Sequence record: MN850622.1 | DNA from: Escherichia phage mobillu | DNA length: 64,000 nt | Reading direction: 5' to 3' (one strand) | In this document: one piece after another, positions 1 through 64,000 of the stretch | Position numbering within the stretch: position 1 is the first letter of the stretch | How the letters are laid out: the number at the start of each line of letters is the position of its first letter | Notes under the pieces: generated by a model | Seen by the model: only the letters and a program-made list of their open reading frames with translations | Databases searched by the model: none | Told to the model about the DNA's origin: nothing | Program-made: the position numbers and the translations under genes

Positions 1-851
1 AATCAAAATCAAGTCTTGCTCGTCCACAAATTATTGATGCAATTTTAGATGCACTGAAATTCAGCACAGACACTTATTTTGTAAGTCCTGAAACTGTTCG
101 TCGTGATTTCACTAAAGAATTCTATACGAAAGTTATTGATCGTTGTGAAAGCATTCAACCATTGATTGATTCATTTGGTAAAATCACACATGTGAACTAC
201 ACTAAGATTGGACGTCTGAAGCCAATGCTGAAACAAGCTTTAGAACACCTTATTCGTTATCATAACCGTTCTCAGGGACAGTACTCTGTTATTCATGGTG
301 ACCCGAACTTCAGTAATACTATGATTACTGATAACGGCGAAGTCAAGTTTATCGACCCTCGTGGATATTTTGGCGAAACCAAGATTTACGGGCCAAAATT
401 GTATGATGAAGCTAAAGTGCTTTATGCTGTTTCAGGTTATGATGAATTCAATGCTAATCCGACCTGGGGACAGTTTACTATTGATGAAACAACTTGTAAT
501 GTGACTATTAACATCAATCCATTAGTTTACAAATATGGAAAGATGAGTTCGTTTAACGAGTATCATCATTTGGCTGTAGCAATTATCTGGATTGCATTAG
601 GTGGTTATTTCAAGAATAATCCACTTAAAGCGGTAGCCGCATATTATAAAGGTATGGAACTTCTGACTAAGCAATTACGTAACATGGGCCGTGTACTTCA
701 AGACGGCTCTATTAGTTATGACGTAGCAGAACCTGTAACGGCTACTCTGATTACAAAAAATCCTGGTAAATGGGTACTAACTGATAAAGAAACTGGTGTT
801 TCCTATCGTCCAATCGGTGGCGATATCACTCATCAATGGGAACGAATCTAA
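1..851 (+). CDS. protein-kinase-like (APH/choline-kinase fold) phosphotransferase, 5-prime truncated at window edge
   Basis: Reading frame open from nt 3 with no stop and no ATG before the window start; catalytic-loop-like VIHGDPNFSNTMI and FIDPRGYFG motifs; stop TAA 849-851. Confidence 0.55.
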   Translation, partial: SKSSLARPQIIDAILDALKFSTDTYFVSPETVRRDFTKEFYTKVIDRCESIQPLIDSFGKITHVNYTKIGRLKPMLKQALEHLIRYHNRSQGQYSVIHGDPNFSNTMITDNGEVKFIDPRGYFGETKIYGPKLYDEAKVLYAVSGYDEFNANPTWGQFTIDETTCNVTININPLVYKYGKMSSFNEYHHLAVAIIWIALGGYFKNNPLKAVAAYYKGMELLTKQLRNMGRVLQDGSISYDVAEPVTATLITKNPGKWVLTDKETGVSYRPIGGDITHQWERI

Positions 852-1237
852 TGCACCGTGTAGAAAACATGCTTAATCTTTGTTTTGATGTCGATGATTG
901 TATAACAGAGTGGAATAACAATCGTGATTACGTGAACTTCAAACCAGACGTCGAAATGGTGTCTGCCATTAATGCCCTGTATGATGCAGGGCATACCATA
1001 ACGCTTTACACTGCTCGCGGTATGAAGTCAGTAGGTCCTGGTCGTATAGCAATTGACATTCTCCCAAGTCTGATTCAGAACTTGGCAAACATTGGCTTGA
1101 AGTACCATAATTTGCTAACACATAAACCAGTATATGATTGGATTATCGACGACAAAGCTATGCGTCCTGACGAATTCAAAGCTCTTATGAATAAAGGCGA
1201 ATTCGAAACATTTAAATCATATAAACCAAATCTATAA
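851..1237 (+). CDS. small HAD-superfamily-like phosphatase (possible 5-prime(3-prime)-nucleotidase type)
   Basis: TAATG overlap with upstream stop; N-terminal FDVDDC (DxD) motif, TLYTARG, and C-terminal K...IIDDK resembling HAD motifs I-IV; alternative start 836. Confidence 0.5.
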   Translation: MHRVENMLNLCFDVDDCITEWNNNRDYVNFKPDVEMVSAINALYDAGHTITLYTARGMKSVGPGRIAIDILPSLIQNLANIGLKYHNLLTHKPVYDWIIDDKAMRPDEFKALMNKGEFETFKSYKPNL

Positions 1238-1294
1238 TAATTTAAGTAAGACCTGCAAAAACCATCGCATCAATTAACGTGAGATGCAAAAAAA

Positions 1295-2455
1295 ATGAAT
1301 ACTTTTAAAATCGGAACGAATTTTGATTTAGCTCTTCTTGATAAAATCGTAGAGCTCAATAAAACTTATCCTAATAGCTTGATAAACGAAGTATACGGCT
1401 CTACAAGAGAAATGGCTTTTGTAGCAGCCAGACCTGATTTTAGGCTTCCTGACGTTGACAAAAAGATGTTAGAAGATTACGTTAAACGTTGTAACGAATT
1501 AGGTATTTGCTTTAACTATACACTCAACACGATAAATCCTGGTTCAAAAAGAGAACTAGTTGAGTGGAAGAAGAAAGCTATTCAGGATTATGTTCAGTAT
1601 CTTTGGTCAATAGGCGTATGGCGTATTACTATCGCTAACCCTGTTGTTATGGAAATTGTTCGTGAAGTCAATAAAGACATTGAGATTGAAGTTTCAACAA
1701 TTCTACATGTCGATGCTGTAACTCAAATCAAATACTTGCATGACCAGTATAATATCAAAAAGGTCTGCTGTGGAATTCATAAGAACCGTTCAGTTTCTTT
1801 CCTGAAGCGTGCAGCAGAGTTTTGCAATAAGAACAATATAATATTTGAAGTTCTTGTAAATGAGTTCTGTTCTAATGCTGGTAAAGGGTATACAACACAT
1901 TGTAGCTATCGTGACTCTTGCTATATTTTCCATAGTACTGATGTTACAGCTGATGATGCTAAATCCTTAAACGGATATCCTATGCAGCACTGTATTAAAG
2001 CTCGTGATACAGACCCATTTAACTGGTTGAGAACTCGTTTTGTTCGTCCTCAAGATTTGAAACTTTATAATGATATTGGTATCACTCAATTCAAAGTTTC
2101 AGGACGTACAGGTAGCACAGACTACATTTTGAAAGTTCTTGAAGCATACGCTTCTGAAAAGTTTGAAGGTAATTTGTTAGAACTGTGGAAGCCTTTAGAG
2201 ACTATTTTCACTCTTGAAAATGAGACCGAGTTTTCACATACGGTAAATATTGAAACCTCTTTGTTAGATGGCTTTTTAGAAAAAAGGTGGTTCAGACATC
2301 CAGATTTCGATTGTGCTAATGAAATCTGCGGGACGACGTGTACATATTGTGAAAGATATTATAAACGTCAGTTATCTAAAAATGGGTTATCAGAAAATTC
2401 TATATCTATTATTGATATAACTAACTCTGATGACGCTTTGAGGTACCCAGAATGA
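1295..2455 (+). CDS. peptidase U32-family protein (RlhA/TrhP/UbiU-like putative Fe-S prephenate-dependent hydroxylase)
   Basis: 386 aa; N-terminal layout and FKVSGRTGSTDY segment resemble U32 KIEGR region; multiple Cys incl. C-terminal CxxxxCxxxCxxC; assignment from memory of family motifs. Confidence 0.5.
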   Translation: MNTFKIGTNFDLALLDKIVELNKTYPNSLINEVYGSTREMAFVAARPDFRLPDVDKKMLEDYVKRCNELGICFNYTLNTINPGSKRELVEWKKKAIQDYVQYLWSIGVWRITIANPVVMEIVREVNKDIEIEVSTILHVDAVTQIKYLHDQYNIKKVCCGIHKNRSVSFLKRAAEFCNKNNIIFEVLVNEFCSNAGKGYTTHCSYRDSCYIFHSTDVTADDAKSLNGYPMQHCIKARDTDPFNWLRTRFVRPQDLKLYNDIGITQFKVSGRTGSTDYILKVLEAYASEKFEGNLLELWKPLETIFTLENETEFSHTVNIETSLLDGFLEKRWFRHPDFDCANEICGTTCTYCERYYKRQLSKNGLSENSISIIDITNSDDALRYPE

Positions 2456-2691
2456 TTTCTAGAAAAACTTTTAACCACCAACTTAATGAAGAGATTTTGA
2501 CTATGAAAATTAACAGCAACGAACAAATTCTTAAAAAGGCCCTTATGGGCCTGTTTGAAACTAAAGCGGCTAAAGTGATTAAAGGACCTGTTCAATTGGA
2601 ATACTACGCTGATGCATTTCTTCATAGTGTTCTTGGAAGTATCGATGCTGAAGCTTTACGTTATATCAACATTGTCAAGAAATTCAAATAA
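2452..2691 (+). CDS. hypothetical protein
   Basis: ATGA start/stop overlap with upstream gene; 79 aa; no recognisable motif. Confidence 0.45.
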   Translation: MISRKTFNHQLNEEILTMKINSNEQILKKALMGLFETKAAKVIKGPVQLEYYADAFLHSVLGSIDAEALRYINIVKKFK

Positions 2692-2714
2692 GCTTTACGA
2701 ATTGAGTATATAAT
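2692..2714 (+). promoter_or_regulatory. putative middle promoter for gene 42 (MotA box GCTTTA + TATAAT)
   Basis: aGCTTTAcgaattgagtaTATAAT, box-to--10 gap 11 nt. Confidence 0.35.
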
Positions 2715-2733
2715 AAATTGTATTGAGGTAAAC

Positions 2734-3450
2734 ATGGGAAAACATAACACAATGAAATATATCAAAGCCGCAGATTTTCAAACCGCATTTAAAGCAGTCA
2801 ATCGTGAAATTTTAGAAAACCCGGAATTCGTAACTGATTCTCGTATTGGACGTTGTAATGAAATTGGGTCTATGACAGTAGTTGTTGACACTCCATCATC
2901 ATTCAAAATGACCGACCCACGTATTAACCGCATCTCTTATGAATACGCCGAAGATTTCTGGAAGTTTATGATTTCTGGTGGTACCAACGCAGAAGAAGCG
3001 TTTAAGGCATATCCTAATGTCGCTAAATTTATTTCTAAACCAAAATCAGATGTTTTGCCGGCGAACTTCAACACTTTCTACGGTCCTCGCATTGCGGCCC
3101 AATTACCAGCTCTTCTAAAAGAACTTAAAGAGAAGCCTAACTCCCGAAGAGTTGTGTTCCAAATTCTAGAAAGTTCTGATCAGGCTTTGCTTGATTCAGA
3201 CGAAACGCTTGAATATCCATGTACTGACTCAGTGACTTATTATATTCGTGATGGTAAGCTTTATACCCACTGTCATATGCGTTCTCAGAACTGTGCTGTT
3301 GTTATGCAGTTGGATTTTTATCTCCAAGGAAAATTACTTCATTATATCGCTAACGAATGTGGTGTAGAAGTTGGTGATTATACTCATACCATGGTAAGTG
3401 CCCATGTGTTTGAACGTGATTTTGATTATGTTAAAGGATTCCTTGACTAA
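2734..3450 (+). CDS. 42: dCMP hydroxymethylase (thymidylate-synthase superfamily), gene 42 homolog
   Basis: GAGGT RBS; SRR and YPCTD catalytic-Cys motif, MRSQN motif, Asp at position +31 from catalytic Cys (equivalent to T4 gp42 Asp179 / TS Asn177); syntenic with T4 gene 42 next to uvsX. Confidence 0.75.
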   Translation: MGKHNTMKYIKAADFQTAFKAVNREILENPEFVTDSRIGRCNEIGSMTVVVDTPSSFKMTDPRINRISYEYAEDFWKFMISGGTNAEEAFKAYPNVAKFISKPKSDVLPANFNTFYGPRIAAQLPALLKELKEKPNSRRVVFQILESSDQALLDSDETLEYPCTDSVTYYIRDGKLYTHCHMRSQNCAVVMQLDFYLQGKLLHYIANECGVEVGDYTHTMVSAHVFERDFDYVKGFLD

Positions 3451-4349
3451 TGGCTATTTTCCGCGTACCAATCTTGAGTATGCGGTCTTATGAAACTGGA
3501 CAGTATGCTATCCTTAAGGATGGCAACTTCCAACTTCATTTGCACCGTGCTAATCCAGGTGATGTGATTACATATCCACGTAATGCATCTGATATTAAAG
3601 AATGCGAACGTCTTTTCCCAGAATTTAAGTTTGTTCCATTATGGTATAAAGATAACGCGTATAACACTCGTAAATATTTCTGGTCTGAAAATGAATTTGT
3701 GGTTGATTCATTAATTGCTTATTATGATTGTGATTTTCTAATCACAGATATCACCGGATATGACGGTGCTTTTGATGTAGAATTCAATTTCAATATCACT
3801 GCAGACCCTAATAAACCACGTTTTTATATTGACGAATTCTTAAAAACCGACATGTTGTCGGTTAATCGTTCACTTCAAACTACTGTGTTGAACGAACGTC
3901 AAAAAGAAGTGCTGGTTAACGCAGGTGCAGATGGTAATAAGATTATCGTAACGCAGAAAGTTATACGTCCTTCCATCATGCAGCGTCTTGTAGGTGATTT
4001 GGCTCCTATTCATCTAGATGGTATTTTTCATCCATTTCGAATTAGCGACCCGTGCTATCGTTTTGAACAAGTGGTTGAATGTGCAATTCAATTAGGCCAA
4101 CCGCTTTATATAACCGATCCAAATAATAGCTTCGACAGAAATAAGTATCCTGAAGAAGCGCTGATTCGAATTTTTAAACCAACTAAAACTGAGTACTATC
4201 AAATTCTTAAAGGACGTCCGAAAATTCAATATTTCGAAAATCCTGAAGAAGTATTCCATCCAGGTCTTGGTGAGTTCATCTACTTTAATGCTTTAATTTC
4301 TTCGCCGTATAATATACCTAAATATGAAGATGTCGTAATCGAGGAATAA
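3450..4349 (+). CDS. hypothetical protein in beta-gt syntenic slot (possible transferase)
   Basis: TAATG coupling to gene 42; 299 aa; no recognisable similarity to T4 beta-glucosyltransferase by eye. Confidence 0.5.
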   Translation: MAIFRVPILSMRSYETGQYAILKDGNFQLHLHRANPGDVITYPRNASDIKECERLFPEFKFVPLWYKDNAYNTRKYFWSENEFVVDSLIAYYDCDFLITDITGYDGAFDVEFNFNITADPNKPRFYIDEFLKTDMLSVNRSLQTTVLNERQKEVLVNAGADGNKIIVTQKVIRPSIMQRLVGDLAPIHLDGIFHPFRISDPCYRFEQVVECAIQLGQPLYITDPNNSFDRNKYPEEALIRIFKPTKTEYYQILKGRPKIQYFENPEEVFHPGLGEFIYFNALISSPYNIPKYEDVVIEE

Positions 4350-4350
4350 A

Positions 4351-4899
4351 ATGGCTAAAATTATTTTAGTAGATGGCCCAGATAATGCTGGTAAAACAAC
4401 TTTCATTAATGACATAATGGAAATTAGTGAAAGATATGTAAAGATTGATTTCCCTAAACGAACAGTTGATGGGCGTTTCGATGTTAAGTCTCGAAATGAA
4501 GTTGGCTGCTTCGAAACGATGTTGAATTATTTAGACCCTACTAAGATTTATCTGTTAGACCGTGGATATATTAGTAACTGGGTTTATGGACGTATTCGAC
4601 AAGATGCGGACTCGGTTCTTGACGTTTATGAACAGGATTATGTTCGTCTTTGCCAAAACCATGATGTGTTCACAATTATTTTAACACGTAACGAAATGAC
4701 TGAAAGTTTTGAAGACGACCTTATTACTTTGTCTTCATTCGGTTTTAATACAGTCATTTCACATTTTGAAGAGTTTGCAATTCATAACAAAATCCAAACG
4801 TATCAATTACTTAATCATGATGGTGCTAACAAAGTTATAGGATTTAATGCAAGCGAACGTAATTATTTGATTACAGAAATTATCAAATGGGCTCGTTAA
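4351..4899 (+). CDS. P-loop nucleotide/nucleoside kinase-like protein (TMPK/dNK-like)
   Basis: Walker A VDGPDNAGKTT near N-terminus; LDRGYISNWVYG resembles DR(Y/H) motif of thymidylate/deoxynucleoside kinases. Confidence 0.6.
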   Translation: MAKIILVDGPDNAGKTTFINDIMEISERYVKIDFPKRTVDGRFDVKSRNEVGCFETMLNYLDPTKIYLLDRGYISNWVYGRIRQDADSVLDVYEQDYVRLCQNHDVFTIILTRNEMTESFEDDLITLSSFGFNTVISHFEEFAIHNKIQTYQLLNHDGANKVIGFNASERNYLITEIIKWAR

Positions 4900-4919
4900 G
4901 AGCCATTTAAAGTTTTAAA

Positions 4920-4944
4920 TGCTGTATAACCCTTAGTATATAAT
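4920..4944 (+). promoter_or_regulatory. putative middle promoter for uvsX (MotA-box-like TGCTGTA + TATAAT)
   Basis: aaaTGCTGTAtaacccttagtaTATAAT. Confidence 0.3.
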
Positions 4945-4997
4945 CATCTTATCTTTTAAACATGAGTAAAATATAATGATGCCTATGGAAAAATACA

Positions 4998-6170
4998 ATG
5001 TCTGATTTAAAATCTCGTTTGATTAAAGCTTCTACTTCTAAAATGACTGCAGACTTGACTAAGTCTAAGCTGTTTAATAATCGCGATGAAGTCCCTACTC
5101 GTATTCCAATGTTGAATATTGCACTAGGTGGTGCACTGAATGCCGGGTTGCAATCAGGCTTGACTATTTTTGCTGCTCCTTCTAAACACTTTAAAACGTT
5201 GTTTGGACTGACCATGGTTGCAGCATATATGAAGAAATATAAAGATGCAATCTGTTTGTTTTATGACTCAGAATTCGGTGCTTCGGAATCTTATTTTCGT
5301 TCAATGGGTGTTGATTTAGACCGTGTAGTTCATACTCCGATTCAATCGGTCGAACAACTTAAGGTTGATATGACTAATCAGCTTGACGCGATTGAACGCG
5401 GTGATAAAGTTATTATCTTTATTGACTCGATTGGTAATACTGCATCTAAGAAAGAAACCGAAGATGCATTGAACGAGAAAGTTGTAGGTGATATGTCTCG
5501 TGCTAAGGCACTTAAATCTCTGTTCCGCATTGTGACCCCGTATCTGACTATTAAAGATATTCCGTGTGTTGCAATTAACCATACAGCAATGGAAATCGGC
5601 GGATTGTATCCTAAAGAGATTATGGGCGGTGGTACAGGTATTCTTTATTCTGCCAACACGGTATTTTTTATCTCTAAACGTCAGGTTAAAGAAGGTACAG
5701 AATTGACCGGTTATGACTTCACGTTGAAAGCAGAAAAATCTCGCACAGTTAAAGAGAAATCTACTTTCCCGATCACGGTTAATTTTGATGGCGGTATTGA
5801 CCCATTCAGTGGCTTGTTAGAAATGGCAACTGAAATTGGTTTTGTAGTTAAGCCTAAAGCTGGTTGGTATGCTCGTGAATTCCTTGACGAAGAAACAGGT
5901 GAAATGATTCGTGAAGAAAAATCATGGCGTGCTAAAGCTACTGATTGTGTAGAATTCTGGGGACCTTTGTTTAAACACAAACCTTTCCGAGATGCAATTG
6001 AAACTAAATATAAACTAGGTGCTATCTCTTCTATTAAAGAAGTTGATGACGCTGTTAACGACCTTATTAATTGCAAAGCAACAACTAAAGTTCCGGTTAA
6101 AACTTCTGATGCTCCATCTGCAGCAGATATAGAAAACGACCTTGACGAAATGGAAGATTTCGATGAATAA
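4998..6170 (+). CDS. uvsX: UvsX RecA-like recombinase
   Basis: 390 aa; strong N-terminal and core similarity to T4 UvsX; synteny uvsX-40-41. Confidence 0.95.
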   Translation: MSDLKSRLIKASTSKMTADLTKSKLFNNRDEVPTRIPMLNIALGGALNAGLQSGLTIFAAPSKHFKTLFGLTMVAAYMKKYKDAICLFYDSEFGASESYFRSMGVDLDRVVHTPIQSVEQLKVDMTNQLDAIERGDKVIIFIDSIGNTASKKETEDALNEKVVGDMSRAKALKSLFRIVTPYLTIKDIPCVAINHTAMEIGGLYPKEIMGGGTGILYSANTVFFISKRQVKEGTELTGYDFTLKAEKSRTVKEKSTFPITVNFDGGIDPFSGLLEMATEIGFVVKPKAGWYAREFLDEETGEMIREEKSWRAKATDCVEFWGPLFKHKPFRDAIETKYKLGAISSIKEVDDAVNDLINCKATTKVPVKTSDAPSAADIENDLDEMEDFDE

Positions 6171-6504
6171 TCTCGATGATTTAAATCTAGAAATCGTTGA
6201 TGAATCCCCTTCTTCGGAAGGGGAAGACATTCGCAAAGAACGAGTGTTTAATGAATCTCTTAAAATTGTCCGTTCAGCAATGGAAAATGTCATTCAAGAG
6301 ATTCTGATTACACTTGAAGACGGTTCCCATCATATAGTCTATATTACAAAACTAGACTGGGTTGATGGTAAAATCGTAATGGACTTTGCAGTTCTTGACC
6401 AGGACAGAAAAGCAGAACTTGCACCGCACGTTGAAAAATGTGTTACAATGCAAGTACAACAAGCTTTTAATGAACGAACCAAGAAAAAATTTAAATTCTT
6501 TTAA
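6163..6504 (+). CDS. 40: gp40-like head vertex assembly chaperone
   Basis: 113 aa, ATG overlapping uvsX stop; position between uvsX and 41 as in T4. Confidence 0.5.
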   Translation: MNNLDDLNLEIVDESPSSEGEDIRKERVFNESLKIVRSAMENVIQEILITLEDGSHHIVYITKLDWVDGKIVMDFAVLDQDRKAELAPHVEKCVTMQVQQAFNERTKKKFKFF

Positions 6505-6513
6505 GGAGTTATC

Positions 6514-7956
6514 GTGGTAGAAATTATTTTGTCTCATCTAGTATATGACCAGGCTTATTTTTCTAAGGTCTGGCCTTATATGGATTCTGAGTATTTTGAG
6601 CGTGGACCGGCAAAAAATGTCTTTAAAATTATAAAGAGCCACGTTAACGAATATAATGCAATGCCATCTATCAATGCGTTAAAGGTGGCTTTAGATAACA
6701 GTTCTTTAACTGAAGCCGAATATAAAGGAACTTCAGACCTAATTGAAAAATTGGCTGATACTCCTGAAGACCATGAATGGTTGGTTAAAGAAACTGAGAA
6801 ATATGTCCAGCAAAAAGCGATGTATAATGCTACATCCAAAATCATTGAGATTCAGTCTAATGCTGAACTACCTCCAGAACAACGTAACAAGAAAATGCCT
6901 GACGTAGGAGCTATTCCTGATATTATGCGTCAAGCACTTTCAATTTCGTTTGATAGTTATGTTGGTCATGACTGGATGGAAGACTACGAAGCACGCTGGC
7001 TTTCTTATCTAAATAAAGCACGTAAGGTCCCGTTCAAATTAAACATTTTGAATAAAATCACTAAAGGTGGTGCTGAAACAGGTACACTAAACGTTTTAAT
7101 GGCCGGTGTTAACGTTGGTAAATCTTTAGGCCTTTGTTCACTTGCTGCAGATTATCTTCAAACAGGTCATAACGTTCTTTATATTTCTATGGAAATGGCT
7201 GAAGAAGTTTGTGCTAAGCGTATAGATGCAAACATGCTTGACGTATCACTCGATGATATCGATGATGGTAACGTATCTTATGCTGAATATAAAGCCAAGA
7301 TGGAAAAATGGCGTTCAAAAACAACATTAGGACGTTTAGTAGTTAAACAGTATCCCACTGGTGGAGCTAATGCTAATACATTTCGTGCATTGCTTAATGA
7401 GTTAAAACTTAAGAAGAACTTTGTGCCATCTGTAATCATGGTTGATTACTTAGGTATTTGTGGGTCTTGTCGTATCAGAGTTTACACTGAAAATAGCTAC
7501 ACATTAGTTAAAGCTATCGCAGAAGAACTTCGTGCATTAGCAGTAGAATCTGAAACAGTTCTATGGACTGCAGCTCAAGTAGGACGGGCAGCATGGGATG
7601 CTTCGGATATGAACATGAGCGATATTGCAGAATCAGCAGGTTTACCAGCAACGGCAGATTTCATGTTGGCCGTAATTGAAACCGAAGAACTTGCACAAGC
7701 TGAACAACAACTTATCAAACAAATCAAATCACGATACGGCGATAAGAATAAGTGGAATAAATTCCTGATGGGTGTACGTAAAGGCAACCAGAAATGGATT
7801 GAGATTGAGCAAGAAGGCATGAACACACCTAACACAGTAAATGAAAACGCAGGTGCTCAGATGCGTCAGGCAGAGGTGAATCGTACGGAACGCGTAGGTA
7901 AAGCCAAAGCAACACGTGCTGACCTAGATAGCTTAGCCAATGAGTTAAAATTTTAA
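6514..7956 (+). CDS. 41: gp41 replicative DnaB-like helicase
   Basis: 480 aa, GTG start after AAGGAG; N-terminus MVEIILSHL...YFSKVWPYMDSEYFE matches T4 gp41; Walker A GVNVGKS. Confidence 0.95.
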   Translation: MVEIILSHLVYDQAYFSKVWPYMDSEYFERGPAKNVFKIIKSHVNEYNAMPSINALKVALDNSSLTEAEYKGTSDLIEKLADTPEDHEWLVKETEKYVQQKAMYNATSKIIEIQSNAELPPEQRNKKMPDVGAIPDIMRQALSISFDSYVGHDWMEDYEARWLSYLNKARKVPFKLNILNKITKGGAETGTLNVLMAGVNVGKSLGLCSLAADYLQTGHNVLYISMEMAEEVCAKRIDANMLDVSLDDIDDGNVSYAEYKAKMEKWRSKTTLGRLVVKQYPTGGANANTFRALLNELKLKKNFVPSVIMVDYLGICGSCRIRVYTENSYTLVKAIAEELRALAVESETVLWTAAQVGRAAWDASDMNMSDIAESAGLPATADFMLAVIETEELAQAEQQLIKQIKSRYGDKNKWNKFLMGVRKGNQKWIEIEQEGMNTPNTVNENAGAQMRQAEVNRTERVGKAKATRADLDSLANELKF

Positions 7957-7962
7957 TAAAAA

Positions 7963-7983
7963 GGAGACTTCGGTCTCCTTTCG
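7963..7983 (+). terminator. UUCG-tetraloop hairpin terminator after gene 41
   Basis: ggagaCTTCGgtctcc followed by short T-run. Confidence 0.55.
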
Positions 7984-7985
7984 GG

Positions 7986-8015
7986 GTTTACATCTTCCTC
8001 TAGGCATGATATGAT
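7986..8015 (+). promoter_or_regulatory. T4-type early promoter
   Basis: GTTTAC -35, TATGAT -10, spacer 18; directly after gene 41 terminator hairpin. Confidence 0.5.
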
Positions 8016-8044
8016 GTACTTACACCAACCAAGAGGAAAACATT

Positions 8045-8419
8045 ATGAATATGTCTCAAGCAATTTTTACTGTAATCACCGAAAACACAACTGTTGAAGT
8101 AGTTTCTCCACTGGCAACCTACGTTATTCTTGCTCCTAAAACTATTGTATCTCGTATGGAAAACATGGGCAAACGTATCGTACAAATAGTTGGAGCCGGA
8201 AATCAAAAACTTGATTATCTACGAACCATCAAAGCTTATGAACATTTCCAACTCGAAAAAGGTTCTCCTATCCAGGTAGAACTCGTAAATGGTGATATCG
8301 TTCGAGCAATGTTCCATCATTTCTATGCATTGAATGACCCATCTAAAGCGGTTCGTTTAATTGCATACGACGCAAACCAAAACGAAATCAACGCAGATGT
8401 ATCTAAATTACGTTTTTAA
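8045..8419 (+). CDS. hypothetical protein
   Basis: 124 aa ORF downstream of early promoter; no motif recognised. Confidence 0.5.
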   Translation: MNMSQAIFTVITENTTVEVVSPLATYVILAPKTIVSRMENMGKRIVQIVGAGNQKLDYLRTIKAYEHFQLEKGSPIQVELVNGDIVRAMFHHFYALNDPSKAVRLIAYDANQNEINADVSKLRF

Positions 8420-8448
8420 GTTTACTTCTCCAGTAGTTGTGTTATTAT
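8420..8448 (+). promoter_or_regulatory. T4-type early promoter with 10-bp inverted repeat around -10
   Basis: GTTTAC ... TATTAT; ccagtagttg / caactactgg flank the -10. Confidence 0.6.
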
Positions 8449-8474
8449 AGATCTATCAACTACTGGAGAACAAA

Positions 8475-8792
8475 ATGAAAACCATCGATTGTAAAGCAGA
8501 ATTTAAGATTTTTTATCACGGTTCAAGTAGTTCAGCTAACATCGAAAACATGCTTTGTCCTCCTGAAGAAACAGGAGTTCTGTCTGAAACTGGACGTAAG
8601 AAAAACTTGGATCGTGTATTCTTTACTGAAGATATCGGTTTAGCAAAGATTTATGCAGGACGAGCAGCACGCTCTTATGGAGGTGAACCACGTCTCTATC
8701 GAGTAATTTCTCCGGTAGATGTAGTTCAAATGAATGATACTAAAGGCGCTACAGTTTATCACGCTGAATGGGCATTTTGCGAGGAAATATGA
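8475..8792 (+). CDS. Arr-like (rifampin ADP-ribosyltransferase fold) small protein
   Basis: 105 aa; FYHGSSSSANIENML and RVFFTEDIGLAKIYA resemble Arr H-G-[ST]...YF(T/S) core; own early promoter with 10-bp inverted repeat. Confidence 0.45.
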   Translation: MKTIDCKAEFKIFYHGSSSSANIENMLCPPEETGVLSETGRKKNLDRVFFTEDIGLAKIYAGRAARSYGGEPRLYRVISPVDVVQMNDTKGATVYHAEWAFCEEI

Positions 8793-8977
8793 GCAAATTA
8801 ACTAAAGTTACTTTTATCGGTTGGTTTAAAAGCGGTGAGATGTTCACTAAAGATATCATGTTATCAGGTGATCGCGAAGAAATCGAGTGGGTTACGGTAC
8901 AACTTGCTGAAGTGAACAAAGCATTAGTTAAAGCATTTGTTAATGACGAGAAAGTTTTCGAAGCAGATTTTCGATAA
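8789..8977 (+). CDS. hypothetical small protein, translationally coupled to Arr-like gene (size/position compatible with dmd)
   Basis: ATGA overlap with upstream stop, GAGGAA upstream; 62 aa; T4 dmd is a ~60 aa gene in the same 41-61 interval. Confidence 0.4.
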   Translation: MSKLTKVTFIGWFKSGEMFTKDIMLSGDREEIEWVTVQLAEVNKALVKAFVNDEKVFEADFR

Positions 8978-8989
8978 TTTTAAATAGCT

Positions 8990-9019
8990 GTTTACAAGCC
9001 CCACATACTGTGTTACTAT
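8990..9019 (+). promoter_or_regulatory. T4-type early promoter
   Basis: GTTTAC + 18 + TACTAT, then CTATCAAC leader. Confidence 0.55.
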
Positions 9020-9047
9020 CTTTCTATCAACTACAGAGGAAATTGAA

Positions 9048-9416
9048 ATGAAAAAATTAATCGCTTTAGCAATGGTATTTGGATTAACCGGATGTGGTGC
9101 CCATGGCTTTATCCCTAATAATGTTGGCCAACTGATTTATAATCCGAATGTTAAACAGTACGACCAACCTAAAGTTGAAGTGGAAGACCCGGTTACTGTA
9201 GGTAATCGAATGATTCAAGCTGATGCCCATGCTCAACGTTATCGTGACTCTGATACTGTAGCATTGTCAAAAGAACAGCGCGTTAAAGAACATTGCTTAC
9301 AGGCTACTGAAATCGCATTCATTCGCTATGTTGAAACAACCGGTAAAGAGCCTACCCAGAAACAAATCGCGAATAACTACGTCCAGTGTATTGAACGTTT
9401 AAACAAATTTAATTAA
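9048..9416 (+). CDS. putative lipoprotein
   Basis: Signal peptide MKKLIALAMVFGLTGC with lipobox LTGC; 122 aa. Confidence 0.6.
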   Translation: MKKLIALAMVFGLTGCGAHGFIPNNVGQLIYNPNVKQYDQPKVEVEDPVTVGNRMIQADAHAQRYRDSDTVALSKEQRVKEHCLQATEIAFIRYVETTGKEPTQKQIANNYVQCIERLNKFN

Positions 9417-9419
9417 TTG

Positions 9420-9449
9420 GTTTACACCAAAGTTAAAATAAGATACTAT
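9420..9449 (+). promoter_or_regulatory. T4-type early promoter
   Basis: GTTTAC + 18 + TACTAT. Confidence 0.55.
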
Positions 9450-9477
9450 AAACATAACAAATCAAGAGGAAATTAAC

Positions 9478-9726
9478 ATGGAATTATTCGTAGCTAGTTC
9501 AGTAGCAGTTTTAATCGCAGGTATTGGTTCAATCATCATTTACATGTTGCCTTGGGTAATCGCACTTATTCGTGGCACAAAAAGCACAACAGCAATCTTC
9601 TTTGTATCTTTACTCTTTAACTGGACGATGGTTGGTTGGATTGGAACTTTAATTTGGTCTATCATTGCCGAAAAGAAATCGGCTCAGCAGCCTCAACAAG
9701 TAATTATTATTCGCGAAAAAGAATAA
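9478..9726 (+). CDS. small membrane protein resembling superinfection immunity (Imm) family
   Basis: 82 aa, two hydrophobic segments, central RGTKS and W-rich second helix (NWTMVGWIGTLIW). Confidence 0.4.
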   Translation: MELFVASSVAVLIAGIGSIIIYMLPWVIALIRGTKSTTAIFFVSLLFNWTMVGWIGTLIWSIIAEKKSAQQPQQVIIIREKE

Positions 9727-9730
9727 ACTT

Positions 9731-9760
9731 GTTTACATTATAGATGGACTATAGTATAGT
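9731..9760 (+). promoter_or_regulatory. T4-type early promoter with inverted repeat around -10
   Basis: GTTTAC; ggact-atagtatagt-agtcc. Confidence 0.55.
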
Positions 9761-9789
9761 AGTCCTATCAAATCAACTAAGGAGTTAAA

Positions 9790-10083
9790 ATGAAAAAGTT
9801 ATCATTGGCAGCAATCTTACTTGCAGTATCATGTGCACCGGCTCCAGTTACGGCAGGTTATGATAAAGACCTCTGTGAGTGGTCAATGACTGCAAATCAA
9901 GAAGATGTTGAACAACAAATCTTCTCTGATATCATGAACATCACTAAACGAGACCGTCCTAATATGGTTAATAAAGTTGTTGAACAACTTAAGTCTGGCG
10001 GTATCATGCAGTACAACTATGTTTTGTATTGTGACCCTAATTTCGATAACAAAGATATCGTAACCGAAATCACAGGTGAATAA
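9790..10083 (+). CDS. sp: Spackle-like periplasmic protein (superinfection exclusion / lysozyme inhibitor)
   Basis: 97 aa with cleavable signal peptide; size and position (before 61.2-like, upstream of 61) as T4 sp. Confidence 0.5.
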   Translation: MKKLSLAAILLAVSCAPAPVTAGYDKDLCEWSMTANQEDVEQQIFSDIMNITKRDRPNMVNKVVEQLKSGGIMQYNYVLYCDPNFDNKDIVTEITGE

Positions 10084-10084
10084 T

Positions 10085-10735
10085 ATGATTTATTATATGC
10101 ACAAAAATGCGCCATTTAAATATGGTAAATTTCCTAATGCACAATGTTATAATATAACGCCGAATGAAAATAATAACGGATACCATCTCGGTGTAATTTT
10201 TGTAATTGTTAAAGATAACGAAATAGTTGCCTGGGCAGATTTTAAAGGTACAACATATGATGTTAATCCTGTGCCTTTCACATATTACAATATAATGGAT
10301 TTGGCATATGATTATAATTGGTTTAATCATGACACGTTGGCTCATATTGAAGGTGTAGGATTTGACATCTCTTATTCTAGCTATTCATTATGTCCTATGA
10401 GCCGAGCTCACGGTAAAGATGTATCATATCTTTCAATTCGGAAACGTGTAAACTTCAAACGTAGTACAGAGTATGTTGGTGGACTCTTTGTTAAAGATAA
10501 TAAAATAACCCGTATTAGTTATCCTCTAAGTGTAGGCCAAAAAGATGTTGATGTTGATTTGGACTTAACTGAAAATAACATTAATCGTATTGCTTCTGTA
10601 TATTTTGATATCGATGAAAAAATTGTAGTGTGTGGATACGAATTACCACCTGAAGAAAAGGCCGAAGCAATTGAAGTCGAATTAGAAATTTCTGTTGATG
10701 ACCAAATATTTAATGCATTTATGAATCGAGGTTAA
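10085..10735 (+). CDS. hypothetical protein (61.2-position)
   Basis: ATG 1 nt after upstream stop; 216 aa. Confidence 0.5.
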   Translation: MIYYMHKNAPFKYGKFPNAQCYNITPNENNNGYHLGVIFVIVKDNEIVAWADFKGTTYDVNPVPFTYYNIMDLAYDYNWFNHDTLAHIEGVGFDISYSSYSLCPMSRAHGKDVSYLSIRKRVNFKRSTEYVGGLFVKDNKITRISYPLSVGQKDVDVDLDLTENNINRIASVYFDIDEKIVVCGYELPPEEKAEAIEVELEISVDDQIFNAFMNRG

Positions 10736-10736
10736 A

Positions 10737-10934
10737 ATGACTACTGCAATTTGCACTGGTTCTAAAATTAGTGTTTTTACAAGTTTTGAAGATTATGAAG
10801 TTGTTTCAAAACACCAATGCCATATTAGCGTAAAAGCTAATGATGGTGTAATTTGGAATATTCCACAGTATGAAGGCACTACATATGAAGTCACAGATAT
10901 AAATGGTGACAAAGCAATCTTTGTAATTGATTAA
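10737..10934 (+). CDS. hypothetical small protein
   Basis: 65 aa ORF tightly packed between neighbours. Confidence 0.4.
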   Translation: MTTAICTGSKISVFTSFEDYEVVSKHQCHISVKANDGVIWNIPQYEGTTYEVTDINGDKAIFVID

Positions 10935-10953
10935 ATATACTCAGGAGGTACCT

Positions 10954-11421
10954 ATGGGTATTATTAACACTGCAATAGATTCTGTTTATGCATATAAGTT
11001 TATTCGACTAATGCAAAAACCTTTTACTGAATGGAAAGCATACGAAGCCAAAATCATCGATGAACGTGGAAGTGTTCTTAAACGCCCTTCCACTCCTGAA
11101 GAGAAAGCGGCTTATACACCTTTTCATGCTTCAGTTCGTTCAATGAAGCGAATGATGAGCACTGTTCCAGGTCTTAATGGAATGGCCTCAATGATGTCTG
11201 CCTGGAGTGCTGTAGCTTCACGCTATAACATTACGGAAGAACAACAGAAAGAAATATTTAAAGAACTCCCTTTATTTGAGGATATGGTTGCTGGTGATTC
11301 AGGCGACAGTCCTCAAGCTATTGCATCAGGAACAACTACAGGTGCAGTCGTAAATAAAGGTCCAGAACAAATTCCTTCCAAGAAAAGAAAGCGAATTAAA
11401 GTAAATATTAATAAGTTGTGA
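10954..11421 (+). CDS. hypothetical protein
   Basis: AGGAGG RBS 6 nt upstream of ATG 10954; 155 aa; Ser/Met-rich middle, basic C-terminus. Confidence 0.5.
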   Translation: MGIINTAIDSVYAYKFIRLMQKPFTEWKAYEAKIIDERGSVLKRPSTPEEKAAYTPFHASVRSMKRMMSTVPGLNGMASMMSAWSAVASRYNITEEQQKEIFKELPLFEDMVAGDSGDSPQAIASGTTTGAVVNKGPEQIPSKKRKRIKVNINKL

Positions 11422-11460
11422 TATGATGGCCTTATTAATTTAAGGCCTCTGGAGAATACT

Positions 11461-12483
11461 ATGGCTGAATGGATAGATAATGAATTTGCTTATCGTGCGT
11501 TTTCTCACCTACCTCGTTTTAGACAAATCAATAATTCAAGCACATTTAAATTAACATTTCGATGTCCAGTTTGTGGCGACTCTCAGACAGATGCAATGAA
11601 AGCTCGCGGTTGGTATTATGGCGGTACTCCTGGTAATGTACATTGCTATAACTGTCAATACCACAATACAATTTCCGGATACTTAAAGGAGTATGATGAA
11701 GAGCTTTATCGCGAATATCTAATGGAAGTTCGTAAAGAAAAAGCTAGAATGGAACCAAAGATTGAAAAGGTTCCTGAAGCTAAGCCAGAGCCAGAGAAAA
11801 AGACTATAAATTCTTTGCCGTCTTGTTCTCGTCTGGACAAGTTGCCTGAAGAGCATCCTATTGTGAAATATGTTAAGTCTCGGTGTATTCCTAAAGAATC
11901 ATGGAACAGATTATGGTTCACATTAGAATGGCCCAAATTGGTCAACAAGATTCAACCTGGTACGTATAAGAAAGAGATTCCCGAACCACGTTTAGTGATT
12001 CCTATTTTTAATAAAGATGGTAAGGCCGAGTCATTCCAAGGACGTGCACTTCGTAAAGATGCTCCTCAGAAATATATCACTATTAAAGCGTTTGAGTCTG
12101 CAACAAAAATTTATGGTGTTGAACGTGTTAAGGAAGGGGACGTCTGGGTAATGGAAGGCCCTATTGATAGTTTATTCATACCCAATGCAATCGCTATTAC
12201 AGGCGGCTCAATAGATTTAGATGTGGTACCATTTAAAGAACGTCGGGTATGGGTAATGGATAATGAACCTAGGCATCCGGATACTATAGCTCGCATGAAG
12301 CGATTAGTTGATGCAGGCGAACGTGTCATGTTCTGGGATCGAGCTCCATGGAGATCAAAGGATGTGAATGATATGGTAATGAAAGAAAATGCAACACCAC
12401 AAGAAATTTTAGAATATATGAAACAGAATATTTCAAGTGGGTTGCATGCTAAAATGAGATTATCTCGTTATTCGAAGATTTAA
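11461..12483 (+). CDS. 61: gp61 DNA primase
   Basis: 340 aa; N-terminal zinc-binding CPVCGDS...CYNC, toprim-like core; synteny. Confidence 0.9.
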   Translation: MAEWIDNEFAYRAFSHLPRFRQINNSSTFKLTFRCPVCGDSQTDAMKARGWYYGGTPGNVHCYNCQYHNTISGYLKEYDEELYREYLMEVRKEKARMEPKIEKVPEAKPEPEKKTINSLPSCSRLDKLPEEHPIVKYVKSRCIPKESWNRLWFTLEWPKLVNKIQPGTYKKEIPEPRLVIPIFNKDGKAESFQGRALRKDAPQKYITIKAFESATKIYGVERVKEGDVWVMEGPIDSLFIPNAIAITGGSIDLDVVPFKERRVWVMDNEPRHPDTIARMKRLVDAGERVMFWDRAPWRSKDVNDMVMKENATPQEILEYMKQNISSGLHAKMRLSRYSKI

Positions 12484-12677
12484 ACAAGCCCTATAATAGC
12501 AAAGGCCAAATCAACTACAGTATCCAATGGAACAGAAGGAACCATAACACCATGGGCAACTAACAATGGTGCAATCCCGAAGTTCCATGAAATAATGCCA
12601 CCTACAACTATTGCAGCGATAGCAGTTTTCTTTTTATTGCCTTTAATAGCGTTGATTAACGATGGAAGTTTAAACAT
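12480..12677 (-). CDS. small hydrophobic membrane protein encoded antisense to the early-gene direction
   Basis: 65 aa, two predicted TM segments; strong AAGGAG RBS 4 nt upstream of ATG on - strand; overlaps gene 61 stop by 4 nt. Confidence 0.45.
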   Translation of the reverse strand: MFKLPSLINAIKGNKKKTAIAAIVVGGIISWNFGIAPLLVAHGVMVPSVPLDTVVDLAFAIIGLV

Positions 12678-12765
12678 GATATCTCCTTAGTTACCTATTA
12701 TTTATTACGCTTTATAAAATTAATGTTAGAATTAACTCTCTTATACTGAATTGAAAGGAAAAATA

Positions 12766-13287
12766 ATGGCACACTTTAACGAATGTTCACAACTTATTTC
12801 TGGTGTTGATAAAGCAGAAGAAGCTTATTTTAATGCTCTGATTCACGAAGATAAAGACCCACTGCAGGTAATGCTTGATATGCAGAAATCTTTACAGGTT
12901 CGTCTGGCAAATGACAAGCCTGAACATAACAAACATCCTGATGAATTGGCCACTGCTGGCGATGTTGTTGATTGGCTGCGTAATCAGAAAGATTATATTG
13001 ATGATGAATTTCGTGAACTGCTGACTTCACTTGGTGGTATGTCCAACGGTGAAAAAGCTGCCAGCTCTGTGTGGAAGCCATGGAAAGCACAACATGCTGA
13101 ATATCGTAATCGTCGTATTGATGAACTGTCTCCTGAAGACCAGCTCGAAATTAAATTCGAAATGATTGATATTCTGCACTTCGTTCTGAACATGTTCCAA
13201 GGTCTGGGTCTTTCTGCCGAAGAAATCTTTAAACTGTATTATCTGAAGAATGCTGAAAACTTTGCTCGTCAAGACCGAGGTTATTAA
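12766..13287 (+). CDS. 56: gp56 dCTPase/dUTPase (MazG-like dCTP pyrophosphatase)
   Basis: 173 aa; MAHFNEC...DKDPLQVMLDMQ...EFRELLTSLG...ILHFVLNMF near-identical pattern to T4 gp56. Confidence 0.9.
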   Translation: MAHFNECSQLISGVDKAEEAYFNALIHEDKDPLQVMLDMQKSLQVRLANDKPEHNKHPDELATAGDVVDWLRNQKDYIDDEFRELLTSLGGMSNGEKAASSVWKPWKAQHAEYRNRRIDELSPEDQLEIKFEMIDILHFVLNMFQGLGLSAEEIFKLYYLKNAENFARQDRGY

Positions 13288-13460
13288 TGGCTCGTTTAAA
13301 TAAACGTCAGCTTAAGAAAGCTCATAAGAAACGTATTGACCAACTATTTAAAAATGATAACAGTGAGCTTATTTGTAAGCTCCTGTCTAATCAGCTTCAG
13401 CATGTTAGTCAATTATCAGACCATCTACATATGGTTGATTGGGTTGCAAATGAAACTTGA
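13287..13460 (+). CDS. hypothetical small basic protein
   Basis: 57 aa ORF (below ORF-track cut-off) starting in TAATG overlap with gene 56 stop; MARLNKRQLKKAHKKR. Confidence 0.35.
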   Translation: MARLNKRQLKKAHKKRIDQLFKNDNSELICKLLSNQLQHVSQLSDHLHMVDWVANET

Positions 13461-13674
13461 TTTTTATGCATGGCAAAAAGCCGGGAGACCGGCTAATAAA
13501 GCATTCGGCTCTGATGGATATAATACTAGACTCCACTGGAAATTTAATACTCCAGATGATTATTCTCCGGTAATAATTAACGGTGATGTTGTTATATTAG
13601 CTAAATTCGGATATTTTATTGTACCGAAGAAATTCATTATAAATACACCTGTAACTAAACAACAAAGGAGTTAA
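13450..13674 (+). CDS. hypothetical protein
   Basis: 74 aa from internal ATG of track ORF 13336..13674; alternative longer start 13336 conflicts with the 57-aa ORF. Confidence 0.35.
   Translation: MKLDFYAWQKAGRPANKAFGSDGYNTRLHWKFNTPDDYSPVIINGDVVILAKFGYFIVPKKFIINTPVTKQQRS
13638..13645 (+). promoter_or_regulatory. late promoter (TATAAATA) for soc
   Basis: Exact TATAAATA about 30 nt upstream of soc ATG. Confidence 0.6.
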
Positions 13675-13676
13675 TT

Positions 13677-13913
13677 ATGGGTGGTTATGTAAACATCAAA
13701 ACCTTTACGCATCCTGCTGGTGAAGGTAAAGAAGTTAAAGGTATGGAAGTTTCTGTGCCGTTTGAGATTTATTCAAACGAACATCGGATTGCAGATTCTC
13801 ATTACCAAATCTTTCCATCAGAAAAGGCAGCTTATTCTACTGTAGTTTCTGATGCAGCTGACTGGAAAACTAAGAACGCTGCAATGTTTACCCCTACACC
13901 AGTAAGTGGTTAA
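13677..13913 (+). CDS. soc: Soc small outer capsid protein
   Basis: 78 aa; GYVNIKTF...HYQIFPSEKAAYSTV matches T4 Soc; preceded by TATAAATA late promoter and AAGGAG. Confidence 0.85.
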   Translation: MGGYVNIKTFTHPAGEGKEVKGMEVSVPFEIYSNEHRIADSHYQIFPSEKAAYSTVVSDAADWKTKNAAMFTPTPVSG

Positions 13914-13922
13914 ATAATTTAA

Positions 13923-13947
13923 GGAATCCTTCGGGATTCCTTTTTTT
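13923..13947 (+). terminator. intrinsic terminator after soc
   Basis: ggaatcCTTCGGgattcc + TTTTTTT. Confidence 0.7.
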
Positions 13948-13956
13948 GTTTCTACA

Positions 13957-13986
13957 GTTTACAACAACTAAAAACTGTGTTAAGAT
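13957..13986 (+). promoter_or_regulatory. T4-type early promoter
   Basis: GTTTAC + 18 + TAAGAT; follows soc terminator. Confidence 0.5.
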
Positions 13987-14014
13987 ATTTTTACTTACTC
14001 AAGAGGAGAACAAT

Positions 14015-14242
14015 ATGTTAAATCGTTGGATTAAACCTAATAACACATTAGGTGCTTTGATTGCTCAAGAAGTTTCGTTGAAATACGGTCTTGGATATTA
14101 CGATGATGTAGTCGTACACTCATTCATGATGGATGGTGAAGACGTCAAATTTAATGTCGAAATCCGTTGGGATGATGGTGGTGTTCGTTTTGTTCGAGGA
14201 ACAATTAATGCTTACGATACTGAAGAAGTTGTTTGCTGTTAA
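14015..14242 (+). CDS. hypothetical protein
   Basis: 75 aa from ATG with AAGAGGAG RBS downstream of early promoter; track start 13946 lies in promoter. Confidence 0.5.
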   Translation: MLNRWIKPNNTLGALIAQEVSLKYGLGYYDDVVVHSFMMDGEDVKFNVEIRWDDGGVRFVRGTINAYDTEEVVCC

Positions 14243-14255
14243 GCCAGGCGAAGGT

Positions 14256-14456
14256 ATGATGCCTATTCCTGATACACACGAAAAAAGTTGGGAATATATC
14301 GGTGACGGCATGATGGAAGAAGTTGTTCGTCCAAAAACAAAACATGTTAATGCTTCAAGCTCTTCAAGTTATAATCATTCATACGTATCGTCTTGGCCTG
14401 GTGATTCTGGGTCAAGTTATTCTGATTGTGGTTCAAGCTCAGGGAGCTGCGAATGA
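14256..14456 (+). CDS. hypothetical Ser-rich small protein
   Basis: 66 aa from internal ATG; upstream part of track ORF 14133 overlaps previous gene. Confidence 0.35.
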   Translation: MMPIPDTHEKSWEYIGDGMMEEVVRPKTKHVNASSSSSYNHSYVSSWPGDSGSSYSDCGSSSGSCE

Positions 14457-14632
14457 ACAAGATAGTTAAATGGTTTAAAAGCTGGGACGATGGTGTCGGT
14501 CCGGAAGATTGGCTGGATGTTCTTGAAGAGAATATGGCTAAAGAATTCCAGAAACATGAAGAAAAGCTCGTCGAAGATGAAGGCGAACGTATTGTAAAAC
14601 TTTATATGGGTGAACCATCGAGGAAATTATAA
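14453..14632 (+). CDS. hypothetical small protein
   Basis: 59 aa, ATGA overlap. Confidence 0.35.
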   Translation: MNKIVKWFKSWDDGVGPEDWLDVLEENMAKEFQKHEEKLVEDEGERIVKLYMGEPSRKL

Positions 14633-15096
14633 TGGATGCTATGCTATTTAAAATGTATTTGCTTGAAGCCAAGTCATTTAAACATATACCAGTGGAAGAT
14701 AAGACTCCACTAGAAATAGCTATTCTCATTAACAAAAGTCTAAATAATCCGCAATATATCGTAGAAGAATTCTGCAAATTGCAGATTCCTAAAGGTTACA
14801 AAATTCGTGTAGAGCGAGTTGGAGCTATTACTCGTTCTAAAAATTCTCCGTTTAGTCTTGAAGAAGGCATAAAGGACTTAGGTTATGAATCTACGGAAAA
14901 TGCCGTTTATGCGAATCCTGAAAAGCGTTTAGACTTGTTTGAAAAGCGAGACCACAAGTATTTTGCCAAAAAATACTTTATTACATCATTAGCAGATTTA
15001 ATCCATTTGCAACGAGCTATTTGGAAATTTTTTAAGACAAAAGGTGTAGCGCTAGAAACATTCTCCGAGCAGCCTAGTTTTTATTTAGGTGAATAA
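14632..15096 (+). CDS. hypothetical protein (mrh-position)
   Basis: 154 aa; lies between soc and mod genes where T4 has mrh; no motif recognised. Confidence 0.45.
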   Translation: MDAMLFKMYLLEAKSFKHIPVEDKTPLEIAILINKSLNNPQYIVEEFCKLQIPKGYKIRVERVGAITRSKNSPFSLEEGIKDLGYESTENAVYANPEKRLDLFEKRDHKYFAKKYFITSLADLIHLQRAIWKFFKTKGVALETFSEQPSFYLGE

Positions 15097-15277
15097 TATG
15101 GACCTTATGAGTATGTTTGACGAGCCTGAAGTTGAGGCTCCTAAAGTGCATCGTAGTGAACTTGTTGATGAACTAGATAGTATTATACAGCGTCATGGCT
15201 TTAGTTTACCATTAGATGTCCTGAAAGACCTCGCCTCTTATTATGATGACCCTCCACCATGGAGTCCATGGAAATGA
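15089..15277 (+). CDS. hypothetical small acidic protein
   Basis: 62 aa ORF. Confidence 0.35.
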   Translation: MNNMDLMSMFDEPEVEAPKVHRSELVDELDSIIQRHGFSLPLDVLKDLASYYDDPPPWSPWK

Positions 15278-15437
15278 AAGAGAAATTGAAAGAGAAATTC
15301 TTACTAGAAATCAAGGAAAAAGACTTTGAGACATGGTATCGAATGGTGAAAGGGTTGACATTGCTTTTTAAAGCATCCTTATTCATGTTAGAACAACCTG
15401 GCCCTGATGGACCTTTAGTAGGAAAGCTTAAAAAGTA

Positions 15438-15466
15438 GTTTACATTCCCTCCTCTCGTGTTATGAT
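15438..15466 (+). promoter_or_regulatory. T4-type early promoter
   Basis: GTTTAC + 17 + TATGAT. Confidence 0.55.
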
Positions 15467-15493
15467 AGGCTTATCTTTAAATGGAGGTCTATC

Positions 15494-16075
15494 ATGACAT
15501 GTCAATCTGAACTTCAAGAACGTGAATACCTAACAAATCTGATTGATAGCAAATTCACCCACCAAGAACAAAACATTCTCTGGGCTTGCACCGATTCTAA
15601 GGAAGACCCGGATTTCCACTATGAATTAGACCATCTTGTTCGTAAGCATATGACTTCTACAGTACCAGTAGAACTCTACCGTGGTGTAACTCCAGAAGAA
15701 GTAGAACGTCTTTCACTTCTTTCTGTTGGTTGCCATTGGTCTCCTGGACGAGTAACATCGTTCACAACTGATTTCAGTACAGCTCGTCAATTCTCCGGGA
15801 GATGGGAATATCAGACGTACACTATTCTTAGTCTCAGGAATGCTCCATTCATTTTTGATTACTACCAAAACATGATTAACATTGTACTCGCCGGAAAGAA
15901 CCCTAAGCATGTTATGGAAGAAACGCGTGTTGACGTCCTAGATATGATTGAATCTGAACAAGAGTACATGGTCTCAGGTATCTCTAGATTTGAGATTGTG
16001 GAAATTGAAGACTTAGAATATGACCCTTTATCTCGATTATACAAAATCATTCATTTGAAAATGTTGAATTTTTAG
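15494..16075 (+). CDS. ADP-ribosyltransferase, ModA/ModB family (ModB position)
   Basis: 193 aa; R-S-E triad: ELYRG, FSTAR, SEQEY; tandem with paralog; synteny next to srd. Confidence 0.7.
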   Translation: MTCQSELQEREYLTNLIDSKFTHQEQNILWACTDSKEDPDFHYELDHLVRKHMTSTVPVELYRGVTPEEVERLSLLSVGCHWSPGRVTSFTTDFSTARQFSGRWEYQTYTILSLRNAPFIFDYYQNMINIVLAGKNPKHVMEETRVDVLDMIESEQEYMVSGISRFEIVEIEDLEYDPLSRLYKIIHLKMLNF

Positions 16076-16104
16076 TGTACAAACTCTTCCAATGATGATA
16101 CTAT
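16075..16104 (+). promoter_or_regulatory. T4-type early promoter (variant -35 GTGTAC)
   Basis: GTGTAC + 18 + TACTAT, CTTTATCAAC leader. Confidence 0.45.
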
Positions 16105-16133
16105 TACCTTTATCAACCACAGGAGAAACCTAA

Positions 16134-16742
16134 ATGTTTATGCCGTATAACGAGTGTGAAATTGAAGAAATTGTTCGTCGTGCTCAAAACCCCGAATATC
16201 AAGATGTATTGCAGTACGAAATTGATAGTCAATTCAGCGACATTGAACAAAGTGTACTGTGGCAGTGTATGGAAAACAAGCCAGACTGTATTCAACAGGA
16301 GTTAAGTTCAATCGTTCGTAGAAATTGGACGTCTTCTGTTCCTGAGACAATGTATCGTGGAATCTCTAAGAAAACTATGGCCGCACTCGATGATAAAGGC
16401 ATTGGTAGTATTATTAAATTTGACAGAGTAATGAGCTTCAGCCCAGTGTTCGGTGTAGCACGTAACTTTGCTTCGTATAATTTTTACGGAACATTTAATA
16501 TGTTCTGCATCAAAGATGCACCATTTGCTTTCAACTTCCGTGAACATATGCTTAACATGATTCTGGCTGCGCCATCTTGTGAGTTCAATGGAGCTTTCCC
16601 TGAAGCGACAAGACGGTCTAATGCTAGACTTATATCCGACGAATGTGAATTTATGCTCCCTATAGGGACTACACTGCGTGTAGATTCTATTATTCAAGAT
16701 GGACGTTATACAATCTGGAATCTGTCTATTGTCAGTTACTGA
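16134..16742 (+). CDS. ADP-ribosyltransferase, ModA/ModB family (ModA position)
   Basis: 202 aa; MYRGIS, FSPVFGVAR, ECEF motifs; paralog of upstream gene. Confidence 0.7.
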   Translation: MFMPYNECEIEEIVRRAQNPEYQDVLQYEIDSQFSDIEQSVLWQCMENKPDCIQQELSSIVRRNWTSSVPETMYRGISKKTMAALDDKGIGSIIKFDRVMSFSPVFGVARNFASYNFYGTFNMFCIKDAPFAFNFREHMLNMILAAPSCEFNGAFPEATRRSNARLISDECEFMLPIGTTLRVDSIIQDGRYTIWNLSIVSY

Positions 16743-16816
16743 CTGAATTGGAATAACCGGATGGAACTCAGAACCATTATAACACATAAAAAATTAAAGC
16801 ATTTTACGAAAAAAGA

Positions 16817-16845
16817 GTGTACACTACCTGAGGGCATGATATTAT
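16817..16845 (+). promoter_or_regulatory. T4-type early promoter (variant -35 GTGTAC)
   Basis: GTGTAC + 17 + TATTAT upstream of srd. Confidence 0.45.
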
Positions 16846-16894
16846 AAGCTTATCAGCTAAATGACTTAACGTCCGTAAGACAGAGGAAAATATT

Positions 16895-17641
16895 ATGTTA
16901 TCAAATAATAAAATTAACAAAATCAATCGTCGTCTTGACCACACCAGAGCTTCTGCGAAGAGACGCTCTAAGGATTTTAACTTAGACTTTAATTACCTTA
17001 AAAACATTCTTGATCAAAAGGTCTGCGCTTACTCAGGTGAATCTTTCAATAACTCTGTTGAAGGTGAGAAATTATCCTTAGAACGTTTTAATAACGATAT
17101 CGGCTACATTAAAGGTAATGTTATCCCGGTTAAGAAAAAATATAACACGGCTCGTTCTGATTTAACATTAGAAGAACTTATTGAGAAACGTGACGCTGTT
17201 GCAAGACGTATCGCTAATCCTTCTGCCCGTAAAGTAGAGAAACTTAATCTCGACGAGAAGAAATGGGCCCAAATTAAAAAGGTTTATGATACTATTTTAA
17301 AAATCCGAGCAAAACGTGAAAATCGTGTTAAGCATATGGCGAACATGATGAAAAATCAACCTTTATCTAACGAATCTAAACTTAGAATTGTTGCTTTGAA
17401 AGCACGCATTAATGGCTCACATCAAGCAGAAGGCCATGAACTTACTAAACTCAACGTTCTTCTTAAAGGCTCTGACTGGAAAACTAAAACTAAATTAACT
17501 GACGCTGAATCGCTTTTCGATACATATGATAAAGTTATCCAAGGTCTGCAACGCTTTGAAAAGATTGGTTTCATTGGTAAATTAAAATTGAAACGTGGCT
17601 TACCACTTAGCGCATCATTATTCCAACTGATTAAAGGTTAA
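16895..17641 (+). CDS. srd: Srd-like protein (sigma-70/32 decoy-like)
   Basis: 248 aa basic protein located between mod genes and dda as T4 srd. Confidence 0.5.
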   Translation: MLSNNKINKINRRLDHTRASAKRRSKDFNLDFNYLKNILDQKVCAYSGESFNNSVEGEKLSLERFNNDIGYIKGNVIPVKKKYNTARSDLTLEELIEKRDAVARRIANPSARKVEKLNLDEKKWAQIKKVYDTILKIRAKRENRVKHMANMMKNQPLSNESKLRIVALKARINGSHQAEGHELTKLNVLLKGSDWKTKTKLTDAESLFDTYDKVIQGLQRFEKIGFIGKLKLKRGLPLSASLFQLIKG

Positions 17642-17643
17642 TT

Positions 17644-17955
17644 ATGGTTTATGTATATGCAATAGTTTATCGAGATATGGAAGGATTTACCGTCCCGGTT
17701 CCACTTGATGAGCATCGTCCTGCAGTATTTTTTAGAAAGGATATTGCAGATAAAGTTTTCGATACTTTGAAAACACAGTATAAAACAGATTTAAAAATGG
17801 GAGTTCTAAGAATGGTCGAAACTCCGCGTAAGTTCTGGTTTAATAAGCTTGAAATGAAACACGTTAAACTAGATGCGGAGACGCAAAGATTGTATCAACG
17901 AATCCTGGACACAGGCCGTATTGTTAGTATTCCAATTGCAGGGACTTTACGATGA
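17644..17955 (+). CDS. hypothetical protein (dda.1 position)
   Basis: 103 aa, overlaps dda start. Confidence 0.5.
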   Translation: MVYVYAIVYRDMEGFTVPVPLDEHRPAVFFRKDIADKVFDTLKTQYKTDLKMGVLRMVETPRKFWFNKLEMKHVKLDAETQRLYQRILDTGRIVSIPIAGTLR

Positions 17956-19265
17956 CATTTGATGATTTGACTGAAGGCCAGAAAAACGCCTTCAACGTTG
18001 TTATGGAAGCTATTAAAGAAAAGAAACATCACGTAACTATTAATGGGCCTGCTGGTACAGGTAAAACAACCCTTACTAGATTTATTGTTGAAGCTCTTAT
18101 TTCTTCAGGAGAATCAGGTATTATTTTAGCAGCCCCTACACATGCTGCTAAAAAGGTTCTAAGCAAACTTGCGGGTCAAGAAGCATCGACTATTCATAGC
18201 ATTCTTAAAATCAACCCAACTACATACGAAGAAAACGTATTGTTTGAACAGAAAAAGGTTCCCGACTTAGCCTTGTGCCGTGTACTGTTATTTGATGAAG
18301 CGTCAATGTGTGACCGTTCTCTGTTTAAAATAATGTTAGCTAGTATCCCTAAATGGTGTACAGTAATTGGAATTGGTGACCGATGCCAGATTCGTCCAGT
18401 AGACCCAGGTGAATCAACTGCGTATCTAAGTCCTTTCTTCACTCACAAAGACTTTGTGCAATGCAACCTTACAGAAGTTAAACGTAGCAATGCACCAATT
18501 ATTGATGTTGCGACTGATATTCGTAATGGCAAATGGATTTACGATAAAGTAGTTGATGGACACGGTGTTCATGGATATACAGACCTTAAATCGTATATGA
18601 TGAACTATTTTAACGTTGTTAAAACTCCTGAAGACCTTTTCGAAAATCGAATGATGGCATTCACAAATAAGTCGGTGGACAAGTTAAATTCAATTATTCG
18701 CCGAAAACTTCTTGAAACAGAAAAACCATTTATTAAAGACGAAGTCATTGTTCTACAAGAGCCATTTACTAAGACATATAAGCTAGATGGTAAAAATATG
18801 ACCGAAATGCTTTTCAATAACGGGCAATTCGTTCGTATTCGAGATGCTGTAGAAACGTCTACATTCGTTAAAGCACGTGGTGTTTCAGGCGAATATATGA
18901 TACGATACTGGAATCTTACAGTAGAAACATATGGGGATGATGAAGAATACATCCGCGAAGATATAAAGGTTATTTCTTCTGAAGAAGAGCTTTATAAATT
19001 CAATTTGTTTTTGGCTAAGACCGCAGAAACATACAAATTTTGGAATAAAGGTGGTAAAGCCCCATGGAGCGAATTCTGGGATGCTAAACGCATGTTCACT
19101 AAGGTGAAGGCACTACCTGTATCAACCTTCCATAAGGCCCAGGGTATATCTGTTGACACGGCCTTTGTTTATACACCGTGTATCCATTATGCCGATTCAG
19201 AATTAGCCAAACAATTACTATATGTCGGCACGACTCGTGGTCGTTTTGACGTCCATTTTATTTGA
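17952..19265 (+). CDS. dda: Dda SF1B DNA helicase
   Basis: 437 aa; MTFDDLTEGQKNAFN...INGPAGTGKTT near-identical to T4 Dda. Confidence 0.95.
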   Translation: MTFDDLTEGQKNAFNVVMEAIKEKKHHVTINGPAGTGKTTLTRFIVEALISSGESGIILAAPTHAAKKVLSKLAGQEASTIHSILKINPTTYEENVLFEQKKVPDLALCRVLLFDEASMCDRSLFKIMLASIPKWCTVIGIGDRCQIRPVDPGESTAYLSPFFTHKDFVQCNLTEVKRSNAPIIDVATDIRNGKWIYDKVVDGHGVHGYTDLKSYMMNYFNVVKTPEDLFENRMMAFTNKSVDKLNSIIRRKLLETEKPFIKDEVIVLQEPFTKTYKLDGKNMTEMLFNNGQFVRIRDAVETSTFVKARGVSGEYMIRYWNLTVETYGDDEEYIREDIKVISSEEELYKFNLFLAKTAETYKFWNKGGKAPWSEFWDAKRMFTKVKALPVSTFHKAQGISVDTAFVYTPCIHYADSELAKQLLYVGTTRGRFDVHFI

Positions 19266-19274
19266 GAGAAAATT

Positions 19275-19952
19275 ATGAGCACTGATGTTATTATAGATTT
19301 TGAAACATTCGGCAATACATCAAAAGCGGCTGTTATTGACCTTGCGGTTATTGCATATAATTCCGACCCTGAAGTTGTTGAATCATTTGAAGAACTTGTT
19401 CAACGAGGTAAGCGAATTAAATTTAATTTAGCTTCTCAGAAAGGGAAGCGAGTTTTCGCTAAATCCACTATGAAATGGTGGAAAGAGCAATCGGCTGAAG
19501 CACGTAAAAACTTGGCCCCGTCTGAAGACGATGTCACTACGCTTGAAGGCATTAAAATCTTTTTAGATTATTGTCGAGCTAATAAAGTTGACCAATGGAA
19601 ATCACAGATGTGGTGCCGTGGTATGAGCTTTGACTTCCCGATCTTGGTCGATTTGATTCGTGACCTCTATCGTGATGAAGGTGTTCTTGAACCAGATATT
19701 GATACTGATAAATTAGAACCGGTTAAATTCTGGGCTCAACGTGATATTCGTACGGCAATCGAAGCTTACTCGTTGACACGAGGATTAAGTATGTGTCCAT
19801 TACCGATGGGTACGCTAAAAGGATTCGTTGCCCATGATAGTATTCATGATTGTGCTAAAGATATTTTGATGTTAAAATATGCTCAGCGTTATGCGCTTGG
19901 CCTTGAAGATGTCCCTGAGAATCCTGACCCATTAAGTGTAAAACAGCGATAA
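19275..19952 (+). CDS. dexA: DexA exonuclease A
   Basis: 225 aa; IIDFETFG, WCRGMSFDFPILVDLIRD, HDSIHDCAKDI match T4 DexA. Confidence 0.9.
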   Translation: MSTDVIIDFETFGNTSKAAVIDLAVIAYNSDPEVVESFEELVQRGKRIKFNLASQKGKRVFAKSTMKWWKEQSAEARKNLAPSEDDVTTLEGIKIFLDYCRANKVDQWKSQMWCRGMSFDFPILVDLIRDLYRDEGVLEPDIDTDKLEPVKFWAQRDIRTAIEAYSLTRGLSMCPLPMGTLKGFVAHDSIHDCAKDILMLKYAQRYALGLEDVPENPDPLSVKQR

Positions 19953-19957
19953 AACCG

Positions 19958-19987
19958 GTTTACAACCAAGGATGGTTGGAGTATAAT
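19958..19987 (+). promoter_or_regulatory. T4-type early promoter
   Basis: GTTTAC + 18 + TATAAT; ccaagg...ccttgg-like repeat in spacer. Confidence 0.6.
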
Positions 19988-20018
19988 CTTTCTATCTTAA
20001 CCAAACAGGAAAAACATT

Positions 20019-20513
20019 ATGAATATCAATACTACGGCTACTTACATCCTGAAAGACGAAAAACAAATCAACTGGTACGGTGCTTCAGTGCGAGCTTATG
20101 AAAAGTTTTGTGAAATTTTAGGTGCCACTCAAGGTAATAGTTTCACTATTGTTAACTTCATCAAACAAGCTGAAGGCCCTTGGTTATTCTTAGAAATTAA
20201 AAATTCATACGGTACAATTTCTACTGCCGCCCTTCCAAGCACCGACTTTGAACTGTTGATTGAAGAAGTAGAACCTGTTAAAGACATCTGTATTGATATG
20301 GATATCGCTTGTATGTACGGTACTCTGATTAAGCCTATTGAGCCTACTGATTTGTTGTGTAAATATGTTTCAATTCGACGACCGTTCGCTGGTCCAGTAA
20401 ATGGCTGGGTGTCTGACCAGTGGATTGAAGAAGGTGTTGAACTTCTGAACGTTGTTCATGCAGGTGATTTTAGTGTAGTTCCACGTAGTGCTGTGGTTAA
20501 TATCCTTAATTAA
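20019..20513 (+). CDS. hypothetical protein, paralog family member 1
   Basis: 164 aa; C-terminal GWVSDQWIEEGVELLNVVHAGDFSVVP shared with two downstream paralogs. Confidence 0.55.
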   Translation: MNINTTATYILKDEKQINWYGASVRAYEKFCEILGATQGNSFTIVNFIKQAEGPWLFLEIKNSYGTISTAALPSTDFELLIEEVEPVKDICIDMDIACMYGTLIKPIEPTDLLCKYVSIRRPFAGPVNGWVSDQWIEEGVELLNVVHAGDFSVVPRSAVVNILN

Positions 20514-20515
20514 TG

Positions 20516-20545
20516 TTGTACATCCAAGGATGGATGGAGTATAGT
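20516..20545 (+). promoter_or_regulatory. T4-type early promoter (variant -35 TTGTAC)
   Basis: TTGTAC + 18 + TATAGT; near-duplicate of 19958 cassette. Confidence 0.45.
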
Positions 20546-20575
20546 GAATTCAATTTAAACAAAGAGAGAGAAATT

Positions 20576-21031
20576 ATGATTGCTATTGGTGAAATTAAGC
20601 GTGTATCGTCTGCATCTCGTTCTAAAGCTGCAGGTCGTCTAGTTGAAGTGGTAGGACTTCGTACTAATGGTACTGGTCGTGTTAAAGAAGTTAAAGTTCG
20701 AATCATTCCTAGTTCTGGAAAAACTGAAACTCAGTACGCTTACGTAAGTCCTAAATTTTTGGAAACTCATGTGAGCGCTCATTTTGCTTCTACTGAACCT
20801 AATGCACAGTTCAAATGGGCCCTTTGCAAAGGTGTTGAATTCCAGACTGATAAAGAATTTGACTTCATCGATGAATATGGTTATCCAAGCAAAACTGATA
20901 CTATGTGTGGCTTCATTAGTGACCAATGGGTTGAAGATGGTGAAAAGTTATACAATATCGTATTCTTAGGTGACTTCCGAGTTGTTAAAGAATCTGAAAT
21001 CACTCGCTATGTGTCTCCTCGTAAAGCTTAA
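20576..21031 (+). CDS. hypothetical protein, paralog family member 2
   Basis: 151 aa from internal ATG (track start lies in promoter); SRSKAAGRLVEV and GFISDQWVEDGEKLYNIVFLGDF motifs. Confidence 0.55.
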   Translation: MIAIGEIKRVSSASRSKAAGRLVEVVGLRTNGTGRVKEVKVRIIPSSGKTETQYAYVSPKFLETHVSAHFASTEPNAQFKWALCKGVEFQTDKEFDFIDEYGYPSKTDTMCGFISDQWVEDGEKLYNIVFLGDFRVVKESEITRYVSPRKA

Positions 21032-21040
21032 GGAATTATT

Positions 21041-21460
21041 ATGAATATTGTAAATCTCTCTACAGGTGATTACGTATATGTATCCGTTGCTTCTCGCTCT
21101 AAAGTTGCCGGGAAGTTGGTTGAAGTTCTTTCTGTGAGTGATCCGGTTTTTGGACGTAACGAAGTTAAAGTTCGTGACGCTGATGGTAACATTGGTTATG
21201 TCTCAAGCCAATTCATTGAACCAGAAGAAAAAGCGTTCAAATGGGGACTATGCAGATCAGTTTCTGTTGAAAAAGACCATGAATTCACTATTGCTGCGGC
21301 AACTGATGGAACACCGTGGAAAACTAAGCAAATCGCCGGATTTATTAGCGACCGTTGGGTAGAAGATGGTGTTAAGCTTTATAACATCGTTTTCGCTGGA
21401 CAGTTCATGGTAGTTCCTGAATTCCAAATTAAAAAATATAGCCCAGCTGCTTTTGCATAA
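21041..21460 (+). CDS. hypothetical protein, paralog family member 3
   Basis: 139 aa; SRSKVAGKLVEV and GFISDRWVEDGVKLYNIVFAGQF motifs. Confidence 0.55.
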   Translation: MNIVNLSTGDYVYVSVASRSKVAGKLVEVLSVSDPVFGRNEVKVRDADGNIGYVSSQFIEPEEKAFKWGLCRSVSVEKDHEFTIAAATDGTPWKTKQIAGFISDRWVEDGVKLYNIVFAGQFMVVPEFQIKKYSPAAFA

Positions 21461-21464
21461 AGTT

Positions 21465-21493
21465 GTTTACTTCTCCTCTGGTTTTGATATTAT
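21465..21493 (+). promoter_or_regulatory. T4-type early promoter with 9-bp inverted repeat around -10
   Basis: GTTTAC + 17 + TATTAT; cctctggtt / aaccagagg. Confidence 0.6.
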
Positions 21494-21519
21494 AACCATA
21501 TCAACCAGAGGAGAATAAT

Positions 21520-22044
21520 ATGTTAGTTTACCGCGTAGAACGTAGTTTTTGTACTCAACGTGAATCATTACCAGGAATTGCTATCGAAGACGGTAAAGCC
21601 GTCAGAATTTGGGAAACCTCTTGGAATAAAGAACCTCGCTCGCCGTACGGTTGGTCGGGCACCGACAACTCTGAAGAAACATGGGAGTTCCTTGATAAAC
21701 ACGGAATACTCTCAGGTAACTTCTACCATCACGGCGACAACTATAATGTCCCTAATCGTCCTACAGTAAATGAAGACAAACTCCTTGAACAAAATATCTT
21801 AAGATACCATAGAATTGAGTACACATTTGAATTGAGTGAAGATTGGGCTCAAGGGTTCTATTTTGGATTTGAAAGTGTTGACGCGGTTTATGCATGGTTT
21901 GATGACCAGGTGGATGTTGAACTCTTGAAAGCTAAAGGATACTACATCGCGGTCTATGAAGCACCTGATTTCATCCTCGGAAGTTGTCAATTAATGTTCA
22001 GACGTTCATTGGCAGAACAAGTTGATTTTATTTTGCTAAAATGA
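21520..22044 (+). CDS. hypothetical protein
   Basis: 174 aa ORF after early promoter with GAGGAG RBS. Confidence 0.55.
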   Translation: MLVYRVERSFCTQRESLPGIAIEDGKAVRIWETSWNKEPRSPYGWSGTDNSEETWEFLDKHGILSGNFYHHGDNYNVPNRPTVNEDKLLEQNILRYHRIEYTFELSEDWAQGFYFGFESVDAVYAWFDDQVDVELLKAKGYYIAVYEAPDFILGSCQLMFRRSLAEQVDFILLK

Positions 22045-22073
22045 TGTACAACAACTATGGTCTATGATACTAT
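22044..22073 (+). promoter_or_regulatory. T4-type early promoter (variant -35 ATGTAC)
   Basis: ATGTAC + 18 + TACTAT; ggtctat / atagacc inverted repeat. Confidence 0.45.
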
Positions 22074-22101
22074 AGACCTATCAAAACAAGAGGAGAATAT
22101 T

Positions 22102-22329
22102 ATGAAACGTCAAATCATTAAAAACGTAACTACTGATTCAAACATCGATGAGTTTGAAGATGTTCTGTTTAATCCTGATTTAGTTGTTGTACAGAAAAAC
22201 TGGACTGAATTTTTATGCTACACTGAAGTGGTTTACGTTTACGAAAAACTCGGCGATGAAATGCCTATCTATGGTATCTTCCGTGAAATCACTGAAAATG
22301 GTACAACTTATTGGAAGGAAACTTACTAA
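22102..22329 (+). CDS. hypothetical protein
   Basis: 75 aa from ATG with AAGAGGAG RBS; track start 22057 lies inside promoter hairpin. Confidence 0.5.
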
Positions 22330-22742
22330 TGGCTAATAAATTCCGCGTTAACTCATGGTACCAATTTAAAGATAAACGTGCCCAAGAAGAGTTTATTAAA
22401 GACCACACTGATAATGGGATTTATGCACGACGTCTTGGCATGGAACCATTTAAAGTATTAGATGTTGACCATCTTGGTCGTCCTACTAAAATTGTGACAT
22501 CTACTGGCACGGTTGGATACGCAACAGGCGGTGATATCCTTGATGAAAACTTTATCTGGCTCTCCACGAATGAAGCAGAATTCTTTGACGAAGTTGGAAA
22601 TCCATATCAAGCGTCCGAAGAGCAAGATTCTGGTGAACTTGATGAATTGTCTGAATTTCCGGTGATGACGATTACTATCGAAAATAACGACCAGGCATGG
22701 TCTTTGTATCAAATGTTGAAAGCTCACTTTAAGGAACAATAA
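22329..22742 (+). CDS. hypothetical acidic protein
   Basis: TAATG overlap; 137 aa. Confidence 0.5.
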
Positions 22743-22921
22743 TGCCGTTATACGACTATAAATGTCAATCTGAAGATTGTGGTCATGAATATGAAAAAAT
22801 TAAAAGAATTTCTGAACGAGAAAACGATGTTTGCCTTGAATGTCATCGTCTGTCTACTCGTCGGGTTTCTGCTCCTAAACATGTGAACGGTGGTTTTTAC
22901 GACTTACTTAAGAAGGGTTAA
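22742..22921 (+). CDS. FmdB-family zinc-ribbon protein
   Basis: 59 aa ORF missed by track; [18 protein letters not shown]...CLECH two CxxC pairs typical of FmdB zinc ribbon; TAATG overlap. Confidence 0.6.
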   Translation: MPLYDYKCQSEDCGHEYEKIKRISERENDVCLECHRLSTRRVSAPKHVNGGFYDLLKKG

Positions 22922-22923
22922 TT

Positions 22924-23346
22924 ATGGCTTTTAAAGGTTTTGAAGTTGGTAAGAAATATCGTATTATCAAAGGACAGGAAGATAATTTCTTGAGAATTCT
23001 TAATACGACTGGTAAACGTCTTAACACTACTCTGCATACAGTTTTATTATCAAGAGATTTTATTGTAGAAGAGATGATTGGTTATGGTGTTTCAATGATT
23101 GCCGCTGAAACCGATGGACCTGGACGTACAATCATTAGTATGCAAGGTGATATTCTAATTTACGGTGCAGAATTTAAATTCTTTGAAGAAGTTCCTGAAT
23201 CAGATACAGCCGTAGATTTCAAAAAAGGCTCTATAGAATTTGTTGATGGTTCGGTGATCGTATCAGGTGATGTGGTCATTACAGTTAAAAGTGAACAAGG
23301 GCGTTTGGCTGCAATTGATGCACTTCAGAAAATTAAATTTAAATAA
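22924..23346 (+). CDS. hypothetical protein
   Basis: 140 aa; followed by UUCG hairpin terminator. Confidence 0.5.
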   Translation: MAFKGFEVGKKYRIIKGQEDNFLRILNTTGKRLNTTLHTVLLSRDFIVEEMIGYGVSMIAAETDGPGRTIISMQGDILIYGAEFKFFEEVPESDTAVDFKKGSIEFVDGSVIVSGDVVITVKSEQGRLAAIDALQKIKFK

Positions 23347-23365
23347 GGGCTTCGGCCCTTTTTGC
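23347..23365 (+). terminator. intrinsic terminator
   Basis: gggcTTCGgccc + TTTTT. Confidence 0.65.
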
Positions 23366-23409
23366 TTTAGATTTCGGATGATAGAATACCTTCATAACGA
23401 GGAGACAAC

Positions 23410-25227
23410 ATGATTAAAAATGAAATTAAGGTATTGTCAGATGTAGAACATATTAAGAAACGTAGTGGTATGTATATTGGTTCTTCGGCTAAAGAAGCCC
23501 ACGAGCGTTTTTTGTTTGGTAAATATCAACAAGTTGAATATGTTCCTGGTCTGGTTAAATTAATCGATGAGATTATTGACAACTCGGTTGATGAAGCTAT
23601 TCGTACATCATTTAAGTTTGCAAATAAAATTGATGTGCAAATTAAAAATAATCAAGTTTCGGTGGAAGATAACGGACGTGGTATTCCTCAAGGTTTAGTT
23701 ACCGACCAAACAGGTGAACAAATTCCTGGACCTGTAGCAGCCTGGACTATTCCAAAGGCCGGTGGTAACTTTGGTGATGACTCTGAACGCAAGACTGGTG
23801 GTATGAACGGCGTCGGGAGTAGTTTAACTAATATCTTCTCTACGTTGTTTACAGGCATCACGTCAGATGGCGAAAACGAAATCACTGTTAACTGTTCAAA
23901 CGGAATGGAAAACAAATCATGGTCTTCTAAGAAATCTAAAGGTAAAGGCACTAAAGTAATCTTCACTCCTGATTTCTCTTCATTTGAAGAGCATAATTTA
24001 TCTCAAATTTATTTAGATATTACTTTAGACCGACTTCAAACATTGGCAGTCGTTTATCCTGATATCAAGTTCACATTTAATGGTAAAAAGGTTGATGGTA
24101 ATTTTAAACGATTTGCTAAACAATTTGGCGAAGATAACATCATTCAAGAAAATGATAAAGTCTCTATAGCATTCACAACATCACCAGATGGCTTCCGTCA
24201 TTTAACTTATGTGAATAACATCCATACTAAAAATGGTGGTCATCATGTTGAATGTGTAATGGATGATATCTGTGAACATCTTTTGCCTGGTATTAAAAAG
24301 AAATATAAGGGTATTGAAGTCACTAAAGCTCGTGTTAAAGAATGTCTCACAATGTTGATGTTTATTAGAGACATGAGCAACATGCGTTTTGATTCTCAGA
24401 CTAAAGAACGTTTAACGTCAACGTATGGTGATATTCGTAATCATATCCAATTAGATGCTAAGAAAATTGCTCAGGCACTTCTTAAAAACGAAGCCTTGAT
24501 TATGCCTATTGTTGAAGCAGCATTAGCTCGTAAATTGGCAGCAGAAAAGGCTGCAGAAACTAAAGCAGCTAAAAAGGCAACTAAAGCTAAGGTTCATAAG
24601 CATATTAAAGCTAACCAATGTGGTAAAGATGCAGATACGACATTGTTTTTAACAGAAGGTGATTCGGCAATTGGTTATCTCATTGATGTTCGTGACCGTG
24701 AACTACACGGCGGATTCCCATTACGTGGTAAGGTGATGAATAGCTGGGGTATGTCATATGCTGATATGATGAAGAACAAAGAGCTCTTTGATATCTGTGC
24801 TATCACGGGTCTTATTCTTGGTGAAAAGGCAGAGAATACGAACTATCGTAATATTGCAATTATGACCGATGCCGATCATGACGGTCTTGGAAGTATTTAT
24901 CCGGCTTTGCTTGCTTTCTTTAGTAATTGGCCTGAATTGTTTGAACAAGGACGTATTCGCTTTGTTAAAACGCCTGTAATTATTGCACAAATTGGCAAAA
25001 CTCAAAAATGGTTTTATACTGTAGCTGAGTATGAAGAAGTTAAAGATACACTGCCTAAGCATAGTATTAGATACATCAAGGGATTAGGCTCCCTTGAAAA
25101 GTCAGAATATCGTGAAATGATTCAGAACCCTGTGTACGACGTAGTTAAACTTCCTGAAAATTGGAAAGAACTCTTTGAAATGTTGATGGGTGATGATTCA
25201 GAACTTCGTAAAGAATGGATGTCCTAA
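23410..25227 (+). CDS. 39: DNA topoisomerase II large subunit (fused gp39+gp60, GyrB-like ATPase/Toprim)
   Basis: 605 aa; GHKL ATPase motifs (DNSVDEA, GG.NG), Toprim region; length equals uninterrupted 39-60 fusion. Confidence 0.9.
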   Translation: MIKNEIKVLSDVEHIKKRSGMYIGSSAKEAHERFLFGKYQQVEYVPGLVKLIDEIIDNSVDEAIRTSFKFANKIDVQIKNNQVSVEDNGRGIPQGLVTDQTGEQIPGPVAAWTIPKAGGNFGDDSERKTGGMNGVGSSLTNIFSTLFTGITSDGENEITVNCSNGMENKSWSSKKSKGKGTKVIFTPDFSSFEEHNLSQIYLDITLDRLQTLAVVYPDIKFTFNGKKVDGNFKRFAKQFGEDNIIQENDKVSIAFTTSPDGFRHLTYVNNIHTKNGGHHVECVMDDICEHLLPGIKKKYKGIEVTKARVKECLTMLMFIRDMSNMRFDSQTKERLTSTYGDIRNHIQLDAKKIAQALLKNEALIMPIVEAALARKLAAEKAAETKAAKKATKAKVHKHIKANQCGKDADTTLFLTEGDSAIGYLIDVRDRELHGGFPLRGKVMNSWGMSYADMMKNKELFDICAITGLILGEKAENTNYRNIAIMTDADHDGLGSIYPALLAFFSNWPELFEQGRIRFVKTPVIIAQIGKTQKWFYTVAEYEEVKDTLPKHSIRYIKGLGSLEKSEYREMIQNPVYDVVKLPENWKELFEMLMGDDSELRKEWMS

Positions 25228-25255
25228 GCTCCTTCGGGAGCTTCATTTTAATTTT
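25227..25255 (+). terminator. hairpin (possible terminator) after gene 39
   Basis: agctccTTCGggagct, weak T-run. Confidence 0.45.
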
Positions 25256-25269
25256 AATAAGGCTTAATT

Positions 25270-26370
25270 ATGAAAGTTATGTTTATCCCATCTCGCGCAG
25301 TCCCATTTAACCCAGAACGTGTACAAGGTGGTCTTGAAGCAGTACATTTAAATGTGTTGAAATATCTTGTGTCCATCGGTGCTGATATTGATTATATCGG
25401 CTTTGATAATGACACGTTTGGTGACTGGAAGGTTAATCATCATCCTGTTGGTCATCTGACTAAATTCAGTCTAGGTATGAGTTATACTATGGCTCGTAAG
25501 ATTGTTGAACTAGCCGGCATTAATGAGTACGATTTCGTTGTTACAATGGAACCGACCAAACTAACCGTTCAGGCAATTAAAGACGCAGGTCTCTCTAAAG
25601 TTCATAAGAATTTTATGGCAACACCATTTGAACCAGTATCTCGTGGCATTGTTCAAATTTGGGACCAGACTATTCAAATTCATAAGAACGGTGGTAAGAG
25701 TTATGCTCCTACTAAAGCCTTCCGTGAATTTGAACGCAAATATTGTTATATGACTTCAGGTCTGACTGACAAAATTGATTATGATTATTGGCGAGCAAAT
25801 CCGTTGTTTGAAGCCGAAGATTATCCGGTTATTTGTTTGAATGATAAACCTGAAGTTCTTCCGGCGACTGATCTGATTATTAGTGCACAACGTTATGACA
25901 CTAAAATGCGTCGTACTGATGTTGCTCTTGAAGCGATTAAAGCACTAGGCGAAAATGGTGCAGGATACTGTCCTAGTAAATGGGCACCACCAGCTAAATA
26001 TCCTGTTATTATTGATGCTCCACACAGTGAAATCATGGAACGTCTTAAAATGGCTAAAGCACTTATTAATACGTGTCCTGACACAGGTACGGTAGAGAAT
26101 AGTTCTATTGAAGCCATCTCTAAAGGTGTCCCTGTAATCCAGTTAGTTTTTAAGGATTATCCTCATGCGACATTCGAATACGACCCGGATACTGTGCGTG
26201 TAGAAATTGATTCCTCTACTCCTAAGAAAGAAGTAGTTGCGCTTTACACAAAAGCTGTATTAGAATTCACTGACACATACGAAGCTCGAGTTAAACGTGC
26301 TGAAGCAGTATGGAAGAAATATAATCGAGATGCAGTTGTTGCGATGTGGGATAAAATCTTCACAGCGTAA
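25270..26370 (+). CDS. GT-B fold glycosyltransferase-like protein (candidate DNA hmC glycosyltransferase)
   Basis: 366 aa; N-terminal MKVMFIPSR...GGLE resembling GT4/T4 alpha-gt N-terminus; inserted between 39 and rIIA. Confidence 0.45.
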   Translation: MKVMFIPSRAVPFNPERVQGGLEAVHLNVLKYLVSIGADIDYIGFDNDTFGDWKVNHHPVGHLTKFSLGMSYTMARKIVELAGINEYDFVVTMEPTKLTVQAIKDAGLSKVHKNFMATPFEPVSRGIVQIWDQTIQIHKNGGKSYAPTKAFREFERKYCYMTSGLTDKIDYDYWRANPLFEAEDYPVICLNDKPEVLPATDLIISAQRYDTKMRRTDVALEAIKALGENGAGYCPSKWAPPAKYPVIIDAPHSEIMERLKMAKALINTCPDTGTVENSSIEAISKGVPVIQLVFKDYPHATFEYDPDTVRVEIDSSTPKKEVVALYTKAVLEFTDTYEARVKRAEAVWKKYNRDAVVAMWDKIFTA

Positions 26371-26386
26371 ATCCTGAATAGCCTGA

Positions 26387-26437
26387 GGCACTATTACACA
26401 TAAGATGATAGATTATATGGTCTTTAGTAATAGTGCC
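26387..26437. repeat. 11-bp inverted repeat with about 29-nt AT-rich loop
   Basis: ggcactattac ... gtaatagtgcc between glycosyltransferase-like gene and rIIA.1-position ORF. Confidence 0.5.
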
Positions 26438-26462
26438 CTAGGAATCTACTGAAGAGAATATT

Positions 26463-26663
26463 ATGAGAACATATAACGTGGACTTGGAACTTTTTGATAA
26501 AGCAGTGCTCCGGGAATTCCGGCTTATCCAAAGATTTTTTGATATCGAATCAGCAGAGTCCTTTAAAGAACGCTTTAAAGAAATTCGATATAAAATACAA
26601 ACCGATACAGCTACTAAAGAAGAACTTCTTGAAGTAGCAGAAATTTTTAAACGTAACTTGTGA
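26463..26663 (+). CDS. hypothetical protein (rIIA.1 position)
   Basis: 66 aa ORF immediately upstream of rIIA. Confidence 0.45.
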   Translation: MRTYNVDLELFDKAVLREFRLIQRFFDIESAESFKERFKEIRYKIQTDTATKEELLEVAEIFKRNL

Positions 26664-26675
26664 TGAGAGAAAAAT

Positions 26676-28889
26676 ATGATTATTGAAACGGCTAAAGAAA
26701 CGATTATTGGTTCTGGTGGTAAAAGCACAGCATTTACTATTCAAGGCAATAGCAAAGTTTATAAGATTTTGTCTAATGACCTTTATACAAACAAAGAATT
26801 GGCTTGTGTACGTGAATTAATCACAAACTGTATTGATGGGCAAATTCTTAATGGTTGCACTGATAAGTTTATTGTTCAGGCACCAGGTCGTTTAGACCCA
26901 CGTTTTGTAGTTCGAGACTTTGGTCCTGGTATGAGTGATTTCACCATTCGAGGTAATGACGAAGAGCCAGGAATTTATAACTCATATTTTGCTTCAACTA
27001 AAACATCGAGTAACGATTTCATTGGTGGATTCGGACTCGGCTCTAAAGCTCCATTAGCATATACCGATACGTTTAACCTTACGTCTTATCACAACGGCGA
27101 AGTTCGTGGTTACGTAATCTACCAAGATGACACGGGTCCACAAATTAAGCCGACCTTTGTAGATAAGATGGGTCCTGATGACCGTACTGGTGTAGAAGTA
27201 GTCGTACCGGTTAACCCGGAAGATTTTGAAAAGTTTGCATCCGAAATTGCGTATGTTATGCGTCCTCTAGGTGATATTGCAGAAGTTCGTGGTGTTAAAG
27301 ATATTAAATACTTCCCTGAATTTGACGATGTATATTTGGCCAAGGAAGCTCCATGGGGTGAACGCGGTAATATCATGGCTGTTTACGGTGGTATTGTATA
27401 TCCAATCGGAAGTGTTATTAAAGAACAAACATGGATGATGACGCGATGCACTACAGCTTATATTAAATTCCCTATGGGTGAACTAGATGTAGCTCCGTCT
27501 CGTGAAGCATTGTCATTTGATAAACGTACGGTAGCAAATATCCATAAACGCGTTGCAGAAATCGATGCTAAATTGTTCGCTGAAGATTCTAAGAAATGGA
27601 TTGATTGTAAATACCCACGTCATGTGTTCCGTGAAATTGATTCTCTTGGCTATACCGCTCGTAAATACATGGAAAAGGCTGGGTCTAATATTGAATCACT
27701 GAAATACTCTAAAGAACAACTAACTTATTCTGAGTTGTACAAACGTTTTAAAATGGGGCCTGAGTGGTGTAATCTTGGCGTCGTATATGATATCGTTGAA
27801 TCCCCTCGTCTTCGTCGTATTCGTGAAAGTGGTAGCTCAACGGCAACCATTTCAATTAACAGTCTGATTGGCATTAACATTAAAAACGTTGAAATTGTTA
27901 TTGACGACGTTAAGGGACGCGTTCCATTAATGCGAGCTCTTAATTCAATTGAAATGTCTAAAGACGAGGTTAAATTAACTGGTAAAGTTCCACGCGGTTT
28001 TGGTAAAAGCGTACTATTCGTTGACCCTACAGACGAAGATGCAATGAAACTTCTGGAACGCCTTAAAGTTATCTTTGTTGGCGACAACATTAACATGTAC
28101 AAGACTTCAGAGCTTTTACAAATCGTTAAGCCATGGATTGAAGTCAGGAAACGAACTAATGAGCCTCGTCCTAAATCGCCAAGTGCTCATCGATTCTTTA
28201 AGAATGAAAACGATGTTTGGGTATCAGAAGACCTCTTTATTCCGGCAAGTGAAGCAGATGAAATCCAAGGTTATGCTATAGTTCGTAATCGTTCTAATGC
28301 TGAATGTCTTGATGCAGATAAAGGTTGGTTGAACTATGACTCTAATTTCTTGACCCGTATTGCTGATTTGTCAGATATTAAAGAGTTCACTGTAGTCCGT
28401 CCACAGATTGCTAAGAAAGTTCGTAAACTTGGTGAAGTAGAATGCTTGTTCGAAAAATCAATTAATGACTATATTACGCTAATCGATAAAGTAGATTATG
28501 ATGAGTATGTATCACCAAGTCGTAGAGCACAGCCCTATCTAAACCATATTACTCGTAATGAAGAGCTTAACTTCCTTAGTAAGTATTTTAGCTCTAAGAA
28601 CAAAGAAATCAGTAAAGATTTTGCAAAACTCTCCACAGTAAATAATCGCTGGGGATGGAATCGATTCGCAGGTGCTACTAATACAGACCTGAATAAGAAG
28701 TTAGAATTGTGTGCTAAAATTTTCGATAAGCTTAAAGATAATGCTTACGATAATGATGATAAAATGGTTATTGAATTCGAAACCAATTATCATATTGTGA
28801 CAGAATACATGGGACGACGTGGTACTCTTTCAAAAGAACAGGTCGCTCAAATCGTTAAATTCATGAAGGCCGTGGAAGCGGCCAAATAA
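26676..28889 (+). CDS. rIIA: rIIA membrane-associated GHKL-ATPase-like protein
   Basis: 737 aa; N-terminus and GGFGLGSK, VRDFGPGM motifs match T4 rIIA. Confidence 0.9.
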   Translation: MIIETAKETIIGSGGKSTAFTIQGNSKVYKILSNDLYTNKELACVRELITNCIDGQILNGCTDKFIVQAPGRLDPRFVVRDFGPGMSDFTIRGNDEEPGIYNSYFASTKTSSNDFIGGFGLGSKAPLAYTDTFNLTSYHNGEVRGYVIYQDDTGPQIKPTFVDKMGPDDRTGVEVVVPVNPEDFEKFASEIAYVMRPLGDIAEVRGVKDIKYFPEFDDVYLAKEAPWGERGNIMAVYGGIVYPIGSVIKEQTWMMTRCTTAYIKFPMGELDVAPSREALSFDKRTVANIHKRVAEIDAKLFAEDSKKWIDCKYPRHVFREIDSLGYTARKYMEKAGSNIESLKYSKEQLTYSELYKRFKMGPEWCNLGVVYDIVESPRLRRIRESGSSTATISINSLIGINIKNVEIVIDDVKGRVPLMRALNSIEMSKDEVKLTGKVPRGFGKSVLFVDPTDEDAMKLLERLKVIFVGDNINMYKTSELLQIVKPWIEVRKRTNEPRPKSPSAHRFFKNENDVWVSEDLFIPASEADEIQGYAIVRNRSNAECLDADKGWLNYDSNFLTRIADLSDIKEFTVVRPQIAKKVRKLGEVECLFEKSINDYITLIDKVDYDEYVSPSRRAQPYLNHITRNEELNFLSKYFSSKNKEISKDFAKLSTVNNRWGWNRFAGATNTDLNKKLELCAKIFDKLKDNAYDNDDKMVIEFETNYHIVTEYMGRRGTLSKEQVAQIVKFMKAVEAAK

Positions 28890-28898
28890 GGAAACATT

Positions 28899-29846
28899 AT
28901 GTACAATATCAAATGCTTGTCCCAAGAAGAACAGTTAGAAGCTTACGGCCTGGTTGAATCAGGCAAATGGACTCGTAAAGAAATTGCCGATTACTTCGAC
29001 ATTTCAACAGATACTCTTCGTAAGATTGTTAAGAATTTTAAAGCAGAAGGCGTTGTCCCTGAAGCAAACGATGCCTCTTATGTAATCGAAGAAATTCCAG
29101 AAAATGATGAACCTATTATCGGCGGACATCGTCCAGAAATCGTATGGAACGCATCATCTAAATTTATTTCAATCATTGAAGGACGCGTAGCATACAATGC
29201 GACCCCATCAAGTCATGCAAATTTTGAAGAAATTAAAGCTAATCTGGTCGCAGGAAACCTTAGTAAAGCTGTCGAACTTATTAACATCAAGAAAGCTATT
29301 AGTAAGTTTGTTGACGGTAATGTTGTTATTGAAGGTGGTAGTTTATTTTATCAAGGTATAGAGATTCGTTCTGGCCTGGTTAATCGTATTATTGATTCTA
29401 TGGAAAAAGGCGAAGACTTTAAATTCTATCTACCGTTCCTTGAAAACCTGTTAGAAAACCCGAGCGAAAAAGCTGTACAACGTTTATTCGACTTCTTGGT
29501 TGCAAATGATATTGAAATCACTGAAGATGGTCATTTCTATGCGTGGAAAGTAGTTCGTAAGGACTATTTAGACTGCTATAGTGGTACATTTGATAACTCC
29601 CCAGGTAAAGTTGTTTCAATGCCTCGTACTCGAGTTAACGACGATGATACTCAAACCTGCTCCCGTGGTCTCCACGTTTGTGCTAAATCTTATATTCGCC
29701 ACTTTGGTTCAAGCTCAGATAAAGTTGTGAAAGTTAAAGTTCATCCACGTGATGTTGTATCCATCCCGGTTGACTATGGTGATGCTAAGATGCGTACATG
29801 TCGTTATGAAGTAATTTCAGACGTTACTGAATTGTTTGCAGAATAA
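28899..29846 (+). CDS. rIIB: rIIB protein
   Basis: 315 aa; MYNIKCL..., FDFLVANDIEITEDG, SMPRTRVNDDDTQTCSRGLHVC match T4 rIIB. Confidence 0.85.
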   Translation: MYNIKCLSQEEQLEAYGLVESGKWTRKEIADYFDISTDTLRKIVKNFKAEGVVPEANDASYVIEEIPENDEPIIGGHRPEIVWNASSKFISIIEGRVAYNATPSSHANFEEIKANLVAGNLSKAVELINIKKAISKFVDGNVVIEGGSLFYQGIEIRSGLVNRIIDSMEKGEDFKFYLPFLENLLENPSEKAVQRLFDFLVANDIEITEDGHFYAWKVVRKDYLDCYSGTFDNSPGKVVSMPRTRVNDDDTQTCSRGLHVCAKSYIRHFGSSSDKVVKVKVHPRDVVSIPVDYGDAKMRTCRYEVISDVTELFAE

Positions 29847-29851
29847 TAATT

Positions 29852-29874
29852 GGGGACTTCGGTCCCCTTTTTTC
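29852..29874 (+). terminator. intrinsic terminator after rIIB
   Basis: ggggaCTTCGgtcccc + TTTTTT. Confidence 0.7.
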
Positions 29875-29887
29875 TTTAGGGGTAATT

Positions 29888-30175
29888 ATGATTCATCCAT
29901 TTGACGTATCAGAATCCAAAATTGCTAATCTTCGTGGTCATCATAAGTGTAAATCAGTTTATTGCGCTAAATTGGTAAAACATCCTGGTGATGCACACTA
30001 CGGCTGGTTAGAATGCGACGAAGTTGTTATTGAAATCCCACCGGTAGATGCAGAATATCTTGAAGAAGGTGACCGCATTTATTTTGGCGAACTACACATC
30101 AGAGGTATCTATGGTAAAGACGAACTTGGGGCTGTTGAGGCTGAAGAGTCTTCCGACATTTATCCTGTCGAATGA
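29888..30175 (+). CDS. hypothetical protein
   Basis: 95 aa ORF after rIIB terminator, GGGGTAA RBS. Confidence 0.45.
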   Translation: MIHPFDVSESKIANLRGHHKCKSVYCAKLVKHPGDAHYGWLECDEVVIEIPPVDAEYLEEGDRIYFGELHIRGIYGKDELGAVEAEESSDIYPVE

Positions 30176-30191
30176 GTTTTTGACTAGTGAA

Positions 30192-30668
30192 ATGAAGGTG
30201 AAGATTGCTGACACTGCTCGGTACTCGTTGAAACAAGATCCTGACCAAAACAAAGAAGATGTAGTTCGACGTTGTAAGGTTGCAGTCTTTGCAGAGTATG
30301 TAGTAGCAAATTGGCTAGACGGATATGTTAATAAAGGTAATGAAGACGTAGAAGACCCGTACACGTATGCATGGGACGTGTTAGCCCATCCCAAATATTG
30401 TGGAATTCGTGTAGAAGTCAAGACACATCAGATGGATTCTAAATGGATTTCTGTTACCACAGGATACAGTGGTGATTATCCGGGTGGCAACGGAATCAAC
30501 ATAGGGCCCTTCTTGAACCATCGAGTCGCAGATTGCATTATTATATTAGATGTCAAAGAAACCTCACCTGACGTCTTCTCTTATTCTATAAAGTTCGTGG
30601 GAGACCATGAAGACCTAAAGAAAATCGTCCGCAAGAGCAACTACAACGGGTGGTATCTTCATCTTTAA
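30192..30668 (+). CDS. hypothetical protein (denB syntenic position; identity unverified)
   Basis: 158 aa from internal ATG of track ORF 30048; start uncertain (30111 alternative). Confidence 0.4.
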   Translation: MKVKIADTARYSLKQDPDQNKEDVVRRCKVAVFAEYVVANWLDGYVNKGNEDVEDPYTYAWDVLAHPKYCGIRVEVKTHQMDSKWISVTTGYSGDYPGGNGINIGPFLNHRVADCIIILDVKETSPDVFSYSIKFVGDHEDLKKIVRKSNYNGWYLHL

Positions 30669-30680
30669 TTTCATAAAAGT

Positions 30681-30710
30681 GTTTACAACTAAGTAGGACT
30701 ATGATATATT
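30681..30710 (+). promoter_or_regulatory. T4-type early promoter with inverted repeat
   Basis: GTTTAC + 18 + TATATT; taggact / agtccta. Confidence 0.55.
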
Positions 30711-30736
30711 AGTCCTATCTAAAAGAGGATAACATC

Positions 30737-31000
30737 ATGAAATTTAAATTTTTCTACGCAAAACATAAAGTAACAGGCGAATTTGTTTCAATGTACAACA
30801 CTGCAGATGACGAAGGGATGATTTATACCCATTTGGGTCTATCTCATTGGGACTCAGACGTGCCTTATATGTCATCTGAAGCCGAAATAACTCGTTTAGT
30901 TAACGGACATATGAACGACCATTTTAGTGTTATTCTTTCTAAAGACCTTAAAGAGGTTATCAACAAAGGATATATGGAACTTGCGGAAGTTGAGATATGA
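30737..31000 (+). CDS. hypothetical protein
   Basis: 87 aa after early promoter. Confidence 0.5.
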   Translation: MKFKFFYAKHKVTGEFVSMYNTADDEGMIYTHLGLSHWDSDVPYMSSEAEITRLVNGHMNDHFSVILSKDLKEVINKGYMELAEVEI

Positions 31001-31189
31001 GCTCTAAAATGTGGATCGGAATATGGTTGCTTAGTATCCCTATGATTTGTATAATATTTTCAATTGCATTGAGGTACTTATGAAAAATGCGCTTATTGTA
31101 TTAAGAACAATTTGTGATACGGGTTTTTACATTGCATGTTCGTTCACTGGAACATGGTTGGCTTTAACATATTTTAATGTAATTTAATT

Positions 31190-31219
31190 GTTTACATCAC
31201 GGTAGGATTATGGTATAGT
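31190..31219 (+). promoter_or_regulatory. T4-type early promoter with inverted repeat
   Basis: GTTTAC + 18 + TATAGT; gtaggat / agtcctac. Confidence 0.55.
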
Positions 31220-31247
31220 AGTCCTACTGAAACATGAGGAACACAAA

Positions 31248-31448
31248 ATGGCTAAGCTTTTTAAAGATGTTGAAATTGGTGAAAAATTTGTTCTGAATAA
31301 TGGTCAGCAGCTTATTCGTGTAGCTTCTATCGCCGGACAAACTCATAACTGTATCGCCCCAACGTGTTGGACTCGATTCTTTATTGAAGATGACACTGAA
31401 TGTTTAACTGTTGAAGAGCTTTTTGAACGTTCTGATATAGCCGAATAA
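31248..31448 (+). CDS. hypothetical protein
   Basis: 66 aa after early promoter. Confidence 0.45.
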   Translation: MAKLFKDVEIGEKFVLNNGQQLIRVASIAGQTHNCIAPTCWTRFFIEDDTECLTVEELFERSDIAE

Positions 31449-31450
31449 AA

Positions 31451-31480
31451 TTGTACAAACTCTTGAGAGCAGAGTATAAT
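31451..31480 (+). promoter_or_regulatory. T4-type early promoter (variant -35) upstream of ndd
   Basis: TTGTAC + 18 + TATAAT inside gagca/tgctc inverted repeat. Confidence 0.5.
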
Positions 31481-31524
31481 GCTCTCATGGATTACAAAAA
31501 CATTAATCAATTGAGGAAATTAGC

Positions 31525-31971
31525 ATGTCCAAATATTTAACTCGTAAAGACCTTCTGGCAGTTGGCGGTGAAGTTGTTGCAGTAGTTCGTAATGGCGAAT
31601 ACGGTTCTGAAGTTTCTAAAGAGTTTCGTTCTCGTGAAGGTTTTTACTTCTTTGTTAAAGGTTCATCTGATTGGCGACAAGTAGCAGCACGATTCTTTGT
31701 AGGACGTCAACGTTCTAAACAAGGGTTGGATGCAATTCTTTCTCACATTCGTCAAGGCCGTTCGCAACTAGCCCGTACCATGGGCACTAACAATATTGAA
31801 TATGACGTAATCTTTGTTGCAGCTAAGAACATGAAACCACTGACCACTGGTTATGGTAAAGGTCAATTGGCTCTGGCATTCACTCGCAACCATACATCAG
31901 AATATCAAACACTCACTGAAATGAACCGTCTTCTGGCAGATAATTTCAAATTCATTCTGCAGAGTTACTAA
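31525..31971 (+). CDS. ndd: Ndd nucleoid disruption protein
   Basis: 148 aa; [57 protein letters not shown] match T4 Ndd. Confidence 0.8.
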
Positions 31972-32023
31972 TTTATACAGGCCTATTAAGTTGGGCCTTT
32001 AATTTATTTTTGAGGTAATTAAA

Positions 32024-32170
32024 ATGGTAGCATGGATTATTGCATTGCTGTGTTGGTCGTTTTTATTCGTTAACACTTTAGTTACAGGCGAAACAACAGT
32101 ATTTCAACAGGCCGTATCACAAGGTACCTTAGCGGTCTTAGCTCTTATTAACGTGTTAAAAGGCGAGTAA
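32024..32170 (+). CDS. small hydrophobic peptide
   Basis: 48 aa ORF below track cut-off; GAGGT RBS; single TM-like segment. Confidence 0.35.
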   Translation: MVAWIIALLCWSFLFVNTLVTGETTVFQQAVSQGTLAVLALINVLKGE

Positions 32171-32310
32171 TGATTAAGAAAATCTTAGCAGGAGCCTTCG
32201 GGCTCTTGTTGTTGCTTACGGTTCTGTACTACGGTGCGATGTTTGGACTAATCCAAGTAGTGCTTTTCATTTCAGATGTTATAATGGTTATTCGTTCATT
32301 AATATGGTGA
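32170..32310 (+). CDS. small hydrophobic peptide
   Basis: 46 aa ORF, TAATG-coupled; Leu-rich TM segment. Confidence 0.35.
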   Translation: MIKKILAGAFGLLLLLTVLYYGAMFGLIQVVLFISDVIMVIRSLIW

Positions 32311-32314
32311 AAAT

Positions 32315-33640
32315 ATGCAATTGAATTCTCGTAATCTAAAAAGTATTATTGATAACGAAGCCTTAGCATATGCGATGTACACCGTTGAAAACCGTGCAAT
32401 CCCAAACATGATTGATGGATTTAAGCCGGTTCAACGTTTTGTGGTTCATCGCGCGTTAGATTTGGCTCGTGGTAATAAAGAAAAATTTCATAAACTTGCG
32501 TCAATTGCAGGCGGTGTTGCAGATTTAGGTTATCACCATGGTGAATCTTCTGCACAAGATGCAGGTGCATTGATGGCTAACACATGGAACAACAACTATC
32601 CATTGTTAGATGGCCAAGGCAACTTTGGTTCTCGAACAGTCCAAAAAGCTGCAGCATCTCGTTATATTTTTGCTCGTGTAAGTAAAAATTTCTATAACGT
32701 ATATAAAGATACTGAATATGCTCCAGCTCATGAAGATAAAGAACACATTCCACCAAAATTTTATCTTCCTATTATTCCGACAGTTCTTTTGAATGGCGTC
32801 TCTGGTATTGCAACCGGTTACGCAACAAATATTCTGCCTCATAGTTTTAAATCAGTCAAAAAGGCTGTATTACAAGCTCTTCAAGGTAAAAATGTCACTA
32901 AGCCAAAAGTTGAATTCCCGGAATTCCGTGGTGAAGTACATGAAGTTGATGGGCGTTATGAGATTCACGGAACATATAAGTTCACATCTCGCACTCAAAT
33001 GCAGATAACTGAAATCCCATATAAATTCGACCGTGAAACGTATGTGAGTAAGGTTCTTGACCCGTTGGAAGACAAAGGTCTAATCTCATGGGAAGATGAT
33101 TGTGGTGAACACGGCTTTGGGTTTAAGGTGAAGTTCCGTAAAGAGTACTCGCTTCCTGATGATGAAGAGCTACGTCATGAAAAAATCATGAAAGATTTTA
33201 GTCTCATCGAACGTCGTTCACAAAACATCACAGTGATTAATGAAAAGGGTAAATTAGCTGTCTATGATAACGTAGTGGACTTAATCAAAGATTTTGTTGA
33301 AGTCCGTAAGACTTACGTTCAGAAACGTATTGACAACAAAATCCTTGAATCTGAAAAAGCATTTAAACTTGCTTTTGCTAAGGCACACTTCATCAAAAAA
33401 GTTATCAACGGTGAAATTGTGATTCAGGGCAAGACTCGTAAAGCTTTGACTGAAGAGCTAGCACAAATCGAAATGTATAAAGAACATGTCGATAAACTGG
33501 TAGGTCTTAACATCTTCCATATCACTTCCGATGAAGCACGTAAACTAGCAGAAGAAGCTAAAGCTAAGAAAGAAGAAAATGGGTATTGGAAGTCTACTGA
33601 TGTTGTGACAGAGTACACTAAAGACTTGGAGGCACTTTGA
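32315..33640 (+). CDS. 52: DNA topoisomerase II medium subunit (GyrA-like)
   Basis: 441 aa; N-terminal ...AYAMYTVENRAIPNMIDGFKPVQRF matches T4 gp52. Confidence 0.9.
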   Translation: MQLNSRNLKSIIDNEALAYAMYTVENRAIPNMIDGFKPVQRFVVHRALDLARGNKEKFHKLASIAGGVADLGYHHGESSAQDAGALMANTWNNNYPLLDGQGNFGSRTVQKAAASRYIFARVSKNFYNVYKDTEYAPAHEDKEHIPPKFYLPIIPTVLLNGVSGIATGYATNILPHSFKSVKKAVLQALQGKNVTKPKVEFPEFRGEVHEVDGRYEIHGTYKFTSRTQMQITEIPYKFDRETYVSKVLDPLEDKGLISWEDDCGEHGFGFKVKFRKEYSLPDDEELRHEKIMKDFSLIERRSQNITVINEKGKLAVYDNVVDLIKDFVEVRKTYVQKRIDNKILESEKAFKLAFAKAHFIKKVINGEIVIQGKTRKALTEELAQIEMYKEHVDKLVGLNIFHITSDEARKLAEEAKAKKEENGYWKSTDVVTEYTKDLEAL

Positions 33641-33717
33641 GTGCCCTAGCCTTAGGATTTCTCGGTGCAATAGCTGCACTAGTGATTTGGCTGTATTGGT
33701 TGGACAAACATGATTAG

Positions 33718-33736
33718 GGAGCTTCGGCTCCTTTTT
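33718..33736 (+). terminator. intrinsic terminator after gene 52
   Basis: ggagcTTCGgctcc + TTTTT. Confidence 0.65.
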
Positions 33737-33757
33737 GTGCATTTTTCTCACAAAACA

Positions 33758-33786
33758 GTTTACACGTGCTTCAAACATGATATTAT
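33758..33786 (+). promoter_or_regulatory. T4-type early promoter upstream of motA
   Basis: GTTTAC + 17 + TATTAT, CTATCAA leader. Confidence 0.55.
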
Positions 33787-33825
33787 AAACCTATCAAAAC
33801 AAAACAGCCGAATTGGAGAAATAAA

Positions 33826-34458
33826 ATGTCTAAAGTTACTTACATCATCAAAGCTTCTGAAAACGCTCTGAATGAAAAAACTGCTGCAATAATGGTTTAT
33901 ATCATTAAGAACAACTTCACCACTGCTGCCAATGTCCGTGAAGCTCTGGAAGCAGAATACAATGCATCGGTTGTTAACTCTAACATTGGTGTATTGATTA
34001 AGAAAGGTTTGGTCGAAAAATCCGGTGATGGACTTGTAGCAACAGGCGAAGCAATGGATATTATCCAAAAAGCTGCAGACCTATTTGCTCAAGAAAATGC
34101 TCCAGAACTTCTTCAGAAACGTAACACCAGAAAAGCACGTGGAGTTACTCCTGAAATGCATGAATTAGCAAACTTTGTTTTTGAAAATATTAAAGATAAA
34201 GTTGAAGTTAAAGAAATTGGTGAAAACCGTAGTAACTTAGAAGTTCGATTTGCAAAACGAGTTCTAGGTATTCGTCAGATCGAAATTCGTCGAGATGGCG
34301 CTCTTAGAATCTTTGCATACAACATGTCAGAAACTGAATCAAAGCTGTTTACTTCTCTTGAAAATGATGTTAAGATTAAGATCGGTGGTAAATATACTTA
34401 CATTGACTTCCCTAATGTGTCCAAAGAAATCATTACCCTTGTAACTAACGTACTGTGA
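33826..34458 (+). CDS. motA: MotA middle-transcription activator
   Basis: 210 aa; MSKVTYIIKAS...VVNSNIGVLIKKGLVEKSGDGL...ENAPELL matches T4 MotA. Confidence 0.9.
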   Translation: MSKVTYIIKASENALNEKTAAIMVYIIKNNFTTAANVREALEAEYNASVVNSNIGVLIKKGLVEKSGDGLVATGEAMDIIQKAADLFAQENAPELLQKRNTRKARGVTPEMHELANFVFENIKDKVEVKEIGENRSNLEVRFAKRVLGIRQIEIRRDGALRIFAYNMSETESKLFTSLENDVKIKIGGKYTYIDFPNVSKEIITLVTNVL

Positions 34459-34468
34459 GGAATACATA

Positions 34469-34798
34469 ATGAATAAGCTGAATATTATTAACGAACTTCG
34501 TAAATGTGCAGAACCTACTCAGGAAGGATGGGATATTTGGTACCACGGGGCTTATTTAGGGACAATTGTAAAGATTAAAGCAGGCCAATATACGGTTATT
34601 CGTGAAAATAATGACGCGCCATTTGGCCTTCGTAAAAACTACATGGCAGCGATCAGTTCATTTGTTGATGCAGCTTACGAAATCTATAAAGAAGATTATA
34701 AAGAATATCAGCAGTCACAACCGGTTATTCGTTCAATTGGTGTTAACAAAGCTCAGCAGAAAACTTTGTGGCAACGTATTAAAGGATGGTTTAAATGA
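34469..34798 (+). CDS. hypothetical protein
   Basis: 109 aa. Confidence 0.5.
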
Positions 34799-35256
34799 AA
34801 ACTTTTAAAGAACGTTTAGCTCTGTTAGATAAAGCTTTGACGCGTGAGACTCCGGAAAGTCTGGCTGCTAAATTAGCTTCTTACGGTGGTGAATATACAG
34901 AACAAAATGTTTTAGATGAAGTTCCTGAAATCTGTTGGCAGACTCTGTATTGGGATGAAAACCAAAAGTATCAACGACGAATTGTCTGCGCAGCCAACCG
35001 TTTTAAATTAAAAGATGGACGAACTCTTATTATTCCAGGTGCTCGTCATTATTCTAAAGATATGGCAGAAGTTTTAGATGTAGTTAAACCTCAATTAGTT
35101 ACTCAACAAGTTTGTGATGATGACCAAGGGTTTATTGACCAGTATAGTAATTATTGGACACGTGAAGAAGCAATGATTATTGCAACTTACGCTGGACAAG
35201 TACGTATTGAACGTGGTGGTAATGAAAAAGAACTTTACTCTGAGGACCTTTACTAA
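34795..35256 (+). CDS. hypothetical protein
   Basis: 153 aa, ATGA overlap. Confidence 0.5.
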
Positions 35257-35537
35257 TGAATCTTAAACAACTCCAGATTGATGCTATTGAAGCCCACATT
35301 AATCATATCAAACGCCTGAATGCTATGATGGAAGAAAATTATGGTATGTATGCTAATCAGCCTGGTTGGGATGCTTTAGACCATCCTTATTTGGTTAATT
35401 TATGTAAAGGTGATACGTTAGCAATTATTCGTGATGGGTTAAAACCTTTCTTGCGCGACATGTATATTAAAATGAACGAAGAAATTATTAGCTCGTTGCA
35501 ATATCAATTAAGGAAATTAGATGATGAGAATAATTGA
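35256..35537 (+). CDS. hypothetical protein
   Basis: 93 aa. Confidence 0.45.
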   Translation: MNLKQLQIDAIEAHINHIKRLNAMMEENYGMYANQPGWDALDHPYLVNLCKGDTLAIIRDGLKPFLRDMYIKMNEEIISSLQYQLRKLDDENN

Positions 35538-35748
35538 TTCTAAAGCGGATTATTTTAATTCTGTTAATGATAAGAATAAAGCTTTAATTCGCCACTTTAT
35601 TACTGAGATGGGATATACTGACTCTAAAGATTTGAAAGAGCACATTATTGAATGTTCTGTGGCTAAAAAGTTTTCTTTCACAGACAAATGTTTAAATGAG
35701 GTTATAAATCATTATGAACAATCTTGTAGCAAAACACGATTTCAATAA
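35521..35748 (+). CDS. hypothetical protein
   Basis: 75 aa; start uncertain. Confidence 0.35.
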   Translation: MMRIIDSKADYFNSVNDKNKALIRHFITEMGYTDSKDLKEHIIECSVAKKFSFTDKCLNEVINHYEQSCSKTRFQ

Positions 35749-35822
35749 GGCTTCTGTCCATAAGGACAAGAAGAAATCAGAACTTCAATCTAAACGCAAA
35801 CAAAAACATAAGGGTAAAGACT

Positions 35823-36122
35823 ATGCTTACTAAAATCAAAGAAAATCCTGCCACTGAACTTGTTATTCGATGTGAAGAACTTGCAGAGCTTTATCAGGTT
35901 AACCGAGAAGTGTGTCGTAGTGTTATCGTAGATATGGCAGACGAAGTATGTTCTCGTATTCCTTTTAGTGTCGATTTCAATCACATGAAGCCTGGCGAAA
36001 TCACTATCGTCTTTGGTTCTGACTATACTGAAGAACGGGCTCTTAACGTCCTAGAATATGAAATGTCGTTTTTCGACATACAGGACTATATTGATAGTTA
36101 TAAGGAACGATATGAGTCATAA
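35823..36122 (+). CDS. hypothetical protein
   Basis: 99 aa. Confidence 0.45.
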   Translation: MLTKIKENPATELVIRCEELAELYQVNREVCRSVIVDMADEVCSRIPFSVDFNHMKPGEITIVFGSDYTEERALNVLEYEMSFFDIQDYIDSYKERYES

Positions 36123-36273
36123 TCTTCAGAACGTAGTAGAGGCCGAACGTGAGCGTGAGGCTTTAGTCTATAATGAACTATTAGTTCAATTCTTGGTCTT
36201 ACACTCGTATGAACAGGAAGACTATACCAATTACGTTAAAAGCGTAGAAAAAGCCGTTTACAATCAACACTGA
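36112..36273 (+). CDS. hypothetical small protein
   Basis: 53 aa from internal ATG of track ORF 36058. Confidence 0.3.
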   Translation: MSHNLQNVVEAEREREALVYNELLVQFLVLHSYEQEDYTNYVKSVEKAVYNQH

Positions 36274-36285
36274 TAATGGTACTAT
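36256..36285 (+). promoter_or_regulatory. T4-type early promoter upstream of asiA
   Basis: GTTTAC + 18 + TACTAT, CCATATCAAC leader; lies inside preceding small ORF. Confidence 0.5.
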
Positions 36286-36319
36286 ATCCATATCAACTAA
36301 GTGGAATGAATAAAACGTT

Positions 36320-36592
36320 ATGAATAAAGACATTGAAATCGTACGTGAAATTATTACTATTGCTTCTATTTTGATTAAATTCTCTAGGGAAGATATTGTT
36401 GAAGACCGAGCAAGTTTCATCGGATTCTTGAATGAGATTGGAATTAAAAAAGATGGTCGGCAGCTAAATCAGAATTCGTTCAGAAAACTAATTACAAATT
36501 TAACTGCCGAAGAAAAGAAAACACTGATTAGTGAATTCAATGAAGGTTTTGAAAATATTTATCGTCATTTAGCGATGTATTCTAACAACTAA
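36320..36592 (+). CDS. asiA: AsiA anti-sigma-70 factor
   Basis: 90 aa; MNKDIEIVREIITIASILIKFSREDIVE...LNEIG near-identical to T4 AsiA. Confidence 0.9.
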   Translation: MNKDIEIVREIITIASILIKFSREDIVEDRASFIGFLNEIGIKKDGRQLNQNSFRKLITNLTAEEKKTLISEFNEGFENIYRHLAMYSNN

Positions 36593-37252
36593 TTATTTAG
36601 CCCTTCCTAGTATTCGGACCGCTTGGTTGCATATAGCCGCTAAGCGATCTTCCTCAAGTATATTATTCCCCTTATACCAATACATCGTCACAGTTCCAGC
36701 ATAGATGTTATCCAAATTAAAGTATGGACAACTATACATATAAGAAAGTTCGGCAGTCTTAGATTTTGTAGGCAAAAATGCAAATTCTGATTTAGATGAG
36801 AAATGACGGCCACTTAAATGAATTATATATTCATTGGCCGTTTTATCCACCGGGAATCCGCCAAGGGACTTTTCAGAAATTGTGCTAGGTAGTTTGCCTT
36901 CATAAGCTATAAGGTCGACAAAATAATTTAAGTTTTTAGGTCTGAAAGAATACACAGCACTAAAATCTGCACCAGATGAGATATGAACTATTTGCAGTTG
37001 TTCTAGAGCCGCAGATTCAAAACGTAAAGCTCGTTCTTTTTGGATTATTTCAGTATAAGTATCATACTTAGCTCTTACATAATAATCCAGCAAAATACTT
37101 CCTTTGTACCATATTAGTGCCATTAGGAACAAAAGAATAATTACCGCTACTCGGGACATTAAAACCTTTCCAGTAGCGTTATCTTTGAAAATACGATCTA
37201 GCAACCCAAATAGAATATCACTAAGCGAAAATGACACTTTTGGTGTTGCCAT
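36593..37252 (-). CDS. t: holin T
   Basis: 219 aa; SFSLSDILFGLLDRIFKDNATGKV...MYSCPYFNLDNIYAG matches T4 holin; AAGGAGG RBS and late promoter upstream. Confidence 0.9.
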   Translation of the reverse strand: MATPKVSFSLSDILFGLLDRIFKDNATGKVLMSRVAVIILLFLMALIWYKGSILLDYYVRAKYDTYTEIIQKERALRFESAALEQLQIVHISSGADFSAVYSFRPKNLNYFVDLIAYEGKLPSTISEKSLGGFPVDKTANEYIIHLSGRHFSSKSEFAFLPTKSKTAELSYMYSCPYFNLDNIYAGTVTMYWYKGNNILEEDRLAAICNQAVRILGRAK

Positions 37253-37261
37253 AATACCTCC

Positions 37262-37813
37262 TTACTTAAAGATATTTATAATTCGTTTAACAAGTGATTT
37301 GCTTTCAAGGTCAGGGAATTTAGGGAATTCGCCGCCAAGATGTTCATGTTTTTCTAAAAGGGCAAAGAATTTTTTGAGCTCTTTAAATTTTCGTTTTTCT
37401 TCTCTATTAGCAACCTCTGCATCAATAAGAGAACTTAAAACACTGAATAATTTATAGAGTTCATGAATTTTCTTATCACGTTGAACTACCCGCTTATACG
37501 CTTCATCTTCCTTCCACCCGTCGTCAGTCCAAAGGTCAAATTCACCTGGTTCTTCTGTAGTGACATTTTGAAGAGCACCTGGAGTGTCAATAACAATTTT
37601 TTGCTTATCATAAGTCCATACTGTTTTTCCGCGATGGTCTTCAACATATACCCATTCTTGCTCGCGTTCATCAAATATAACAGCATAGCCTTCTTTAGGG
37701 TCTAAAGGTTTTTTTGGTGTCGAATGAGCCGGAAATCCTACGCCTTTTAATGGTTTATAATTTTCTTCTTTGTAAAATTCTTTAGTGTCAAAATAATAGT
37801 GATAGAGTTTCAT
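37262..37813 (-). CDS. 38: gp38 tail-fibre assembly chaperone (Tfa-like)
   Basis: 183 aa; MKLYHYYFDTKEFYKEENYKP, EDHRGKTVW Tfa signature; downstream of gene 37. Confidence 0.85.
   Translation of the reverse strand: MKLYHYYFDTKEFYKEENYKPLKGVGFPAHSTPKKPLDPKEGYAVIFDEREQEWVYVEDHRGKTVWTYDKQKIVIDTPGALQNVTTEEPGEFDLWTDDGWKEDEAYKRVVQRDKKIHELYKLFSVLSSLIDAEVANREEKRKFKELKKFFALLEKHEHLGGEFPKFPDLESKSLVKRIINIFK
37273..37280 (-). promoter_or_regulatory. late promoter (TATAAATA) for holin t
   Basis: Reverse-complement TATAAATA, then AAGGAGG and ATG of t. Confidence 0.6.
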
Positions 37814-37820
37814 ATTATAA

Positions 37821-37838
37821 AAAGGGACCGAAGTCCCT
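37821..37838 (-). terminator. UUCG hairpin between genes 37 and 38 (terminator and split-RBS element)
   Basis: On - strand: TAAGGAG-aagggaCTTCGgtccctt-tttataat-ATG(38). Confidence 0.55.
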
Positions 37839-37843
37839 TCTCC

Positions 37844-40800
37844 TTATGCTAAACGAACGATATAGTTAAAAGCAACGTTTTTAACTGTGTTTTCTGTATT
37901 TCCTGTGGCATTTACAGTTATTGTATGTCCATGGGAACCAATTGCAACAGTATGAGAATGAGCACCAATACCTACCGAATGGGTATGAGCACCAATACCC
38001 ACAGTATGAGCATGGTTACCAGTAGCGCTAGTAGTTCCTGACCAACTATGAGTGTGGGCACCGTCTGAAGAAGTTTTGGCTATATTCGACCCTGCAGTAG
38101 CACCGTTCACGGTTCCAGTGAATTTAGCGTTGGCGTTTGCACCTACACTATTATATCCGTCATAGAATATGTTATTGGGTATGCCGGCTTGTATCTGAGG
38201 ACCTGAACGCGCGTGTTGGTGCGCACCAGCGGAACTAGTATTACCACTCACTGTATGGTTATGGTTACCAGTGGTATTACTGGTCTTAGTACCATAATCA
38301 AAGCTTGAAGTCGTTTTGCTACCGTAATCAAAACTAGAAGTGGTCTTAGTACCCAAATCTGTGCTTGATGCACTTGCACTATGGCTATGTGACTTAACAC
38401 CGTCTGCTTCTGTACTCAATACAGCACGCCCAGATGGTTTACCCTTGATAGTTTGACCACGCATATCAGGCAGAGCGCCGGAAGGATACACCGCAGCTAA
38501 CTTAGGATACAAGTCAGCATCAAATGTTTGACCTTCCATTATGGCATAACCTTCAGGAGGTGTATCAGTAGGCCAAGGAATCGGAGCACCAATAGGATAA
38601 CTTGAGACAATATCCGTCTTAAGGTTATTTATTGTGGTATTCAAGTTAGCAAAATTACCAGTGCCGCCAGTGATGTTACCATCAGTACCGAATTGAGCAT
38701 TACCGACTTTAAGAGGTTTAGCTATATCAACCGTATCAGAGTTTAATGCAATACCATGGGAGTAGGTGTAACTGTGCATACGAACGATGTTACCGCCATC
38801 GCCAATACCTAAATACCATTTCGGAACATCTGCTTTACGTCCTTGAATGAAGTTAGAAGACTCTTGTGTTGGAGCATTTATTCTAATAGCATCTGATGCC
38901 ATATTTACTGTTATTCGTTGACCAGCCGTAGTTCCAGCCGCTTCTACTTTAAATCTACCGCCGCCGATATCTACATCATGATCCATGGAAACTTTACCAT
39001 TACTTAATGTAATATAGAATGGACGTAAATTAGAAATACCACCTGATTCACCAGCATTCTGCGGAGTTGGAATAATATAAAACTTATCTTCAGAACGACG
39101 GAAAATAGCACCATATTCAGCATCGTAAATACGGAAAGCATCAGCAGTCCCGCCAATTTTAACCTGTCCGGTAATTGAGGCACCACCTTGAACAAACAAT
39201 CCATTATTCATTGTAACGTTGCCAACTAGAGTGCTTAATCCGTTAACTCTAAGACTTCCGTCGGTTATTAAGCTTCCTCTAGCATTAACCTGTCCATTGA
39301 ACTGAGTTACAACAGGGCCTGTAGTTTCAGAACCGGTCGGAGCTACGCGTTGAGAATAGAAATAATAACCTTGGCCATCAGAAACCTCAAATACGGTTTC
39401 TCGAGCTTTATCACCAGTAGCATTAAATGAGTTACCCCATGCTTTCACGGTCACATAACTTTTGTTCTGACCTGCACGAGTACCGCCTTCCCACATTATT
39501 TGCTTAGTGCCATCAATACCTGAAGCTGCTTTAAAAACTAGAGAAGCATTAGTTCCATCACCATTAAAATATAATCCGTTATTAAGTTTTAACGTTTGAA
39601 CAGAAGCGATGGTACCATCAGCACGCAAATTTAGCGAATTTGAACCAGTTTTAATATCTAAAATGCCGGGCTCAACAAGAAGTCCATCGCCCATACTAAC
39701 GGACATACGACCTGTACCACGGAAATAGTGATACATCTTAGCATTGCTGCTATATCCGATATGAGTCTGTCCATCGCCGTTATTATTACCATCAACATCG
39801 GTACGCGCAGTAAACATTGCTTGGTTATTATTTGGGAAATCCCAAGTAGAACCTGAATCTCGGCTATAACCAACCATCAATTTCTTGGTGCTGTTAATAC
39901 CATTGTTCAAAATGGTAGCCGAAGAAATACCGTTGGCCATTAAATCGATAACGCCGTCGCGAACCCATTTAATACCTGTATCGTTATCACCAATGGCAAT
40001 ACCTTTACCAAACGAAACCAATGGATAACGTCCTTGGTCACCAACATCAGCAAGACCTATACCTATCGAATTAGCAACAGACATACGCCCATCTGTGGTA
40101 TAAGACCATTGATAAACTTCGGCATTACGTCCCGTCCAATACGAAATATTCTGTGGTTTACCTGAACGAGCATCAGCAACTTCATGGAAAATAGCAGAAG
40201 AAACATGTCCGCGGAATTTACGAAGGTAGTTTATACCATTAGTATCCAAATCCGTTTCGGTTGGAGTATACTGCCAAGTCGGTAATGAAACTAAATCATA
40301 TGCAGTATCAATATTAGTGTCCCAAGATTTAGTGCTCACATTGATGTTTTTGGTAATAACTTTAGGACCAATTAAAGAACCAGCTTTAGTTTCAATATTA
40401 CTTTGAGTAACTAAATATCCATTAGATACTAATAAACTTCCGGAATCAACTTGAAAATTACCGTTTCGATTAAAAGTCCAGTATTTTGAAGTCCCGGTTT
40501 CATCAATATAATGGAATTTAAAACTACCTTCGTTTACTAATGTACCAGCAGAAAAAGTTCCATCTTTATAGCGTTGTTTAATCAGTGGATGGTATTCTGA
40601 AACAGAAGTAGTTGAACTTAAATCTGTAAAGATAGGGGCTTTATTCGAATGTTGGTTAGCCCAAGCGCCATTTCCAGTGGTTTTAGGTAAAAATTCAATG
40701 TATTTTCCTGCATAAACAAACTGATTTCCATTGAGATTATACGTGCCGTTTTGTAAATAATCACCAGTTTGAGTTACATTACCGTTAATATCCCCGCCCT

Positions 40801-40960
40801 TAGCAAAGCCTAGGCTAATAATATTACCGAGGTCATCTTTGGTAAAAAGAGTTCGATCTTTTAAGTTTATCGCTAATTCGCCTTCGGCTAATTGTGCTGC
40901 AGTAGGATTAACTCCTGCTACTTTGCTTCTTTTAAATTGTATCTGTTTTAATGTAGCCAT
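37844..40960 (-). CDS. 37: gp37 long tail fibre distal subunit (receptor-binding)
   Basis: 1038 aa; N-terminus [13 protein letters not shown] and C-terminal His-box region ([24 protein letters not shown]...NYIVRLA) match T4 gp37. Confidence 0.95.
38294..38353 (-). repeat. tandem in-frame 30-nt repeat inside gene 37 (receptor-binding region)
   Basis: Encodes [10 protein letters not shown] / [10 protein letters not shown] twice, with synonymous nucleotide differences. Confidence 0.6.
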
Positions 40961-40968
40961 AAGTCCTC

Positions 40969-41634
40969 TTAATAATAGCCGAAATCTTGAACAGAATCTT
41001 TAATTACAATCTGGTCGAAACGAGGAACATGATTAGCCTCAGACGCCGGATTCTGTGAGAAAAAGTTTGGTGCTGTTAAAGTACCAGTCATGGTATCGCC
41101 TTTACGCAATACACGGGAATTTGCGTTATCCGTAACAATATTTATTCTTCCATCAACATAATCTTTTCTTGTGAGATCATTTGCTGCAACCGGAGCAGTC
41201 ATATCGCTTCTTACTTGACCAGCTGCCGACACAACGCCTTTTGTATTAATATCACCATTACGTGTATTGATTACTACAGTTCTACCAGCTGTTCCTTGTG
41301 ATGATTTAAAACCAATACCGTACCATGAAACAATATCAATATTTGCTGTAACAAAAGTAGCTGCATCACCGTTACCTGGATAAACACCACATGGGTTTGT
41401 ATTGTTTATAGCATATGGTATTTGCACACCACTGTTAAATGTTACCTTTGAAGCGTAAGTACCACCGTTTGCTTTAGAAACGAAATCGTTATCAGCAGCT
41501 TGTGGCTTATTATATTCCGAATAGAGTTTAAACGTTTTATACAGGACGTCATCACCTGCTGGCATTAAAGGGAAATTACCTTGATGCCATATAACGGCAC
41601 CACCAGTTGTACTACCAGCTTTTAAATCGGCCAT
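40969..41634 (-). CDS. 36: gp36 long tail fibre hinge protein
   Basis: 221 aa from ATG 41634 ([21 protein letters not shown], late promoter upstream); track TTG start 41670 lies in promoter. Confidence 0.85.
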
Positions 41635-41659
41635 AGTTGTCTCCTTATATGTATACCCA

Positions 41660-41667
41660 TATTTATA
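41660..41667 (-). promoter_or_regulatory. late promoter (TATAAATA) for gene 36
   Basis: Reverse-complement TATAAATA between gp35 terminator hairpin and AAGGAG-ATG of gene 36. Confidence 0.6.
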
Positions 41668-41692
41668 CAAAAATGGGAGACCGAAGTCTCCC
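41668..41692 (-). terminator. intrinsic terminator after gene 35
   Basis: On - strand: gggagaCTTCGgtctccc + ATTTTTG. Confidence 0.65.
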
Positions 41693-41697
41693 TAAAT

Positions 41698-42825
41698 TTA
41701 TTCTGATGCTTCTTTAAATTCTTGCCCAAATACCTTACCAGTATCAGTTGAAGATTGAGTAGGTAATGTCATTATGTCTGGAGCACTTAAAGATTCTGAA
41801 ACATAATTTACACGAATACCATTTATACCAAACTCAGCAGGTTTTGAAACGCTTCCATTACATGATACTTCAGTGAATATAACGTTTCTTAATCCACCTT
41901 GCCCGACTGGAGCTGTACGATAACAATAAATCGTGAACCCGTCAGCACCAGCAGGAATTTCTATGTAGTCTTCATATATCTTCCATTCACCTGCAACCCC
42001 ATCAAAGTTTATATCCTTAAATGAAATAGGTGAAGTAGAAGGAGATTTAAAGAAACGAATAGAAAGTCGTGTCGTCCCTTGTGCTAACAAATCAGCATCG
42101 GCCATTAGTTGGAATTTCATATAAAGGAAATCTCCAGGCTTCAATTTATACCCAGCGAGAGGTGTAATAATGGACGTTGTAGGCATCCTTTTAATTTCAT
42201 TATTAGTACCTCCAACAGCAGATAAAAATGTGTCTGTCGATTCGTACGTACGACTAGGGAAGCCGGTAGCACCAATATCATCGATCGTGTCGTACACAAC
42301 ATCAAGTGGTGTACTATAGTCGGTTGAAGTTTTCTTATTACTATACTTAATATGTTCTAGTGCTATAGCATTCTTACCAGAAATATAAAATGCCGAATAA
42401 GAAATGTCCACTATATTTAAAACTTGTTGAGCTAATGGAATAGCAGAACTTCCGGCTTTATTAAACCATGTAAGAACTTCTGGCGGAAAGTTTGTTTTAG
42501 CGTTAGTAACAAGAGCAAATATAAAATTTGAAGAATATGTGTCCATGAAAGTAACAAATGCACTTGACGTGGCGTCGTTTTCAGTAGAGAAATTATATGT
42601 CTTAGATTCAACTACTGCACCCGTTGTAGGATTTATTACACGAACGTTTAATCCAACGGAAAAAACCTGGGACCCAAGTGGATTATCCTGGAACTTAATA
42701 TAAGCAGGAGATGTTGATAGCGGGCAAGAGCCCGCTATGCTTAATTTAAATCGTACTGAATTGCTTTCCGATAAAAATGGCGTTTGGACGTATCCTTGTC
42801 CAAACTTAGCCATAAATTTTTCCAT
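41698..42825 (-). CDS. 35: gp35 long tail fibre hinge connector
   Basis: 375 aa; MEKFMA...LSESNSVR, C-terminal PAEFGINGIRVNY match T4 gp35. Confidence 0.85.
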   Translation of the reverse strand: MEKFMAKFGQGYVQTPFLSESNSVRFKLSIAGSCPLSTSPAYIKFQDNPLGSQVFSVGLNVRVINPTTGAVVESKTYNFSTENDATSSAFVTFMDTYSSNFIFALVTNAKTNFPPEVLTWFNKAGSSAIPLAQQVLNIVDISYSAFYISGKNAIALEHIKYSNKKTSTDYSTPLDVVYDTIDDIGATGFPSRTYESTDTFLSAVGGTNNEIKRMPTTSIITPLAGYKLKPGDFLYMKFQLMADADLLAQGTTRLSIRFFKSPSTSPISFKDINFDGVAGEWKIYEDYIEIPAGADGFTIYCYRTAPVGQGGLRNVIFTEVSCNGSVSKPAEFGINGIRVNYVSESLSAPDIMTLPTQSSTDTGKVFGQEFKEASE

Positions 42826-42833
42826 AATACCTC

Positions 42834-45800
42834 TTATTCAATCCACTCGAATTTAACAGATTTATTCACAGGGTCTGGAATAATGCGGACATTACCAATC
42901 CTTAAGAAATCCCTTATTGTCAAGTTTCCGATTGTTGCATTATCAGAAGGTAAAGCACCAATATCAGAAGGTTGAGGAGGGTTTCCACCATCAAATACCT
43001 GAACAAAACTTGACCAAGAATTTTTAGTTTTCTGCCATGTACGAGTCCAACGGGTTGTACGTGCTTCTGGAGTTGTTGGATAAGTAATCCAATCTTGGTA
43101 AAGTGAATCAAGTGTGTTACCAAACTGAGTCAGTGTACCAGGAGATTTAACTTCTTCGCCACGTTCTAAGTATGGAAGCCCAGTCACTTCATTAGTTTTT
43201 TCAACCATTTTAAAATAACCTGGGAACTGGTTATAAGTGGCTGAATCGTTAATATCAATTGACCAGAATCCTACATTATCAGATGTTGGCGCACGGGTAT
43301 ATAAATCGGATGTTTTAGTACCCTGAGAACGAATTCTCGAGTTAACAGTCAAACCGCCAGAATTTATAGTAGCACCTTTGGCAATGATTAAGCTTTCACC
43401 AATCGTAACTTGTCCGGATTGATTATTAATTGATAATGGACGTAATCCATTAAATCCACCGGCCTGATCACCAGATGCAGTAAGCATAAAATATGTGCTG
43501 CCGCCATCATTGCGAATAAAGAATCCGTAATCACCACTAATTGCTCTAAATGCATTTGCAGACTTGCTAATGAATTCGCCATTGGCTGTAACTGAACGAC
43601 CAAATGTTGCAACGCCATTCGCATTTAACGTGCCTGAAGCGTTAACATTTATTGGCATCACAGTACCATTAATGCTAAACGTTATATTCCCAGCTTTATT
43701 ACGTTGAGAATAAAAGTGATTAGATGTTTCATCACCAACTTCAAATACAGTAGAACGTGTTGTATCTGAACCACCACCACCAAATTCATTTCCCCAAACT
43801 CTGATAGTCATCGTCTGTGCTGGGTTAGTTCCAGTCTGAGGTCCTTTCTCAAAAATCAGACGAGTTGCCGTTCCAGTATTAGAAATAGTTAATGTACTAT
43901 TTGCCGAAACTGAACCACCAAACGTAGCAGTACTAGTTGATACAAGAGGGGCACTCAGATTCGTTTGTTGGGTTAAGGTTAGTGAACCATTAACCGTCTG
44001 TGCAATGTCCCTACGAATGAACTGAGATGAATCTAGGCCATCTAATAAATTTGCGTCAGCAGCTTTTGCTTTTAATGGCAAATAGTTAGCAAGTACACGG
44101 TTTAATTCATATGGAGAAATAGCATAACTATTTTTTTCATATGATTCTAAAGGTTGTGTTGAACCAACTGTATCATTACCAACGAATGTAATTGAACCAG
44201 ATGAAGTTTTAACAAAACCTCTTATTGCAGTAGTAGCAGCCCATGTTGGTTCATTCTGGACAATCCATTTTAAATTCTTAGGAGATACAGCAGTATTAGC
44301 AGAAGTTCCTGTTATAGTTTCAGCCTGAGTAGCAACCTTAATTACGCCTTCAGACGTTTCAGTGGACTTAGTCCCTAAAAGCTTTTTAGGAGTAATAAGA
44401 ACATCATCTAAAGTTCCTGCATTAGATTCTGCCTGAGTCGCTACGCGAAGTGTACCACGTTGTGTTTCATTTGCTTTAGAAATATCAAGAGTATAATGGT
44501 TCCACAAGGTTCCTTCTTCAATAAGTCCAGAATCAGAATTAACACTGGTACGGTCAGAAGAATCAAAATGAGTTTTAATTTTCAGTGGAGTCGAGATACG
44601 AGTATCATCAGTTCCAGTATCAAATTCGACTTGCGTAGCAAGTTCGGCTATGCCGGATAATCCTTCCGTAGCTTTCCTATCATTTAACGTCTTAGGCGTT
44701 ACTGCACGTGTATAATCAGTCCCAGCATTAGTTTCTGCTTGCGTAGCAATTTCAATTAAACCAATACGTCCATCAGTAGAAGTTTTCTTATGTAGTGTTT
44801 CAGGAGTTACTACAGCGTGAGAATAACCTGCTTGTGATTGACCAGCAATTACTTCACTATCAACAGCTAAAATTACTGCACCTTGTTGAGCATAAGTTGC
44901 TTTATATTGGTCAAGGGCTTTAGGAGAAATAGTTAAATTATTTATGGTTTTATTATAAACGTTAGTGCCTGCAGCACCACGAGTTTCAGCAGGAGTAGCA
45001 GAAGTAGTTGATACATATTTAACTATACCAGATAGTGTTTCAGAGCCCTGACGTGCCTGCAATTTCTTAGGTGTAATAATCGTTGTGTCATCAAGACCAG
45101 CATCGGTTTCGGTCTGAGTAGCAATTTCGGCAAGACCACGACGAGTTTCAGTTGCTGTACGCTCATTTAGTTTTTTAGGCGTAACAATAGTATCATCTAC
45201 AAATGTTGCTGTGGAATTCTGGTTAACTTGTGCTGTTGTGGCAATTTTAGCGATACCACGTCGAGCTTCAGTTGCTGTACGATTTGCCAATGTTTCCGGA
45301 GTAATAGCAACTTCTTTAGCTGGAGTATTCTCTAAATCAACATTTGCTTGCGCTTGAGTAGCAAGAGCAATAACACCTAAACGAGCTCGTGTAGCATCAG
45401 TTCCAGCATCAACACGTTCTACAGTAGGGACGTTTTGTTGAACAACCCAATAACGTGTACCAGCAACGGTGTCTTCGATATACGCTAATTCTAATACAGG
45501 AACATATGAAGTAGTGCCATTGAATTCTAGTTCAGTAACAGAGACCCATTGAGCATCAGGTGGATATTCAGAACGTTTAGGGAACTGAAGCAATGCAACA
45601 GAAGAAGCAATTGTATCACCTTCGGCAGCTTTAATTTTTACTGTTTGGCCTTTACGCATGTAGTTCATTGAAATTTTAACAGTGTCACCACTCAAAATTC
45701 CGGAAGGCAGCGTAAGATTAATAGTTCCGGCTGTAGCGTTATTTGTGCCAAAAATAAGAACTTCTTCATTTGGACGAATATTTGAATCCGCACGGATAAT

Positions 45801-46712
45801 ACGAAGACGCGATTTCTGGTCGCCTTCCCATATACGCCATAAACTATTTGCAGCATCAAAAACAAAAAACGCGTCAGAGTCATTTCTGCCTTCGGCAATA
45901 TGAGTCCCGACTTCACCAATAGACGTTGTATCATCAAATGTTTTAACAATTGTATGATACAGTGGGTTTAATTTATCTAAATCAACTAGGTGGATTATAT
46001 CACCATTGTTAGCATTACGTGGAAGTGTAATGTTGATTGGTGCTGCACTAGTAAAACGACGAACGATAAAATCATTTGCTTGTGCTTGATATGGTGTCGC
46101 AGGTGTAACAGTGATTGATTCTTTACCATAATCGGTAATATACATCTGCCACAAACGATTACTAAACACAAACAATAGTTGTGAACGCGGACGCGTCATT
46201 AAAACCGTACGAACTTGTTCACCTCTAAAGTTTAAAATGCTCTGCACAGACGCGTTAATCTGTACTTTAACTGTCCCGGTTCTTCCGCCAATATCAGCCA
46301 AAACAACAGTATCGCCATCAACCGGCGTATTCGGCAACGTGAAAACCATATCATTACCGGCACCAGTGTTAACCGAAATAGATTCACCTGAAGAAAGTTG
46401 ATAAGTCCCAGAAGCGACAGTTATCCATTGTGCATCAGTACGAACTGCACGCCATTGTAAAAGGTTAAATGCCCCGGAAGGAGACACGATATCATTTATT
46501 GCTTGATATAAACGGTTGTCATAAAGAACAACAAATCCTTTGTTATATCCACGCGTAGAATCATATACTTGAACGGTGTTTTCTTGTACCAGGAAGTCAA
46601 CGTTTACGCCATCAGTACCTACTGTACGGTCGGCTAATGCTACGTTAACAATCTTGTCGCCACCGGCGTCCAGACCGTCTTCGGCTCTGAACTTACGTTT
46701 GATGTCGGCCAT
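42834..46712 (-). CDS. 34: gp34 long tail fibre proximal subunit
   Basis: 1292 aa; MADIKRKFRAEDGLDAGGDKIVNVALADRTVGTDGVNVD and C-terminus match T4 gp34. Confidence 0.95.
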   Translation of the reverse strand: MADIKRKFRAEDGLDAGGDKIVNVALADRTVGTDGVNVDFLVQENTVQVYDSTRGYNKGFVVLYDNRLYQAINDIVSPSGAFNLLQWRAVRTDAQWITVASGTYQLSSGESISVNTGAGNDMVFTLPNTPVDGDTVVLADIGGRTGTVKVQINASVQSILNFRGEQVRTVLMTRPRSQLLFVFSNRLWQMYITDYGKESITVTPATPYQAQANDFIVRRFTSAAPINITLPRNANNGDIIHLVDLDKLNPLYHTIVKTFDDTTSIGEVGTHIAEGRNDSDAFFVFDAANSLWRIWEGDQKSRLRIIRADSNIRPNEEVLIFGTNNATAGTINLTLPSGILSGDTVKISMNYMRKGQTVKIKAAEGDTIASSVALLQFPKRSEYPPDAQWVSVTELEFNGTTSYVPVLELAYIEDTVAGTRYWVVQQNVPTVERVDAGTDATRARLGVIALATQAQANVDLENTPAKEVAITPETLANRTATEARRGIAKIATTAQVNQNSTATFVDDTIVTPKKLNERTATETRRGLAEIATQTETDAGLDDTTIITPKKLQARQGSETLSGIVKYVSTTSATPAETRGAAGTNVYNKTINNLTISPKALDQYKATYAQQGAVILAVDSEVIAGQSQAGYSHAVVTPETLHKKTSTDGRIGLIEIATQAETNAGTDYTRAVTPKTLNDRKATEGLSGIAELATQVEFDTGTDDTRISTPLKIKTHFDSSDRTSVNSDSGLIEEGTLWNHYTLDISKANETQRGTLRVATQAESNAGTLDDVLITPKKLLGTKSTETSEGVIKVATQAETITGTSANTAVSPKNLKWIVQNEPTWAATTAIRGFVKTSSGSITFVGNDTVGSTQPLESYEKNSYAISPYELNRVLANYLPLKAKAADANLLDGLDSSQFIRRDIAQTVNGSLTLTQQTNLSAPLVSTSTATFGGSVSANSTLTISNTGTATRLIFEKGPQTGTNPAQTMTIRVWGNEFGGGGSDTTRSTVFEVGDETSNHFYSQRNKAGNITFSINGTVMPINVNASGTLNANGVATFGRSVTANGEFISKSANAFRAISGDYGFFIRNDGGSTYFMLTASGDQAGGFNGLRPLSINNQSGQVTIGESLIIAKGATINSGGLTVNSRIRSQGTKTSDLYTRAPTSDNVGFWSIDINDSATYNQFPGYFKMVEKTNEVTGLPYLERGEEVKSPGTLTQFGNTLDSLYQDWITYPTTPEARTTRWTRTWQKTKNSWSSFVQVFDGGNPPQPSDIGALPSDNATIGNLTIRDFLRIGNVRIIPDPVNKSVKFEWIE

Positions 46713-46742
46713 TCGTTTTTCCTTTATTGTTTCAATAATACT

Positions 46743-46750
46743 TATTTATA
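46743..46750 (-). promoter_or_regulatory. late promoter (TATAAATA) for gene 34
   Basis: Reverse-complement TATAAATA about 30 nt upstream of gene 34 ATG. Confidence 0.6.
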
Positions 46751-46753
46751 CCA

Positions 46754-46783
46754 GTTTACGCTTTCAAATGAGTGTGTTACTAT
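46754..46783 (+). promoter_or_regulatory. T4-type early promoter upstream of rnh
   Basis: GTTTAC + 18 + TACTAT in divergent 34/rnh intergenic region. Confidence 0.5.
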
Positions 46784-46815
46784 AGACAAGTTGACTAACT
46801 GAACAAGAGGTTCAT

Positions 46816-47733
46816 ATGGATTTAGAAATGATGTTAGATGAAGATTACAAAGAAGGTATTGCACTTGCTGACTTTAGTAACATTGCATTGGCAGCCGCAT
46901 TAAACAACTTTGAAGACGGCGATAAAATTACCGTTCCGATGGTTCGCCATGTAATCTTGAATTCAATTCGTAAAAACGTAGTGATGTTCCGTAAGCAAGG
47001 CTATACAAAATTTGTATTGTGTATGGATAATGCTACTTCGGGTTATTGGCGTCGTGACTTTGCTTACTATTACAAGAAAAATCGTAAAACCGATCGTGAA
47101 GCTTCAAAGTGGGATTGGGAAGGATATTTTACTGCACTCCATCAAGTTGTCGATGAGATTAAGAAATACATGCCATACGTTGTAATGGATATTGACAAGT
47201 ATGAAGCGGATGACCATATCGGTGTATTAACTAAATATTTGTCATTAGCTGGACATAAAGTATGTATTGTTGCATCGGATGGCGACTTTACACAATTACA
47301 CAAATATCCTAACGTTAAACAGTGGTCGCCACCACAGAAAAAATGGGTTAAAATTAAGAATGGTTCTGCTGAAATTGATTGCATGACTAAAATTCTTAAA
47401 GGTGACCGTAAGGATGGTGTTGCATCTGTTCGAGTTCGTGGCGACTTCTGGTTTACCAGAGTTGATGGTGAACGAACTCCAAGCATGAAAACATCAATTA
47501 TTGAAGCAATTGCTAACGACCGTTCTCAAGCCGAAGTATTATTAAGTGCAGAAGAATATAAACGGTATCAAGAAAATTTGGTTCTCATTGATTTTGATTA
47601 TATCCCTGATAATATTGCTTCAACCATTATAGAGTATTATAACTCATATAAACAACAACCTAAAGGCAAGATTTATTCATACTTTGTAAAATCTGGTCTT
47701 TCTAAATTAACAAGTGTAATTAATGAATTCTGA
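46816..47733 (+). CDS. rnh: RNase H (5-prime-3-prime exonuclease, FEN-like)
   Basis: 305 aa; length and N-terminal/central motifs as T4 RNase H; divergent from gene 34. Confidence 0.9.
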   Translation: MDLEMMLDEDYKEGIALADFSNIALAAALNNFEDGDKITVPMVRHVILNSIRKNVVMFRKQGYTKFVLCMDNATSGYWRRDFAYYYKKNRKTDREASKWDWEGYFTALHQVVDEIKKYMPYVVMDIDKYEADDHIGVLTKYLSLAGHKVCIVASDGDFTQLHKYPNVKQWSPPQKKWVKIKNGSAEIDCMTKILKGDRKDGVASVRVRGDFWFTRVDGERTPSMKTSIIEAIANDRSQAEVLLSAEEYKRYQENLVLIDFDYIPDNIASTIIEYYNSYKQQPKGKIYSYFVKSGLSKLTSVINEF

Positions 47734-47740
47734 GGTAAAC

Positions 47741-48010
47741 ATGGCTAAGAAAGAAGCAGTTGAATTTAATCAAGATGTGCATGGTGAAGAACTGGCTAAA
47801 CTAGTCAAGGAAGCTTCCGATAACAAACTTAAAATTTCTGGTTATAATGAACTGATTAAAGACATTCGTACTCGTGCTAAAGAAGAGCTTGGTGTCGATG
47901 GAAAAATGTTTAATCGTTTGTTAGCTCTTTATCATAAAGACGCTCGTGACCAATTTGAAGCTGAAAACGAAGAGGTAGTCGAGCTTTATGACACAGTTTT
48001 CACTAAGTGA
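47741..48010 (+). CDS. dsbA: DsbA-like dsDNA-binding late transcription enhancer
   Basis: 89 aa from ATG with GAGGT RBS; size and position rnh-dsbA-33 as T4. Confidence 0.6.
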   Translation: MAKKEAVEFNQDVHGEELAKLVKEASDNKLKISGYNELIKDIRTRAKEELGVDGKMFNRLLALYHKDARDQFEAENEEVVELYDTVFTK

Positions 48011-48326
48011 TATTAAACCGGTTGATGAGGCCGGTTTATCTGAACAAGAATTAGCAGTAAAACACGATAAAGATGATATCGCTAAATTGCTTGACCGACA
48101 AGAAAACGGATTCATTATCGAATCCATGGTTGAACAATTTGGTATGTCTTATTTAGAAGCAACAACTGCTTTCTTGGAAGAGAATTCTATTCCAGAAACA
48201 CAATTTGCTAAATTTATTCCTACAGGAATTGTTGAAAAAATTACAAGCGAAGCAATTGACGAAAACATGCTTCGCCCGTCAGTTGCTCGTGGTGAAAAAA
48301 CTAATACGTTAGATTTCTTATTATGA
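47988..48326 (+). CDS. 33: gp33 late transcription co-activator
   Basis: 112 aa; MTQFSL.DIKPVDE...LLDRQENGFIIE...TNTLDFLL as T4 gp33. Confidence 0.7.
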   Translation: MTQFSLSDIKPVDEAGLSEQELAVKHDKDDIAKLLDRQENGFIIESMVEQFGMSYLEATTAFLEENSIPETQFAKFIPTGIVEKITSEAIDENMLRPSVARGEKTNTLDFLL

Positions 48327-48976
48327 TTAAAATACGCATGCCTCCTGACGGAGAACGTTATATTAACGGTAAATCAGTATATAAACTATACTTGATGTGC
48401 AAAAACCACTTTGGTGGTCGGTATGATGTAATCAAATATAACTGGTGCATGCGTGTTTCGGATAATGCGTATCAAAAACGCCGAGATAAATATTTCTTTG
48501 AAAAACTAGCAGAGAAATATAAATTGAAGGAACTCACCTTGATATTCATAAGCAACTTAGTTGCTAACCAAGACGCATGGATTGGTGAGATATCGGACGC
48601 TGATGCATTAGTTTTCTATAGGGAATATATTGGACGTCTCAAACAAGCTAAAGAGACGTTTGCTGAAGACGTACGTAACATCTACTATTTCAGTAAGAAA
48701 GTTGAAGTTAGTGCGCTTCAAGAGATATTTGATTATAATAACAACGTTCAGTCGAGCTACATATTCAAATTGCTACAAAGCAATATAATTTCATTTGAGA
48801 CTTTCTTATTGTTAGACTCGTTTTTGAATATTATAGATAAGCACGACGAACTCACTGACAATTTAGTCTGGCAAAATTATTCTACCAAATTAAAGGCATA
48901 TCGAAAAATACTTCAAATCGATGTAAATGCTGCTAAGAAATTGTTCATAGAAACAATCAAATCATGTAAGTATTAA
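48323..48976 (+). CDS. 59: gp59 helicase loader
   Basis: 217 aa; position between 33 and 32; length equals T4 gp59. Confidence 0.75.
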   Translation: MIKIRMPPDGERYINGKSVYKLYLMCKNHFGGRYDVIKYNWCMRVSDNAYQKRRDKYFFEKLAEKYKLKELTLIFISNLVANQDAWIGEISDADALVFYREYIGRLKQAKETFAEDVRNIYYFSKKVEVSALQEIFDYNNNVQSSYIFKLLQSNIISFETFLLLDSFLNIIDKHDELTDNLVWQNYSTKLKAYRKILQIDVNAAKKLFIETIKSCKY

Positions 48977-49005
48977 GCTTTATTTCTTGTGTGTTAAAAT
49001 TACTT

Positions 49006-49013
49006 TATAAATA
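49006..49013 (+). promoter_or_regulatory. late promoter (TATAAATA) upstream of gene 32
   Basis: Exact TATAAATA about 80 nt upstream of gene 32 ATG. Confidence 0.45.
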
Positions 49014-49092
49014 AATCATACCAGCTACGAGGTATAAGTGTCGTAGCAACCAACTGTAAATAAATTAAATAATCTAAATAAAGGTAAATATA

Positions 49093-49995
49093 ATGTTTAA
49101 ACGTAAATCTACTGCTGACCTCGCTGCTCAAATGGCTAAACTGAACGGTAACAAAGGTTTCTCTTCAGAAGATAAAGGCGAATGGAAGCTGAAGCTAGAT
49201 GCATCAGGTAATGGTCAAGCGGTAATTCGTTTCTTGCCAGCAAAAACTGATGATGCACTACCATTTGCAATTCTTGTTAACCACGGTTTCAAGAAAAATG
49301 GTAAATGGTATATTGAAAATTGCTCTTCTACACATGGTGATTACGACTCTTGTCCTGTATGTCAGTACATTAGTAAAAATGACCTGTACAATACCAACAA
49401 AACTGAATATTCTCAACTGAAACGTAAAACTTCTTATTGGGCTAATATTCTGGTTGTTAAAGACCCTCAAGCTCCAGATAATGAAGGTAAAGTATTTAAA
49501 TATCGTTTCGGTAAAAAGATTTGGGACAAAATCAATGCAATGATTGCAGTTGATACCGAAATGGGTGAAACTCCGGTTGATGTTACTTGCCCGTTTGAAG
49601 GTGCCAACTTCGTTCTGAAAGCTAAGCAGGTTTCCGGTTTTAGCAACTATGACGAATCTAAATTCTTGGGTCAATCTGAAATTCCTCGTATTAATGACGA
49701 AGCATTCCAGAAAGAACTATATGACCAGATGGTAGACCTTACTACTTTGACGGCTAAAGACCAGTTCAAGTCCTTTGAAAAATTAAATGAATCTTTCGCT
49801 AAGGTTCTTGGTACTGCCGCTCTTGGTGGTGCAGCAGCCGCAGCAGCTTCTGTTGCAGATAAAGTTGCTTCTGACCTTGACGATTTTGATAAAGACATGG
49901 AAGCCTTTAGTTCTGCAAAAACTGAAGATGACTTCATGAGCTCTACCTCATCCTCTGATGATGGCGACCTAGATGACCTGTTAGCTGGTCTATAA
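49093..49995 (+). CDS. 32: gp32 single-stranded DNA-binding protein
   Basis: 300 aa; [36 protein letters not shown] and acidic C-terminus match T4 gp32; long 5-prime leader. Confidence 0.95.
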
Positions 49996-50001
49996 TAAAT
50001 T

Positions 50002-50023
50002 GGGAGACTTCGGTCTCCCTTTT
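50002..50023 (+). terminator. intrinsic terminator after gene 32
   Basis: gggagaCTTCGgtctccc + TTTT. Confidence 0.65.
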
Positions 50024-50050
50024 GAGTATCTGTAAATTGCCGAAAAAGTT

Positions 50051-50079
50051 GTTTACTTCTTCCCTGGATGTGTTAGTAT
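50051..50079 (+). promoter_or_regulatory. T4-type early promoter
   Basis: GTTTAC + 17 + TAGTAT, CTATCAAC leader; after gene 32 terminator. Confidence 0.5.
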
Positions 50080-50108
50080 AGACCTATCAACAACATGAGG
50101 AAATCAAA

Positions 50109-50495
50109 ATGGAAATCGGAAAATCTTATATCATCAACCCTTTATTTAAAGACGACTTTGCTAACGAGTGCCGTTGCAATACAATAATGCTAAATTTAAT
50201 AGAGAAGCACGGACCTAGTTTTGTTGTAGATGAAATGGAAAGTGATGATTGTGCTGGTGAATGTGTGGTACGTGTAACTATGGAAGATGGCACTGAATAC
50301 ATGGCGAGTGGCCCACTTGAGACGTATTTTGAGATTTACTCTGAAGAATTCAAATACTTTACTGAGGTAGATTTAGTAAAGCCTCAACCTACTAACGAAG
50401 GTATAACTTTAGGTGTAACAAAAATCCATTGTATCGTAGATGAAACCAACGTCGACGAAATCATCGAACTTTTGCAAAAAACTTTTAAAAAGTAG
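50109..50495 (+). CDS. hypothetical protein
   Basis: 128 aa after early promoter. Confidence 0.5.
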   Translation: MEIGKSYIINPLFKDDFANECRCNTIMLNLIEKHGPSFVVDEMESDDCAGECVVRVTMEDGTEYMASGPLETYFEIYSEEFKYFTEVDLVKPQPTNEGITLGVTKIHCIVDETNVDEIIELLQKTFKK

Positions 50496-50524
50496 TTTAT
50501 AATAAGATAGGGTTATGTTATAGT
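50495..50524 (+). promoter_or_regulatory. T4-type early promoter with inverted repeat
   Basis: GTTTAT + 18 + TATAGT; gataggg / ccctatc. Confidence 0.5.
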
Positions 50525-50557
50525 AGCCCTATCAAATCAAAAGTGAAGGAGAATAAA

Positions 50558-50806
50558 ATGAGATTGCAACGCCAGAGCATCAAAGATTCTGAAGTTAGAG
50601 GTAAATGGTACTTCAACATCGTTGGTAAAGACGCTGAACTCCTTGAACAAGCTGAAGAAGCTTTACGTGAAATGGGTTGGAATGAAGAATGTGATGGATG
50701 TCCACTCTACGAAGATGGTGAAAGCGCAGGATTCTGGATTCACCACTCTGATGTTGAATCGTTTAAAGCTGATTGGAAAGTTGTTAAGAAAAATCTGAGG
50801 AAATAA
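50558..50806 (+). CDS. hypothetical protein
   Basis: 82 aa from ATG with GAAGGAG RBS; track GTG start lies in promoter region. Confidence 0.5.
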   Translation: MRLQRQSIKDSEVRGKWYFNIVGKDAELLEQAEEALREMGWNEECDGCPLYEDGESAGFWIHHSDVESFKADWKVVKKNLRK

Positions 50807-50808
50807 AA

Positions 50809-51396
50809 ATGCTTAAATTAGTATTCGCATGCGCACCATCTAAAACAGTTGATGATAAATTGGAATATGCTTTTGGATTAGGTGATGGACTTCCATGGAA
50901 GCATATCAAACAAGATATGAGTAACTTTGTTGCTCGCACTAAAAACACTGTAATGGTTATGGGTGCTAAGACTTTTGCATCATTACCTCGTCTACTACCA
51001 GATCGTACTCATGTGGTTGTCACTGATATGGCCAGAAAACTGCCTAGGACTAAAACCAACGAACTTGCACGGTTCTATATCACCCAAGCAGAATTTATTG
51101 CCTTGGTAATGGGTAGTGAAATTAACCTGTTTAGCCCTTCAACAGACGTATCGTTTAAACTTTCTACTGAACATGTTGATGTATCTGTTATCGGCGGTCC
51201 TGCCTTATTAAAACAAGCACTGCCTTATGCCGATGAAATTGTGATGACTAAAATCATTAAGAAATGTCGTGTTAATTCAGACGTTCAACTTGATAAAGAT
51301 TTCATCCAAGATATTATGCTTCAACGTTCTATGGTAGAATCTCATTACTACAGAATCGATGAACTCACCGAAATTACTGAGAGCGTATATAAATGA
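50809..51396 (+). CDS. frd: dihydrofolate reductase
   Basis: 195 aa; LGDGLPW, VMGAKTF, VIGGPALL motifs as T4 DHFR. Confidence 0.85.
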   Translation: MLKLVFACAPSKTVDDKLEYAFGLGDGLPWKHIKQDMSNFVARTKNTVMVMGAKTFASLPRLLPDRTHVVVTDMARKLPRTKTNELARFYITQAEFIALVMGSEINLFSPSTDVSFKLSTEHVDVSVIGGPALLKQALPYADEIVMTKIIKKCRVNSDVQLDKDFIQDIMLQRSMVESHYYRIDELTEITESVYK

Positions 51397-52253
51397 AACA
51401 ATACCAATACCTGATTAATGATATCCTAGAAAATGGCTACGAAACAGACGACCGTACAGGCACAGGAACAATTGCCCTGTTCGGAACTAAATTACGTTGG
51501 GACCTGACTAAAGGATTCCCTGCAGTAACAACTAAGAAATTAGCATGGAAAGCTTGTATTGCCGAACTACTGTGGTTCATGTCTGGTTCTACCAACGTTA
51601 ATGATTTGCGTATTCGTACTCATGGTAGTCTTATTCAAGGTAAAACTATTTGGGACGACAACTATGAAAATCAGGCAAAAGACCTTGGATATCATAGCGG
51701 CGAACTTGGTCCTATTTACGGTAAGCAATGGCGTGATTTTGGCGGTGTAGACCAATTGGTCAAAACTATCGACCGCATTAAAGCTCTTCCTAATGATCGT
51801 CGTCAAATAGTTTCTGCATGGAACCCAGCCGAAATTGACCAAATGGCTCTTCCTCCTTGTCATATGTTCTATCAATTTAATGTGCGTAATGGGCATCTTG
51901 ATTTACAATGGTATCAACGCAGTGTAGATGTTTTCTTGGGCCTGCCGTTCAACATTGCCTCGTACGCTGCCTTGACGCATATTGTAGCGAAGATGTGTAA
52001 CCTTATCCCAGGTGATTTAGTGTTCTCAGGCGGCAACACGCATATCTACAGCAATCATGTAGAACAATGCAAAGAAGTTCTTCGTCGTGAACCTAAAGAG
52101 TTATGTTCTCTTGAAATTAATTGGCCTAGTAATTTTGAGAATTGGCCTACAAAAATCCAAATGGACTGGGTTACCGGAACGATGACACATTCTGATTTCG
52201 TTCTTAAAAATTACGAATCACATCCAGCTATAAAAGCTAAAATGGCGGTATAA
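51393..52253 (+). CDS. td: thymidylate synthase
   Basis: 286 aa; DRTGTGT, PPCHMFYQF, YQRSVDVFLGLPFNIASYA; uninterrupted (no intron). Confidence 0.9.
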   Translation: MKQYQYLINDILENGYETDDRTGTGTIALFGTKLRWDLTKGFPAVTTKKLAWKACIAELLWFMSGSTNVNDLRIRTHGSLIQGKTIWDDNYENQAKDLGYHSGELGPIYGKQWRDFGGVDQLVKTIDRIKALPNDRRQIVSAWNPAEIDQMALPPCHMFYQFNVRNGHLDLQWYQRSVDVFLGLPFNIASYAALTHIVAKMCNLIPGDLVFSGGNTHIYSNHVEQCKEVLRREPKELCSLEINWPSNFENWPTKIQMDWVTGTMTHSDFVLKNYESHPAIKAKMAV

Positions 52254-52254
52254 A

Positions 52255-52509
52255 ATGATTTTACGTTTTATTAATTCATATGGCACCACAATTTTTGAAA
52301 TGAAAAATCCAAGTGAACTGGATATCCCTTCACCAAATAGTGAAATCACAATTAAAGGTGAACGATTCATTTGTTATTCACATGAACGAATTTATGAATA
52401 TCGTGAATTTTGTGGTGGTTACGGTATGGAAAAAGAACCATTGGTTTATTTCGATATCACGGTCTTGACACCTAAAGAATACGAAGAAATTATTGCTGAG
52501 GATAATTAA
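52255..52509 (+). CDS. hypothetical protein
   Basis: 84 aa. Confidence 0.45.
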   Translation: MILRFINSYGTTIFEMKNPSELDIPSPNSEITIKGERFICYSHERIYEYREFCGGYGMEKEPLVYFDITVLTPKEYEEIIAEDN

Positions 52510-52533
52510 CGCTTCAGTTTAAAAGTGTATAAT
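52510..52533 (+). promoter_or_regulatory. putative middle promoter for nrdA
   Basis: cGCTTCA + 11 nt + TATAAT. Confidence 0.35.
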
Positions 52534-52596
52534 AAATTAACGGGATAAATACTATCCCGTTTGGAGTAATGTCTATCAACCTATACTGAGGAATAT

Positions 52597-54852
52597 ATGC
52601 AAGTAACTAAGAGCAGTGGTGTATCACAAAATTTTGATGCACAGAAAATTATTCAAGTCTTAACTTGGCAATGTGAAGGAACACAAATTGATCCATATGA
52701 ATTGTACGAAGAAATTAAGACCCATCTTGTCGACGGGATGAGCACCAAAGATATCCAGAAGATTTGTATTAAAGTTGCAGCTAACTCGATTTCTGTCGAA
52801 GAACCTGATTATCAGTATGTCGCCGCCAAAGGGCTAATGTTTGCACTTCGTAAAGATGTATATGGGCAGTTTGAACCGCCTGCTTTTATCGACCATATTT
52901 CTTATTGTGTTAATGAAGGCAAATATGACCCTGAGCTGTTGTCTCAATATTCAGCAGAAGAAATCATTTATCTCGATTCACAGATTAAACATGAACGAGA
53001 CTTTGACCTGACTTATGCTGGTGCTATGCAGCTTAAAGAAAAATATCTAGTTAAAGATAAAACAACTGGGAAGATTTATGAAACTCCCCAGTTTGCTATC
53101 ATGGCTATTGGCATGGCCTTACACCAAGACGAAACTCATGACCGTTTGAAACATATTATTCGTTTTTATGATGCCGTTTCTACTCATCAAGTTTCATTGC
53201 CAACCCCAATTATGGCAGGTGCTCGTACTCCAACTCGCCAGTTCTCTAGTTGTGTAGTTATTGAAGCCGGTGATTCGTTAAAATCTATTAACAAAACTTC
53301 AGCATCAATTATTGAATATATTTCTAAACGAGCTGGTATCGGTATCAACGTTGGTATGCTTCGTGCAGAAGGTTCTAAGATCGGTATGGGTGAAGTTCGA
53401 CATACGGGTGTTATTCCATTCTGGAAACATTTCCAAACTGCAGTAAAATCTTGTTCTCAAGGTGGTATTCGTGGTGGTGCTGCTACAGCGTATTATCCGA
53501 TGTGGCACTTAGAAGTAGAGAACCTATTAGTTCTGAAAAATAACAAAGGCGTGGATGAAAACCGTATTCGACATATGGACTACGGAATTCAGATTAATGA
53601 CCTCATGATGGAACGCCTTGGTAAAAATGATTATATTACTTTATTTAGCCCTCACGAAATGTCAGGCGAACTATATTACTCGTTCTTTGAAGATCAAGAT
53701 AAATTCCGTGAGCTTTATGAGAAAGCTGAAAAAGACCCAACAATTAGAAAGAAAAGAATCAAAGCACTAGAACTCTTTGAATTGTTCATGACTGAACGTT
53801 CTGGTACTGCTCGAATTTATCCACAGTTTGTTGATAACACGAATAACTACACTCCATTTATTCGTGAAAAAGCTCCAATTCGTCAAAGTAACTTATGTTG
53901 TGAAATCGCTATTCCAACTAATGATGTGAATGGTCCTGATGCTGAAATTGGTTTATGCACATTATCTGCTTTTGTATTAGATAAATTTGATTGGCAAGAC
54001 CAAGATAAAATTAATGAACTTGCTGAAGTACAAGTACGTGCACTTGATAACCTGCTAGACTATCAAGATTATCCGGTTCCAGAAGCTTTAAAAGCTAAAA
54101 AGCGTCGTAATCTTGGTGTTGGTGTTACGAACTATGCTGCATGGTTAGCTTCTAACTTTGCTTCATATGAAGACGCTAACGATTTGACTCATGAATTGTT
54201 TGAGAGATTGCAATATGGCCTTATCAAAGCATCAATCAAACTCGCCAAAGAAAAAGGATGTTGCGAGTATTATTCAGACACTAAATGGTCTAGAGGCGAA
54301 TTACCTATCGACTGGTACAATAAAAAGATTGACCAAATCGCAGCCCCGAACTACGTCTGTGACTGGGAAGAACTTCGAGCTAAACTCAAAGAACATGGAA
54401 TTCGTAACTCAACGTTGTCTGCACTCATGCCTTGTGAGTCAAGCAGTCAAGTATCAAACTCTACAAACGGGATTGAGCCACCACGTGGTCCAGTAAGTAT
54501 TAAAGAATCTAAAGAAGGCAACTTCCGACAGGTTGTTCCTAATATCGAACATAACATGAGTCTTTACGACTACGCGTGGAAACTTGCTAAGAAAGGTAAT
54601 AAACCTTATTTGACCCAAGTTGCTATCATGTTGAAATGGGTGTGCCAATCTGCTTCTGCTAATACTTACTATGACCCTGCAGTATTTGAGAAAGGTAAAG
54701 TGCCAATGTCAGTAATGCTTGACGATCTGCTTTACTTCTGGTACTTTGGCGGAAAAAACCTCTACTATCATAACACTCGTGATGGGTCTGGTACAGACGA
54801 CTATGAATTAGAAACACCTAAAGCAGAAGATTGTTCTGCTTGTAAGCTTTAA
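52597..54852 (+). CDS. nrdA: ribonucleotide reductase class Ia large subunit
   Basis: 751 aa; ATP-cone N-terminus, NLCCEI active-site region, C-terminal CSACKL-like tail. Confidence 0.9.
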   Translation: MQVTKSSGVSQNFDAQKIIQVLTWQCEGTQIDPYELYEEIKTHLVDGMSTKDIQKICIKVAANSISVEEPDYQYVAAKGLMFALRKDVYGQFEPPAFIDHISYCVNEGKYDPELLSQYSAEEIIYLDSQIKHERDFDLTYAGAMQLKEKYLVKDKTTGKIYETPQFAIMAIGMALHQDETHDRLKHIIRFYDAVSTHQVSLPTPIMAGARTPTRQFSSCVVIEAGDSLKSINKTSASIIEYISKRAGIGINVGMLRAEGSKIGMGEVRHTGVIPFWKHFQTAVKSCSQGGIRGGAATAYYPMWHLEVENLLVLKNNKGVDENRIRHMDYGIQINDLMMERLGKNDYITLFSPHEMSGELYYSFFEDQDKFRELYEKAEKDPTIRKKRIKALELFELFMTERSGTARIYPQFVDNTNNYTPFIREKAPIRQSNLCCEIAIPTNDVNGPDAEIGLCTLSAFVLDKFDWQDQDKINELAEVQVRALDNLLDYQDYPVPEALKAKKRRNLGVGVTNYAAWLASNFASYEDANDLTHELFERLQYGLIKASIKLAKEKGCCEYYSDTKWSRGELPIDWYNKKIDQIAAPNYVCDWEELRAKLKEHGIRNSTLSALMPCESSSQVSNSTNGIEPPRGPVSIKESKEGNFRQVVPNIEHNMSLYDYAWKLAKKGNKPYLTQVAIMLKWVCQSASANTYYDPAVFEKGKVPMSVMLDDLLYFWYFGGKNLYYHNTRDGSGTDDYELETPKAEDCSACKL

Positions 54853-54906
54853 GACTTTTTATTATAATTTACTCATGGATGAGTTAATAACTAAGTGAGA
54901 AATATA

Positions 54907-56082
54907 ATGAGTACAGTTTTTAACACACATCAAGTCGATGTTTTGAATGAACCGATGTTCTTTGGTTCTGGTCTTGGCCTCGCACGGTATGATATTCAGC
55001 GTCATAAAGTTTTTGAAGAACTTATTGAAAAGCAATTGTCGTTTTTCTGGCGCCCAGAAGAGGTAAACTTGATGTTGGATTCGGCCCAGTTTAATAAGCT
55101 TCCACAGTTCCAACAGGACATCTTTACCAACAACCTTAAGTATCAATCATTATTAGATTCTATCCAAGGTAGAGCACCATCTGCGGTACTTATGTCATTG
55201 CTTTCAGACCCTTCATTAGATACATGGGTTGCTACATGGACTTTCAGTGAAACTATTCACTCTCGTTCATATACTCATATTATGCGAAATCTTTATACAG
55301 ATCCATCGAAGGTGTTTGATGAGATTGTATTAGATGAAGCTATTATGAAGCGTGCCGAATCTATCGGACGATATTATGATGATGTTCTAGTCAAGACTCG
55401 TCATTGGGAAAATGCTAAGGAAGTTTATGAGTGTTCAATAGGCTCATGCCAGCAGAATGATATTGAGATGTACGAAGAAATAATGTTTAACGCCAAGCGT
55501 GATTTAATGAAGTCTCTTTATCTCTGTTTGCATGTTATCAACGCCTTAGAAGCTATTCGTTTTTACGTATCATTTGCATGTACTTTCAACTTCCATAAAA
55601 ATATGGAAATTATGGAAGGTAATGCAAAGATTATGAAGTTCATTGCTCGTGACGAACAACTCCATCTCAAGGGTACTCAGTACATTATCCGTCAACTTCA
55701 ATCTGGTACTGATGGCGATGAGTGGGTTCAAATTGCTAAAGAATGTGAACAAGAAGCAGTTGACATTTTTATGGAAGTAAATAGTCAAGAGAAGGAATGG
55801 GCTGCACACCTCTTTAAAGACGGTACATGTCCAGGTATCAATACGCAGAGTATGTGTGCTTTTGTTGATTACTTGACTGTGTCTCGTATGAAACAGTGCG
55901 GTTTGCCATGTCCAATTACTGATGCTCCGACCAAGCATCCGTATCCTTGGATTCGTGAATATCTGAACTCTGATTTAGTTCAAGCAGCTCCTCAGGAAGT
56001 TGAAATCAGTTCTTATCTTGTCGCACAAATTGATAACGATGTAGACCAAAATGTAATCAATTCATACAAAAAATATTTCTAA
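54907..56082 (+). CDS. nrdB: ribonucleotide reductase class Ia small subunit
   Basis: 391 aa from ATG 54907; di-iron ligand region (EXXH motifs), uninterrupted. Confidence 0.9.
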   Translation: MSTVFNTHQVDVLNEPMFFGSGLGLARYDIQRHKVFEELIEKQLSFFWRPEEVNLMLDSAQFNKLPQFQQDIFTNNLKYQSLLDSIQGRAPSAVLMSLLSDPSLDTWVATWTFSETIHSRSYTHIMRNLYTDPSKVFDEIVLDEAIMKRAESIGRYYDDVLVKTRHWENAKEVYECSIGSCQQNDIEMYEEIMFNAKRDLMKSLYLCLHVINALEAIRFYVSFACTFNFHKNMEIMEGNAKIMKFIARDEQLHLKGTQYIIRQLQSGTDGDEWVQIAKECEQEAVDIFMEVNSQEKEWAAHLFKDGTCPGINTQSMCAFVDYLTVSRMKQCGLPCPITDAPTKHPYPWIREYLNSDLVQAAPQEVEISSYLVAQIDNDVDQNVINSYKKYF

Positions 56083-56086
56083 GGAC

Positions 56087-56100
56087 GGGACTTCGGTCCC
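56087..56100 (+). terminator. UUCG hairpin after nrdB (weak terminator)
   Basis: gggaCTTCGgtccc, poor T-run. Confidence 0.4.
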
Positions 56101-56108
56101 ACTTTATT

Positions 56109-56519
56109 ATGAAAGATATCGCCGCCGAATATTCCTTTATTAAATATACAGAATTGGAGCTATTAGAAGATGCAACAATTAAAACAGTTGATGTCCCTAA
56201 TAAGAAAAATGTCATATACGCTATTGCTATAGATGACGAACTTGTGTATATTGGTAAAACCAAGAATTTAAAGAAACGCATTAACTATTATCGAACAGCC
56301 ATAAATCGAAAAGACCAGACTTCAGATTCAAGAAAATCACTTATGATTTTGGATGCCTTAATGCAAGGCAAAAAGGTTGAATTCTGGGCCCGCCAATGTT
56401 TTGACCTTTCAGTCACCAACGAACTTGGTTCAATGACCATCGCAACAATGGACCTTGAAGAACCGCTTTTTATCAAAAAGTTCAACCCGCCTTGGAATAT
56501 CCAACATAAGAAAAAGTAG
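56109..56519 (+). CDS. denA: DenA-like GIY-YIG endonuclease II
   Basis: 136 aa; VIYAIAIDDELVYIGKTKNLKKRINYYR GIY-YIG-like; position after nrdB as T4 denA. Confidence 0.65.
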   Translation: MKDIAAEYSFIKYTELELLEDATIKTVDVPNKKNVIYAIAIDDELVYIGKTKNLKKRINYYRTAINRKDQTSDSRKSLMILDALMQGKKVEFWARQCFDLSVTNELGSMTIATMDLEEPLFIKKFNPPWNIQHKKK

Positions 56520-56548
56520 TTTACATACCACAAGGATTGTGGTACAAT
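56519..56548 (+). promoter_or_regulatory. T4-type early promoter upstream of rnlA
   Basis: GTTTAC + 18 + TACAAT; ccacaa / ttgtgg repeat. Confidence 0.5.
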
Positions 56549-56566
56549 TTAAAAAAAACTAACTGA

Positions 56567-57700
<1,134 letters not shown>

Positions 57701-57702
57701 TG

Positions 57703-57732
57703 GTTTACAAACACCAAGGAAGGTGTTACTAT
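57703..57732 (+). promoter_or_regulatory. T4-type early promoter upstream of alc
   Basis: GTTTAC + 18 + TACTAT, TTATCAAC leader. Confidence 0.55.
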
Positions 57733-57762
57733 GGCTTTTATCAACAACACGAGGAGAAAATT

Positions 57763-58263
57763 ATGAATATGCAATTGATTACTAACGATATGGTCGTAAC
57801 CGCTTTTGGAGACACAACTGACGGAATCCGAGTCTTTAAGAAAGGACGTCCAGTTGGTTATCTTACTGACCTACGTGTTACACTGGCCAAAAATCTTAAA
57901 AAGAAAGTAAAACAAAAAGAGTATTCCACCCGATACGCTGAAGAGAAACGCGAAGCTATGCCAGAAGCAGTTAATGCCATGGTAGAATTTCTTCAAAACA
58001 ATTTGACTAAATATGACGCTAATGTGTTCATTAATATTAGTCAACCAAACGTACATATCGCAGGTATCAAATTCTATATTATTTGCGACCCTCTTACCGA
58101 CAAATTCAACCGTCTCGGAATCTCAAGCCCATATCATACAGCAGAAGAGTTGTGTGTATTGTTTGAATCATACAAAATCCAAACTGACGGGCCTAAAACA
58201 GTTCTTATCAATGGATTATCCCGAGACGAAATCATTGAGATTATTCAAACATGCTTAAAGTAA
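57763..58263 (+). CDS. alc: Alc-like protein (inhibitor of transcription from cytosine-containing DNA)
   Basis: 166 aa from ATG with GAGGAG RBS; position between rnlA and pseT and length as T4 alc; track start 57700 lies in promoter. Confidence 0.5.
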   Translation: MNMQLITNDMVVTAFGDTTDGIRVFKKGRPVGYLTDLRVTLAKNLKKKVKQKEYSTRYAEEKREAMPEAVNAMVEFLQNNLTKYDANVFINISQPNVHIAGIKFYIICDPLTDKFNRLGISSPYHTAEELCVLFESYKIQTDGPKTVLINGLSRDEIIEIIQTCLK

Positions 58264-58607
58264 ATGCATCATATATTGTAGTGGCAGCTTTTGCAGTTGT
58301 TGCTACTGTAACAATAGCATTTCTGAACCATAAAGTCGATTCGCTGAATACTGAATTGGCTTCTGTTAAAGAGACTGCTAAAAACAATGCTAAAGTATTA
58401 GACGACTTCAAGATTCAATATCAGTCAATCGAAGAAATGACTTATAAGAACCGTGTTTTAGTTGACCAACTTAAGGCTGAAAATGAAAAGCTCCGTAAGG
58501 ATTCGAAGAAGAAGAACGTGGTGGCAAGTAAGCCAGGATTGGTCGAAAAACAAATCAACAGGTCCTTCGATTCCTTTGCAGAAGACCTCAGGAAGCTCTC
58601 AGAATGA
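58251..58607 (+). CDS. i-spanin (Rz-like)
   Basis: 118 aa; N-terminal TM segment then coiled-coil-like charged region. Confidence 0.55.
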   Translation: MLKVNASYIVVAAFAVVATVTIAFLNHKVDSLNTELASVKETAKNNAKVLDDFKIQYQSIEEMTYKNRVLVDQLKAENEKLRKDSKKKNVVASKPGLVEKQINRSFDSFAEDLRKLSE

Positions 58608-58894
58608 TTAAATTAACTGTGGCTGTATTATCTATTGGTCTCCTAGTTGGATGTACTCAGGATGTGCCAGTAAGCCCTAAAGAAACTTTACATCCTTCAT
58701 GGCCTACGCCTATTTCCGAATACAACCAGAAATGGCAAGTAAAGGTTATTGATGGTAATCCGTGGGTTGGAATGCCATTTGAAGACTCTCAAGAATTTCG
58801 TATCTGGTTAAACGACGTAAAAAGATATATACATGACCAGAAGACTATGTTATGTTATTATCGTAGTGGTTTAAAAGAGGAAAAATGCCAATGA
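58604..58894 (+). CDS. o-spanin (Rz1-like lipoprotein)
   Basis: 96 aa; lipoprotein signal LLVGC, Pro-rich; ATGA-coupled to i-spanin. Confidence 0.55.
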   Translation: MIKLTVAVLSIGLLVGCTQDVPVSPKETLHPSWPTPISEYNQKWQVKVIDGNPWVGMPFEDSQEFRIWLNDVKRYIHDQKTMLCYYRSGLKEEKCQ

Positions 58895-59109
58895 CTAAAG
58901 AACAGCATGAATACATTAAAGGGCTTATCTATGAATCTGAAATGGCGGCTATGATTTATGGGCGCCAGATTCAACGATTAGAATCTTTGCCTCCGACTAA
59001 TGACCGATTGTTAGTTCAGTCTCGTGCTAATCTGAAAAATGAATATCAGAATAAGTGGGCAGTAGCGACTAAAGCTCTTCACGAGTATATTGAATCTTTA
59101 GTAAAATAG
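58885..59109 (+). CDS. hypothetical protein
   Basis: 74 aa. Confidence 0.45.
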   Translation: MPMTKEQHEYIKGLIYESEMAAMIYGRQIQRLESLPPTNDRLLVQSRANLKNEYQNKWAVATKALHEYIESLVK

Positions 59110-59138
59110 TTTACAAACTCTCAGGAGCAGAGTATAAT
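59109..59138 (+). promoter_or_regulatory. T4-type early promoter with inverted repeat
   Basis: GTTTAC + 18 + TATAAT; aggagca / tgctcct. Confidence 0.6.
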
Positions 59139-59166
59139 GCTCCTATGGATAATTGAGGAAATCTAA

Positions 59167-59465
59167 ATGAAAACATTACTAGAGAATTACATCAAACGGT
59201 CTGATGAGTATATTGATATCTGCCGTGGAATGACACTTGTAGATTATGACAAAGATGCAGCAAAGGCACTAGATGAAGCAGGTAAAGCTCTTCGTAAAGC
59301 TGCTAAAGAAAAAGGGTTGGATTTGCAACAACTCAAAAGTCATATGATTAAATTTATTTCTTCAAACGTTAGAAGTACGTCAATTAATAAAAACGTTGCT
59401 GAAATTAATAAAGACCGGCGCGAACTCAACATTCGTATTCTTGAAGCTTTCTTAGGAATCAAATA

Positions 59466-59466
<1 letters not shown>
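59167..59466 (+). CDS. hypothetical protein
   Basis: 99 aa after early promoter. Confidence 0.5.
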
Positions 59467-60553
<1,087 letters not shown>

Positions 60554-60745
60554 ATGAAACGATTATATGAAGTGATTGAGGCCATCGAACAGCATAAAGA
60601 ATATTTGTTTGTAGCCTGGCCTTTAGTAAATGGACAGTTCGGTATTGATGTGCTGGACTATGAGCATGAAGAACGTTTGGACGGTGGTATATTTGATAAC
60701 GTCGACCAGGCAATTGAATGGTTAAATGAAAACTATGTACGATAA
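60554..60745 (+). CDS. hypothetical protein
   Basis: 63 aa. Confidence 0.45.
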   Translation: MKRLYEVIEAIEQHKEYLFVAWPLVNGQFGIDVLDYEHEERLDGGIFDNVDQAIEWLNENYVR

Positions 60746-60950
60746 ACATCATGAAATCGAAGATGAAGCATACAAAATGCTTCGTAAACTAGTGGGACTT
60801 AATATGAGTCCTACATTAATCAACAAACTCGCAGGAATTCGTAATGATCTGAATACTCGTTACAAAGGTGAATATCATGTAGAGTTTGTTCCTGTAGGTG
60901 AACCAACCGAGCGATTTGTTGTTCGAGTTAAAGTAAATACTGTGCACTGA
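60726..60950 (+). CDS. hypothetical protein
   Basis: 74 aa; start uncertain. Confidence 0.4.
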   Translation: MKTMYDKHHEIEDEAYKMLRKLVGLNMSPTLINKLAGIRNDLNTRYKGEYHVEFVPVGEPTERFVVRVKVNTVH

Positions 60951-60957
60951 GGTAATT

Positions 60958-61233
60958 ATGTTCCCAACTTATTCTGAAATTGTAAAGGTAGTCTTCAGTC
61001 AGATTATTGCTAATAATATGTTTGAAGTGCTTGATAATGCAGCCGAACTCAGAGTTCATGCTCAACTAACTCATGTACTCAATGCTTTGCTCCCAGACCA
61101 AGTAGATTCTATTGCTATTACTCTTCTCCCTGGGTCTGCACACGTCATAGTGGTATTTGATCTTGACGGCGATTTAGTTATCCAATGTGATATCAATTTC
61201 GGTACACAAAAAATTGAATGCAAAGCAATTTAA
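60958..61233 (+). CDS. hypothetical protein
   Basis: 91 aa. Confidence 0.45.
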   Translation: MFPTYSEIVKVVFSQIIANNMFEVLDNAAELRVHAQLTHVLNALLPDQVDSIAITLLPGSAHVIVVFDLDGDLVIQCDINFGTQKIECKAI

Positions 61234-61235
61234 TG

Positions 61236-61265
61236 GTTTACAACATGGTGGAGTTGTGATACTAT
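61236..61265 (+). promoter_or_regulatory. T4-type early promoter heading the unit that contains DAHP synthase and cd
   Basis: GTTTAC + 18 + TACTAT. Confidence 0.55.
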
Positions 61266-61293
61266 AACTCTACCAACAAATGAGGAAATAGAA

Positions 61294-61530
61294 ATGCTAA
61301 GTGAAAACCCAATTACAGTACACGAATTTCAGATTAAAGTAAAAGAATTTGCTCAAGCACTCATCAATAAAGTGTCTGAACGTTTCCAAGATGCAACATT
61401 ACGAGTTATTCAAGAATCTCCACGTTCTTTTCTCATAATCGTTAATCCTAAAGATGGTGACCAAATTACTAATCTTAAATTATGCAGTGATGGTCTTGTT
61501 GAAGCAACTCGAGTATATGGATCACTATAA
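61294..61530 (+). CDS. hypothetical protein
   Basis: 78 aa after early promoter. Confidence 0.5.
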   Translation: MLSENPITVHEFQIKVKEFAQALINKVSERFQDATLRVIQESPRSFLIIVNPKDGDQITNLKLCSDGLVEATRVYGSL

Positions 61531-61650
61531 TGAGAGCTATCTCGTTACTATCGAGAATGCTCATAAATCTGAGCACTACCAACTTAGCCTGTCTAATCCG
61601 GTTAAAGGTATTGTTGAATCAGAATCTGTTTATATCTTCTAAGGATTGTT

Positions 61651-62643
61651 ATGTTACCTGTCGTCGGAAAACTTATTTCTCCAAAAGAACTGGCTGAGAT
61701 TATTCCTTTGTCGGAAGCTTACGCATCACAAGTGGCTTCTCATCGCGAACAAGTTAATTCGATTATGAACGGTGAAGACCCACGCAAACTTATTGTTGTA
61801 GGTCCTTGTTCAATTCATGACCCTATTGCTGCTGTTGAATACGGCAAACGTCTGGCTGAACTTCAAACTCGTCTTCCTAATGTTCTGTTAGTGATGCGCG
61901 TTTATTTTGAAAAGCCTCGAACTACCGTAGGTTGGAAAGGTCTTGTAAATGATCCATATCTTGACGGAAGTTTTGATATGAACCACGGTCTTATAGTTGC
62001 ACGAACATTGTGTCGTAAACTTCTACGTATGGGACTTCCATTAGCAACTGAAGTATTAGACCCATTCACGATTAAGTATCTTTCTGGTATTTTCTCATGG
62101 GTTGCTATTGGCGCCCGTACGACTGAAAGTCAGACACATCGTGAAATTGCTTCAGGTCTACCGATGTGCGTAGGCTTCAAGAACGCAACCAATGGTTCTA
62201 TTAAAGTAGCTACAGACGCGATGTATAGTGCCGCCAGGCCTCATCGGTATATGGGTATGGACGTCGATGGTACTGTAGGCATTGTTGAAGCTGAAGGTAA
62301 TCAGAATACGCATATCGTATTGCGTGGCGGGACCAACGGCCCGAACTATCATTCTTCTGATATTCAAGAAGCTTCTAACAAAGCAAGTGCAGTAGGTCTG
62401 AATCATTATGTAATGGTTGACTGTAGCCATGCAAACGCTGCTGGGCATTATAGCAATCAAATTGGTATTGGTAAAAATTTAGCAGCTAATGATTTGGTCA
62501 AAGGAATTATGATAGAATCATTCCTACATGAAGGAAATCAAAAAATTTCTAATAATATGTCCTATGGCGTTTCCGTTACCGATGCGTGCATCAGTTGGGA
62601 ACAAACTAAAGAGCTGTTAACTTATATTAATAAGGTTCAATAA
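61651..62643 (+). CDS. 3-deoxy-D-arabino-heptulosonate 7-phosphate (DAHP) synthase, class I (AroG-like)
   Basis: 330 aa; VGPCSIHDP, RVYFEKPRTTVGWKGLVNDP, GARTTESQTHRE, ESFLHEGNQ, TDACISWE closely track E. coli AroG; lacks about 20 N-terminal residues. Confidence 0.9.
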   Translation: MLPVVGKLISPKELAEIIPLSEAYASQVASHREQVNSIMNGEDPRKLIVVGPCSIHDPIAAVEYGKRLAELQTRLPNVLLVMRVYFEKPRTTVGWKGLVNDPYLDGSFDMNHGLIVARTLCRKLLRMGLPLATEVLDPFTIKYLSGIFSWVAIGARTTESQTHREIASGLPMCVGFKNATNGSIKVATDAMYSAARPHRYMGMDVDGTVGIVEAEGNQNTHIVLRGGTNGPNYHSSDIQEASNKASAVGLNHYVMVDCSHANAAGHYSNQIGIGKNLAANDLVKGIMIESFLHEGNQKISNNMSYGVSVTDACISWEQTKELLTYINKVQ

Positions 62644-63224
62644 TGAAAGCTAGCACATATCTTCAAATTGCTTATTTGATTTCTCAAGAATCAAAATGTT
62701 GTTCATGGAAAGTTGGTGCCGTCATTGAAAAAGATGGACGCATTATTTCTACAGGTTATAATGGCTCTCCTTCAGGTGGTACAAACTGTTGCGAACATGC
62801 ATCCGAAAACGGTTGGTTGAAGAATAAACCAAGCCCGGTCATCGTTGCTGGGCATAAAGAAGGCACTACAGCATTTGGACGGGTGGATAATTTTGTTTTG
62901 GCTAAAGAACATCGGGCCGCTCATAGTGCATGGTCTGCTAATAATGAAATCCATGCTGAACTGAATGCAATTTTATTTGCAGCTCGTAAAGGTAATTCTA
63001 TTGAAGGTGCTACGTTATATACGACGCTTTCTCCGTGTCCTGATTGCACTAAAGCTATTACACAGTCAGGTATTAAAAAGGTTGTATATGCAGAATTATA
63101 CGACCGATCTCCTGAAAATTGGGCAGACATTCTAAAACAAGCCGGTATTGAAGTAATTCAGTACTCTCGTAATAATCTTCGTTCTCTGAATTGGGAACAA
63201 ATCCGAAACTTTTGTGGTGAATAA
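62643..63224 (+). CDS. cd: dCMP deaminase
   Basis: 193 aa; HAELNAI and SPCPDCTKAI zinc-binding deaminase motifs; TAATG-coupled. Confidence 0.9.
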   Translation: MKASTYLQIAYLISQESKCCSWKVGAVIEKDGRIISTGYNGSPSGGTNCCEHASENGWLKNKPSPVIVAGHKEGTTAFGRVDNFVLAKEHRAAHSAWSANNEIHAELNAILFAARKGNSIEGATLYTTLSPCPDCTKAITQSGIKKVVYAELYDRSPENWADILKQAGIEVIQYSRNNLRSLNWEQIRNFCGE

Positions 63225-63225
63225 T

Positions 63226-63522
63226 ATGATTTTAACTGAACAAGAAACTATGGTTCTTCGTGAACGTATTAAAACTATTCTGTCTGTAGGCGTTCATTGT
63301 GTTGTATTTGAAAAGGCTAACGGTGAGGTACGCGCTATGTTTGCTTCTCGCGATGAACTTGAAGTCAAATATGAAAATAACAATCCGGCATCAGAAGTTC
63401 GTTCTGAACCTCGTGAATCAGTTCGAGCATTCGATACCAAGTTAGGTCAGTGGCGTTCTTTCCGCCTTGATAAAGTAATTTCGGTTGATGGTACTCCGGT
63501 AGAACGTTTGCTTCTTATGTAA
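63226..63522 (+). CDS. hypothetical protein
   Basis: 98 aa from ATG 63226. Confidence 0.45.
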   Translation: MILTEQETMVLRERIKTILSVGVHCVVFEKANGEVRAMFASRDELEVKYENNNPASEVRSEPRESVRAFDTKLGQWRSFRLDKVISVDGTPVERLLLM

Positions 63523-63524
63523 TA

Positions 63525-63549
63525 TGCTTTACGAATAGTATGGTATTAT
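63525..63549 (+). promoter_or_regulatory. putative middle promoter for gene 31
   Basis: aTGCTTTAcgaatagtatggTATTAT. Confidence 0.35.
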
Positions 63550-63579
63550 TAATCTATCGTCAAACAACAAGGAAATAAG

Positions 63580-63912
63580 ATGTCTGAAGTACAACTCCCA
63601 ATTCGTGCTGTTGGTGAATATGTCATTCTGGTTTCTGAACCCGCTCAAGCAGGTGATGAAGAAGTTACCGAATCAGGACTTGTGATTGGTAAACGTGTTC
63701 AAGGTGAAGTTCCTGAACTATGTGTAGTTCATTCTGTAGGTCCTGATGTTCCTGAAGGTTTTGTTGAAGTCGGTGATTTGACTCCACTACCAGTTGGACA
63801 AATTCGAAATGTTCCACATCCATTTGTGGCTTTGGGACTTAAACAACCTAAAGAAATTAAACAGAAATTCGTAACATGCCACTATAAAGCTATTCCGTGT
63901 CTTTATAAGTGA
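63580..63912 (+). CDS. 31: gp31 co-chaperonin (GroES-like)
   Basis: 110 aa; [34 protein letters not shown]...[14 protein letters not shown] matches T4 gp31. Confidence 0.9.
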
Positions 63913-64000
63913 TATAAATAACTATATGAAGAGAACACTCTTCTAAGCGGTAGCCTACAACTGAGAGACTTGTCGAAAGAAGGTGAAATTCAGAAGAACG

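Follow-up and report, generated by a model that had tools for sequence, protein, structure and literature searches.

In the 64,000-nucleotide stretch of Escherichia phage mobillu DNA analysed here (record MN850622.1; 'the window'), early promoters lie in cassettes of the promoter-early-stem-loop (PeSL) type, and roughly two thirds of these (about 16 of 25) contain a stem-loop in the promoter spacer or overlapping the −10 element. In our view they are immediate-early σ70 promoters in which the stem-loop is probably a sense-strand RNA element that handles transcription reading in from upstream and stands in for an intergenic terminator. The promoters were already known from the RB69 catalogue of 2006, and promoter-plus-stem-loop cassettes from other T4-type phages (2010 and 2014). 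Strand bias, absence beside canonical terminators, a predicted start site inside the hairpin and a subset that would mask the Shine–Dalgarno sequence (SD) or AUG are not described in the PeSL papers.

The window comes from an RB69-like Mosigvirus, a T-even phage. A first-pass annotation had claimed at least 25 T4-type early promoters, and all 25 of the positions that it listed are σ70-type early promoter-like sites on the + strand, each followed by an SD and then an ATG. Every one coincides with an early-promoter ('Pe') coordinate of RB69 (Nolan et al., 2006, PMC1524935, Additional file 3), a paper that listed promoter motifs only and in which the term stem-loop occurs 0 times. The motif GTTTAC-N16–19-TANNNT is found 25 times in the window compared with 4.0 ± 2.0 times in dinucleotide shuffles; the −35 element is exactly GTTTAC in 19 of the 25 promoters and a near variant in the other six (Table 1). 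Five of the promoters fall within positions 7963–9760. An Rfam scan of the window returned no known RNA family.

The cassettes are about 60–100 nt long and are packed between small early genes. Each begins with an A-rich UP-like tract, with an A-rich consensus 4–7 nt 5′ of GTTTAC, and continues through the −35 element, a spacer of 16–17 nt (often with TGn) and the −10 element TAnnnT. Next come a discriminator rich in C, the conserved start region TATCAAC, the SD GAGGA and the ATG, the last about 28 nt past the −10 element (26–31 nt from its end for most promoters). The A-rich upstream region, the −35 and −10 elements, the stem-loop in the spacer or over the −10 and the fixed distance to SD and ATG are those of the PeSL cassettes published for RB49 and phi1 (Arbiol et al., 2010, PMC2839356) and for PST/T4 and nt-1/KVP40 (Comeau et al., 2014, PMC4122927), neither of which covered an RB69-type phage. 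The consensus of the promoters is the one published for T4/PST, TTTACW-N17-TAYWAT, and as in those phages the cassettes sit between small early genes, apparently in variable regions and in association with gene indels and swaps. The identification of the mobillu elements as PeSL-type cassettes is thus supported, as the first-pass annotation had proposed, although the stems here are AT-richer and far more variable than the G(n)-loop-C(n) stems of RB49.

Table 1. Early promoter cassettes and neighbouring UUCG hairpins of the window. Start sites (TSS) are predicted; cassettes are named after the gene that they precede.
Feature	Positions	Strand	−35	−10	TSS	ATG	RB69 site	Hairpin and remarks
UUCG-loop hairpin	7960–7981	+						AAAGGAGAC-TTCG-GTCTCCTTT; gene 41 end, directly 5′ of promoter 7986; terminator-like
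ORF041c	7986–8047	+	7986–7991	8010–8015	~8022	8045	Pe:20971	weak, long-range only
ORF040c	8420–8477	+	8420–8425	8443–8448	~8455	8475	Pe:20537	14 bp, TTCTCCAGTAGTTG (8426–8439)/CAACTACTGGAGAA (8457–8470); 3′ arm contains SD
imm.1	8990–9050	+	8990–8995	9014–9019		9048	Pe:19761	none
imm	9420–9480	+	9420–9425	9444–9449		9478	Pe:19331	none
sp	9731–9792	+	9731–9736	9755–9760	~9767	9790	Pe:19020	local, GATGGACTAT (9743–9752)/GTAGTCCTATC (9759–9769), brackets −10; −11.1 kcal/mol; symmetry centre between −12 and −11
mrh.2, behind canonical UUCG terminator	13921–14017	+	13957	13981–13986				none; terminator 13921–13942 plus T-run
modB	15438–15497	+						−10 region TTATGATAGGCT (15460–15471) pairs with GGTCTATCATGA (15486–15497), start codon included
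modA (GTGTAC −35)	16075–16136	+						weak structure only
srd (GTGTAC −35)	16817–16898	+						long-range pairing of −10 region with AUG region, weak to moderate
motB.1	19958–20021	+						spacer hairpin AACCA-aggA-TGGTT, AAGGA loop
motB (TTGTAC −35)	20516–20578	+						spacer hairpin ATCCA-agga-TGGAT; paralogue of 19958
motB.2	21465–21522	+						18-bp interrupted, TTCTCCTCTGGTT.. (21471–21490)/..AACCAGAGGAGAA (21498–21515); predicted SD masking
cef (ATGTAC −35)	22044–22104	+						local, GGTCTATG/TATAGACC, around −10
ORF270c	30681–30739	+						local, GTAGGACTA/TAGTCCTAT
ndd.1	31190–31250	+						12-bp local, CGGTAGGATTAT/GTAGTCCTACTG, −16.1 kcal/mol
ndd (TTGTAC −35)	31451–31527	+						local, TGAGAGCA/TGCTCTCA
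motA, behind UUCG terminator	33718–33828	+	33758					none; terminator 33718–33731 plus T-run
asiA	36256–36322	+						weak
rnh	46754–46818	+						no strong hairpin; after divergent gene 34 region
ORF245c, behind UUCG terminator	50002–50111	+	50051			50109		no strong hairpin; terminator 50002–50019
frd.1 (GTTTAT −35)	50495–50560	+						11-bp local, GATAGGGTTAT/GTAGCCCTATC, −16.3 kcal/mol
rnlA	56519–56578	+						spacer-only, TACCACAA/TTGTGGTA
alc	57703–57765	+						spacer-only, AACACC/GGTGTT
ORF231c	59109–59169	+						local, AGGAGCA/TGCTCCT; paralogue of 31451
cd.2	61236–61296	+						13-bp local, TGGTGGAGTTGTG/TATAACTCTACCA, three G·U pairs, −16.9 kcal/mol

The inverted repeats reported around the −10 are present at the promoters quoted for them (ccagtagttg/caactactgg at 8420, ggact/agtcc at 9731, gataggg/ccctatc at 50495 and gagca/tgctc at 59109 and 31451). 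Their enrichment was judged against chimeras in which the left half of one promoter was joined to the right half of another, which preserves the consensus. The 40-mers around the −10 have a mean minimum free energy of −7.4 kcal/mol compared with −4.3 kcal/mol for the chimeras (z = −7.4; 0 of 20000 permutations), and native promoters are also far better folded than chimeras in five other phages: RB69 (z = −7.2), Mizar (−8.0), JS10 (−5.2), T4 (−3.4) and RB49 (−5.3, the original PeSLs), although p-values across genomes are optimistic as orthologues are not independent. The repeats are therefore real, with partial coverage: about 11 of the 25 promoters have a strong hairpin (≤ −8 kcal/mol), three have a spacer-only hairpin and 6–8 have none, although read-through is expected at some of the latter (8990, 9420). 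The 14-bp hairpin of promoter 8420 was equalled by 0 of 100 shuffles. Eight hairpins of the window lie in a common register, with the symmetry centre between −12 and −11 and the 3′ arm ending at about −2 to +5. A column-pair map of mutual complementarity in the −10-anchored promoters gave just a small excess in the main register, since hairpins occur in about half of the promoters and in several registers; the chimera energy test is preferred for this reason. It is scarcely conceivable that the complementarity is an unselected by-product of a self-complementary, AT-rich strong-promoter consensus (TGnTAnnnT and its neighbours). The consensus is indeed partly palindromic, column −4 (counted from the −10 hexamer's first base) for example pairing with +5 in 96% of promoters, exactly as column composition predicts, but the chimeras keep that consensus and still fold much less well, the stems reach into nonconserved columns, and orthologues and paralogues show compensated differences.

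These differences were followed in orthologous promoters obtained by gene-anchored extraction. In IMG/VR, single-protein queries with cd.2 and ndd.1 returned only two or three near-identical loci and were of no use for covariation; an alignment query with frd.1 returned 13, which were used for the stem comparison. Orthologous promoters bear different stems in the same register. At the frd.1 site at least four stem types are found across phages, including GG-CTAT/ATAG-CC and GGTCTAT/ATAGACC; the ndd hairpin is CGAGAATCA/TGGTTCTCG in JS10, and the T4 cd.2 promoter has GGTAGAG/CTCTACC. The anti-SD hairpin of motB.2 is retained in three genera (including JS10 and T4) with differing extensions, and the T4 modB site shows the same pairing as that in the window (ATGATAGC/GCTATCAT). 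The alc orthologues of JS10 and T4 have anti-SD hairpins instead of the spacer-only one, and the T4 rnlA promoter keeps its hairpin but has a MotA box. Within the window, the differences inside the paralogous pairs 31451/59109 and 19958/20516 are compensated, in the latter case as an A/T swap.

The pairing is also strand-biased. Forty of the 54 unique hairpins fold more stably as the sense strand than as the antisense strand (−11.05 compared with −8.68 kcal/mol), and G·U pairs are about twice as frequent on the sense strand (71 of 540 compared with 33 of 514). Native hairpins are more stable on the sense strand in 74–86% of cases, while composition-matched chimeras are so in 53–56% (p = 8e-4); the RB49 promoters showed no strand bias. 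These observations bear on the suggestion that the palindromes are operators for a dimeric regulator of phage or host origin, such as one responsible for early-promoter shut-off. In eight promoters the centre of symmetry is constant at −12/−11, one subfamily has similar arms (AGGACTA/TAGTCCT at 9731, 30681 and 31190) and the mechanism of early-promoter shut-off in T4 is unresolved. Yet no half-site is shared across the promoters, as the operator of a dimeric regulator requires: the arms are the most variable part of the cassette, diverging widely among promoters and orthologues with about 0.1–0.5 bits per column, their lengths and the loop sizes vary, the repeat is absent from a third of the promoters, and the pairing is strand-asymmetric and includes G·U. 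An operator is accordingly very improbable, and the first-pass suggestion of one is not borne out.

The observation that several promoters directly follow UUCG hairpins is correct for four of them (7986, 13957, 33758 and 50051), none of which has a strong −10-spanning hairpin. The T-run of the hairpin at 7960–7981 is short, so it was not called by the terminator scan. The term 'hairpin terminator' fits these separate UUCG hairpins, which have the G+C-rich stem and U-tract of an intrinsic terminator, and not the −10-spanning stems: none of 13 local hairpins in the window has more than three U in the 8 nt that follow, and none was called by the scan. Where a canonical terminator lies no more than 90 nt away, 0 of 18 promoters have a strong local hairpin, compared with 46 of 104 others (Fisher p = 1.1e-4, with orthologues not independent), and the direction is the same in five of five genomes. 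The −10-spanning hairpins thus resemble intrinsic terminators in being intergenic sense-strand hairpins and in occurring upstream of promoters where terminators do not; they differ in their weaker AT-rich stems, in lacking a U-tract and in being embedded in a promoter.

That mutual exclusion may also be read as showing that the stem-loops are themselves efficient terminators or attenuators, as was proposed for the PeSLs of RB49 and phi1, each gene then being transcribed essentially from its own promoter. One PeSL stem-loop is reported to have lowered lacZ expression to about the same extent as the rrnB T1 terminator (PMC2839356), and in RB49 Pe:112388 the sequence GTTTTCTGTT comes after the −10-spanning hairpin, giving it the shape of a true terminator. 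The published assay, though, conflates termination with effects on RNA stability or translation and concerned one G/C-rich stem; for the AT-richer stems here (−9 to −17 kcal/mol) the sequence neither confirms nor excludes such activity. The terminator role published for PeSLs finds no sequence support in these stems, which lack U-tracts, and the anti-SD subset described below makes sense only if read-through RNA gets to the downstream gene. We regard this explanation as unlikely. It is less probable still that the repeats act purely as DNA, as hairpin or cruciform recombination hot spots that mobilize promoter-plus-gene modules (mini-circles) with no RNA role. Indel and replacement junctions do lie inside cassettes, mini-circle crossovers in RB49 were mapped to the stem-loop region (PMC2839356) and the loop of the T4 cd.2 promoter hairpin was once reported as inverted. 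Against this, a G·U pair in the sense strand is a C·A mismatch in the other, which makes for poor cruciforms, recombination requires sequence common to the cassettes whereas the arms vary most, and the avoidance of promoters preceded by terminators is left unexplained. Two further candidates were rejected: a divergent antisense promoter arising from the palindrome (bottom-strand TAnnnT with TTGATA, the reverse complement of TATCAA) would have a spacing of 9 nt, and RNase III processing sites are unlikely with stems of only 7–14 bp.

The junctions themselves support the predicted shuffling of cassette-flanked genes in part. Mizar lacks ORF041c, which cassettes 7986 and 8420 flank, and the two breakpoints fall within those cassettes; gene 61.4 is missing beside cassette 8990, the indel boundary being at 8969/8970; and imm.1 and imm are located elsewhere in T4 and JS10. 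Promoters are also swapped between genomes with junctions inside the cassette, as at imm.1, where Mizar has a different promoter with a hairpin. Breakpoints are enriched in cassettes, which make up 3.9% of the window: 4 of 12 relative to RB69 and 5 of 10 relative to Mizar lie in them. The null here is whole-window coverage, and viable indels end in the small intergenic space anyway.

Returning to the interpretation that the stem-loop acts in read-through RNA, we note that its 5′ arm lies in the spacer or −10 element, a geometry that fits a start inside the hairpin, the start sites being predicted. A literature search in the library used found no genome-wide 5′- or 3′-end maps for T4 or RB69. 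With the predicted start at or after the 3′ arm, the cassette's own mRNA would lack the 5′ arm, and the hairpin would form only in RNA read in from upstream. In about two thirds of the cassettes the free positions complement one another, those of the spacer matching those of the discriminator, the early transcribed region or the SD.

Two modes can be envisaged. In the first, a compact hairpin around the −10, ending about 20 nt before the AUG, would fold the upstream sequence away and leave the ribosome site just as accessible as it is in RNA started from the cassette itself; it may also pause or attenuate the polymerase or protect the 3′ end of the upstream message. Consistent with this, the predicted probability that the region from SD to AUG is unpaired is 0.73 in read-through RNA and 0.80 in the own transcript for hairpin-bearing promoters (0.60 for chimeras), and 0.49 compared with 0.70 for hairpin-less ones, a result that is partly built in since an upstream half folded on itself is not free to pair with other sequence.

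In the second mode the 3′ arm would itself be the SD or AUG. This applies to a minority of cassettes: pairing of SD or AUG in the longer transcript is predicted at 8420 (−20.6 kcal/mol), 21465 (−23.7 kcal/mol) and 15438 (−14.4 kcal/mol), that is, for ORF040c, motB.2 and modB, and more weakly for ORF041c and srd. In promoter 7986 the spacer TTCCTCT (7995–8001) complements the SD AGAGGAA in a duplex of moderate strength (−12.1 kcal/mol) that is matched by 1% of shuffles. The predicted unpaired probability falls from 0.87 in the own transcript to 0.27 in read-through RNA at 8420 and from 0.62 to 0.19 at 15438, and is 0.35 in read-through RNA at 21465. Anti-SD complementarity as a whole did not exceed the chimera null and is strong in only two to four cases per genome; it is nonsignificant because SDs are generic, and our claim is confined to the few cases in which the extensions are gene-specific. 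Such masking would restrict translation of the gene to transcripts from its own promoter.

The second mode recalls T4 e, soc, 49 and I-TevI, in which hairpins that sequester the ribosome-binding site contain a promoter (reviewed in PMC3014915). As there, the read-through RNA of ORF040c, motB.2 and modB is predicted to take the SD or AUG into a helix that leaves the proximal transcript open. Those T4 genes, though, have a late (or middle) promoter inside the hairpin, and a late gene is silenced early in infection, whereas the promoters here are σ70 early ones and neither late (gp55) nor middle. The logic would then be reversed, with translation tied to the immediate-early window.

In either mode the promoter and its small gene would form an autonomous module, and the roughly 60 nt of sequence common to the cassettes may offer homology for the gene gain, loss and swaps observed. 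Tentatively, we raise the possibility that the T-even early-promoter stem-loop makes the fate of an mRNA depend on where it started, RNA from upstream either having the next ribosome site hidden (for ORF040c, motB.2 and modB, and for alc in T4 and JS10) or being insulated structurally, with a compact hairpin in place of an intergenic terminator. A stem-loop that appears to be selected for pairing rather than sequence, on the sense strand, never beside a real terminator and probably formable only in read-through RNA offers a specific and testable alternative to the label 'terminator' used in the literature and argues against an operator. If true, this would constitute a general and evolvable insulator logic in which promoter-plus-gene modules work in any genomic context and some immediate-early proteins are translated strictly within the brief life of their own promoter. 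If confirmed, it would be useful to phage genome engineering and in reading the early regions of new T4-like genomes, and would account for the independent expression of dozens of closely packed early genes and for the ease with which such modules move between phages.

A 5-kb query around the elements described here is 98.4-98.9% identical to RB69-type phages (Mosigvirus), with 98.5% for RB69 itself; relative to the RB69 record, the window is reverse-complemented. Its gene order starts upstream of uvsX, 40 and 41, continues through 61, the regions of modA/modB, motB and rIIA/rIIB and then the tail-fibre genes, and reaches cd. Positions 7963-9760 correspond to the interval between gene 41 and sp, whose genes are ORF041c, ORF040c, dmd, imm.1 and imm and which extends to the sp promoter. 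ORF040c is a small early gene located behind a hairpin predicted to mask its Shine-Dalgarno (SD) sequence. It has no Pfam match, and its DNA matches relatives in Klebsiella, Yersinia, Acinetobacter, Citrobacter, Enterobacter and Aeromonas T4-like phages, which points to a widely conserved early protein. In the cd region we note an auxiliary gene of the aromatic-amino-acid pathway, encoding a 330-residue DAHP synthase (PF00793, E = 1.8e-75); it is also found in phage Mizar but not in RB69, relative to which the window has a 1.1-kb insertion at 61539-62640.

The pattern GTTTAC-N16-19-TANNNT occurs 25 times in the window, compared with 4.0 +/- 2.0 in shuffled sequences. The first-pass annotation had proposed at least 25 early promoters, and all 25 of its positions were recovered once the -35 was slightly relaxed; all are on the + strand and are followed by an SD and then by an ATG that opens a reading frame. 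In most of them 26-31 nt separate the -10 from the ATG, counted from the last base of the -10, and the unit from -35 to ATG is therefore a cassette of fixed geometry, named here by the window position of its -35. All 25 coincide with RB69 early promoters (Pe) predicted by Nolan et al. (2006; PMC1524935), each Pe coordinate lying 14-15 nt upstream of the GTTTAC, so that the promoters themselves are already catalogued; stem-loops are not mentioned in that paper. The early genes driven include imm, sp, modA, modB, srd, motB, cef, ndd, motA, asiA, rnh, rnlA and alc.

In most cassettes the predicted start carries TATCAA(C), preceded by C-rich positions -3 to -1. The C-rich positions were observed by Nolan et al. 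(PMC1524935) and fit 'CCT-A-TCAAC'. The motif spans about -3 to +7 and has analogues in T4 (CAACTATCAAC), JS10 (AGACCTATCAAC) and RB49 (CCATC(A/G)A); it may serve as a signal for initiation or escape, or as an element of the 5' leader. A further perfect GTTTAC-N18-TAAGAT with a TTCTC spacer falls within coding sequence, has neither an SD nor an ATG close by, and is absent from both the first-pass list and that of Nolan et al. It could represent the remnant of a cassette or act as an internal promoter.

The inverted repeats reported around the -10 proved to be real. Each promoter was divided at the centre of its -10, and its folded 40-mer was compared with chimeras in which the left half of one promoter was joined to the right half of another. 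The mean minimum free energy (MFE) was -7.4 kcal/mol for native promoters and -4.3 kcal/mol for chimeras (z = -7.4; 0/20000 permutations). Because the chimeras retain the promoter consensus, which is itself partly self-complementary, this excess represents real complementarity inside each promoter. Over the syntenic ~65 kb of relatives the same test gave z = -7.2 for RB69, -8.0 for Mizar, -5.2 for JS10 (Dhakavirus) and -3.4 for T4, and for 25 promoters of the original RB49 region rich in promoter-early stem-loops (PeSLs) it gave z = -5.3. In the eight hairpins that share a common register, stems of 7-13 bp enclose loops of 4-8 nt that contain the -10, and the 3' arm ends at about -2 to +5, some 17-24 nt before the ATG (33 nt at 31451). 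The stems of the four spacer-only hairpins co-vary around their common loop. Hairpins within the spacer (GGGGATC...GATCCCC) and across the -10 (GGGAGTA-gtaaga-TACTCCC) both recur in RB49.

Features of the early-promoter cassettes and associated loci (window positions; promoters by -35 start)
Feature	Positions	Detail
Common-register hairpins (n = 8)	9731, 22044, 30681, 31190, 31451, 50495, 59109, 61236	symmetry centre between -12T and -11A
Long spacer-SD hairpins	8420, 21465	14-18 bp; -20.6 and -23.7 kcal/mol
-10 region paired with start codon	15438, 16817	more weakly at 16817
Anti-SD match	7986	7 bp
Spacer-only hairpins	19958, 20516, 56519, 57703	AAGGA(-like) loop; 19964-19977, 20522-20535, 56526-56544, 57710-57727
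No hairpin found	8990, 9420, 13957, 33758, 46754, 50051	
C-rich/TATCAA(C) motif, examples	8452-8461, 9023-9032, 9764-9773	
Additional promoter-like site	34347-34376 (+)	
ORF040c	8475-8792 (+)	
DAHP synthase gene	61651-62643 (+)	

The palindromes had also been suggested as possible operators for a dimeric regulator. We compared the upstream regions of orthologous genes, together with 13 further frd.1 loci from IMG/VR. At frd.1, at least four unrelated stems occupy one register (GATAGGGTTAT/GTAGCCCTATC, CAGGGTAAT/ATTACCCTG, (A)AGGCTAT/ATAGCCTT and ATGGGGCTAT/ATGGTCCCAT), and a compensated insertion separates GG-CTAT/ATAG-CC from GGTCTAT/ATAGACC. The anti-SD hairpin of motB.2 is kept in three phages (window, CTCCTCTGGTT/AACCAGAGGAG; JS10, CTCCTCATG/CATGAGGAG; T4, TCCTCGGTTAG/CTACTGAGGA), and the alc hairpin is anti-SD in JS10 and T4 but spacer-only in the window. 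Within the window, the differences between the paralogues 31451/59109 and 19958/20516 are compensated changes, and the arm columns hold little information. Selection thus appears to act on pairing and not on sequence, and pairing that is kept while the arms turn over is predicted by a nucleic-acid structure, not by a sequence-specific operator. The two strands also differ. In a set of 54 unique promoters with hairpins, drawn from five genomes, 40 fold more stably as the sense strand and 14 as the antisense (sense -11.05, antisense -8.68 kcal/mol; Wilcoxon p = 4e-5). A G·U pair is a C·A mismatch on the opposite strand, and G·U pairs number 71/540 in sense and 33/514 in antisense. Composition-matched chimeras are nearly unbiased (53-56% sense-favoured versus 74-86% for native promoters; p = 8e-4). 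The bias, which is absent from the nearly perfect G/C stems of RB49, points to selection at the level of the sense-strand transcript and speaks against both cruciforms and a symmetric recognition of the duplex. Given the varying arms and this bias, we find the operator suggestion unsupported.

The usual sigma-70 start is 7 nt after the -10. Starts predicted in this way fall near 8022, 8455, 9026, 9456 and 9767 for the five cassettes of the gene 41-sp interval. Transcription from a cassette itself would then begin downstream of the 5' arm and usually also past all of the 3' arm, and the hairpin can therefore be expected only in read-through RNA from an upstream promoter. An element that handles incoming transcripts should be dispensable just after a real terminator. 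Where a canonical terminator lies no more than 90 nt upstream, none of the 18 promoters has a local hairpin of -8 kcal/mol or lower; of the remaining 104, 46 do (Fisher p = 1.1e-4, Mann-Whitney p = 2e-4; these values overstate the significance, as the orthologues are non-independent). All five genomes show the same direction, and the pattern is without exception. In the window a strong hairpin is lacking at 13957, 33758 and 50051, and likewise at 7986 (after a UUCG hairpin) and 46754 (after a divergent late gene). UUCG hairpins, said to precede several promoters directly, number ten on the + strand, of which four do so. The PeSL stem-loop has itself been termed a terminator or attenuator from one lacZ assay (PMC2839356). 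The -10-spanning hairpins of the window have no 3' U-tract (at most 3 U in 8 nt) and none was flagged in a + strand terminator scan. Since the RB49 stems also mostly lack U-tracts, the published 'terminator' label derives solely from the reporter assay. RB49 Pe:112388 does have a true terminator shape overlapping the promoter (-10-spanning AACGGGGACTAGT...ACTAGCCCCGTT, then TTCTGTT), but no window cassette resembles it.

Partition-function folding was used to compare each promoter's own transcript (start site to ATG+9) with read-through RNA, the translation initiation region (TIR; SD to AUG) being scored by its unpaired probability. For the 46 promoters with local hairpins the predicted value is 0.73 in read-through RNA and 0.80 in the own transcript (chimeras, 0.60), whereas for the 72 hairpin-less promoters it falls from 0.70 in the own transcript to 0.49. 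Part of this accessibility is built into the comparison, because an upstream half that folds on itself is unavailable for other pairing, and we regard it as a predicted consequence and not an independent proof. Strong masking in read-through RNA is predicted at 8420 (0.87 to 0.27), 15438 (0.62 to 0.19), 21465 (0.90 to 0.35) and 16817 (0.63 to 0.31). Of 118 native promoters, 41 fall in the extreme deciles of their chimera distributions, versus 23.6 expected (p = 1e-4). Spacer-to-TIR complementarity exceeds that of shuffled spacers (z = -4.3) but not that of chimeras, and masking is therefore claimed only where the extensions are gene-specific.

Two T4 loci are of related interest. The rnlA promoter has the same spacer hairpin (CCACA..TGTGG) with a MotA box (TGCTT) replacing the -35, which makes it a middle-promoter version of the cassette. 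At 133293-133320 of NC_000866, the orthologue of window 61246-61275, the annotation 'corrects' the early promoter between cd.2 and cd.3 with a 14-nt 'inverted complement of previously reported sequence'. Perfect 7-bp arms, GGTAGAG/CTCTACC, enclose exactly this segment (TTGTGATATTATAG, with the -10) as their loop, and the T4 loop was therefore once sequenced in flipped orientation. The flip could be an inverted-repeat-mediated inversion, favoured in cloning because the promoter is toxic, or a genuine polymorphism.

PeSLs are enriched in hyperplastic regions and have been implicated in ORF shuffling and mini-circle formation (Arbiol et al., 2010; PMC2839356). They were extended to PST/T4 (TTTACW-N17-TAYWAT) and nt-1/KVP40 by Comeau et al. 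(2014; PMC4122927), who suggested their presence in all T4-like phages; RB69-type phages were outside the set analysed. The window elements show every sequence-level feature of PeSLs, which supports that assignment. The accompanying prediction of module shuffling is partly borne out, by individual junctions. Mizar lacks ORF041c; one junction (7992) falls within cassette 7986 and the other (8440) within cassette 8420, and the Mizar spacer is a third variant. Gene 61.4 is missing from the window, the boundary (8969/8970) lying just upstream of cassette 8990, and in Mizar imm.1 is preceded by another promoter, which bears a hairpin and is joined at TATCAACTA. In T4, imm.1 and imm adjoin gene 43, where JS10 too carries an 'immunity to superinfection' gene. 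Breakpoints fall within cassettes in 4/12 (RB69), 5/10 (Mizar) and 9/92 (JS10) cases against a cassette coverage of 3.9%, which gives only partial support because this is a whole-window null and the fair one is intergenic DNA only.

In our view, these are best seen as early-promoter cassettes with an embedded stem-loop, which would be a sense-strand RNA element present only in read-through transcripts and distributed as an alternative to an intergenic terminator. The stem-loop most likely insulates or attenuates read-through RNA, and a minority would most likely mask the downstream ribosome site. The promoters have been known since Nolan et al. (2006) and PeSL cassettes from other T4-type phages; what is new in emphasis is the reading of the stem-loop's function, which is a predicted one.

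Follow-up and report, generated by a model that had tools for sequence, protein, structure and literature searches.

A conserved sequence block at the predicted transcription start of early promoters in an RB69-like T-even phage

Results

The DNA under study is a stretch of 64,000 nucleotides from Escherichia phage mobillu (MN850622.1), referred to below as the window and numbered from its first letter. At the focal locus, the + strand carries in close succession a -35 hexamer (GTTTAC, 8420..8425), a -10 hexamer (TATTAT, 8443..8448) preceded by TG at -15/-14, the start block TCTATCAAC (8452..8460, positions -3 to +6 relative to a predicted start at A 8455), and a GGAG Shine-Dalgarno sequence with its ATG at 8475-8477 (8465..8477 together), the Shine-Dalgarno lying within a perfect copy of the RegB-type consensus, GGAGAACAAAA (8465-8475). 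This promoter is the orthologue of RB69 Pe:20537. The 4-kb stretch around it, corresponding to the primase, spackle, imm and dmd region, shares 98.6-99% identity with RB69, an Escherichia phage of the genus Mosigvirus, and with close relatives of it, more than 350 related genomes being recovered by the comparison; the window is that of an RB69-like T-even phage. Since the + strand of the window is the minus strand of the RB69 record, on which the early genes lie, the motif described here belongs to early promoters of a phage of T-even type; the gene context of these promoters (motA, imm, sp and dmd-region orthologues) is one of T4 early genes. When window positions 8000-12000 were aligned to RB69 16738-20943, the 4001 nt fell into two pieces spanning ~4206 nt, in RB69 and several relatives alike, and the window would thus lack ~200 nt of the RB69 primase-dmd region. 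The window promoter near 50051 is also unlike RB69 Pe:146013, which suggests local mosaicism.

The initial annotation had listed fourteen positions at which a (C)TATCAA(C) motif was thought to recur upstream of early genes. Inspection of the sequence bore out the recurrence: the exact hexamer TATCAA was present in 12 of the 14 cases, 0-4 nt from the position given, and one-mismatch variants were present in the other two (CTATCTAA at 30715 and CTACCAAC at 61270). Of the fourteen sites, thirteen lie inside a canonical early promoter and share one order of elements, namely an A/T-rich tract, GTTTAC, 17-18 nt, TG, TAnnnT, 4-5 nt, (C/T)TATCAA(C/A), a short A/C-rich leader, a Shine-Dalgarno sequence of the form GAGG or GGAG, and the ATG. 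The remaining site, at 52574..52579 on the + strand, is located upstream of an nrdA homologue, after a hairpin (ACGGGATA..TATCCCGT). As no -35 or -10 element stands in register with it, this TATCAA was rejected as a member of the family and is probably a chance or unrelated hexamer. The hairpin preceding it, ACGGGATAaatacTATCCCGT (52530-52600), could be a terminator or a processing structure.

Besides the focal locus, the block TCTATCAAC is found at 9023..9031, upstream of imm.1 (predicted start 9026; orthologue of RB69 Pe:19761). The form CCTATCAAA occurs at 9764..9772, upstream of sp (predicted start 9767); at 22077..22085, behind a weak -35 hexamer, ATGTAC, at a place where the orthologous T4 site has no promoter (predicted start 22080); at 33790..33798, in the motA promoter (predicted start 33793), the T4 orthologue of which reads CTATCAAC and has a diverged spacer; and at 50528..50536 (predicted start 50531), where CCCTATC doubles as the 3' arm of a hairpin enclosing the -10 hexamer. 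The block reads CATATCAAC at 21497..21505 and 36289..36297 (predicted starts 21500 and 36292) and CCTATCAAC at 50083..50091 (predicted start 50086). Copies with one mismatch are CATAACAAA at 9453..9461, upstream of imm (predicted start 9456), CTTATCAGC at 16849..16857 (predicted start 16852), CCTATCTAA at 30714..30722 (predicted start 30717) and TCTACCAAC at 61269..61277 (predicted start 61272). Finally, the form TTTATCAAC is present in the promoters at 16075 and 57703, at 16109..16117 and 57737..57745, respectively (predicted starts 16112 and 57740); in both, the block is displaced by 1 nt further from the -10 hexamer, after the discriminators TACCTT and GGCTTT. All of these blocks are on the + strand.

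The positional specificity of the motif was assessed in promoters selected blind to it, that is, by GTTTAC with no more than one mismatch, a spacer of N16-18, TAnnnT, and the presence within 60 nt of a Shine-Dalgarno sequence and an ATG, and offsets of -40 to +30 relative to the -10 hexamer were scanned. Exact TATCAA was confined to offset 5 after the -10 hexamer or, in rare cases, offset 6; the remaining 69 offsets had none. It occupied offset 5/6 in 9 of 22 promoters of the window, 18 of 45 in RB69 and 8 of 33 in T4, for an expectation of 0.02-0.04. The motif is thereby confirmed as real and highly non-random. Addition of two promoters with weaker flanks and removal of one site, a MotA-box middle promoter, yielded a final set of 23 early promoters in the window, all on the + strand and of common architecture, 22 of which have an A at the predicted start. 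The earlier attribution of the motif to "most" early cassettes proved somewhat generous, the exact hexamer being present in 11 of the 23 promoters and a version with at most one mismatch in 15. Over the whole window, TATCAA was counted 109 times versus 69 +/- 7 in dinucleotide shuffles, and none of 100 shuffles reached 109. The frequency of the hexamer is thus above expectation, but most of this excess comes from coding DNA of either strand and has no bearing on the promoter signal, for which the positional test is the decisive statistic. With the promoter copies subtracted, TATCAA still exceeds the shuffles on both strands (about 97 vs 69), presumably on account of codon usage.

In the early promoters of the window, the motif begins 21-34 nt upstream of the ATG and ends about 15-28 nt upstream of it, close to the 15-25 nt initially proposed; in the positional test, its distance to the ATG ranged from 21 to 38 nt. 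Because its distance to the -10 hexamer is fixed while that to the ATG is variable, the motif is tied to the -10 element and not to the ribosome site.

As to the class of these promoters, the -35 hexamer is exactly GTTTAC in 20 of the 23, with the variants GTGTAC (twice), GTTTAT and ATGTAC; TG is present at -15/-14 in 19 of the 23; and the 20 nt upstream of the -35 hexamer have an A+T content of 0.75, compared to 0.62 for the whole window. The promoters had been selected for a -10 hexamer of the form TAnnnT and for spacer length. A MotA box, (a/t)(a/t)TGCTT(t/a)A located 11-13 nt before the -10 hexamer, is absent from the motif-bearing promoters, which harbor GTTTAC at -35 instead. By their sequence, the motif-bearing promoters thus appear to be T4-type early (sigma-70-type) promoters. 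Middle-promoter-like sites from the window, RB69 and T4 have an A at +1, but T in place of C at -3, and are devoid of TATCAA, in what is a small sample (n=6, 11 and 14, respectively) comprising some doubtful sites and false positives. The block would, from this comparison, be a mark of the early class and not of every sigma-70 promoter in these genomes. The "CTTTAC" hit at 63510-63582 is a MotA-box middle promoter (TGCTTTA, N12, TATTAT) with a near-identical site in RB69, and its start region, taatCTATCGTC, is a partial version of the block.

Position counts yielded A(-6) g n C(-3) C(-2) T(-1) A(+1) T(+2) C(+3) A A (A/C) as the consensus. The most informative positions are -3, -2 and -1 (1.06, 0.93 and 0.81 bits in RB69), and information extends as far as +6; the peak positions are upstream of the predicted start and hence outside the RNA. 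The A of the motif stands 7 nt downstream of the -10 hexamer. For E. coli RNA polymerase, the modal start is at position 7 after the -10 element, a Y(-1)R(+1) step is preferred, and discriminators rich in pyrimidines shift the start downstream (Yu et al. 2017, PMC5730371). The 1-nt displacement of the block in the promoters at 16075 and 57703 fits the latter behavior, the push downstream being that expected of pyrimidine-rich discriminators.

T4 early promoters are conventionally named by genome coordinate (PMC6024815), and six such coordinates were available for comparison, namely Pe133295, named in a note of T4's GenBank entry, and 57954, 35662, 41225, 150727 and 27044 (PMC6024815). All six fall on position 7 after a TAnnnT hexamer. 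One of them, T4 Pe26.4, has the sequence acaaCT[A]TCAACtactg, in which the motif is present as such, and Pe133295 (ctcT[A]CCAAaac) is the orthologue of the window site at 61270, its named coordinate being the same A as the start predicted at 61272. Two of the six coordinates fall on C, and some were possibly assigned by rule rather than mapped; the six are consistent with, and not proof of, the start model. In the T4 GenBank records NC_000866 and AF158101, we found no promoter features and a single note, the one naming Pe133295; literature searches for a genome-wide map of transcription starts in T4 or RB69 found none. We infer the start in this phage from the T4 coordinates together with the polymerase rules. 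The earlier proposal that the motif marks the transcription start is thus supported, at the level of sequence, by its fixed distance to the -10 hexamer, by the placement of its A at the modal position 7 of the polymerase and by the six T4 coordinates at that same position.

Early promoters of RB69 were catalogued by Nolan et al. 2006 (PMC1524935), who predicted 58 of them with a 51-nt HMM and reported a preference for C at -3 to -1. Sites of the window are orthologous to RB69 Pe:20537, 19761, 19331, 19020, 162713, 145300 and others of this catalogue. According to the coordinates in the supplement of that study, the 51-nt model stops exactly at the start-site A (+1), and the bases that follow provide an independent check, since they played no role in selection. 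The next four bases were TCAA in 23 of the 56 readable sites versus 0.3 expected, with T at +2 in 42 of the 56 and C at +3 in 37. The TCAA(A/C) half of the motif accordingly falls outside the published RB69 logo.

Beyond the RB69-like phages, our own count in T4 (Tequatrovirus) revealed the same c-c-T-A-T-C-A-A tendency in weaker form, exact TATCAA being present in ~40% of promoters in RB69-like phages versus 24% in T4. The early promoters of RB49 (Krischvirus) have TTGACA rather than GTTTAC and carry (A/C)CATCAAA or CCATCTAA at the same offset, where CCATCAAA is found in Aeromonas phage 44RR (Biquartavirus). T4-like phages of four genera, infecting two host genera, therefore have in common the unit Y(-1)-ATCAA-(A/C) with a C before it. 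The block is not essential, since about one third of the early promoters of the window are without it, as are several T4 orthologues of block-bearing promoters.

In about one third of the early promoters, positions -6 to +4, which include the CC(T)A of the block, find their complement in the 3' part of the spacer, so that a hairpin with the -10 hexamer in its loop could form. A stem of 6 bp or more encloses the -10 hexamer in 8 of 22 window promoters; inverted repeats of this kind lie at 50506-50533, 31200-31229, 61246-61275, 9745-9771, 30697-30721 and 22059-22078, and individual folds have energies of -16 to -18 kcal (z -3.9 to -4.5). Arms from the same promoter paired more strongly than arms from different promoters, with mean duplex energies of -4.7 vs -2.7 kcal in the window, -4.7 vs -3.0 in RB69 and -3.6 vs -2.2 in T4; in each of the three, 5000 permutations gave no value as strong as that observed. 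The sequences of the arms differ between promoters while their complementarity is kept, which indicates compensatory variation. Pairing of this kind may partly explain the conserved C-3 and C-2, whose partner is a G at about -20. The repeats may serve as terminators, as stabilizers of RNA or as sites of recombination.

The cassettes as a whole resemble the PeSL cassettes of RB49/phi1, PST/T4 and nt-1/KVP40, which are documented recombination substrates (PMC2839356, PMC4122927), in that they are compact intergenic units with an A/T tract, an early promoter, in about one third of them a stem-loop, a Shine-Dalgarno sequence and an ATG, present or absent relative to T4. The stems around the -10 hexamer likewise recall those of the RB49/phi1 PeSL cassettes, described as "overlapping the -10 box". 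The PeSL papers describe no start-site motif, however, and those dealing with T4/PST place the stems upstream of the promoter, whereas many of those found here, and in T4 by our own test, enclose the -10 hexamer.

A different hairpin, of 13-14 bp, is present in the cassettes at 8420 and 21465, where TTCTCC... immediately after the -35 hexamer pairs with ...GGAGAA of the Shine-Dalgarno sequence (arms 8426-8439 / 8457-8470 and 21471-21483 / 21503-21515; -21.4 kcal, z -5.3, and -23.9 kcal, z -6.2, respectively). Because the start of the cassette's own promoter is inside the loop, only RNA reading through from upstream would have its ribosome site sequestered. Further examples of such -35/Shine-Dalgarno hairpins are found in RB69 at Pe:58138, 61376 and 64934. 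Across the promoters, pairing of spacer to leader was little different between own and cross combinations (mean duplex energies of -6.7 vs -5.9 kcal), standing out only in the cassettes at 8420 and 21465 and, weakly, at 7986. The idea that the motif serves as an arm of a hairpin sequestering the Shine-Dalgarno sequence was rejected on the grounds that spacer-to-leader pairing is not general.

Discussion

We consider it probable, at roughly 0.8, that this motif represents the start-site block, C C T A T C A A A/C from -3 to +6, of sigma-70-type early promoters. Host RNA polymerase would bind the UP region, GTTTAC, TG and TAnnnT, melt the DNA and initiate at the A located 7 nt after the -10 hexamer, T(-1) before A(+1) providing the pyrimidine/purine step that the enzyme prefers, so as to produce a single well-defined start. 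Block-bearing early mRNAs would then begin with 5'-AUCAA(A/C) and continue into a G-poor, A/C-rich leader of ~20 nt followed by the Shine-Dalgarno sequence. We infer that the block is selected for fixing the start and for fast initiation and escape by the unmodified host polymerase, and that positions +2 to +6 would act on the DNA or on initial transcription rather than in the mature RNA. The core recognition element of the polymerase prefers G at +2 (PMC5730371), and the block is thus not simply the polymerase optimum, since it has T at that position. Conservation of +2 to +6 across genera fits a role at the 5' end of the RNA equally well.

Start sequences of this general type are known from other phages: lambda PL starts ATCAGC and T7 A1 starts ATCGAG, each with a pyrimidine at -1 and A-T-C first. 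Unlike the block described here, however, these belong to single promoters, are not repeated genome-wide and are without the CAA continuation. The T4 early (Pe) consensus is reportedly described in the work of Liebig & Rueger 1989, Wilkens & Rueger 1994 and Miller et al. 2003. T4 Pe promoters share with those of the window the UP-like A/T tract, GTTTAC, the 17-18 nt spacer, TG, TAnnnT and a start 7 nt downstream, and "additional regions of consensus" have been noted in them (Hinton 2010, PMC2988021). With its promoters already catalogued for RB69 and the start region partly described, the feature is an ordinary and essentially known one; the extension to +2 to +6, the specificity for the early class and the conservation across genera go slightly beyond what we found in print. 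The use of the block is mainly in annotation: for about two thirds of RB69-like early transcripts, it assigns the predicted 5' end to a single nucleotide, and it separates early promoters from middle ones. It would carry more weight if +2 to +6 had a function of their own, be it in promoter escape, in the identity of mRNA 5' ends or in early shut-off. T4 early promoters, with their extra consensus regions and rapid shut-off, are a classic "super-strong" model.

Among the alternatives to a start-site block acting at the level of DNA, the one that survives best, while unlikely in our estimation, is that selection bears on an RNA-level leader element, consisting of the common 5' end 5'-AUCAA(A/C) and the G-poor, A/C-rich leader, with roles in ribosome/S1 loading, in 5'-end-dependent stability or in recognition of immediate-early mRNA by a host or phage factor. 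Such an element would account for the retention of +1 to +6 (ATCAA A/C) in T4, RB69, RB49 and 44RR while -1 alternates between T and C, for the near absence of G from +1 to +10 (0-5 of 45 sites per position), for the unchanged sequence of the block where it is shifted by 1 nt from the -10 hexamer, and for leaders that are short and uniform, at 20-27 nt in most promoters. It would not account for the strongest conservation being at -3 to -1, which are untranscribed, and the distance to the Shine-Dalgarno sequence and ATG is variable. Searches with the Rfam 15 covariance models at gathering threshold returned no match anywhere in the window, and to our knowledge no factor reads a 5'-AUCAA(A/C)-type end. 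SELEX with RegB, moreover, found no motif besides GGAG (PMC3014915).

That the block is retained passively, its bases being functionless and kept only because a few mobile PeSL-type cassettes have been homogenized by recombination, appears rather improbable. This possibility had been raised in the initial annotation, which suggested that the motif might simply be part of a mobile cassette, and it is right to the extent that the cassettes are PeSL-like, PeSL cassettes being documented recombination substrates, and form sub-families with long identical stretches (TATAGTAGTCCTATCAAAACA in ~10 RB69 promoters and TATTATAGACCTATCAA in ~6), and that some occur in the window at places that have no cassette in T4. 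Yet the 11 promoters with the exact motif fall into 8 clusters and are only 37% identical at non-consensus positions compared to ~27% for random sequence. Conservation in the early promoters also depends on position, -5 and -4 being variable and the adjoining -3 to +3 fixed. The same block, furthermore, accompanies a different -35 hexamer in RB49 and recurs in an Aeromonas phage, which brings it to four genera, and CTATCAA is kept in the motA promoter of both T4 and the window despite a diverged spacer. Judged by these sequence comparisons, hitch-hiking appears to contribute to the pattern without explaining it. With regard to the movement of cassettes, the T4 intergenic sites orthologous to the cassettes at 22044-22105, 50051-50111 and 50495-50560 are without a promoter, and T4 carries a GGGGCT..AGCCCC hairpin instead opposite 50051; such a distribution is compatible with promoter cassettes having been gained, lost or shuffled.

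We give a slim chance to the block being a cis-element for the abrupt shut-off of early transcription, or its RNA counterpart a 5'-AUCAA tag for selective handling of immediate-early mRNA; the reading as a shut-off target is given low probability because one third of the early promoters are without the block. A DNA operator, bound at this early-specific block by host IHF (core WATCAA) or by a phage shut-off factor, is very improbable. TATCAA does match the WATCAA half of the IHF consensus, WATCAANNNNTTR, and the block is specific to the early class, but it is short and asymmetric, nothing in the window points to a binding protein, and T4 early promoters are shut off as a class even though one third of early promoters do not carry the block. 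The full IHF consensus was found in 0 of 24 cassettes, and an IHF site was rejected. In favor of an operator of some kind, the mechanism by which early promoters are shut off has been called not understood (Hinton 2010, PMC2988021; Uzan & Miller 2010).

Hardly credible, finally, is the proposal in the initial annotation of a target for a RegB-like endonuclease or a translational repressor, since the motif, despite its presence in early leaders that also have a GGAG Shine-Dalgarno sequence, has no GGA, is half upstream of the start and thus in part untranscribed, and stands at a variable distance from the Shine-Dalgarno sequence and ATG, the RegB consensus lying instead at the Shine-Dalgarno sequence, 10-15 nt downstream of the motif. 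RegB cuts GG*AG within GGAGRAYARAA; SELEX revealed no other conserved motif and no determinant upstream, and it is the sequence lying 3' of the cut that determines stimulation of RegB by S1 (PMC3014915). Perfect copies of GGAGRAYARAA are present in the window at 8465-8475 and at the Shine-Dalgarno sequence of the cassette at 50495 (about 50545-50555), and copies with one mismatch at the Shine-Dalgarno sequences of the cassettes at 13957 and 21465.

Follow-up and report, generated by a model that had tools for sequence, protein, structure and literature searches.

What does a 105-aa protein encoded between genes 41 and 61 of a T4-like phage do, and does it act together with the 62-aa ORF whose start its own stop codon overlaps? 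The question arises from a stretch of 64,000 nucleotides of Escherichia phage mobillu (MN850622.1; hereafter the window), in which a sequence-only reading had proposed a minimal ADP-ribosyltransferase (ART) of the rifampin ADP-ribosyltransferase (Arr) type, coupled to a possible immunity partner or dmd-like antitoxin. The window is from a Mosigvirus genome (RB69-like, T-even), and over 7900-11500 it shares 99% identity with Escherichia phage NRG-P0074. The ORF was found where it had been placed, at 8475-8792 on the + strand, with a length of 105 aa and an ATGA stop/start overlap. Pfam searches agreed with the superinfection-exclusion neighbourhood assigned to it, since the ORF shares the 41-61 island with the counter-defence and exclusion genes Dmd, AdfA, Imm and Sp, and the two ModA/ModB-like ARTs reported elsewhere in the window were also present. 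The gene order is as follows:

6514-7956, + strand: gp41 helicase (Pfam and ORF list)
8045-8419, + strand: a 124-aa ORF with no assigned function (ORF list)
8475-8792, + strand: the 105-aa ART-fold ORF (sequence, profiles and predicted structure)
8789-8977, + strand: dmd, the 62-aa ORF (Pfam Dmd)
3' of dmd, + strand, in this order: DUF5481 protein, Imm, Spackle, AdfA, two small ORFs and gp61 primase
between Spackle and gp61, + strand: AdfA, anti-DarT factor A (Pfam, 1.5e-119)
11461-12483, + strand: gp61 primase
about 15551-16733: two ModA/ModB-like genes

In T4, dmd lies directly 3' of gene 41, and that phage thus lacks both the 124-aa and the 105-aa ORFs.

The 105-aa ORF is a genuine gene and not a chance ORF. 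Using tblastn, it was recovered in 609 phage records, all of them T4-like genomes of 150-235 kb, with host genera that include Escherichia, Klebsiella, Acinetobacter, Aeromonas, Enterobacter, Vibrio and others; the closest 120 clusters share 62-99% identity with it, and it matches an unnamed PHROGs family, phrog_2110, from end to end (3.3e-60). Its dN/dS, presented below, points the same way. The protein joins the ART superfamily as a new and so far uncharacterised member, albeit one that some database records already name: in GenBank and RefSeq, some proteins 70-99% identical to it are called "ADP-ribosyl transferase" or "rifampin ADP-ribosyl transferase". Our literature search found no experimental study of these proteins and nothing specific on an Arr-like ART in T4-like phages; the gene escaped study because T4, the reference phage for work on ADP-ribosylation (Alt, ModA and ModB), does not carry it. 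The ADP-ribosyltransferase described in the mar005P1 paper is a packaged Alt homologue.

We examined whether the protein has an ART fold using profiles and a predicted structure. The 105-aa protein alone found no match in Pfam (E <= 1), NCBIfam or PADLOC, and a profile made from its close homologues alone matched none of the PDB sequences. An HMM search of the full library related it to 222 representative clusters, and a profile broadened to this wider family reached Arr-ms (2HW2, 9IAF; E 3e-4) and Arr-2 (E 0.019). The sequence-only reading had recommended profile searches against Arr and Tpt1: hhalign aligned the family profile to Arr-2 over residues 6-84 with 94.6% probability (E 6.5e-8), and Tpt1/KptA gave no profile-level sequence match. 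Pfam Arr-ms was not matched by the window protein, though it was matched by its relatives (among domain sequences 24 of 55, among multidomain proteins 31 of 55; best 1.3e-10). A confident AlphaFold2 model built with 32 homologues (pLDDT 86.7, pTM 0.77) presented six strands and one long helix, the same bare split beta-sheet core that was described for the ART fold as "two three-stranded units" (PMC9503650). Tpt1/KptA was the best structural match (75 of 179 Tpt1 residues align), Foldseek independently placed KptA and Arr at the top (probability 0.99-1.00), and BFVD models of relatives superposed at TM 0.89-0.92. Since structure and profile homology agree, the reading of an Arr-related ART fold is supported, and from its sequence and model the protein is best described as an ART fold of minimal size, with Arr as its closest, though distant, characterised relative in sequence.

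The residues expected to line an NAD+ site were in part those predicted. The proposed H-G-[ST]...YF[ST] pattern held in its first half, H15-G16-S17, which aligns with H19-G20-T21 of Arr, and failed in its second, which reads V48-F49-F50-T51, i.e., FFT and not YF[ST]. In the H-Y-[EDQ] clade of the ART superfamily, a strand-1 histidine in H-G-[ST] serves NAD+ binding, and a Tyr stands on the second motif strand. H15 and G16 are present in 101 of 101 family representatives, and the histidine in 116 of 118 T4-like sequences. F49 aligns with Tyr49 of Arr and is Phe in 98 of the 101 representatives and Tyr in 3, an aromatic residue without the hydroxyl; eleven residues further on, Y60 is present in 100 of 101, giving an F49-x10-Y60 spacing that we take to correspond to Y-x10-Y in diphtheria toxin and PARP1. 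The family signature, in the numbering of the 105-aa protein, is H15-G16-[ST], E38-x-G-R41-K-K-N44, V-F49-x-T51, A57-x-x-Y60-A-x-R63, G69-G70 and G91, and the family motifs are [FY]-Y-H-G-[TS], P-P, S-E-x-G-R-K-K-N-L-D, V-F-F-T, A-x-I-Y-A-G-R-A, G-G-x-P and G-[AT]-[TS]-V-[YF].

As for acidic residues, E38 is the only near-universal one across the wider family (97 of 101 representatives). E103 is invariant in the T4-like sequences (118 of 118) and present in 13 of the 101 wider-family representatives, in which position 103 is mostly hydrophobic (I, V or L in 66). In the HMM and hhalign alignments, no canonical catalytic acid aligned to Arr D84. Both alignments end at E82 of Arr-ms and E89 of Arr-2, and the next residues of the window protein, Q85-M86-N87-D88, are not family-conserved; because the alignment stops just before it, the D84/DPN element of Arr is without a counterpart here. 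A compensatory Glu85/Glu103 swap in the wide family was entertained and dropped, as several members carry both.

Sequence comparisons between phages established that the gene is under strong purifying selection. For the same phage pairs, protein identity was 81-90% for the ART, as compared to 65-69% for gp41 and 61-63% for gp61, and in the comparison with an Acinetobacter phage the figures were 74% against 58%. Nei-Gojobori dN was about 0.08 for the ART and 0.25 for gp41, i.e., the ART protein sequence changes about three times slower than the gp41 helicase. Between genera, the dN/dS of the ART was 0.05-0.13 with a dS of 0.7-1.6, and since the ratio is this low at such a dS, the conservation can be attributed mainly to purifying selection; part of it could come from transfer between phages, dS being somewhat lower than that of gp41. 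A slow-changing accessory gene in a hyperplastic region suggests a conserved target or ligand, and not a fast-evolving defence protein.

The 62-aa ORF had been proposed as a possible immunity partner or dmd-like antitoxin. Judged by its sequence, it is Dmd itself (discriminator of mRNA degradation, the antitoxin of RnlA/LsoA): it matched Pfam PF17587 with E 5e-21 and 75.2 bits (cut-off 27), aligning residues 4-62 of the ORF to positions 3-59 of the 60-position model, and near-identical phages annotate it as Dmd. The idea of a dedicated partner did not survive a comparison of 69 loci. Dmd was found downstream of the ART in 12 of them, only in Mosigvirus- and Dhakavirus-type phages, and the other downstream neighbours were 55-58-aa hydrophobic, membrane-like ORFs, 41-46-aa Cys-rich ORFs, a 96-aa lipoprotein-like ORF and assorted unrelated ORFs; some loci had no gene within 170 nt downstream. 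Across the 69 loci, the ART was thus followed by one of eight or more unrelated types of ORF, or by none, and because the downstream gene changes between phage clades, the ART has no conserved partner. The site of the ART gene itself also varies, with about 21-25 loci in the 41-61 island, 13 in a block that precedes an Srd-like gene and an RNA ligase, and a position near hoc in Aeromonas phages.

How the gene might be expressed can be read in part from the DNA upstream of it. An early promoter of its own (GTTTAC-17-TATTAT) is present as proposed; the inverted repeat noted around the -10 is indeed perfect and indeed surrounds that element, but extends over 14 nt and not 10:

8420..8448, + strand: early sigma-70-type promoter, with the -35 GTTTAC at 8420-8425, a 17-nt spacer and an extended -10 TGtTATTAT at 8440-8448 (sequence, consensus scan)
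8426..8470, + strand: PeSL-type stem-loop, with 14-nt perfect arms and a 17-nt loop containing the -10

The arms, TTCTCCAGTAGTTG (8426-8439) and CAACTACTGGAGAA (8457-8470), pair perfectly over 14 nt, or over 19 nt at 89%. As RNA, the stem-loop has a folding energy of -21.2 kcal/mol (z = -5.0 versus shuffles), and the Shine-Dalgarno sequence (SD) GGAG, at 8465-8468, lies within the 3' arm. A sub-threshold Rfam match of the stem-loop to a miRNA hairpin was taken as an artefact. The consensus scan placed GTTTAC-type promoters in each intergenic gap of the 41-61 island, and ORF124 is preceded by the same design, a TTCCTCT/AGAGGAA pairing that spans promoter and SD; a terminator-like hairpin (7960-7981) follows gene 41. 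The T4 dmd promoter has an inverted repeat around its -10 as well. That the ART was inserted downstream of an ancestral dmd promoter was considered but found no support, as the T4 dmd promoter region has in common with it only the general layout of promoter and inverted repeat.

This organisation corresponds to the PeSL (promoter-early stem-loop) cassettes of T4-type phages, which combine a sigma-70-like early promoter with a stem-loop that overlaps its -10 and with an SD and ATG on the 3' side, and which occur in hyperplastic regions with an accessory ORF downstream (Arbiol et al. 2010, PMC2839356). The region upstream of the 105-aa gene has all of these, i.e., a promoter, a stable stem-loop, an SD and ATG at its 3' end and a hyperplastic location; its stem, however, is not of the PeSL GGGG...CCCC type, and its 3' arm is formed by the SD itself, suggesting translational masking instead of, or beside, termination. 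Transcription is predicted to start near 8455, about 7 nt after the -10 and just upstream of the 3' arm. In transcripts that read through from ORF124 or gene 41, the SD would be masked by pairing with the 5' arm, whereas transcripts from the gene's own promoter would lack the 5' arm and should be translatable, such that masking would be confined to the read-through transcripts. T4 uses such SD-masking logic at other genes. Upstream of ART homologues in other genera, a segment following the -35 is complementary to the local SD (TTCTCC/GGAGAA, ATCTCC/GGAGAT and TCCTC/GGAGGA), and arms that pair with the SD yet differ in sequence between genera are, in this informal comparison, suggestive of covariation. 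The 105-aa gene would be transcribed from its own early promoter immediately after infection. As for dmd, its start overlaps the ART stop, it has no promoter of its own, and its SD, GAGGAA, lies within ART codons E103-E104. Because the cassette sits between gene 41 and dmd, dmd is expected to be co-transcribed and translationally coupled with the ART, and its dependence on the ART cassette suggests immediate-early expression of both.

We next consider the wider family. Multidomain proteins of 190-3924 aa, in which the ART domain is internal or C-terminal, make up 55 of its 149 representatives. The accompanying domains are ART-PolyVal (8 proteins), NUDIX (3), GNAT, Toprim, LPD23 and ddrB-ParB, as well as lambda-type portal, tape-measure, CHAP and 2H/Acb1-like phosphoesterase domains. 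Polyvalent proteins, which phages and conjugative elements deliver along with their DNA, contain the same domain family within multidomain chains (Iyer et al. 2017, PMC5512222); Pfam ART-PolyVal is a separate region of these same proteins, distinct from the 105-aa domain. In contrast to them, the 105-aa protein stands alone as a predicted early gene product, not packaged within a giant protein. A profile scan of 185,579 species-representative genomes found only 3 loci of the family, of which at least one, on a Flagellimonas contig, is syntenic with the Klebsiella-phage clade. The shared block consists of a P-loop kinase, a 290-aa ORF, the ART and then an RNA ligase; in the Klebsiella/Enterobacter-type clade and the Flagellimonas contig, the ART lies 1.4-1.7 kb upstream of this Rnl2-type RNA ligase. 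Two wider-family members sit on contigs shorter than 1 kb and offer no gene context. The RNA-ligase linkage was weighed as independent evidence and rejected, since it represents one shared synteny block and not independent recurrences. The polyvalent partners, together with the finding of only 3 genome loci, suggest that the ART domain is essentially an invader-borne effector module, and as far as the sequences tell, phages and other mobile elements are the main carriers of the family.

On balance, we consider it probable that the 105-aa protein is an immediate-early NAD+-dependent ADP-ribosyltransferase directed at a conserved host component. It would transfer ADP-ribose from NAD+ to this component and thereby act as an effector of early takeover or of counter-defence; it would not modify rifampin, and it would have no immunity partner. 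The opposite view of the locus, a toxic ART held in check by the 62-aa ORF product as an immunity protein, draws on the ATGA translational coupling and on the many ART toxins that have adjacent immunity or antitoxin genes. Yet the ORF is Dmd, an antitoxin of RnlA/LsoA that is present in T4 where there is no ART, its place is taken by other genes in other clades, and overlaps of 0 to -4 nt between neighbouring genes are commonplace in the T4-like genomes examined. We regard this view as largely refuted and highly improbable, and annotating a toxin-immunity module here would be unwarranted given the identity of Dmd. Alternatively, the acceptor could be a small molecule, as with Arr, such that the protein would inactivate an antibiotic-like inhibitor or a host immune signalling nucleotide. 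This idea has been raised for phage Arr homologues (Iyer et al. 2022, PMC9503650) and is in line with Arr, the closest sequence relative, modifying a small-molecule hydroxyl, and with 105 aa leaving no extra substrate-binding domain. We nonetheless find it unlikely, as both rifampin sites of Arr and its DPN motif are missing, the fusion partners are those of injected polyvalent effectors, which are thought to be macromolecule-directed, and there is no known candidate ligand.

RNA would be the substrate if the chemistry were that of Tpt1/KptA, i.e., removal or capping of a 2'-, 3'- or 5'-phosphate in RNA repair or end modification. Tpt1/KptA is the top structural match, and position 103, the putative third catalytic position, is hydrophobic in 66 of the 101 representatives, the KptA pattern being H-H-h. 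In some relatives, the domain is moreover fused to a 2H/Acb1-like phosphoesterase or NUDIX domain, and an Rnl2-type RNA ligase and P-loop kinase lie nearby in the Klebsiella/Enterobacter-type clade and the Flagellimonas contig. However, the RNA-binding N-lobe is missing from the 75-residue alignment with Tpt1, the ligase linkage goes back to a single synteny block, and no RNA ligase lies near the ART gene in the window, for which reasons we give this chemistry little credence. Similarly little can be given to an NAD+ glycohydrolase, or a non-catalytic binder of NAD+ or ADP-ribose serving as a sponge or decoy. A fold pared to its bare core, which keeps the NAD-site residues while having Phe for Tyr and no conserved acid at the Arr D84 position, could conceivably work in this manner; conversely, the conservation of E103 in 118 of 118 T4-like sequences and of E38 in 97 of 101 representatives suggests chemistry beyond binding, and so strong a constraint along the entire protein fits better with an enzyme that has a specific partner. 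A bolder proposal, which we advance tentatively and hold to be doubtful, is that the protein is the founding solo member of a mobile-element-borne ART family that lacks the canonical catalytic Glu/Asp and ADP-ribosylates something other than protein, for instance the phosphate end of an RNA or DNA, or a nucleotide-type immune signal. If true, phage counter-defence would gain a new class of substrate, which could also explain how an accessory gene evolves three times slower than a replicative helicase.

The gene is of interest in several respects. The T4-like phages that carry it number in the hundreds, with hosts in Escherichia, Klebsiella, Acinetobacter, Aeromonas and Vibrio, and many are therapy candidates. 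In size its product approaches the smallest known ART domain, with protein-level constraint above that of core replication genes. If the acceptor were identified, T-even biology would gain a fourth ART activity, and the minimal catalytic requirements of the ART fold would be defined. The gene would also offer a new handle on the phage-bacteria conflict over ADP-ribosylation and RNA/DNA modification (DarT/AdfA, CmdT, ModB RNAylation), currently an active field.

Among known systems, Arr is the natural reference. Its defining features are HGT, S[NH][YF], Y49 and the catalytic D84 in DPN[VL]; D84 in DPN[VL] is 100% conserved in Arr, and S[NH][YF] is an NAD+-site motif in the beta2-beta3 loop, while rifampin is bound at two sites, one at 87-95 (site 1) and one in the C-terminal helix at about 126-133, which carries M[RK][DE]xL (site 2) (PMC6092378, PMC8492726). 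Arr (2HW2 Arr-ms, Arr-2; PF12120) is about 143-150 aa long, as compared to 105 aa for the phage protein. The two have HG[ST] and an E-x-G-R loop in common, yet the phage protein has a loop signature of its own, E-x-G-R-K-K-N. S[NH][YF] is absent throughout the 105 aa, the aligned stretch being T33-G34-V35; DPN[VL] and rifampin site 1 are also missing, and rifampin site 2 is nonexistent because the protein ends at residue 105 and its model has no C-terminal helix. An Arr orthologue was therefore ruled out: D84/DPN, S[NH][YF] and the C-terminal rifampin helix are missing, and Tyr49 is Phe. Of the Arr-like ART originally proposed, the fold and a distant kinship to Arr are upheld by the profiles and the model, whereas several defining Arr features are not there, so that "Arr-type" is valid only for the fold and the distant family.

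Tpt1/KptA (9LD3, 9LDI, 8TG3) differs by its N-terminal RNA-binding lobe, which the phage protein lacks; the 105 aa correspond to the Tpt1 NAD+ lobe only, at an identity of about 20%. The catalytic tetrad of Tpt1/KptA is Arg-His-Arg-Arg, with most of it in the lobe that is absent here. The phage ARTs of T4, Alt, ModA and ModB, modify host proteins early in infection; they are of the R-S-E type, span about 200-680 aa and bear no resemblance to the 105-aa protein, being found neither among its sequence matches nor among its top structure matches. AcrIF11, an anti-CRISPR ART (6KYF) for which no sequence kinship with the phage protein was detected, targets the type I-F Csy complex, and hence a variable defence system, whereas the 105-aa family is, by contrast, unusually conserved.

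Comparing the 105-aa ADP-ribosyltransferase-fold ORF (ART, window 8475-8792) with gp41 helicase (6514-7956) and gp61 primase (11461-12483) across loci L005-L037, which carry ART homologues in other phages, we found that this accessory gene is better conserved across phage genera than either essential replication gene. Identity between genera was 81-90% for ART vs 65-69% for gp41 and 61-63% for gp61; dN of ART was ~0.08 vs 0.25 for gp41, with dS at 0.7-1.6.

Between gene 41 and ART lies a 124-aa ORF (ORF124), which T4 also lacks:

7957-8419 (+): ORF124 with its upstream signals, phrog_10668
7960-7981 (+): terminator-like hairpin 5' of ORF124, GGAGAC-TTCG-GTCTCC plus T-run

No Pfam family was matched by ORF124, PHROGs giving phrog_10668. 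It has its own promoter of the GTTTACA type; within it, TTCCTCT pairs with AGAGGAA across the -10 and the SD. Further downstream, an RNA gene on the minus strand at 8410-8484 was considered and rejected: the sub-threshold Rfam match there to the mir-2010 precursor (27 bits vs 66, E 0.089) is the hairpin at the ART promoter.

Downstream of the ART gene, Escherichia phage fDHCT2 (L005 2819-3217) and related Dhakavirus-type loci carry two tandem dmd paralogues. Among these phages the first paralogue shares 44-67% identity with the Dmd of the window, suggesting that the antitoxin has diversified. In phage HX01 (RefSeq NC_018855.1; L069 1708-2349), the names given to homologues of the small ORFs that follow dmd look spurious: 'DNA polymerase' for a 70-aa ORF and 'iduronate sulfatase' for the DUF5481 homologue.

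A different neighborhood is common to Klebsiella phage Roth27 (L002 639-5219) and a Flagellimonas marina contig that looks like T4-like phage DNA (L074 3111-8060). In both, the gene order is a P-loop kinase (with a Zeta_toxin-like Pfam match on L074), an ORF of ~290 aa, ART, small ORFs and an Rnl2-type RNA ligase. This synteny may point to a link with RNA repair; alternatively, it may reflect a single inherited block.

Two multidomain relatives carry the same ART domain:

P0166, 954 aa: lambda-type portal, ART domain (692-784), 2H/Acb1-like phosphoesterase (833-930)
P0163, 1955 aa: ART-PolyVal, ART domain (1714-1801), NUDIX (1832-1929)

These look like ADP-ribose-producing and -processing modules joined within one injected protein.

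Further genes of the window itself:

10076-10735 (+): full-length homologue of AdfA, anti-DarT factor A (Pfam PF23813, 1.5e-119)
15551-16006 and 16140-16733 (+): ModA/ModB-like gene pair (tblastn)
16898-17638 (+): srd homologue

The adfA start falls within the 3' end of the Spackle gene. Through this homologue, therefore, the 41-61 island already carries a means of countering DarT, a host ART. The sequence-only reading had placed other ARTs elsewhere in the window, and this was borne out by the two ModA/ModB-like genes, which share 30-38% identity with T4 ModA/ModB and are followed by the srd homologue (68% identity).

What the first reader, a model, noticed from the sequence alone, without database searches (positions are those of the whole stretch)
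9048..10083. Envelope-targeted superinfection-exclusion island: lipoprotein, Imm-like membrane protein and Spackle-like periplasmic protein
Three adjacent small genes, each with its own early promoter cassette, encode a lipoprotein (LTGC lipobox), a two-TM Imm-family-like membrane protein and a 97-aa signal-peptide protein at the sp position. In T4, imm lies next to gene 42; here that locus is occupied by the enzyme module and the Imm-like gene appears relocated beside sp.
Basis: partly seen in the sequence, partly recalled or inferred. Interest (0 to 1): 0.5.

Follow-up and report, generated by a model that had tools for sequence, protein, structure and literature searches.

The report
RB69-type imm.1–imm–sp exclusion genes
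These three small genes are the RB69-type copies of the phage T4 genes imm.1, imm and sp, which stop a second phage from entering an already infected cell; they have carried these names in the RB69 genome record (AY303349), so the finding is correct but ordinary.

Summary
Window 9048-10083 holds three real + strand genes. Each has a T4-type early promoter and a strong ribosome-binding site.

The window is an RB69-like (Mosigvirus) T4-type phage, 98.3-98.5% identical in DNA to RB69.
- Gene 1 (9048-9416) is the Imm.1 lipoprotein (Pfam DUF5481, phrog_1754; 32% identical to T4 Imm.1).
- Gene 2 (9478-9726) is Imm itself (64% identical to T4 Imm over its full length).
- Gene 3 (9790-10083) is Spackle (66% identical to T4 Sp; the disulfide cysteines and the named gp5-lysozyme contact residues are conserved).

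In all 12 other contexts sampled, imm lies just after DNA polymerase gene 43. Only in RB69-type phages does it lie beside sp.

Two refinements. The lipoprotein and imm moved together as a pair, and in all 13 contexts sampled the lipoprotein sits next to imm. The enzyme module does not by itself displace imm, because JS10 and one metagenomic phage contig have both.

RB69's GenBank record (AY303349) already names the genes imm.1, imm and sp, and about 154 phage records share the arrangement. Only the role of Imm.1 remains open.

Novelty: already known. Interest: low.

The parts
8990..9019 (+). T4-type early (sigma-70) promoter in front of imm.1: GTTTACA-N17-TACTAT
   Evidence: Pattern search (14 sites in the window, all on the + strand, 0.74 expected). 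Also found by the consensus scan. Consensus match only; no transcription data.
9048..9416 (+). imm.1: a 122-aa predicted lipoprotein (lipobox LTGC, Cys16). It has a flexible N-terminal tether and a C-terminal helical hairpin that carries the conserved Cys83 and Cys114.
   Evidence: Pfam DUF5481 3.7e-9 and phrog_1754 5e-29. 32% identity to T4 Imm.1, E = 3e-19. One residue different from RB69 Imm.1. In the 32-sequence family alignment Y31 and C114 are invariant, and C16 and C83 are present in at least 90%. AlphaFold2 models.
9420..9449 (+). T4-type early promoter in front of imm: GTTTACA-N17-TACTAT. T4 has none here; its imm follows imm.1 after 7 nt.
9478..9726 (+). imm: the 82-aa superinfection immunity protein of the inner membrane, with two hydrophobic transmembrane stretches
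   Evidence: Pfam Imm_superinfect 1.8e-15 and phrog_1039 4e-30. 64% identity to T4 Imm over the full length. Hydrophobicity profile. One residue different from RB69 Imm.
9731..9760 (+). T4-type early promoter in front of sp: GTTTACA-N17-TATAGT
   Evidence: A weak stem-loop, GGACTA/TAGTCC, lies around the -10 box, but its z-score is only -1.28.
9790..10083 (+). sp (gene 61.3): the 97-aa Spackle precursor. Residues 1-22 are the signal peptide; the mature 75-aa periplasmic protein inhibits the tail lysozyme gp5.
   Evidence: Pfam T4_Spackle 1.1e-42. 66% identity to T4 Sp. PDB 6x6o at 1.4e-39; the mature chain 7cn6 aligns from residue 23. C29, C81, S32, M33, T34, A35, Q37 and N76 are conserved, checked against PMC7677548.

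Best explanation
The region is the RB69-type (genus Mosigvirus) arrangement of three known T4 early genes, imm.1, imm and sp. Each has its own early sigma-70-type promoter, so all three should be expressed within minutes of infection.

By orthology with T4:
- Imm inserts into the inner membrane as a two-helix protein and stops the DNA of a later-arriving T-even-type phage from crossing into the cytoplasm.
- Sp is exported, loses a 22-residue signal peptide, and binds and inhibits the lysozyme domain of the incoming phage's tail-spike protein gp5, so the tail cannot get through the cell wall.

Imm.1 is a lipoprotein whose function has not been tested. It is probably anchored in the outer membrane, because it has no Asp after the lipid-modified Cys. 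A flexible tether of about 30 residues precedes a helical hairpin that is probably disulfide-stapled and faces the periplasm. I infer that it works with Imm in the same envelope-level block.

The cluster arose when the imm.1-imm pair moved as a unit from its usual place downstream of DNA polymerase gene 43 to the slot just upstream of sp. The small hydrophobic ORF that normally follows imm (phrog_3610, RB69ORF054c) stayed behind.

What is shown: gene identities, promoter motifs, synteny and the relocation. What is inferred: the activities of Imm and Sp in this phage (by orthology), the localisation of Imm.1 and its partnership with Imm.
For: Identity of the phage and its genes:
- The window is 98.3-98.5% identical in DNA to RB69. 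Each of the three proteins differs from its RB69 counterpart by one residue.
- The RB69 record AY303349 names the genes imm.1, imm and sp in this order.
- Family matches are above threshold for all three.
- Pairwise identity to the T4 proteins is 32%, 64% and 66%.
- Sp matches the solved T4 Spackle chains. It keeps the Cys29-Cys81 disulfide pair and the contact residues S32, M33, T34, A35, Q37 and N76 named in PMC7677548.
- There is one copy of each gene in the window and one imm place per phage record, 1034 places in 1034 records.

Ancestral position of imm (directly downstream of gene 43):
- T4, JS10 (27), PSD2001 (28), Gelderlandvirus (29), Muldoonvirus (30), Jiaodavirus (31).
- Six metagenomic loci.
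- JS10 keeps sp between 61.4 and the 61 side.
- In RB69 the phrog_3610 ORF remains between genes 43 and 42.

Imm.1-imm linkage:
- A phrog_1754 lipoprotein lies next to imm in 13 of 13 contexts sampled, upstream or downstream of it.

Promoters.
Against: There is no experimental evidence for this phage or for RB69, so exclusion by its Imm and Sp rests on orthology.

I found no published functional test of Imm.1.

Structure prediction of Imm.1 was confident only for the C-terminal hairpin (mean pLDDT 63-65). Fold searches matched nothing outside its own family.

From my own recollection of Lu and Henning (1989), not checked here, cloned T4 imm alone confers immunity. Imm.1 would therefore not be strictly required.

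Two family members, P0002 and P0009, lack the lipobox Cys, so the lipid anchor is dispensable in some variants.

The 13 contexts were picked by hand and are not an exhaustive census.
Confidence: 0.88

Rival explanations
1. The lipoprotein is an independent receptor-masking exclusion factor, like T5 Llp or the Cor proteins, which bind and block the outer-membrane receptor. On this reading it is unrelated in function to Imm.
For: It is a predicted lipoprotein, probably sorted to the outer membrane, and it is made early. Phage lipoproteins of this kind are known exclusion factors (PMC9586334, listed).
Against: It is adjacent to imm in 13 of 13 contexts and moved with it. It has no sequence or fold match to Llp or any other solved protein. 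Two relatives lack the lipid anchor.
Confidence: 0.08
2. Imm.1 has nothing to do with superinfection exclusion. It would serve some other envelope function, for example lysis timing or envelope stability during infection. Its linkage to imm would reflect only shared early expression or shared history, and the adjacency to sp would be a neutral by-product of one rearrangement, not a functional island.
For: No functional data exist. From memory, and not checked here, imm alone suffices from plasmids. The imm-sp adjacency occurs in only one genus. Each gene has its own promoter, so no co-regulation is gained.
Against: The pair survives changes in gene order (imm.1-imm against imm-small ORF-imm.1) and a translocation, across at least seven genera. 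In a genome region that shuffles this much, that argues for selection on the linkage.
Confidence: 0.3
3. The gene beside sp is not the relocated orthologue. It would be a second, horizontally acquired Imm-family paralogue that replaced a lost original.
For: The Imm_superinfect family is widespread in unrelated phages, including Vibrio, Ralstonia and Burkholderia phages.
Against: Its 64% full-length identity to T4 Imm is the same level as Sp (66%), and the nearest non-Mosigvirus hits are Tequatrovirus Imm. It arrived with an Imm.1 whose closest outside relatives, at 46-48% identity, sit in the canonical 43-42 slot. The partner ORF phrog_3610 remains at the old site.
Confidence: 0.04

Closest known systems
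Phage RB69 genes imm.1, imm and sp (GenBank AY303349 / NC_004928; genus Mosigvirus)
   Same: Same three genes, in the same order, with the same intergenic promoters. Each protein differs by one amino acid, and the DNA is 98.3-98.5% identical.
   Different: The window lacks the 214-bp gene 61.4 that RB69 has between dmd and imm.1. Several other Mosigvirus records match the window without this gap.
Phage T4 Imm (superinfection immunity membrane protein, Pfam PF14373)
   Same: 82 against 83 residues, 64% identical, two transmembrane stretches, an early gene, and preceded by the imm.1 lipoprotein gene.
   Different: In T4 it lies between genes 43 and 42, is co-transcribed with imm.1 (7-nt spacer, no promoter of its own), and is followed by the phrog_3610 ORF. 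Here it lies beside sp, has its own promoter, and has no phrog_3610 ORF after it.
Phage T4 Spackle (gp61.3; PDB 6x6o, 6xc0, 6xc1, 7cn6, 7cn7)
   Same: 97 residues, 66% identical, same signal-peptide length, same disulfide cysteines and lysozyme-contact residues, same genomic slot upstream of 61.2.
   Different: The upstream neighbour is imm rather than 61.4. Binding to the RB69-type gp5 has not been tested.
T5 Llp and Cor-type lipoproteins (receptor-blocking exclusion factors)
   Same: Small phage-encoded lipoprotein aimed at the cell envelope and expressed to protect the infected cell.
   Different: No sequence or structural similarity to any solved protein was detected. Imm.1 is genetically tied to an inner-membrane protein, not to a receptor-binding-protein locus.

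Membership tests
T4 Spackle (Pfam PF25676, phrog_1586) | Sequence match above the curated threshold over the full length | tested here: met
   145 bits against a cut-off of 27, covering 1-96 of 96 profile positions. phrog_1586 2.9e-42. 66% identity to T4 Sp.
T4 Spackle (Pfam PF25676, phrog_1586) | Cleavable N-terminal signal peptide giving a 75-residue periplasmic protein | tested here: met
   A hydrophobic stretch spans residues 1-23. The mature T4 chain 7cn6 aligns from residue 23. The cleavage context is VTA|GYDK here and AMA|GYDK in T4. Cleavage itself was not tested.
T4 Spackle (Pfam PF25676, phrog_1586) | Disulfide pair Cys29-Cys81 and the gp5-lysozyme contact residues | tested here: met
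   C29, C81, S32, M33, T34, A35, Q37 and N76 are all present. The residue list comes from PMC7677548.
T4 Spackle (Pfam PF25676, phrog_1586) | Inhibits gp5 tail lysozyme and contributes to superinfection exclusion | not testable with these tools
   Requires biochemistry or phage challenge.
T4 Imm (Pfam PF14373 Imm_superinfect, phrog_1039) | Sequence match above the curated threshold and full-length similarity to T4 Imm | tested here: met
   57 bits against 27.9. 64% identity over 82/83 residues.
T4 Imm (Pfam PF14373 Imm_superinfect, phrog_1039) | Small protein with two membrane-spanning hydrophobic segments | tested here: met
   Kyte-Doolittle stretches at about 1-31 and 38-64, separated by RGTKST. 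Topology was not tested.
T4 Imm (Pfam PF14373 Imm_superinfect, phrog_1039) | Canonical genome position directly downstream of DNA polymerase gene 43 | tested here: not met
   Here and in RB69 it lies between dmd/61.4 and sp. The 12 other contexts have it after gene 43. Position is not a functional criterion, so orthology stands.
T4 Imm (Pfam PF14373 Imm_superinfect, phrog_1039) | Blocks DNA entry of superinfecting T-even phages | not testable with these tools
   Requires a phage challenge or DNA-injection assay.
Imm.1 lipoprotein family (Pfam DUF5481 / phrog_1754) | Sequence match above threshold | tested here: met
   DUF5481 37.3 bits against 27. phrog_1754 5e-29, covering profile positions 1-148 of 148.
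Imm.1 lipoprotein family (Pfam DUF5481 / phrog_1754) | N-terminal lipobox, and two conserved cysteines on the C-terminal helices | tested here: met
   LTGC with Cys16, plus C83 and C114. In the 32-sequence alignment C114 is invariant, and C16 and C83 are present in at least 90%. The helices at 75-98 and 104-120 have pLDDT 86-91. Lipidation and the disulfide were not tested.
Imm.1 lipoprotein family (Pfam DUF5481 / phrog_1754) | Gene adjacent to imm | tested here: met
   13 of 13 contexts.
PeSL mobile promoter/stem-loop cassettes of T4-type phages (PMC2839356, PMC4122927) | Early promoter consensus TTTACW-N17-TAYWAT | tested here: met
   All three sites fit. The consensus is quoted from PMC4122927.
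PeSL mobile promoter/stem-loop cassettes of T4-type phages (PMC2839356, PMC4122927) | Associated stable stem-loop | tested here: not met
   Fold z-scores are +0.49, -0.69 and -1.28 for the three intergenic regions, against -5.09 for the T4 dmd promoter region. No terminator-like site lies in 8900-10100. They are best called plain early promoters.

The most novel reading that the evidence does not exclude
Imm.1 is a so far unrecognised third component of T-even superinfection exclusion. On this reading it is an outer-membrane-tethered periplasmic partner that works with inner-membrane Imm, for example by capturing the tail tip or tape-measure protein of an incoming phage, or by positioning Imm at the penetration site. 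That would explain why the two genes stay adjacent in every T4-like lineage sampled and moved together in RB69-type phages.
Probability: 0.3. Interest if true: 0.45.

Novelty: already known. Interest (0 to 1): 0.15.

Why it matters
There is little new here. The genes, their names and their order are already in the RB69 GenBank record and in about 154 related phage records, and the mechanisms of Imm and Sp are textbook T4 biology.

The useful by-product is a tidy comparative point. The Imm.1 lipoprotein is the constant companion of Imm across T4-like genera and travelled with it in RB69-type phages, yet I found no published test of its function. That makes it a cheap and well-defined candidate for anyone still working out how Imm blocks DNA entry.

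Tried and rejected
- **Structure route to an Imm.1 function.** Two AlphaFold2 runs (7 and 32 sequences) gave mean pLDDT 63 and 65. Only the C-terminal hairpin was confident. Foldseek against the PDB gave nothing below E = 2. Foldseek against BFVD returned only Imm.1 homologues. A PDB sequence/profile search gave no hit for Imm or Imm.1.
- **Other libraries.** NCBIfam and PADLOC gave nothing significant for any of the three proteins.
- **hhalign of the DUF5481 group against the Gelderland/Muldoon/Jiaoda lipoproteins.** It aligned only the signal peptide. Homology was instead supported by all of them matching phrog_1754 over its full length.
- **Exhaustive single-sequence search for Imm.1.** It found only 7 proteins. 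The family became visible only with profile queries.
- **Promoter-swap idea.** The promoter before imm in the window looks a little like T4's sp promoter. I dropped the idea because the shared motifs are generic to early-promoter leaders.
- **PeSL cassette idea.** Rejected, because no significant stem-loops are present.
- **Internal repeats in the region.** Only chance-level short matches were found.
- **Literature.** Searches for a functional study of Imm.1, or for a discussion of the imm relocation, found none. One paper lists Imm.1 as absent from the RB69 group, probably because of its divergence. The T4 genome review (PMC150520) is not held.
- **Local file.** L002.fa was missing from the Python sandbox, so I compared the T4 proteins with the tool instead.

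Full report
**What is in the sequence**

Window 9048-10083 contains three + strand ORFs exactly as described: 9048-9416 (122 aa), 9478-9726 (82 aa) and 9790-10083 (97 aa).

Each ORF has a Shine-Dalgarno sequence 6-8 nt before its ATG. Each is also preceded by a T4-type early promoter, GTTTACA-N17-TAnnnT, at 8990, 9420 and 9731. The pattern GTTTAC-N15-19-TAYWRT occurs 14 times in the 64-kb window, always on the + strand, against 0.74 expected from shuffles. No terminator-like site lies between the genes.

- Protein 1 starts MKKLIALAMVFGLTGC, a signal sequence ending in a lipobox.
- Protein 2 has two hydrophobic stretches (about 1-31 and 38-64).
- Protein 3 has an N-terminal signal-type stretch.

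**What the genes are**

The window is an RB69-like phage. Positions 8000-11500 match 154 phage records at 95-99% identity. The first 12.6 kb align to RB69 at 98.3-98.5%.

RB69's GenBank record AY303349 annotates the three genes as imm.1, imm and sp. Each window protein differs from the RB69 protein by a single residue.

Independent family searches agree:
- Protein 1 is Pfam DUF5481 (37.3 bits, cut-off 27) and phrog_1754.
- Protein 2 is Pfam Imm_superinfect (57 bits, cut-off 27.9) and phrog_1039, 'immunity to superinfection'.
- Protein 3 is Pfam T4_Spackle (145 bits) and phrog_1586.

Against the T4 proteins themselves, Imm.1 is 32% identical (E = 3e-19), Imm is 64% identical over its whole length, and Sp is 66% identical. 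T4 Imm.1 also has a lipobox, LAGC.

Sp matches the solved T4 Spackle chains 6x6o and 7cn6 at 1e-39 and 1e-33. The mature chain begins at residue 23. The disulfide cysteines C29 and C81 and the gp5-lysozyme contact residues named by Shi et al. (S32, M33, T34, A35, Q37, N76; PMC7677548) are all present.

Each gene is single-copy in the window. Every phage record with an imm match has exactly one place, 1034 places in 1034 records.

**The relocation**

In T4 the order is 43 - imm.1 - imm - (49-aa ORF, phrog_3610) - 42 - b-gt ... uvsX - 40 - 41 - dmd - 61.4 - sp. Imm directly downstream of gene 43 is also the arrangement in:
- Dhakavirus JS10
- Gaprivervirus PSD2001
- a Gelderlandvirus
- Muldoonvirus
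- a Jiaodavirus
- six metagenomic T4-like contigs

JS10 keeps sp in its usual place after 61.4. RB69 instead has 43 - ORF055c - ORF054c - sugar/enzyme module - 42-like gene ... 41 ... dmd - 61.4 - imm.1 - imm - sp.

ORF054c is a phrog_3610 member. That is the small hydrophobic ORF which follows imm in T4, JS10 and PSD2001. It stayed at the old site and marks where imm used to be.

- First, the unit that moved was the imm.1-imm pair, not imm alone.
- Second, the enzyme module is not a sufficient cause. JS10 and metagenomic locus L017 carry a comparable module (SIS isomerase, nucleotidyltransferase, 42-like gene) and still have imm next to gene 43.

In T4, imm follows imm.1 after 7 nt with no promoter. 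In the RB69 type there is a 61-nt spacer with a promoter of its own.

The three promoter regions are not PeSL-type cassettes, because none has a significant stem-loop. Their z-scores are +0.49, -0.69 and -1.28, against -5.09 for the T4 dmd promoter region (definitions from PMC4122927).

**The lipoprotein**

This is the only part without a known function.

Single-sequence searches found very few relatives. Profile searches found 28 or more clusters.

All lipoproteins found next to imm match phrog_1754 over its full length, with E-values from 1.8e-14 to 1.5e-52. This holds whether they lie upstream of imm (T4, Gelderlandvirus, Muldoonvirus, Jiaodavirus) or downstream of it (JS10, PSD2001). A direct hhalign between two small sub-alignments aligned only the signal peptide.

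In the 32-sequence alignment Y31 and C114 are invariant, and the lipobox Cys16 and C83 are present in at least 90%. No member of the 11-sequence alignment that has a lipobox Cys carries Asp straight after it. By the E. coli +2 sorting rule (established knowledge) this predicts outer-membrane anchoring.

Two relatives, P0002 and P0009, have a plain signal peptide in place of a lipobox. P0009 lies in the canonical 43-42 slot.

AlphaFold2 gave confident structure only for helices 75-98 and 104-120, which carry the two conserved cysteines. Residues 1-31 are disordered. Fold and sequence searches against solved and viral structures found nothing outside the family.

In all 13 genomic contexts examined the lipoprotein gene is next to imm, at most one tiny ORF away. 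This is so despite inversion of gene order and one translocation.

I read this as evidence of a functional partnership with Imm. I rate that reading at about 0.3 for a direct role in exclusion.

I found no publication that tests Imm.1. One comparative paper lists it as a T4-group gene missing from the RB69 group and calls an exclusion role 'to be proven' (PMC5885020). The present comparison shows that RB69-type phages do have it, much diverged and in a different place.

**How it most likely works**

- Shown here: gene identities, motifs and synteny.
- Inferred by orthology: immediately after infection the host RNA polymerase transcribes the three genes from their early promoters. Imm inserts into the inner membrane and prevents the DNA of later-arriving T-even-type phages from reaching the cytoplasm. 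This part rests on my own knowledge of T4 (Lu and Henning 1989; Lu, Stierhof and Henning 1993), not on papers read here.
- Sp is exported and inhibits the lysozyme domain of the incoming tail spike gp5, by binding across its substrate cleft (PMC7677548).
- Imm.1 probably hangs from the outer membrane into the periplasm and assists Imm. This last step is inference only.

**Comparison and novelty**

The cluster is identical in content and order to RB69's annotated imm.1-imm-sp. The only difference is that the window lacks gene 61.4 upstream.

It is a member of known families on every testable criterion. The one criterion not met is positional: imm is not next to gene 43. That is a genus trait of Mosigvirus, not a new system.

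Reviews I could read do not discuss the relocation (PMC2993671; PMC6024577), but it is plain in the public annotation.

Verdict: observation confirmed, interpretation supported, already known, low interest. The modest residual value is that Imm.1 stands out as a well-defined, untested candidate partner of Imm.

Noticed in passing
window 8977-8990 (junction); RB69 locus L001 9971-10184: Gene 61.4 lies between dmd and imm.1 in RB69 but is absent from the window as a clean 214-bp gap. Several other Mosigvirus records match the window in one unbroken piece, so the presence of 61.4 is polymorphic within the genus.
   Followed up: partly
window 8789-8977 and 10085-10735: Two known anti-defence genes flank the exclusion genes. 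One is dmd, the antitoxin-like 'discriminator of mRNA degradation' (Pfam 7e-21). The other is 61.2 = AdfA, anti-DarT factor A (Pfam 1.5e-119). The likely dmd start, ATG at 8789, overlaps the stop of the upstream ORF (ATGA), and the adfA reading frame overlaps the end of sp.
   Followed up: partly
window 3450-4349: The window has a single 299-aa ORF here. The RB69 record has two ORFs (ORF047c and ORF046c) because of one extra T at alignment column 545. This may be another sequencing error in the RB69 record, like the ORF053c/052c error reported in PMC6024577, or it may be a real frameshift.
   Followed up: partly
RB69 locus L001 11-121 (outside the window, upstream of its start); T4 locus L002 9249-9398: A very hydrophobic ORF of 36-49 aa (phrog_3610) follows imm in T4, JS10 and PSD2001. 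In RB69 it stays at the 43-42 locus although imm has left. Its function is unknown. It may be a further small membrane component of the imm neighbourhood.
   Followed up: partly
window 8475-8792: A conserved 105-aa ORF (RB69ORF040c, phrog_2110) has no Pfam, NCBIfam or PADLOC match. Its motifs YHGS ... IYAGRA ... YHAEW reminded me of the H-Y-E signature of ADP-ribosyltransferases. That is a resemblance from memory only and was not tested.
   Followed up: no
proteins P0002 and P0009 (locus L008 6001-6372): Two Imm.1 relatives, 46-48% identical to the window protein, lack the lipobox cysteine (LAGFS, LAFSS). They look like soluble periplasmic versions and still sit directly upstream of imm.
   Followed up: partly
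protein P0003: This 198-aa metagenomic protein joins a fragment annotated as DNA polymerase family A (PF00476) to the last 29 residues of Imm.1 at 97-100% identity. It is probably an assembly or gene-calling chimera.
   Followed up: no
window 9790-9855; T4 locus L002 15574-15640: The Sp signal peptide keeps a cysteine at position 15 in both phages. In T4 its context, L-A-S-C, fits a lipobox pattern; in the window it is A-V-S-C, which does not. The crystallised mature protein starts at residue 23, so this is probably incidental.
   Followed up: no
window 1-4899: Upstream lies the RB69-type sugar/nucleotide enzyme module. It includes a gene-42-like thymidylate-synthase-family ORF at 2734-3450 and corresponds to RB69 ORF045c-ORF052c. 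RB69 carries arabinosyl-hydroxymethylcytosine DNA (PMC6024577). JS10 and metagenomic locus L017 have a similar module but keep imm next to gene 43.
   Followed up: partly
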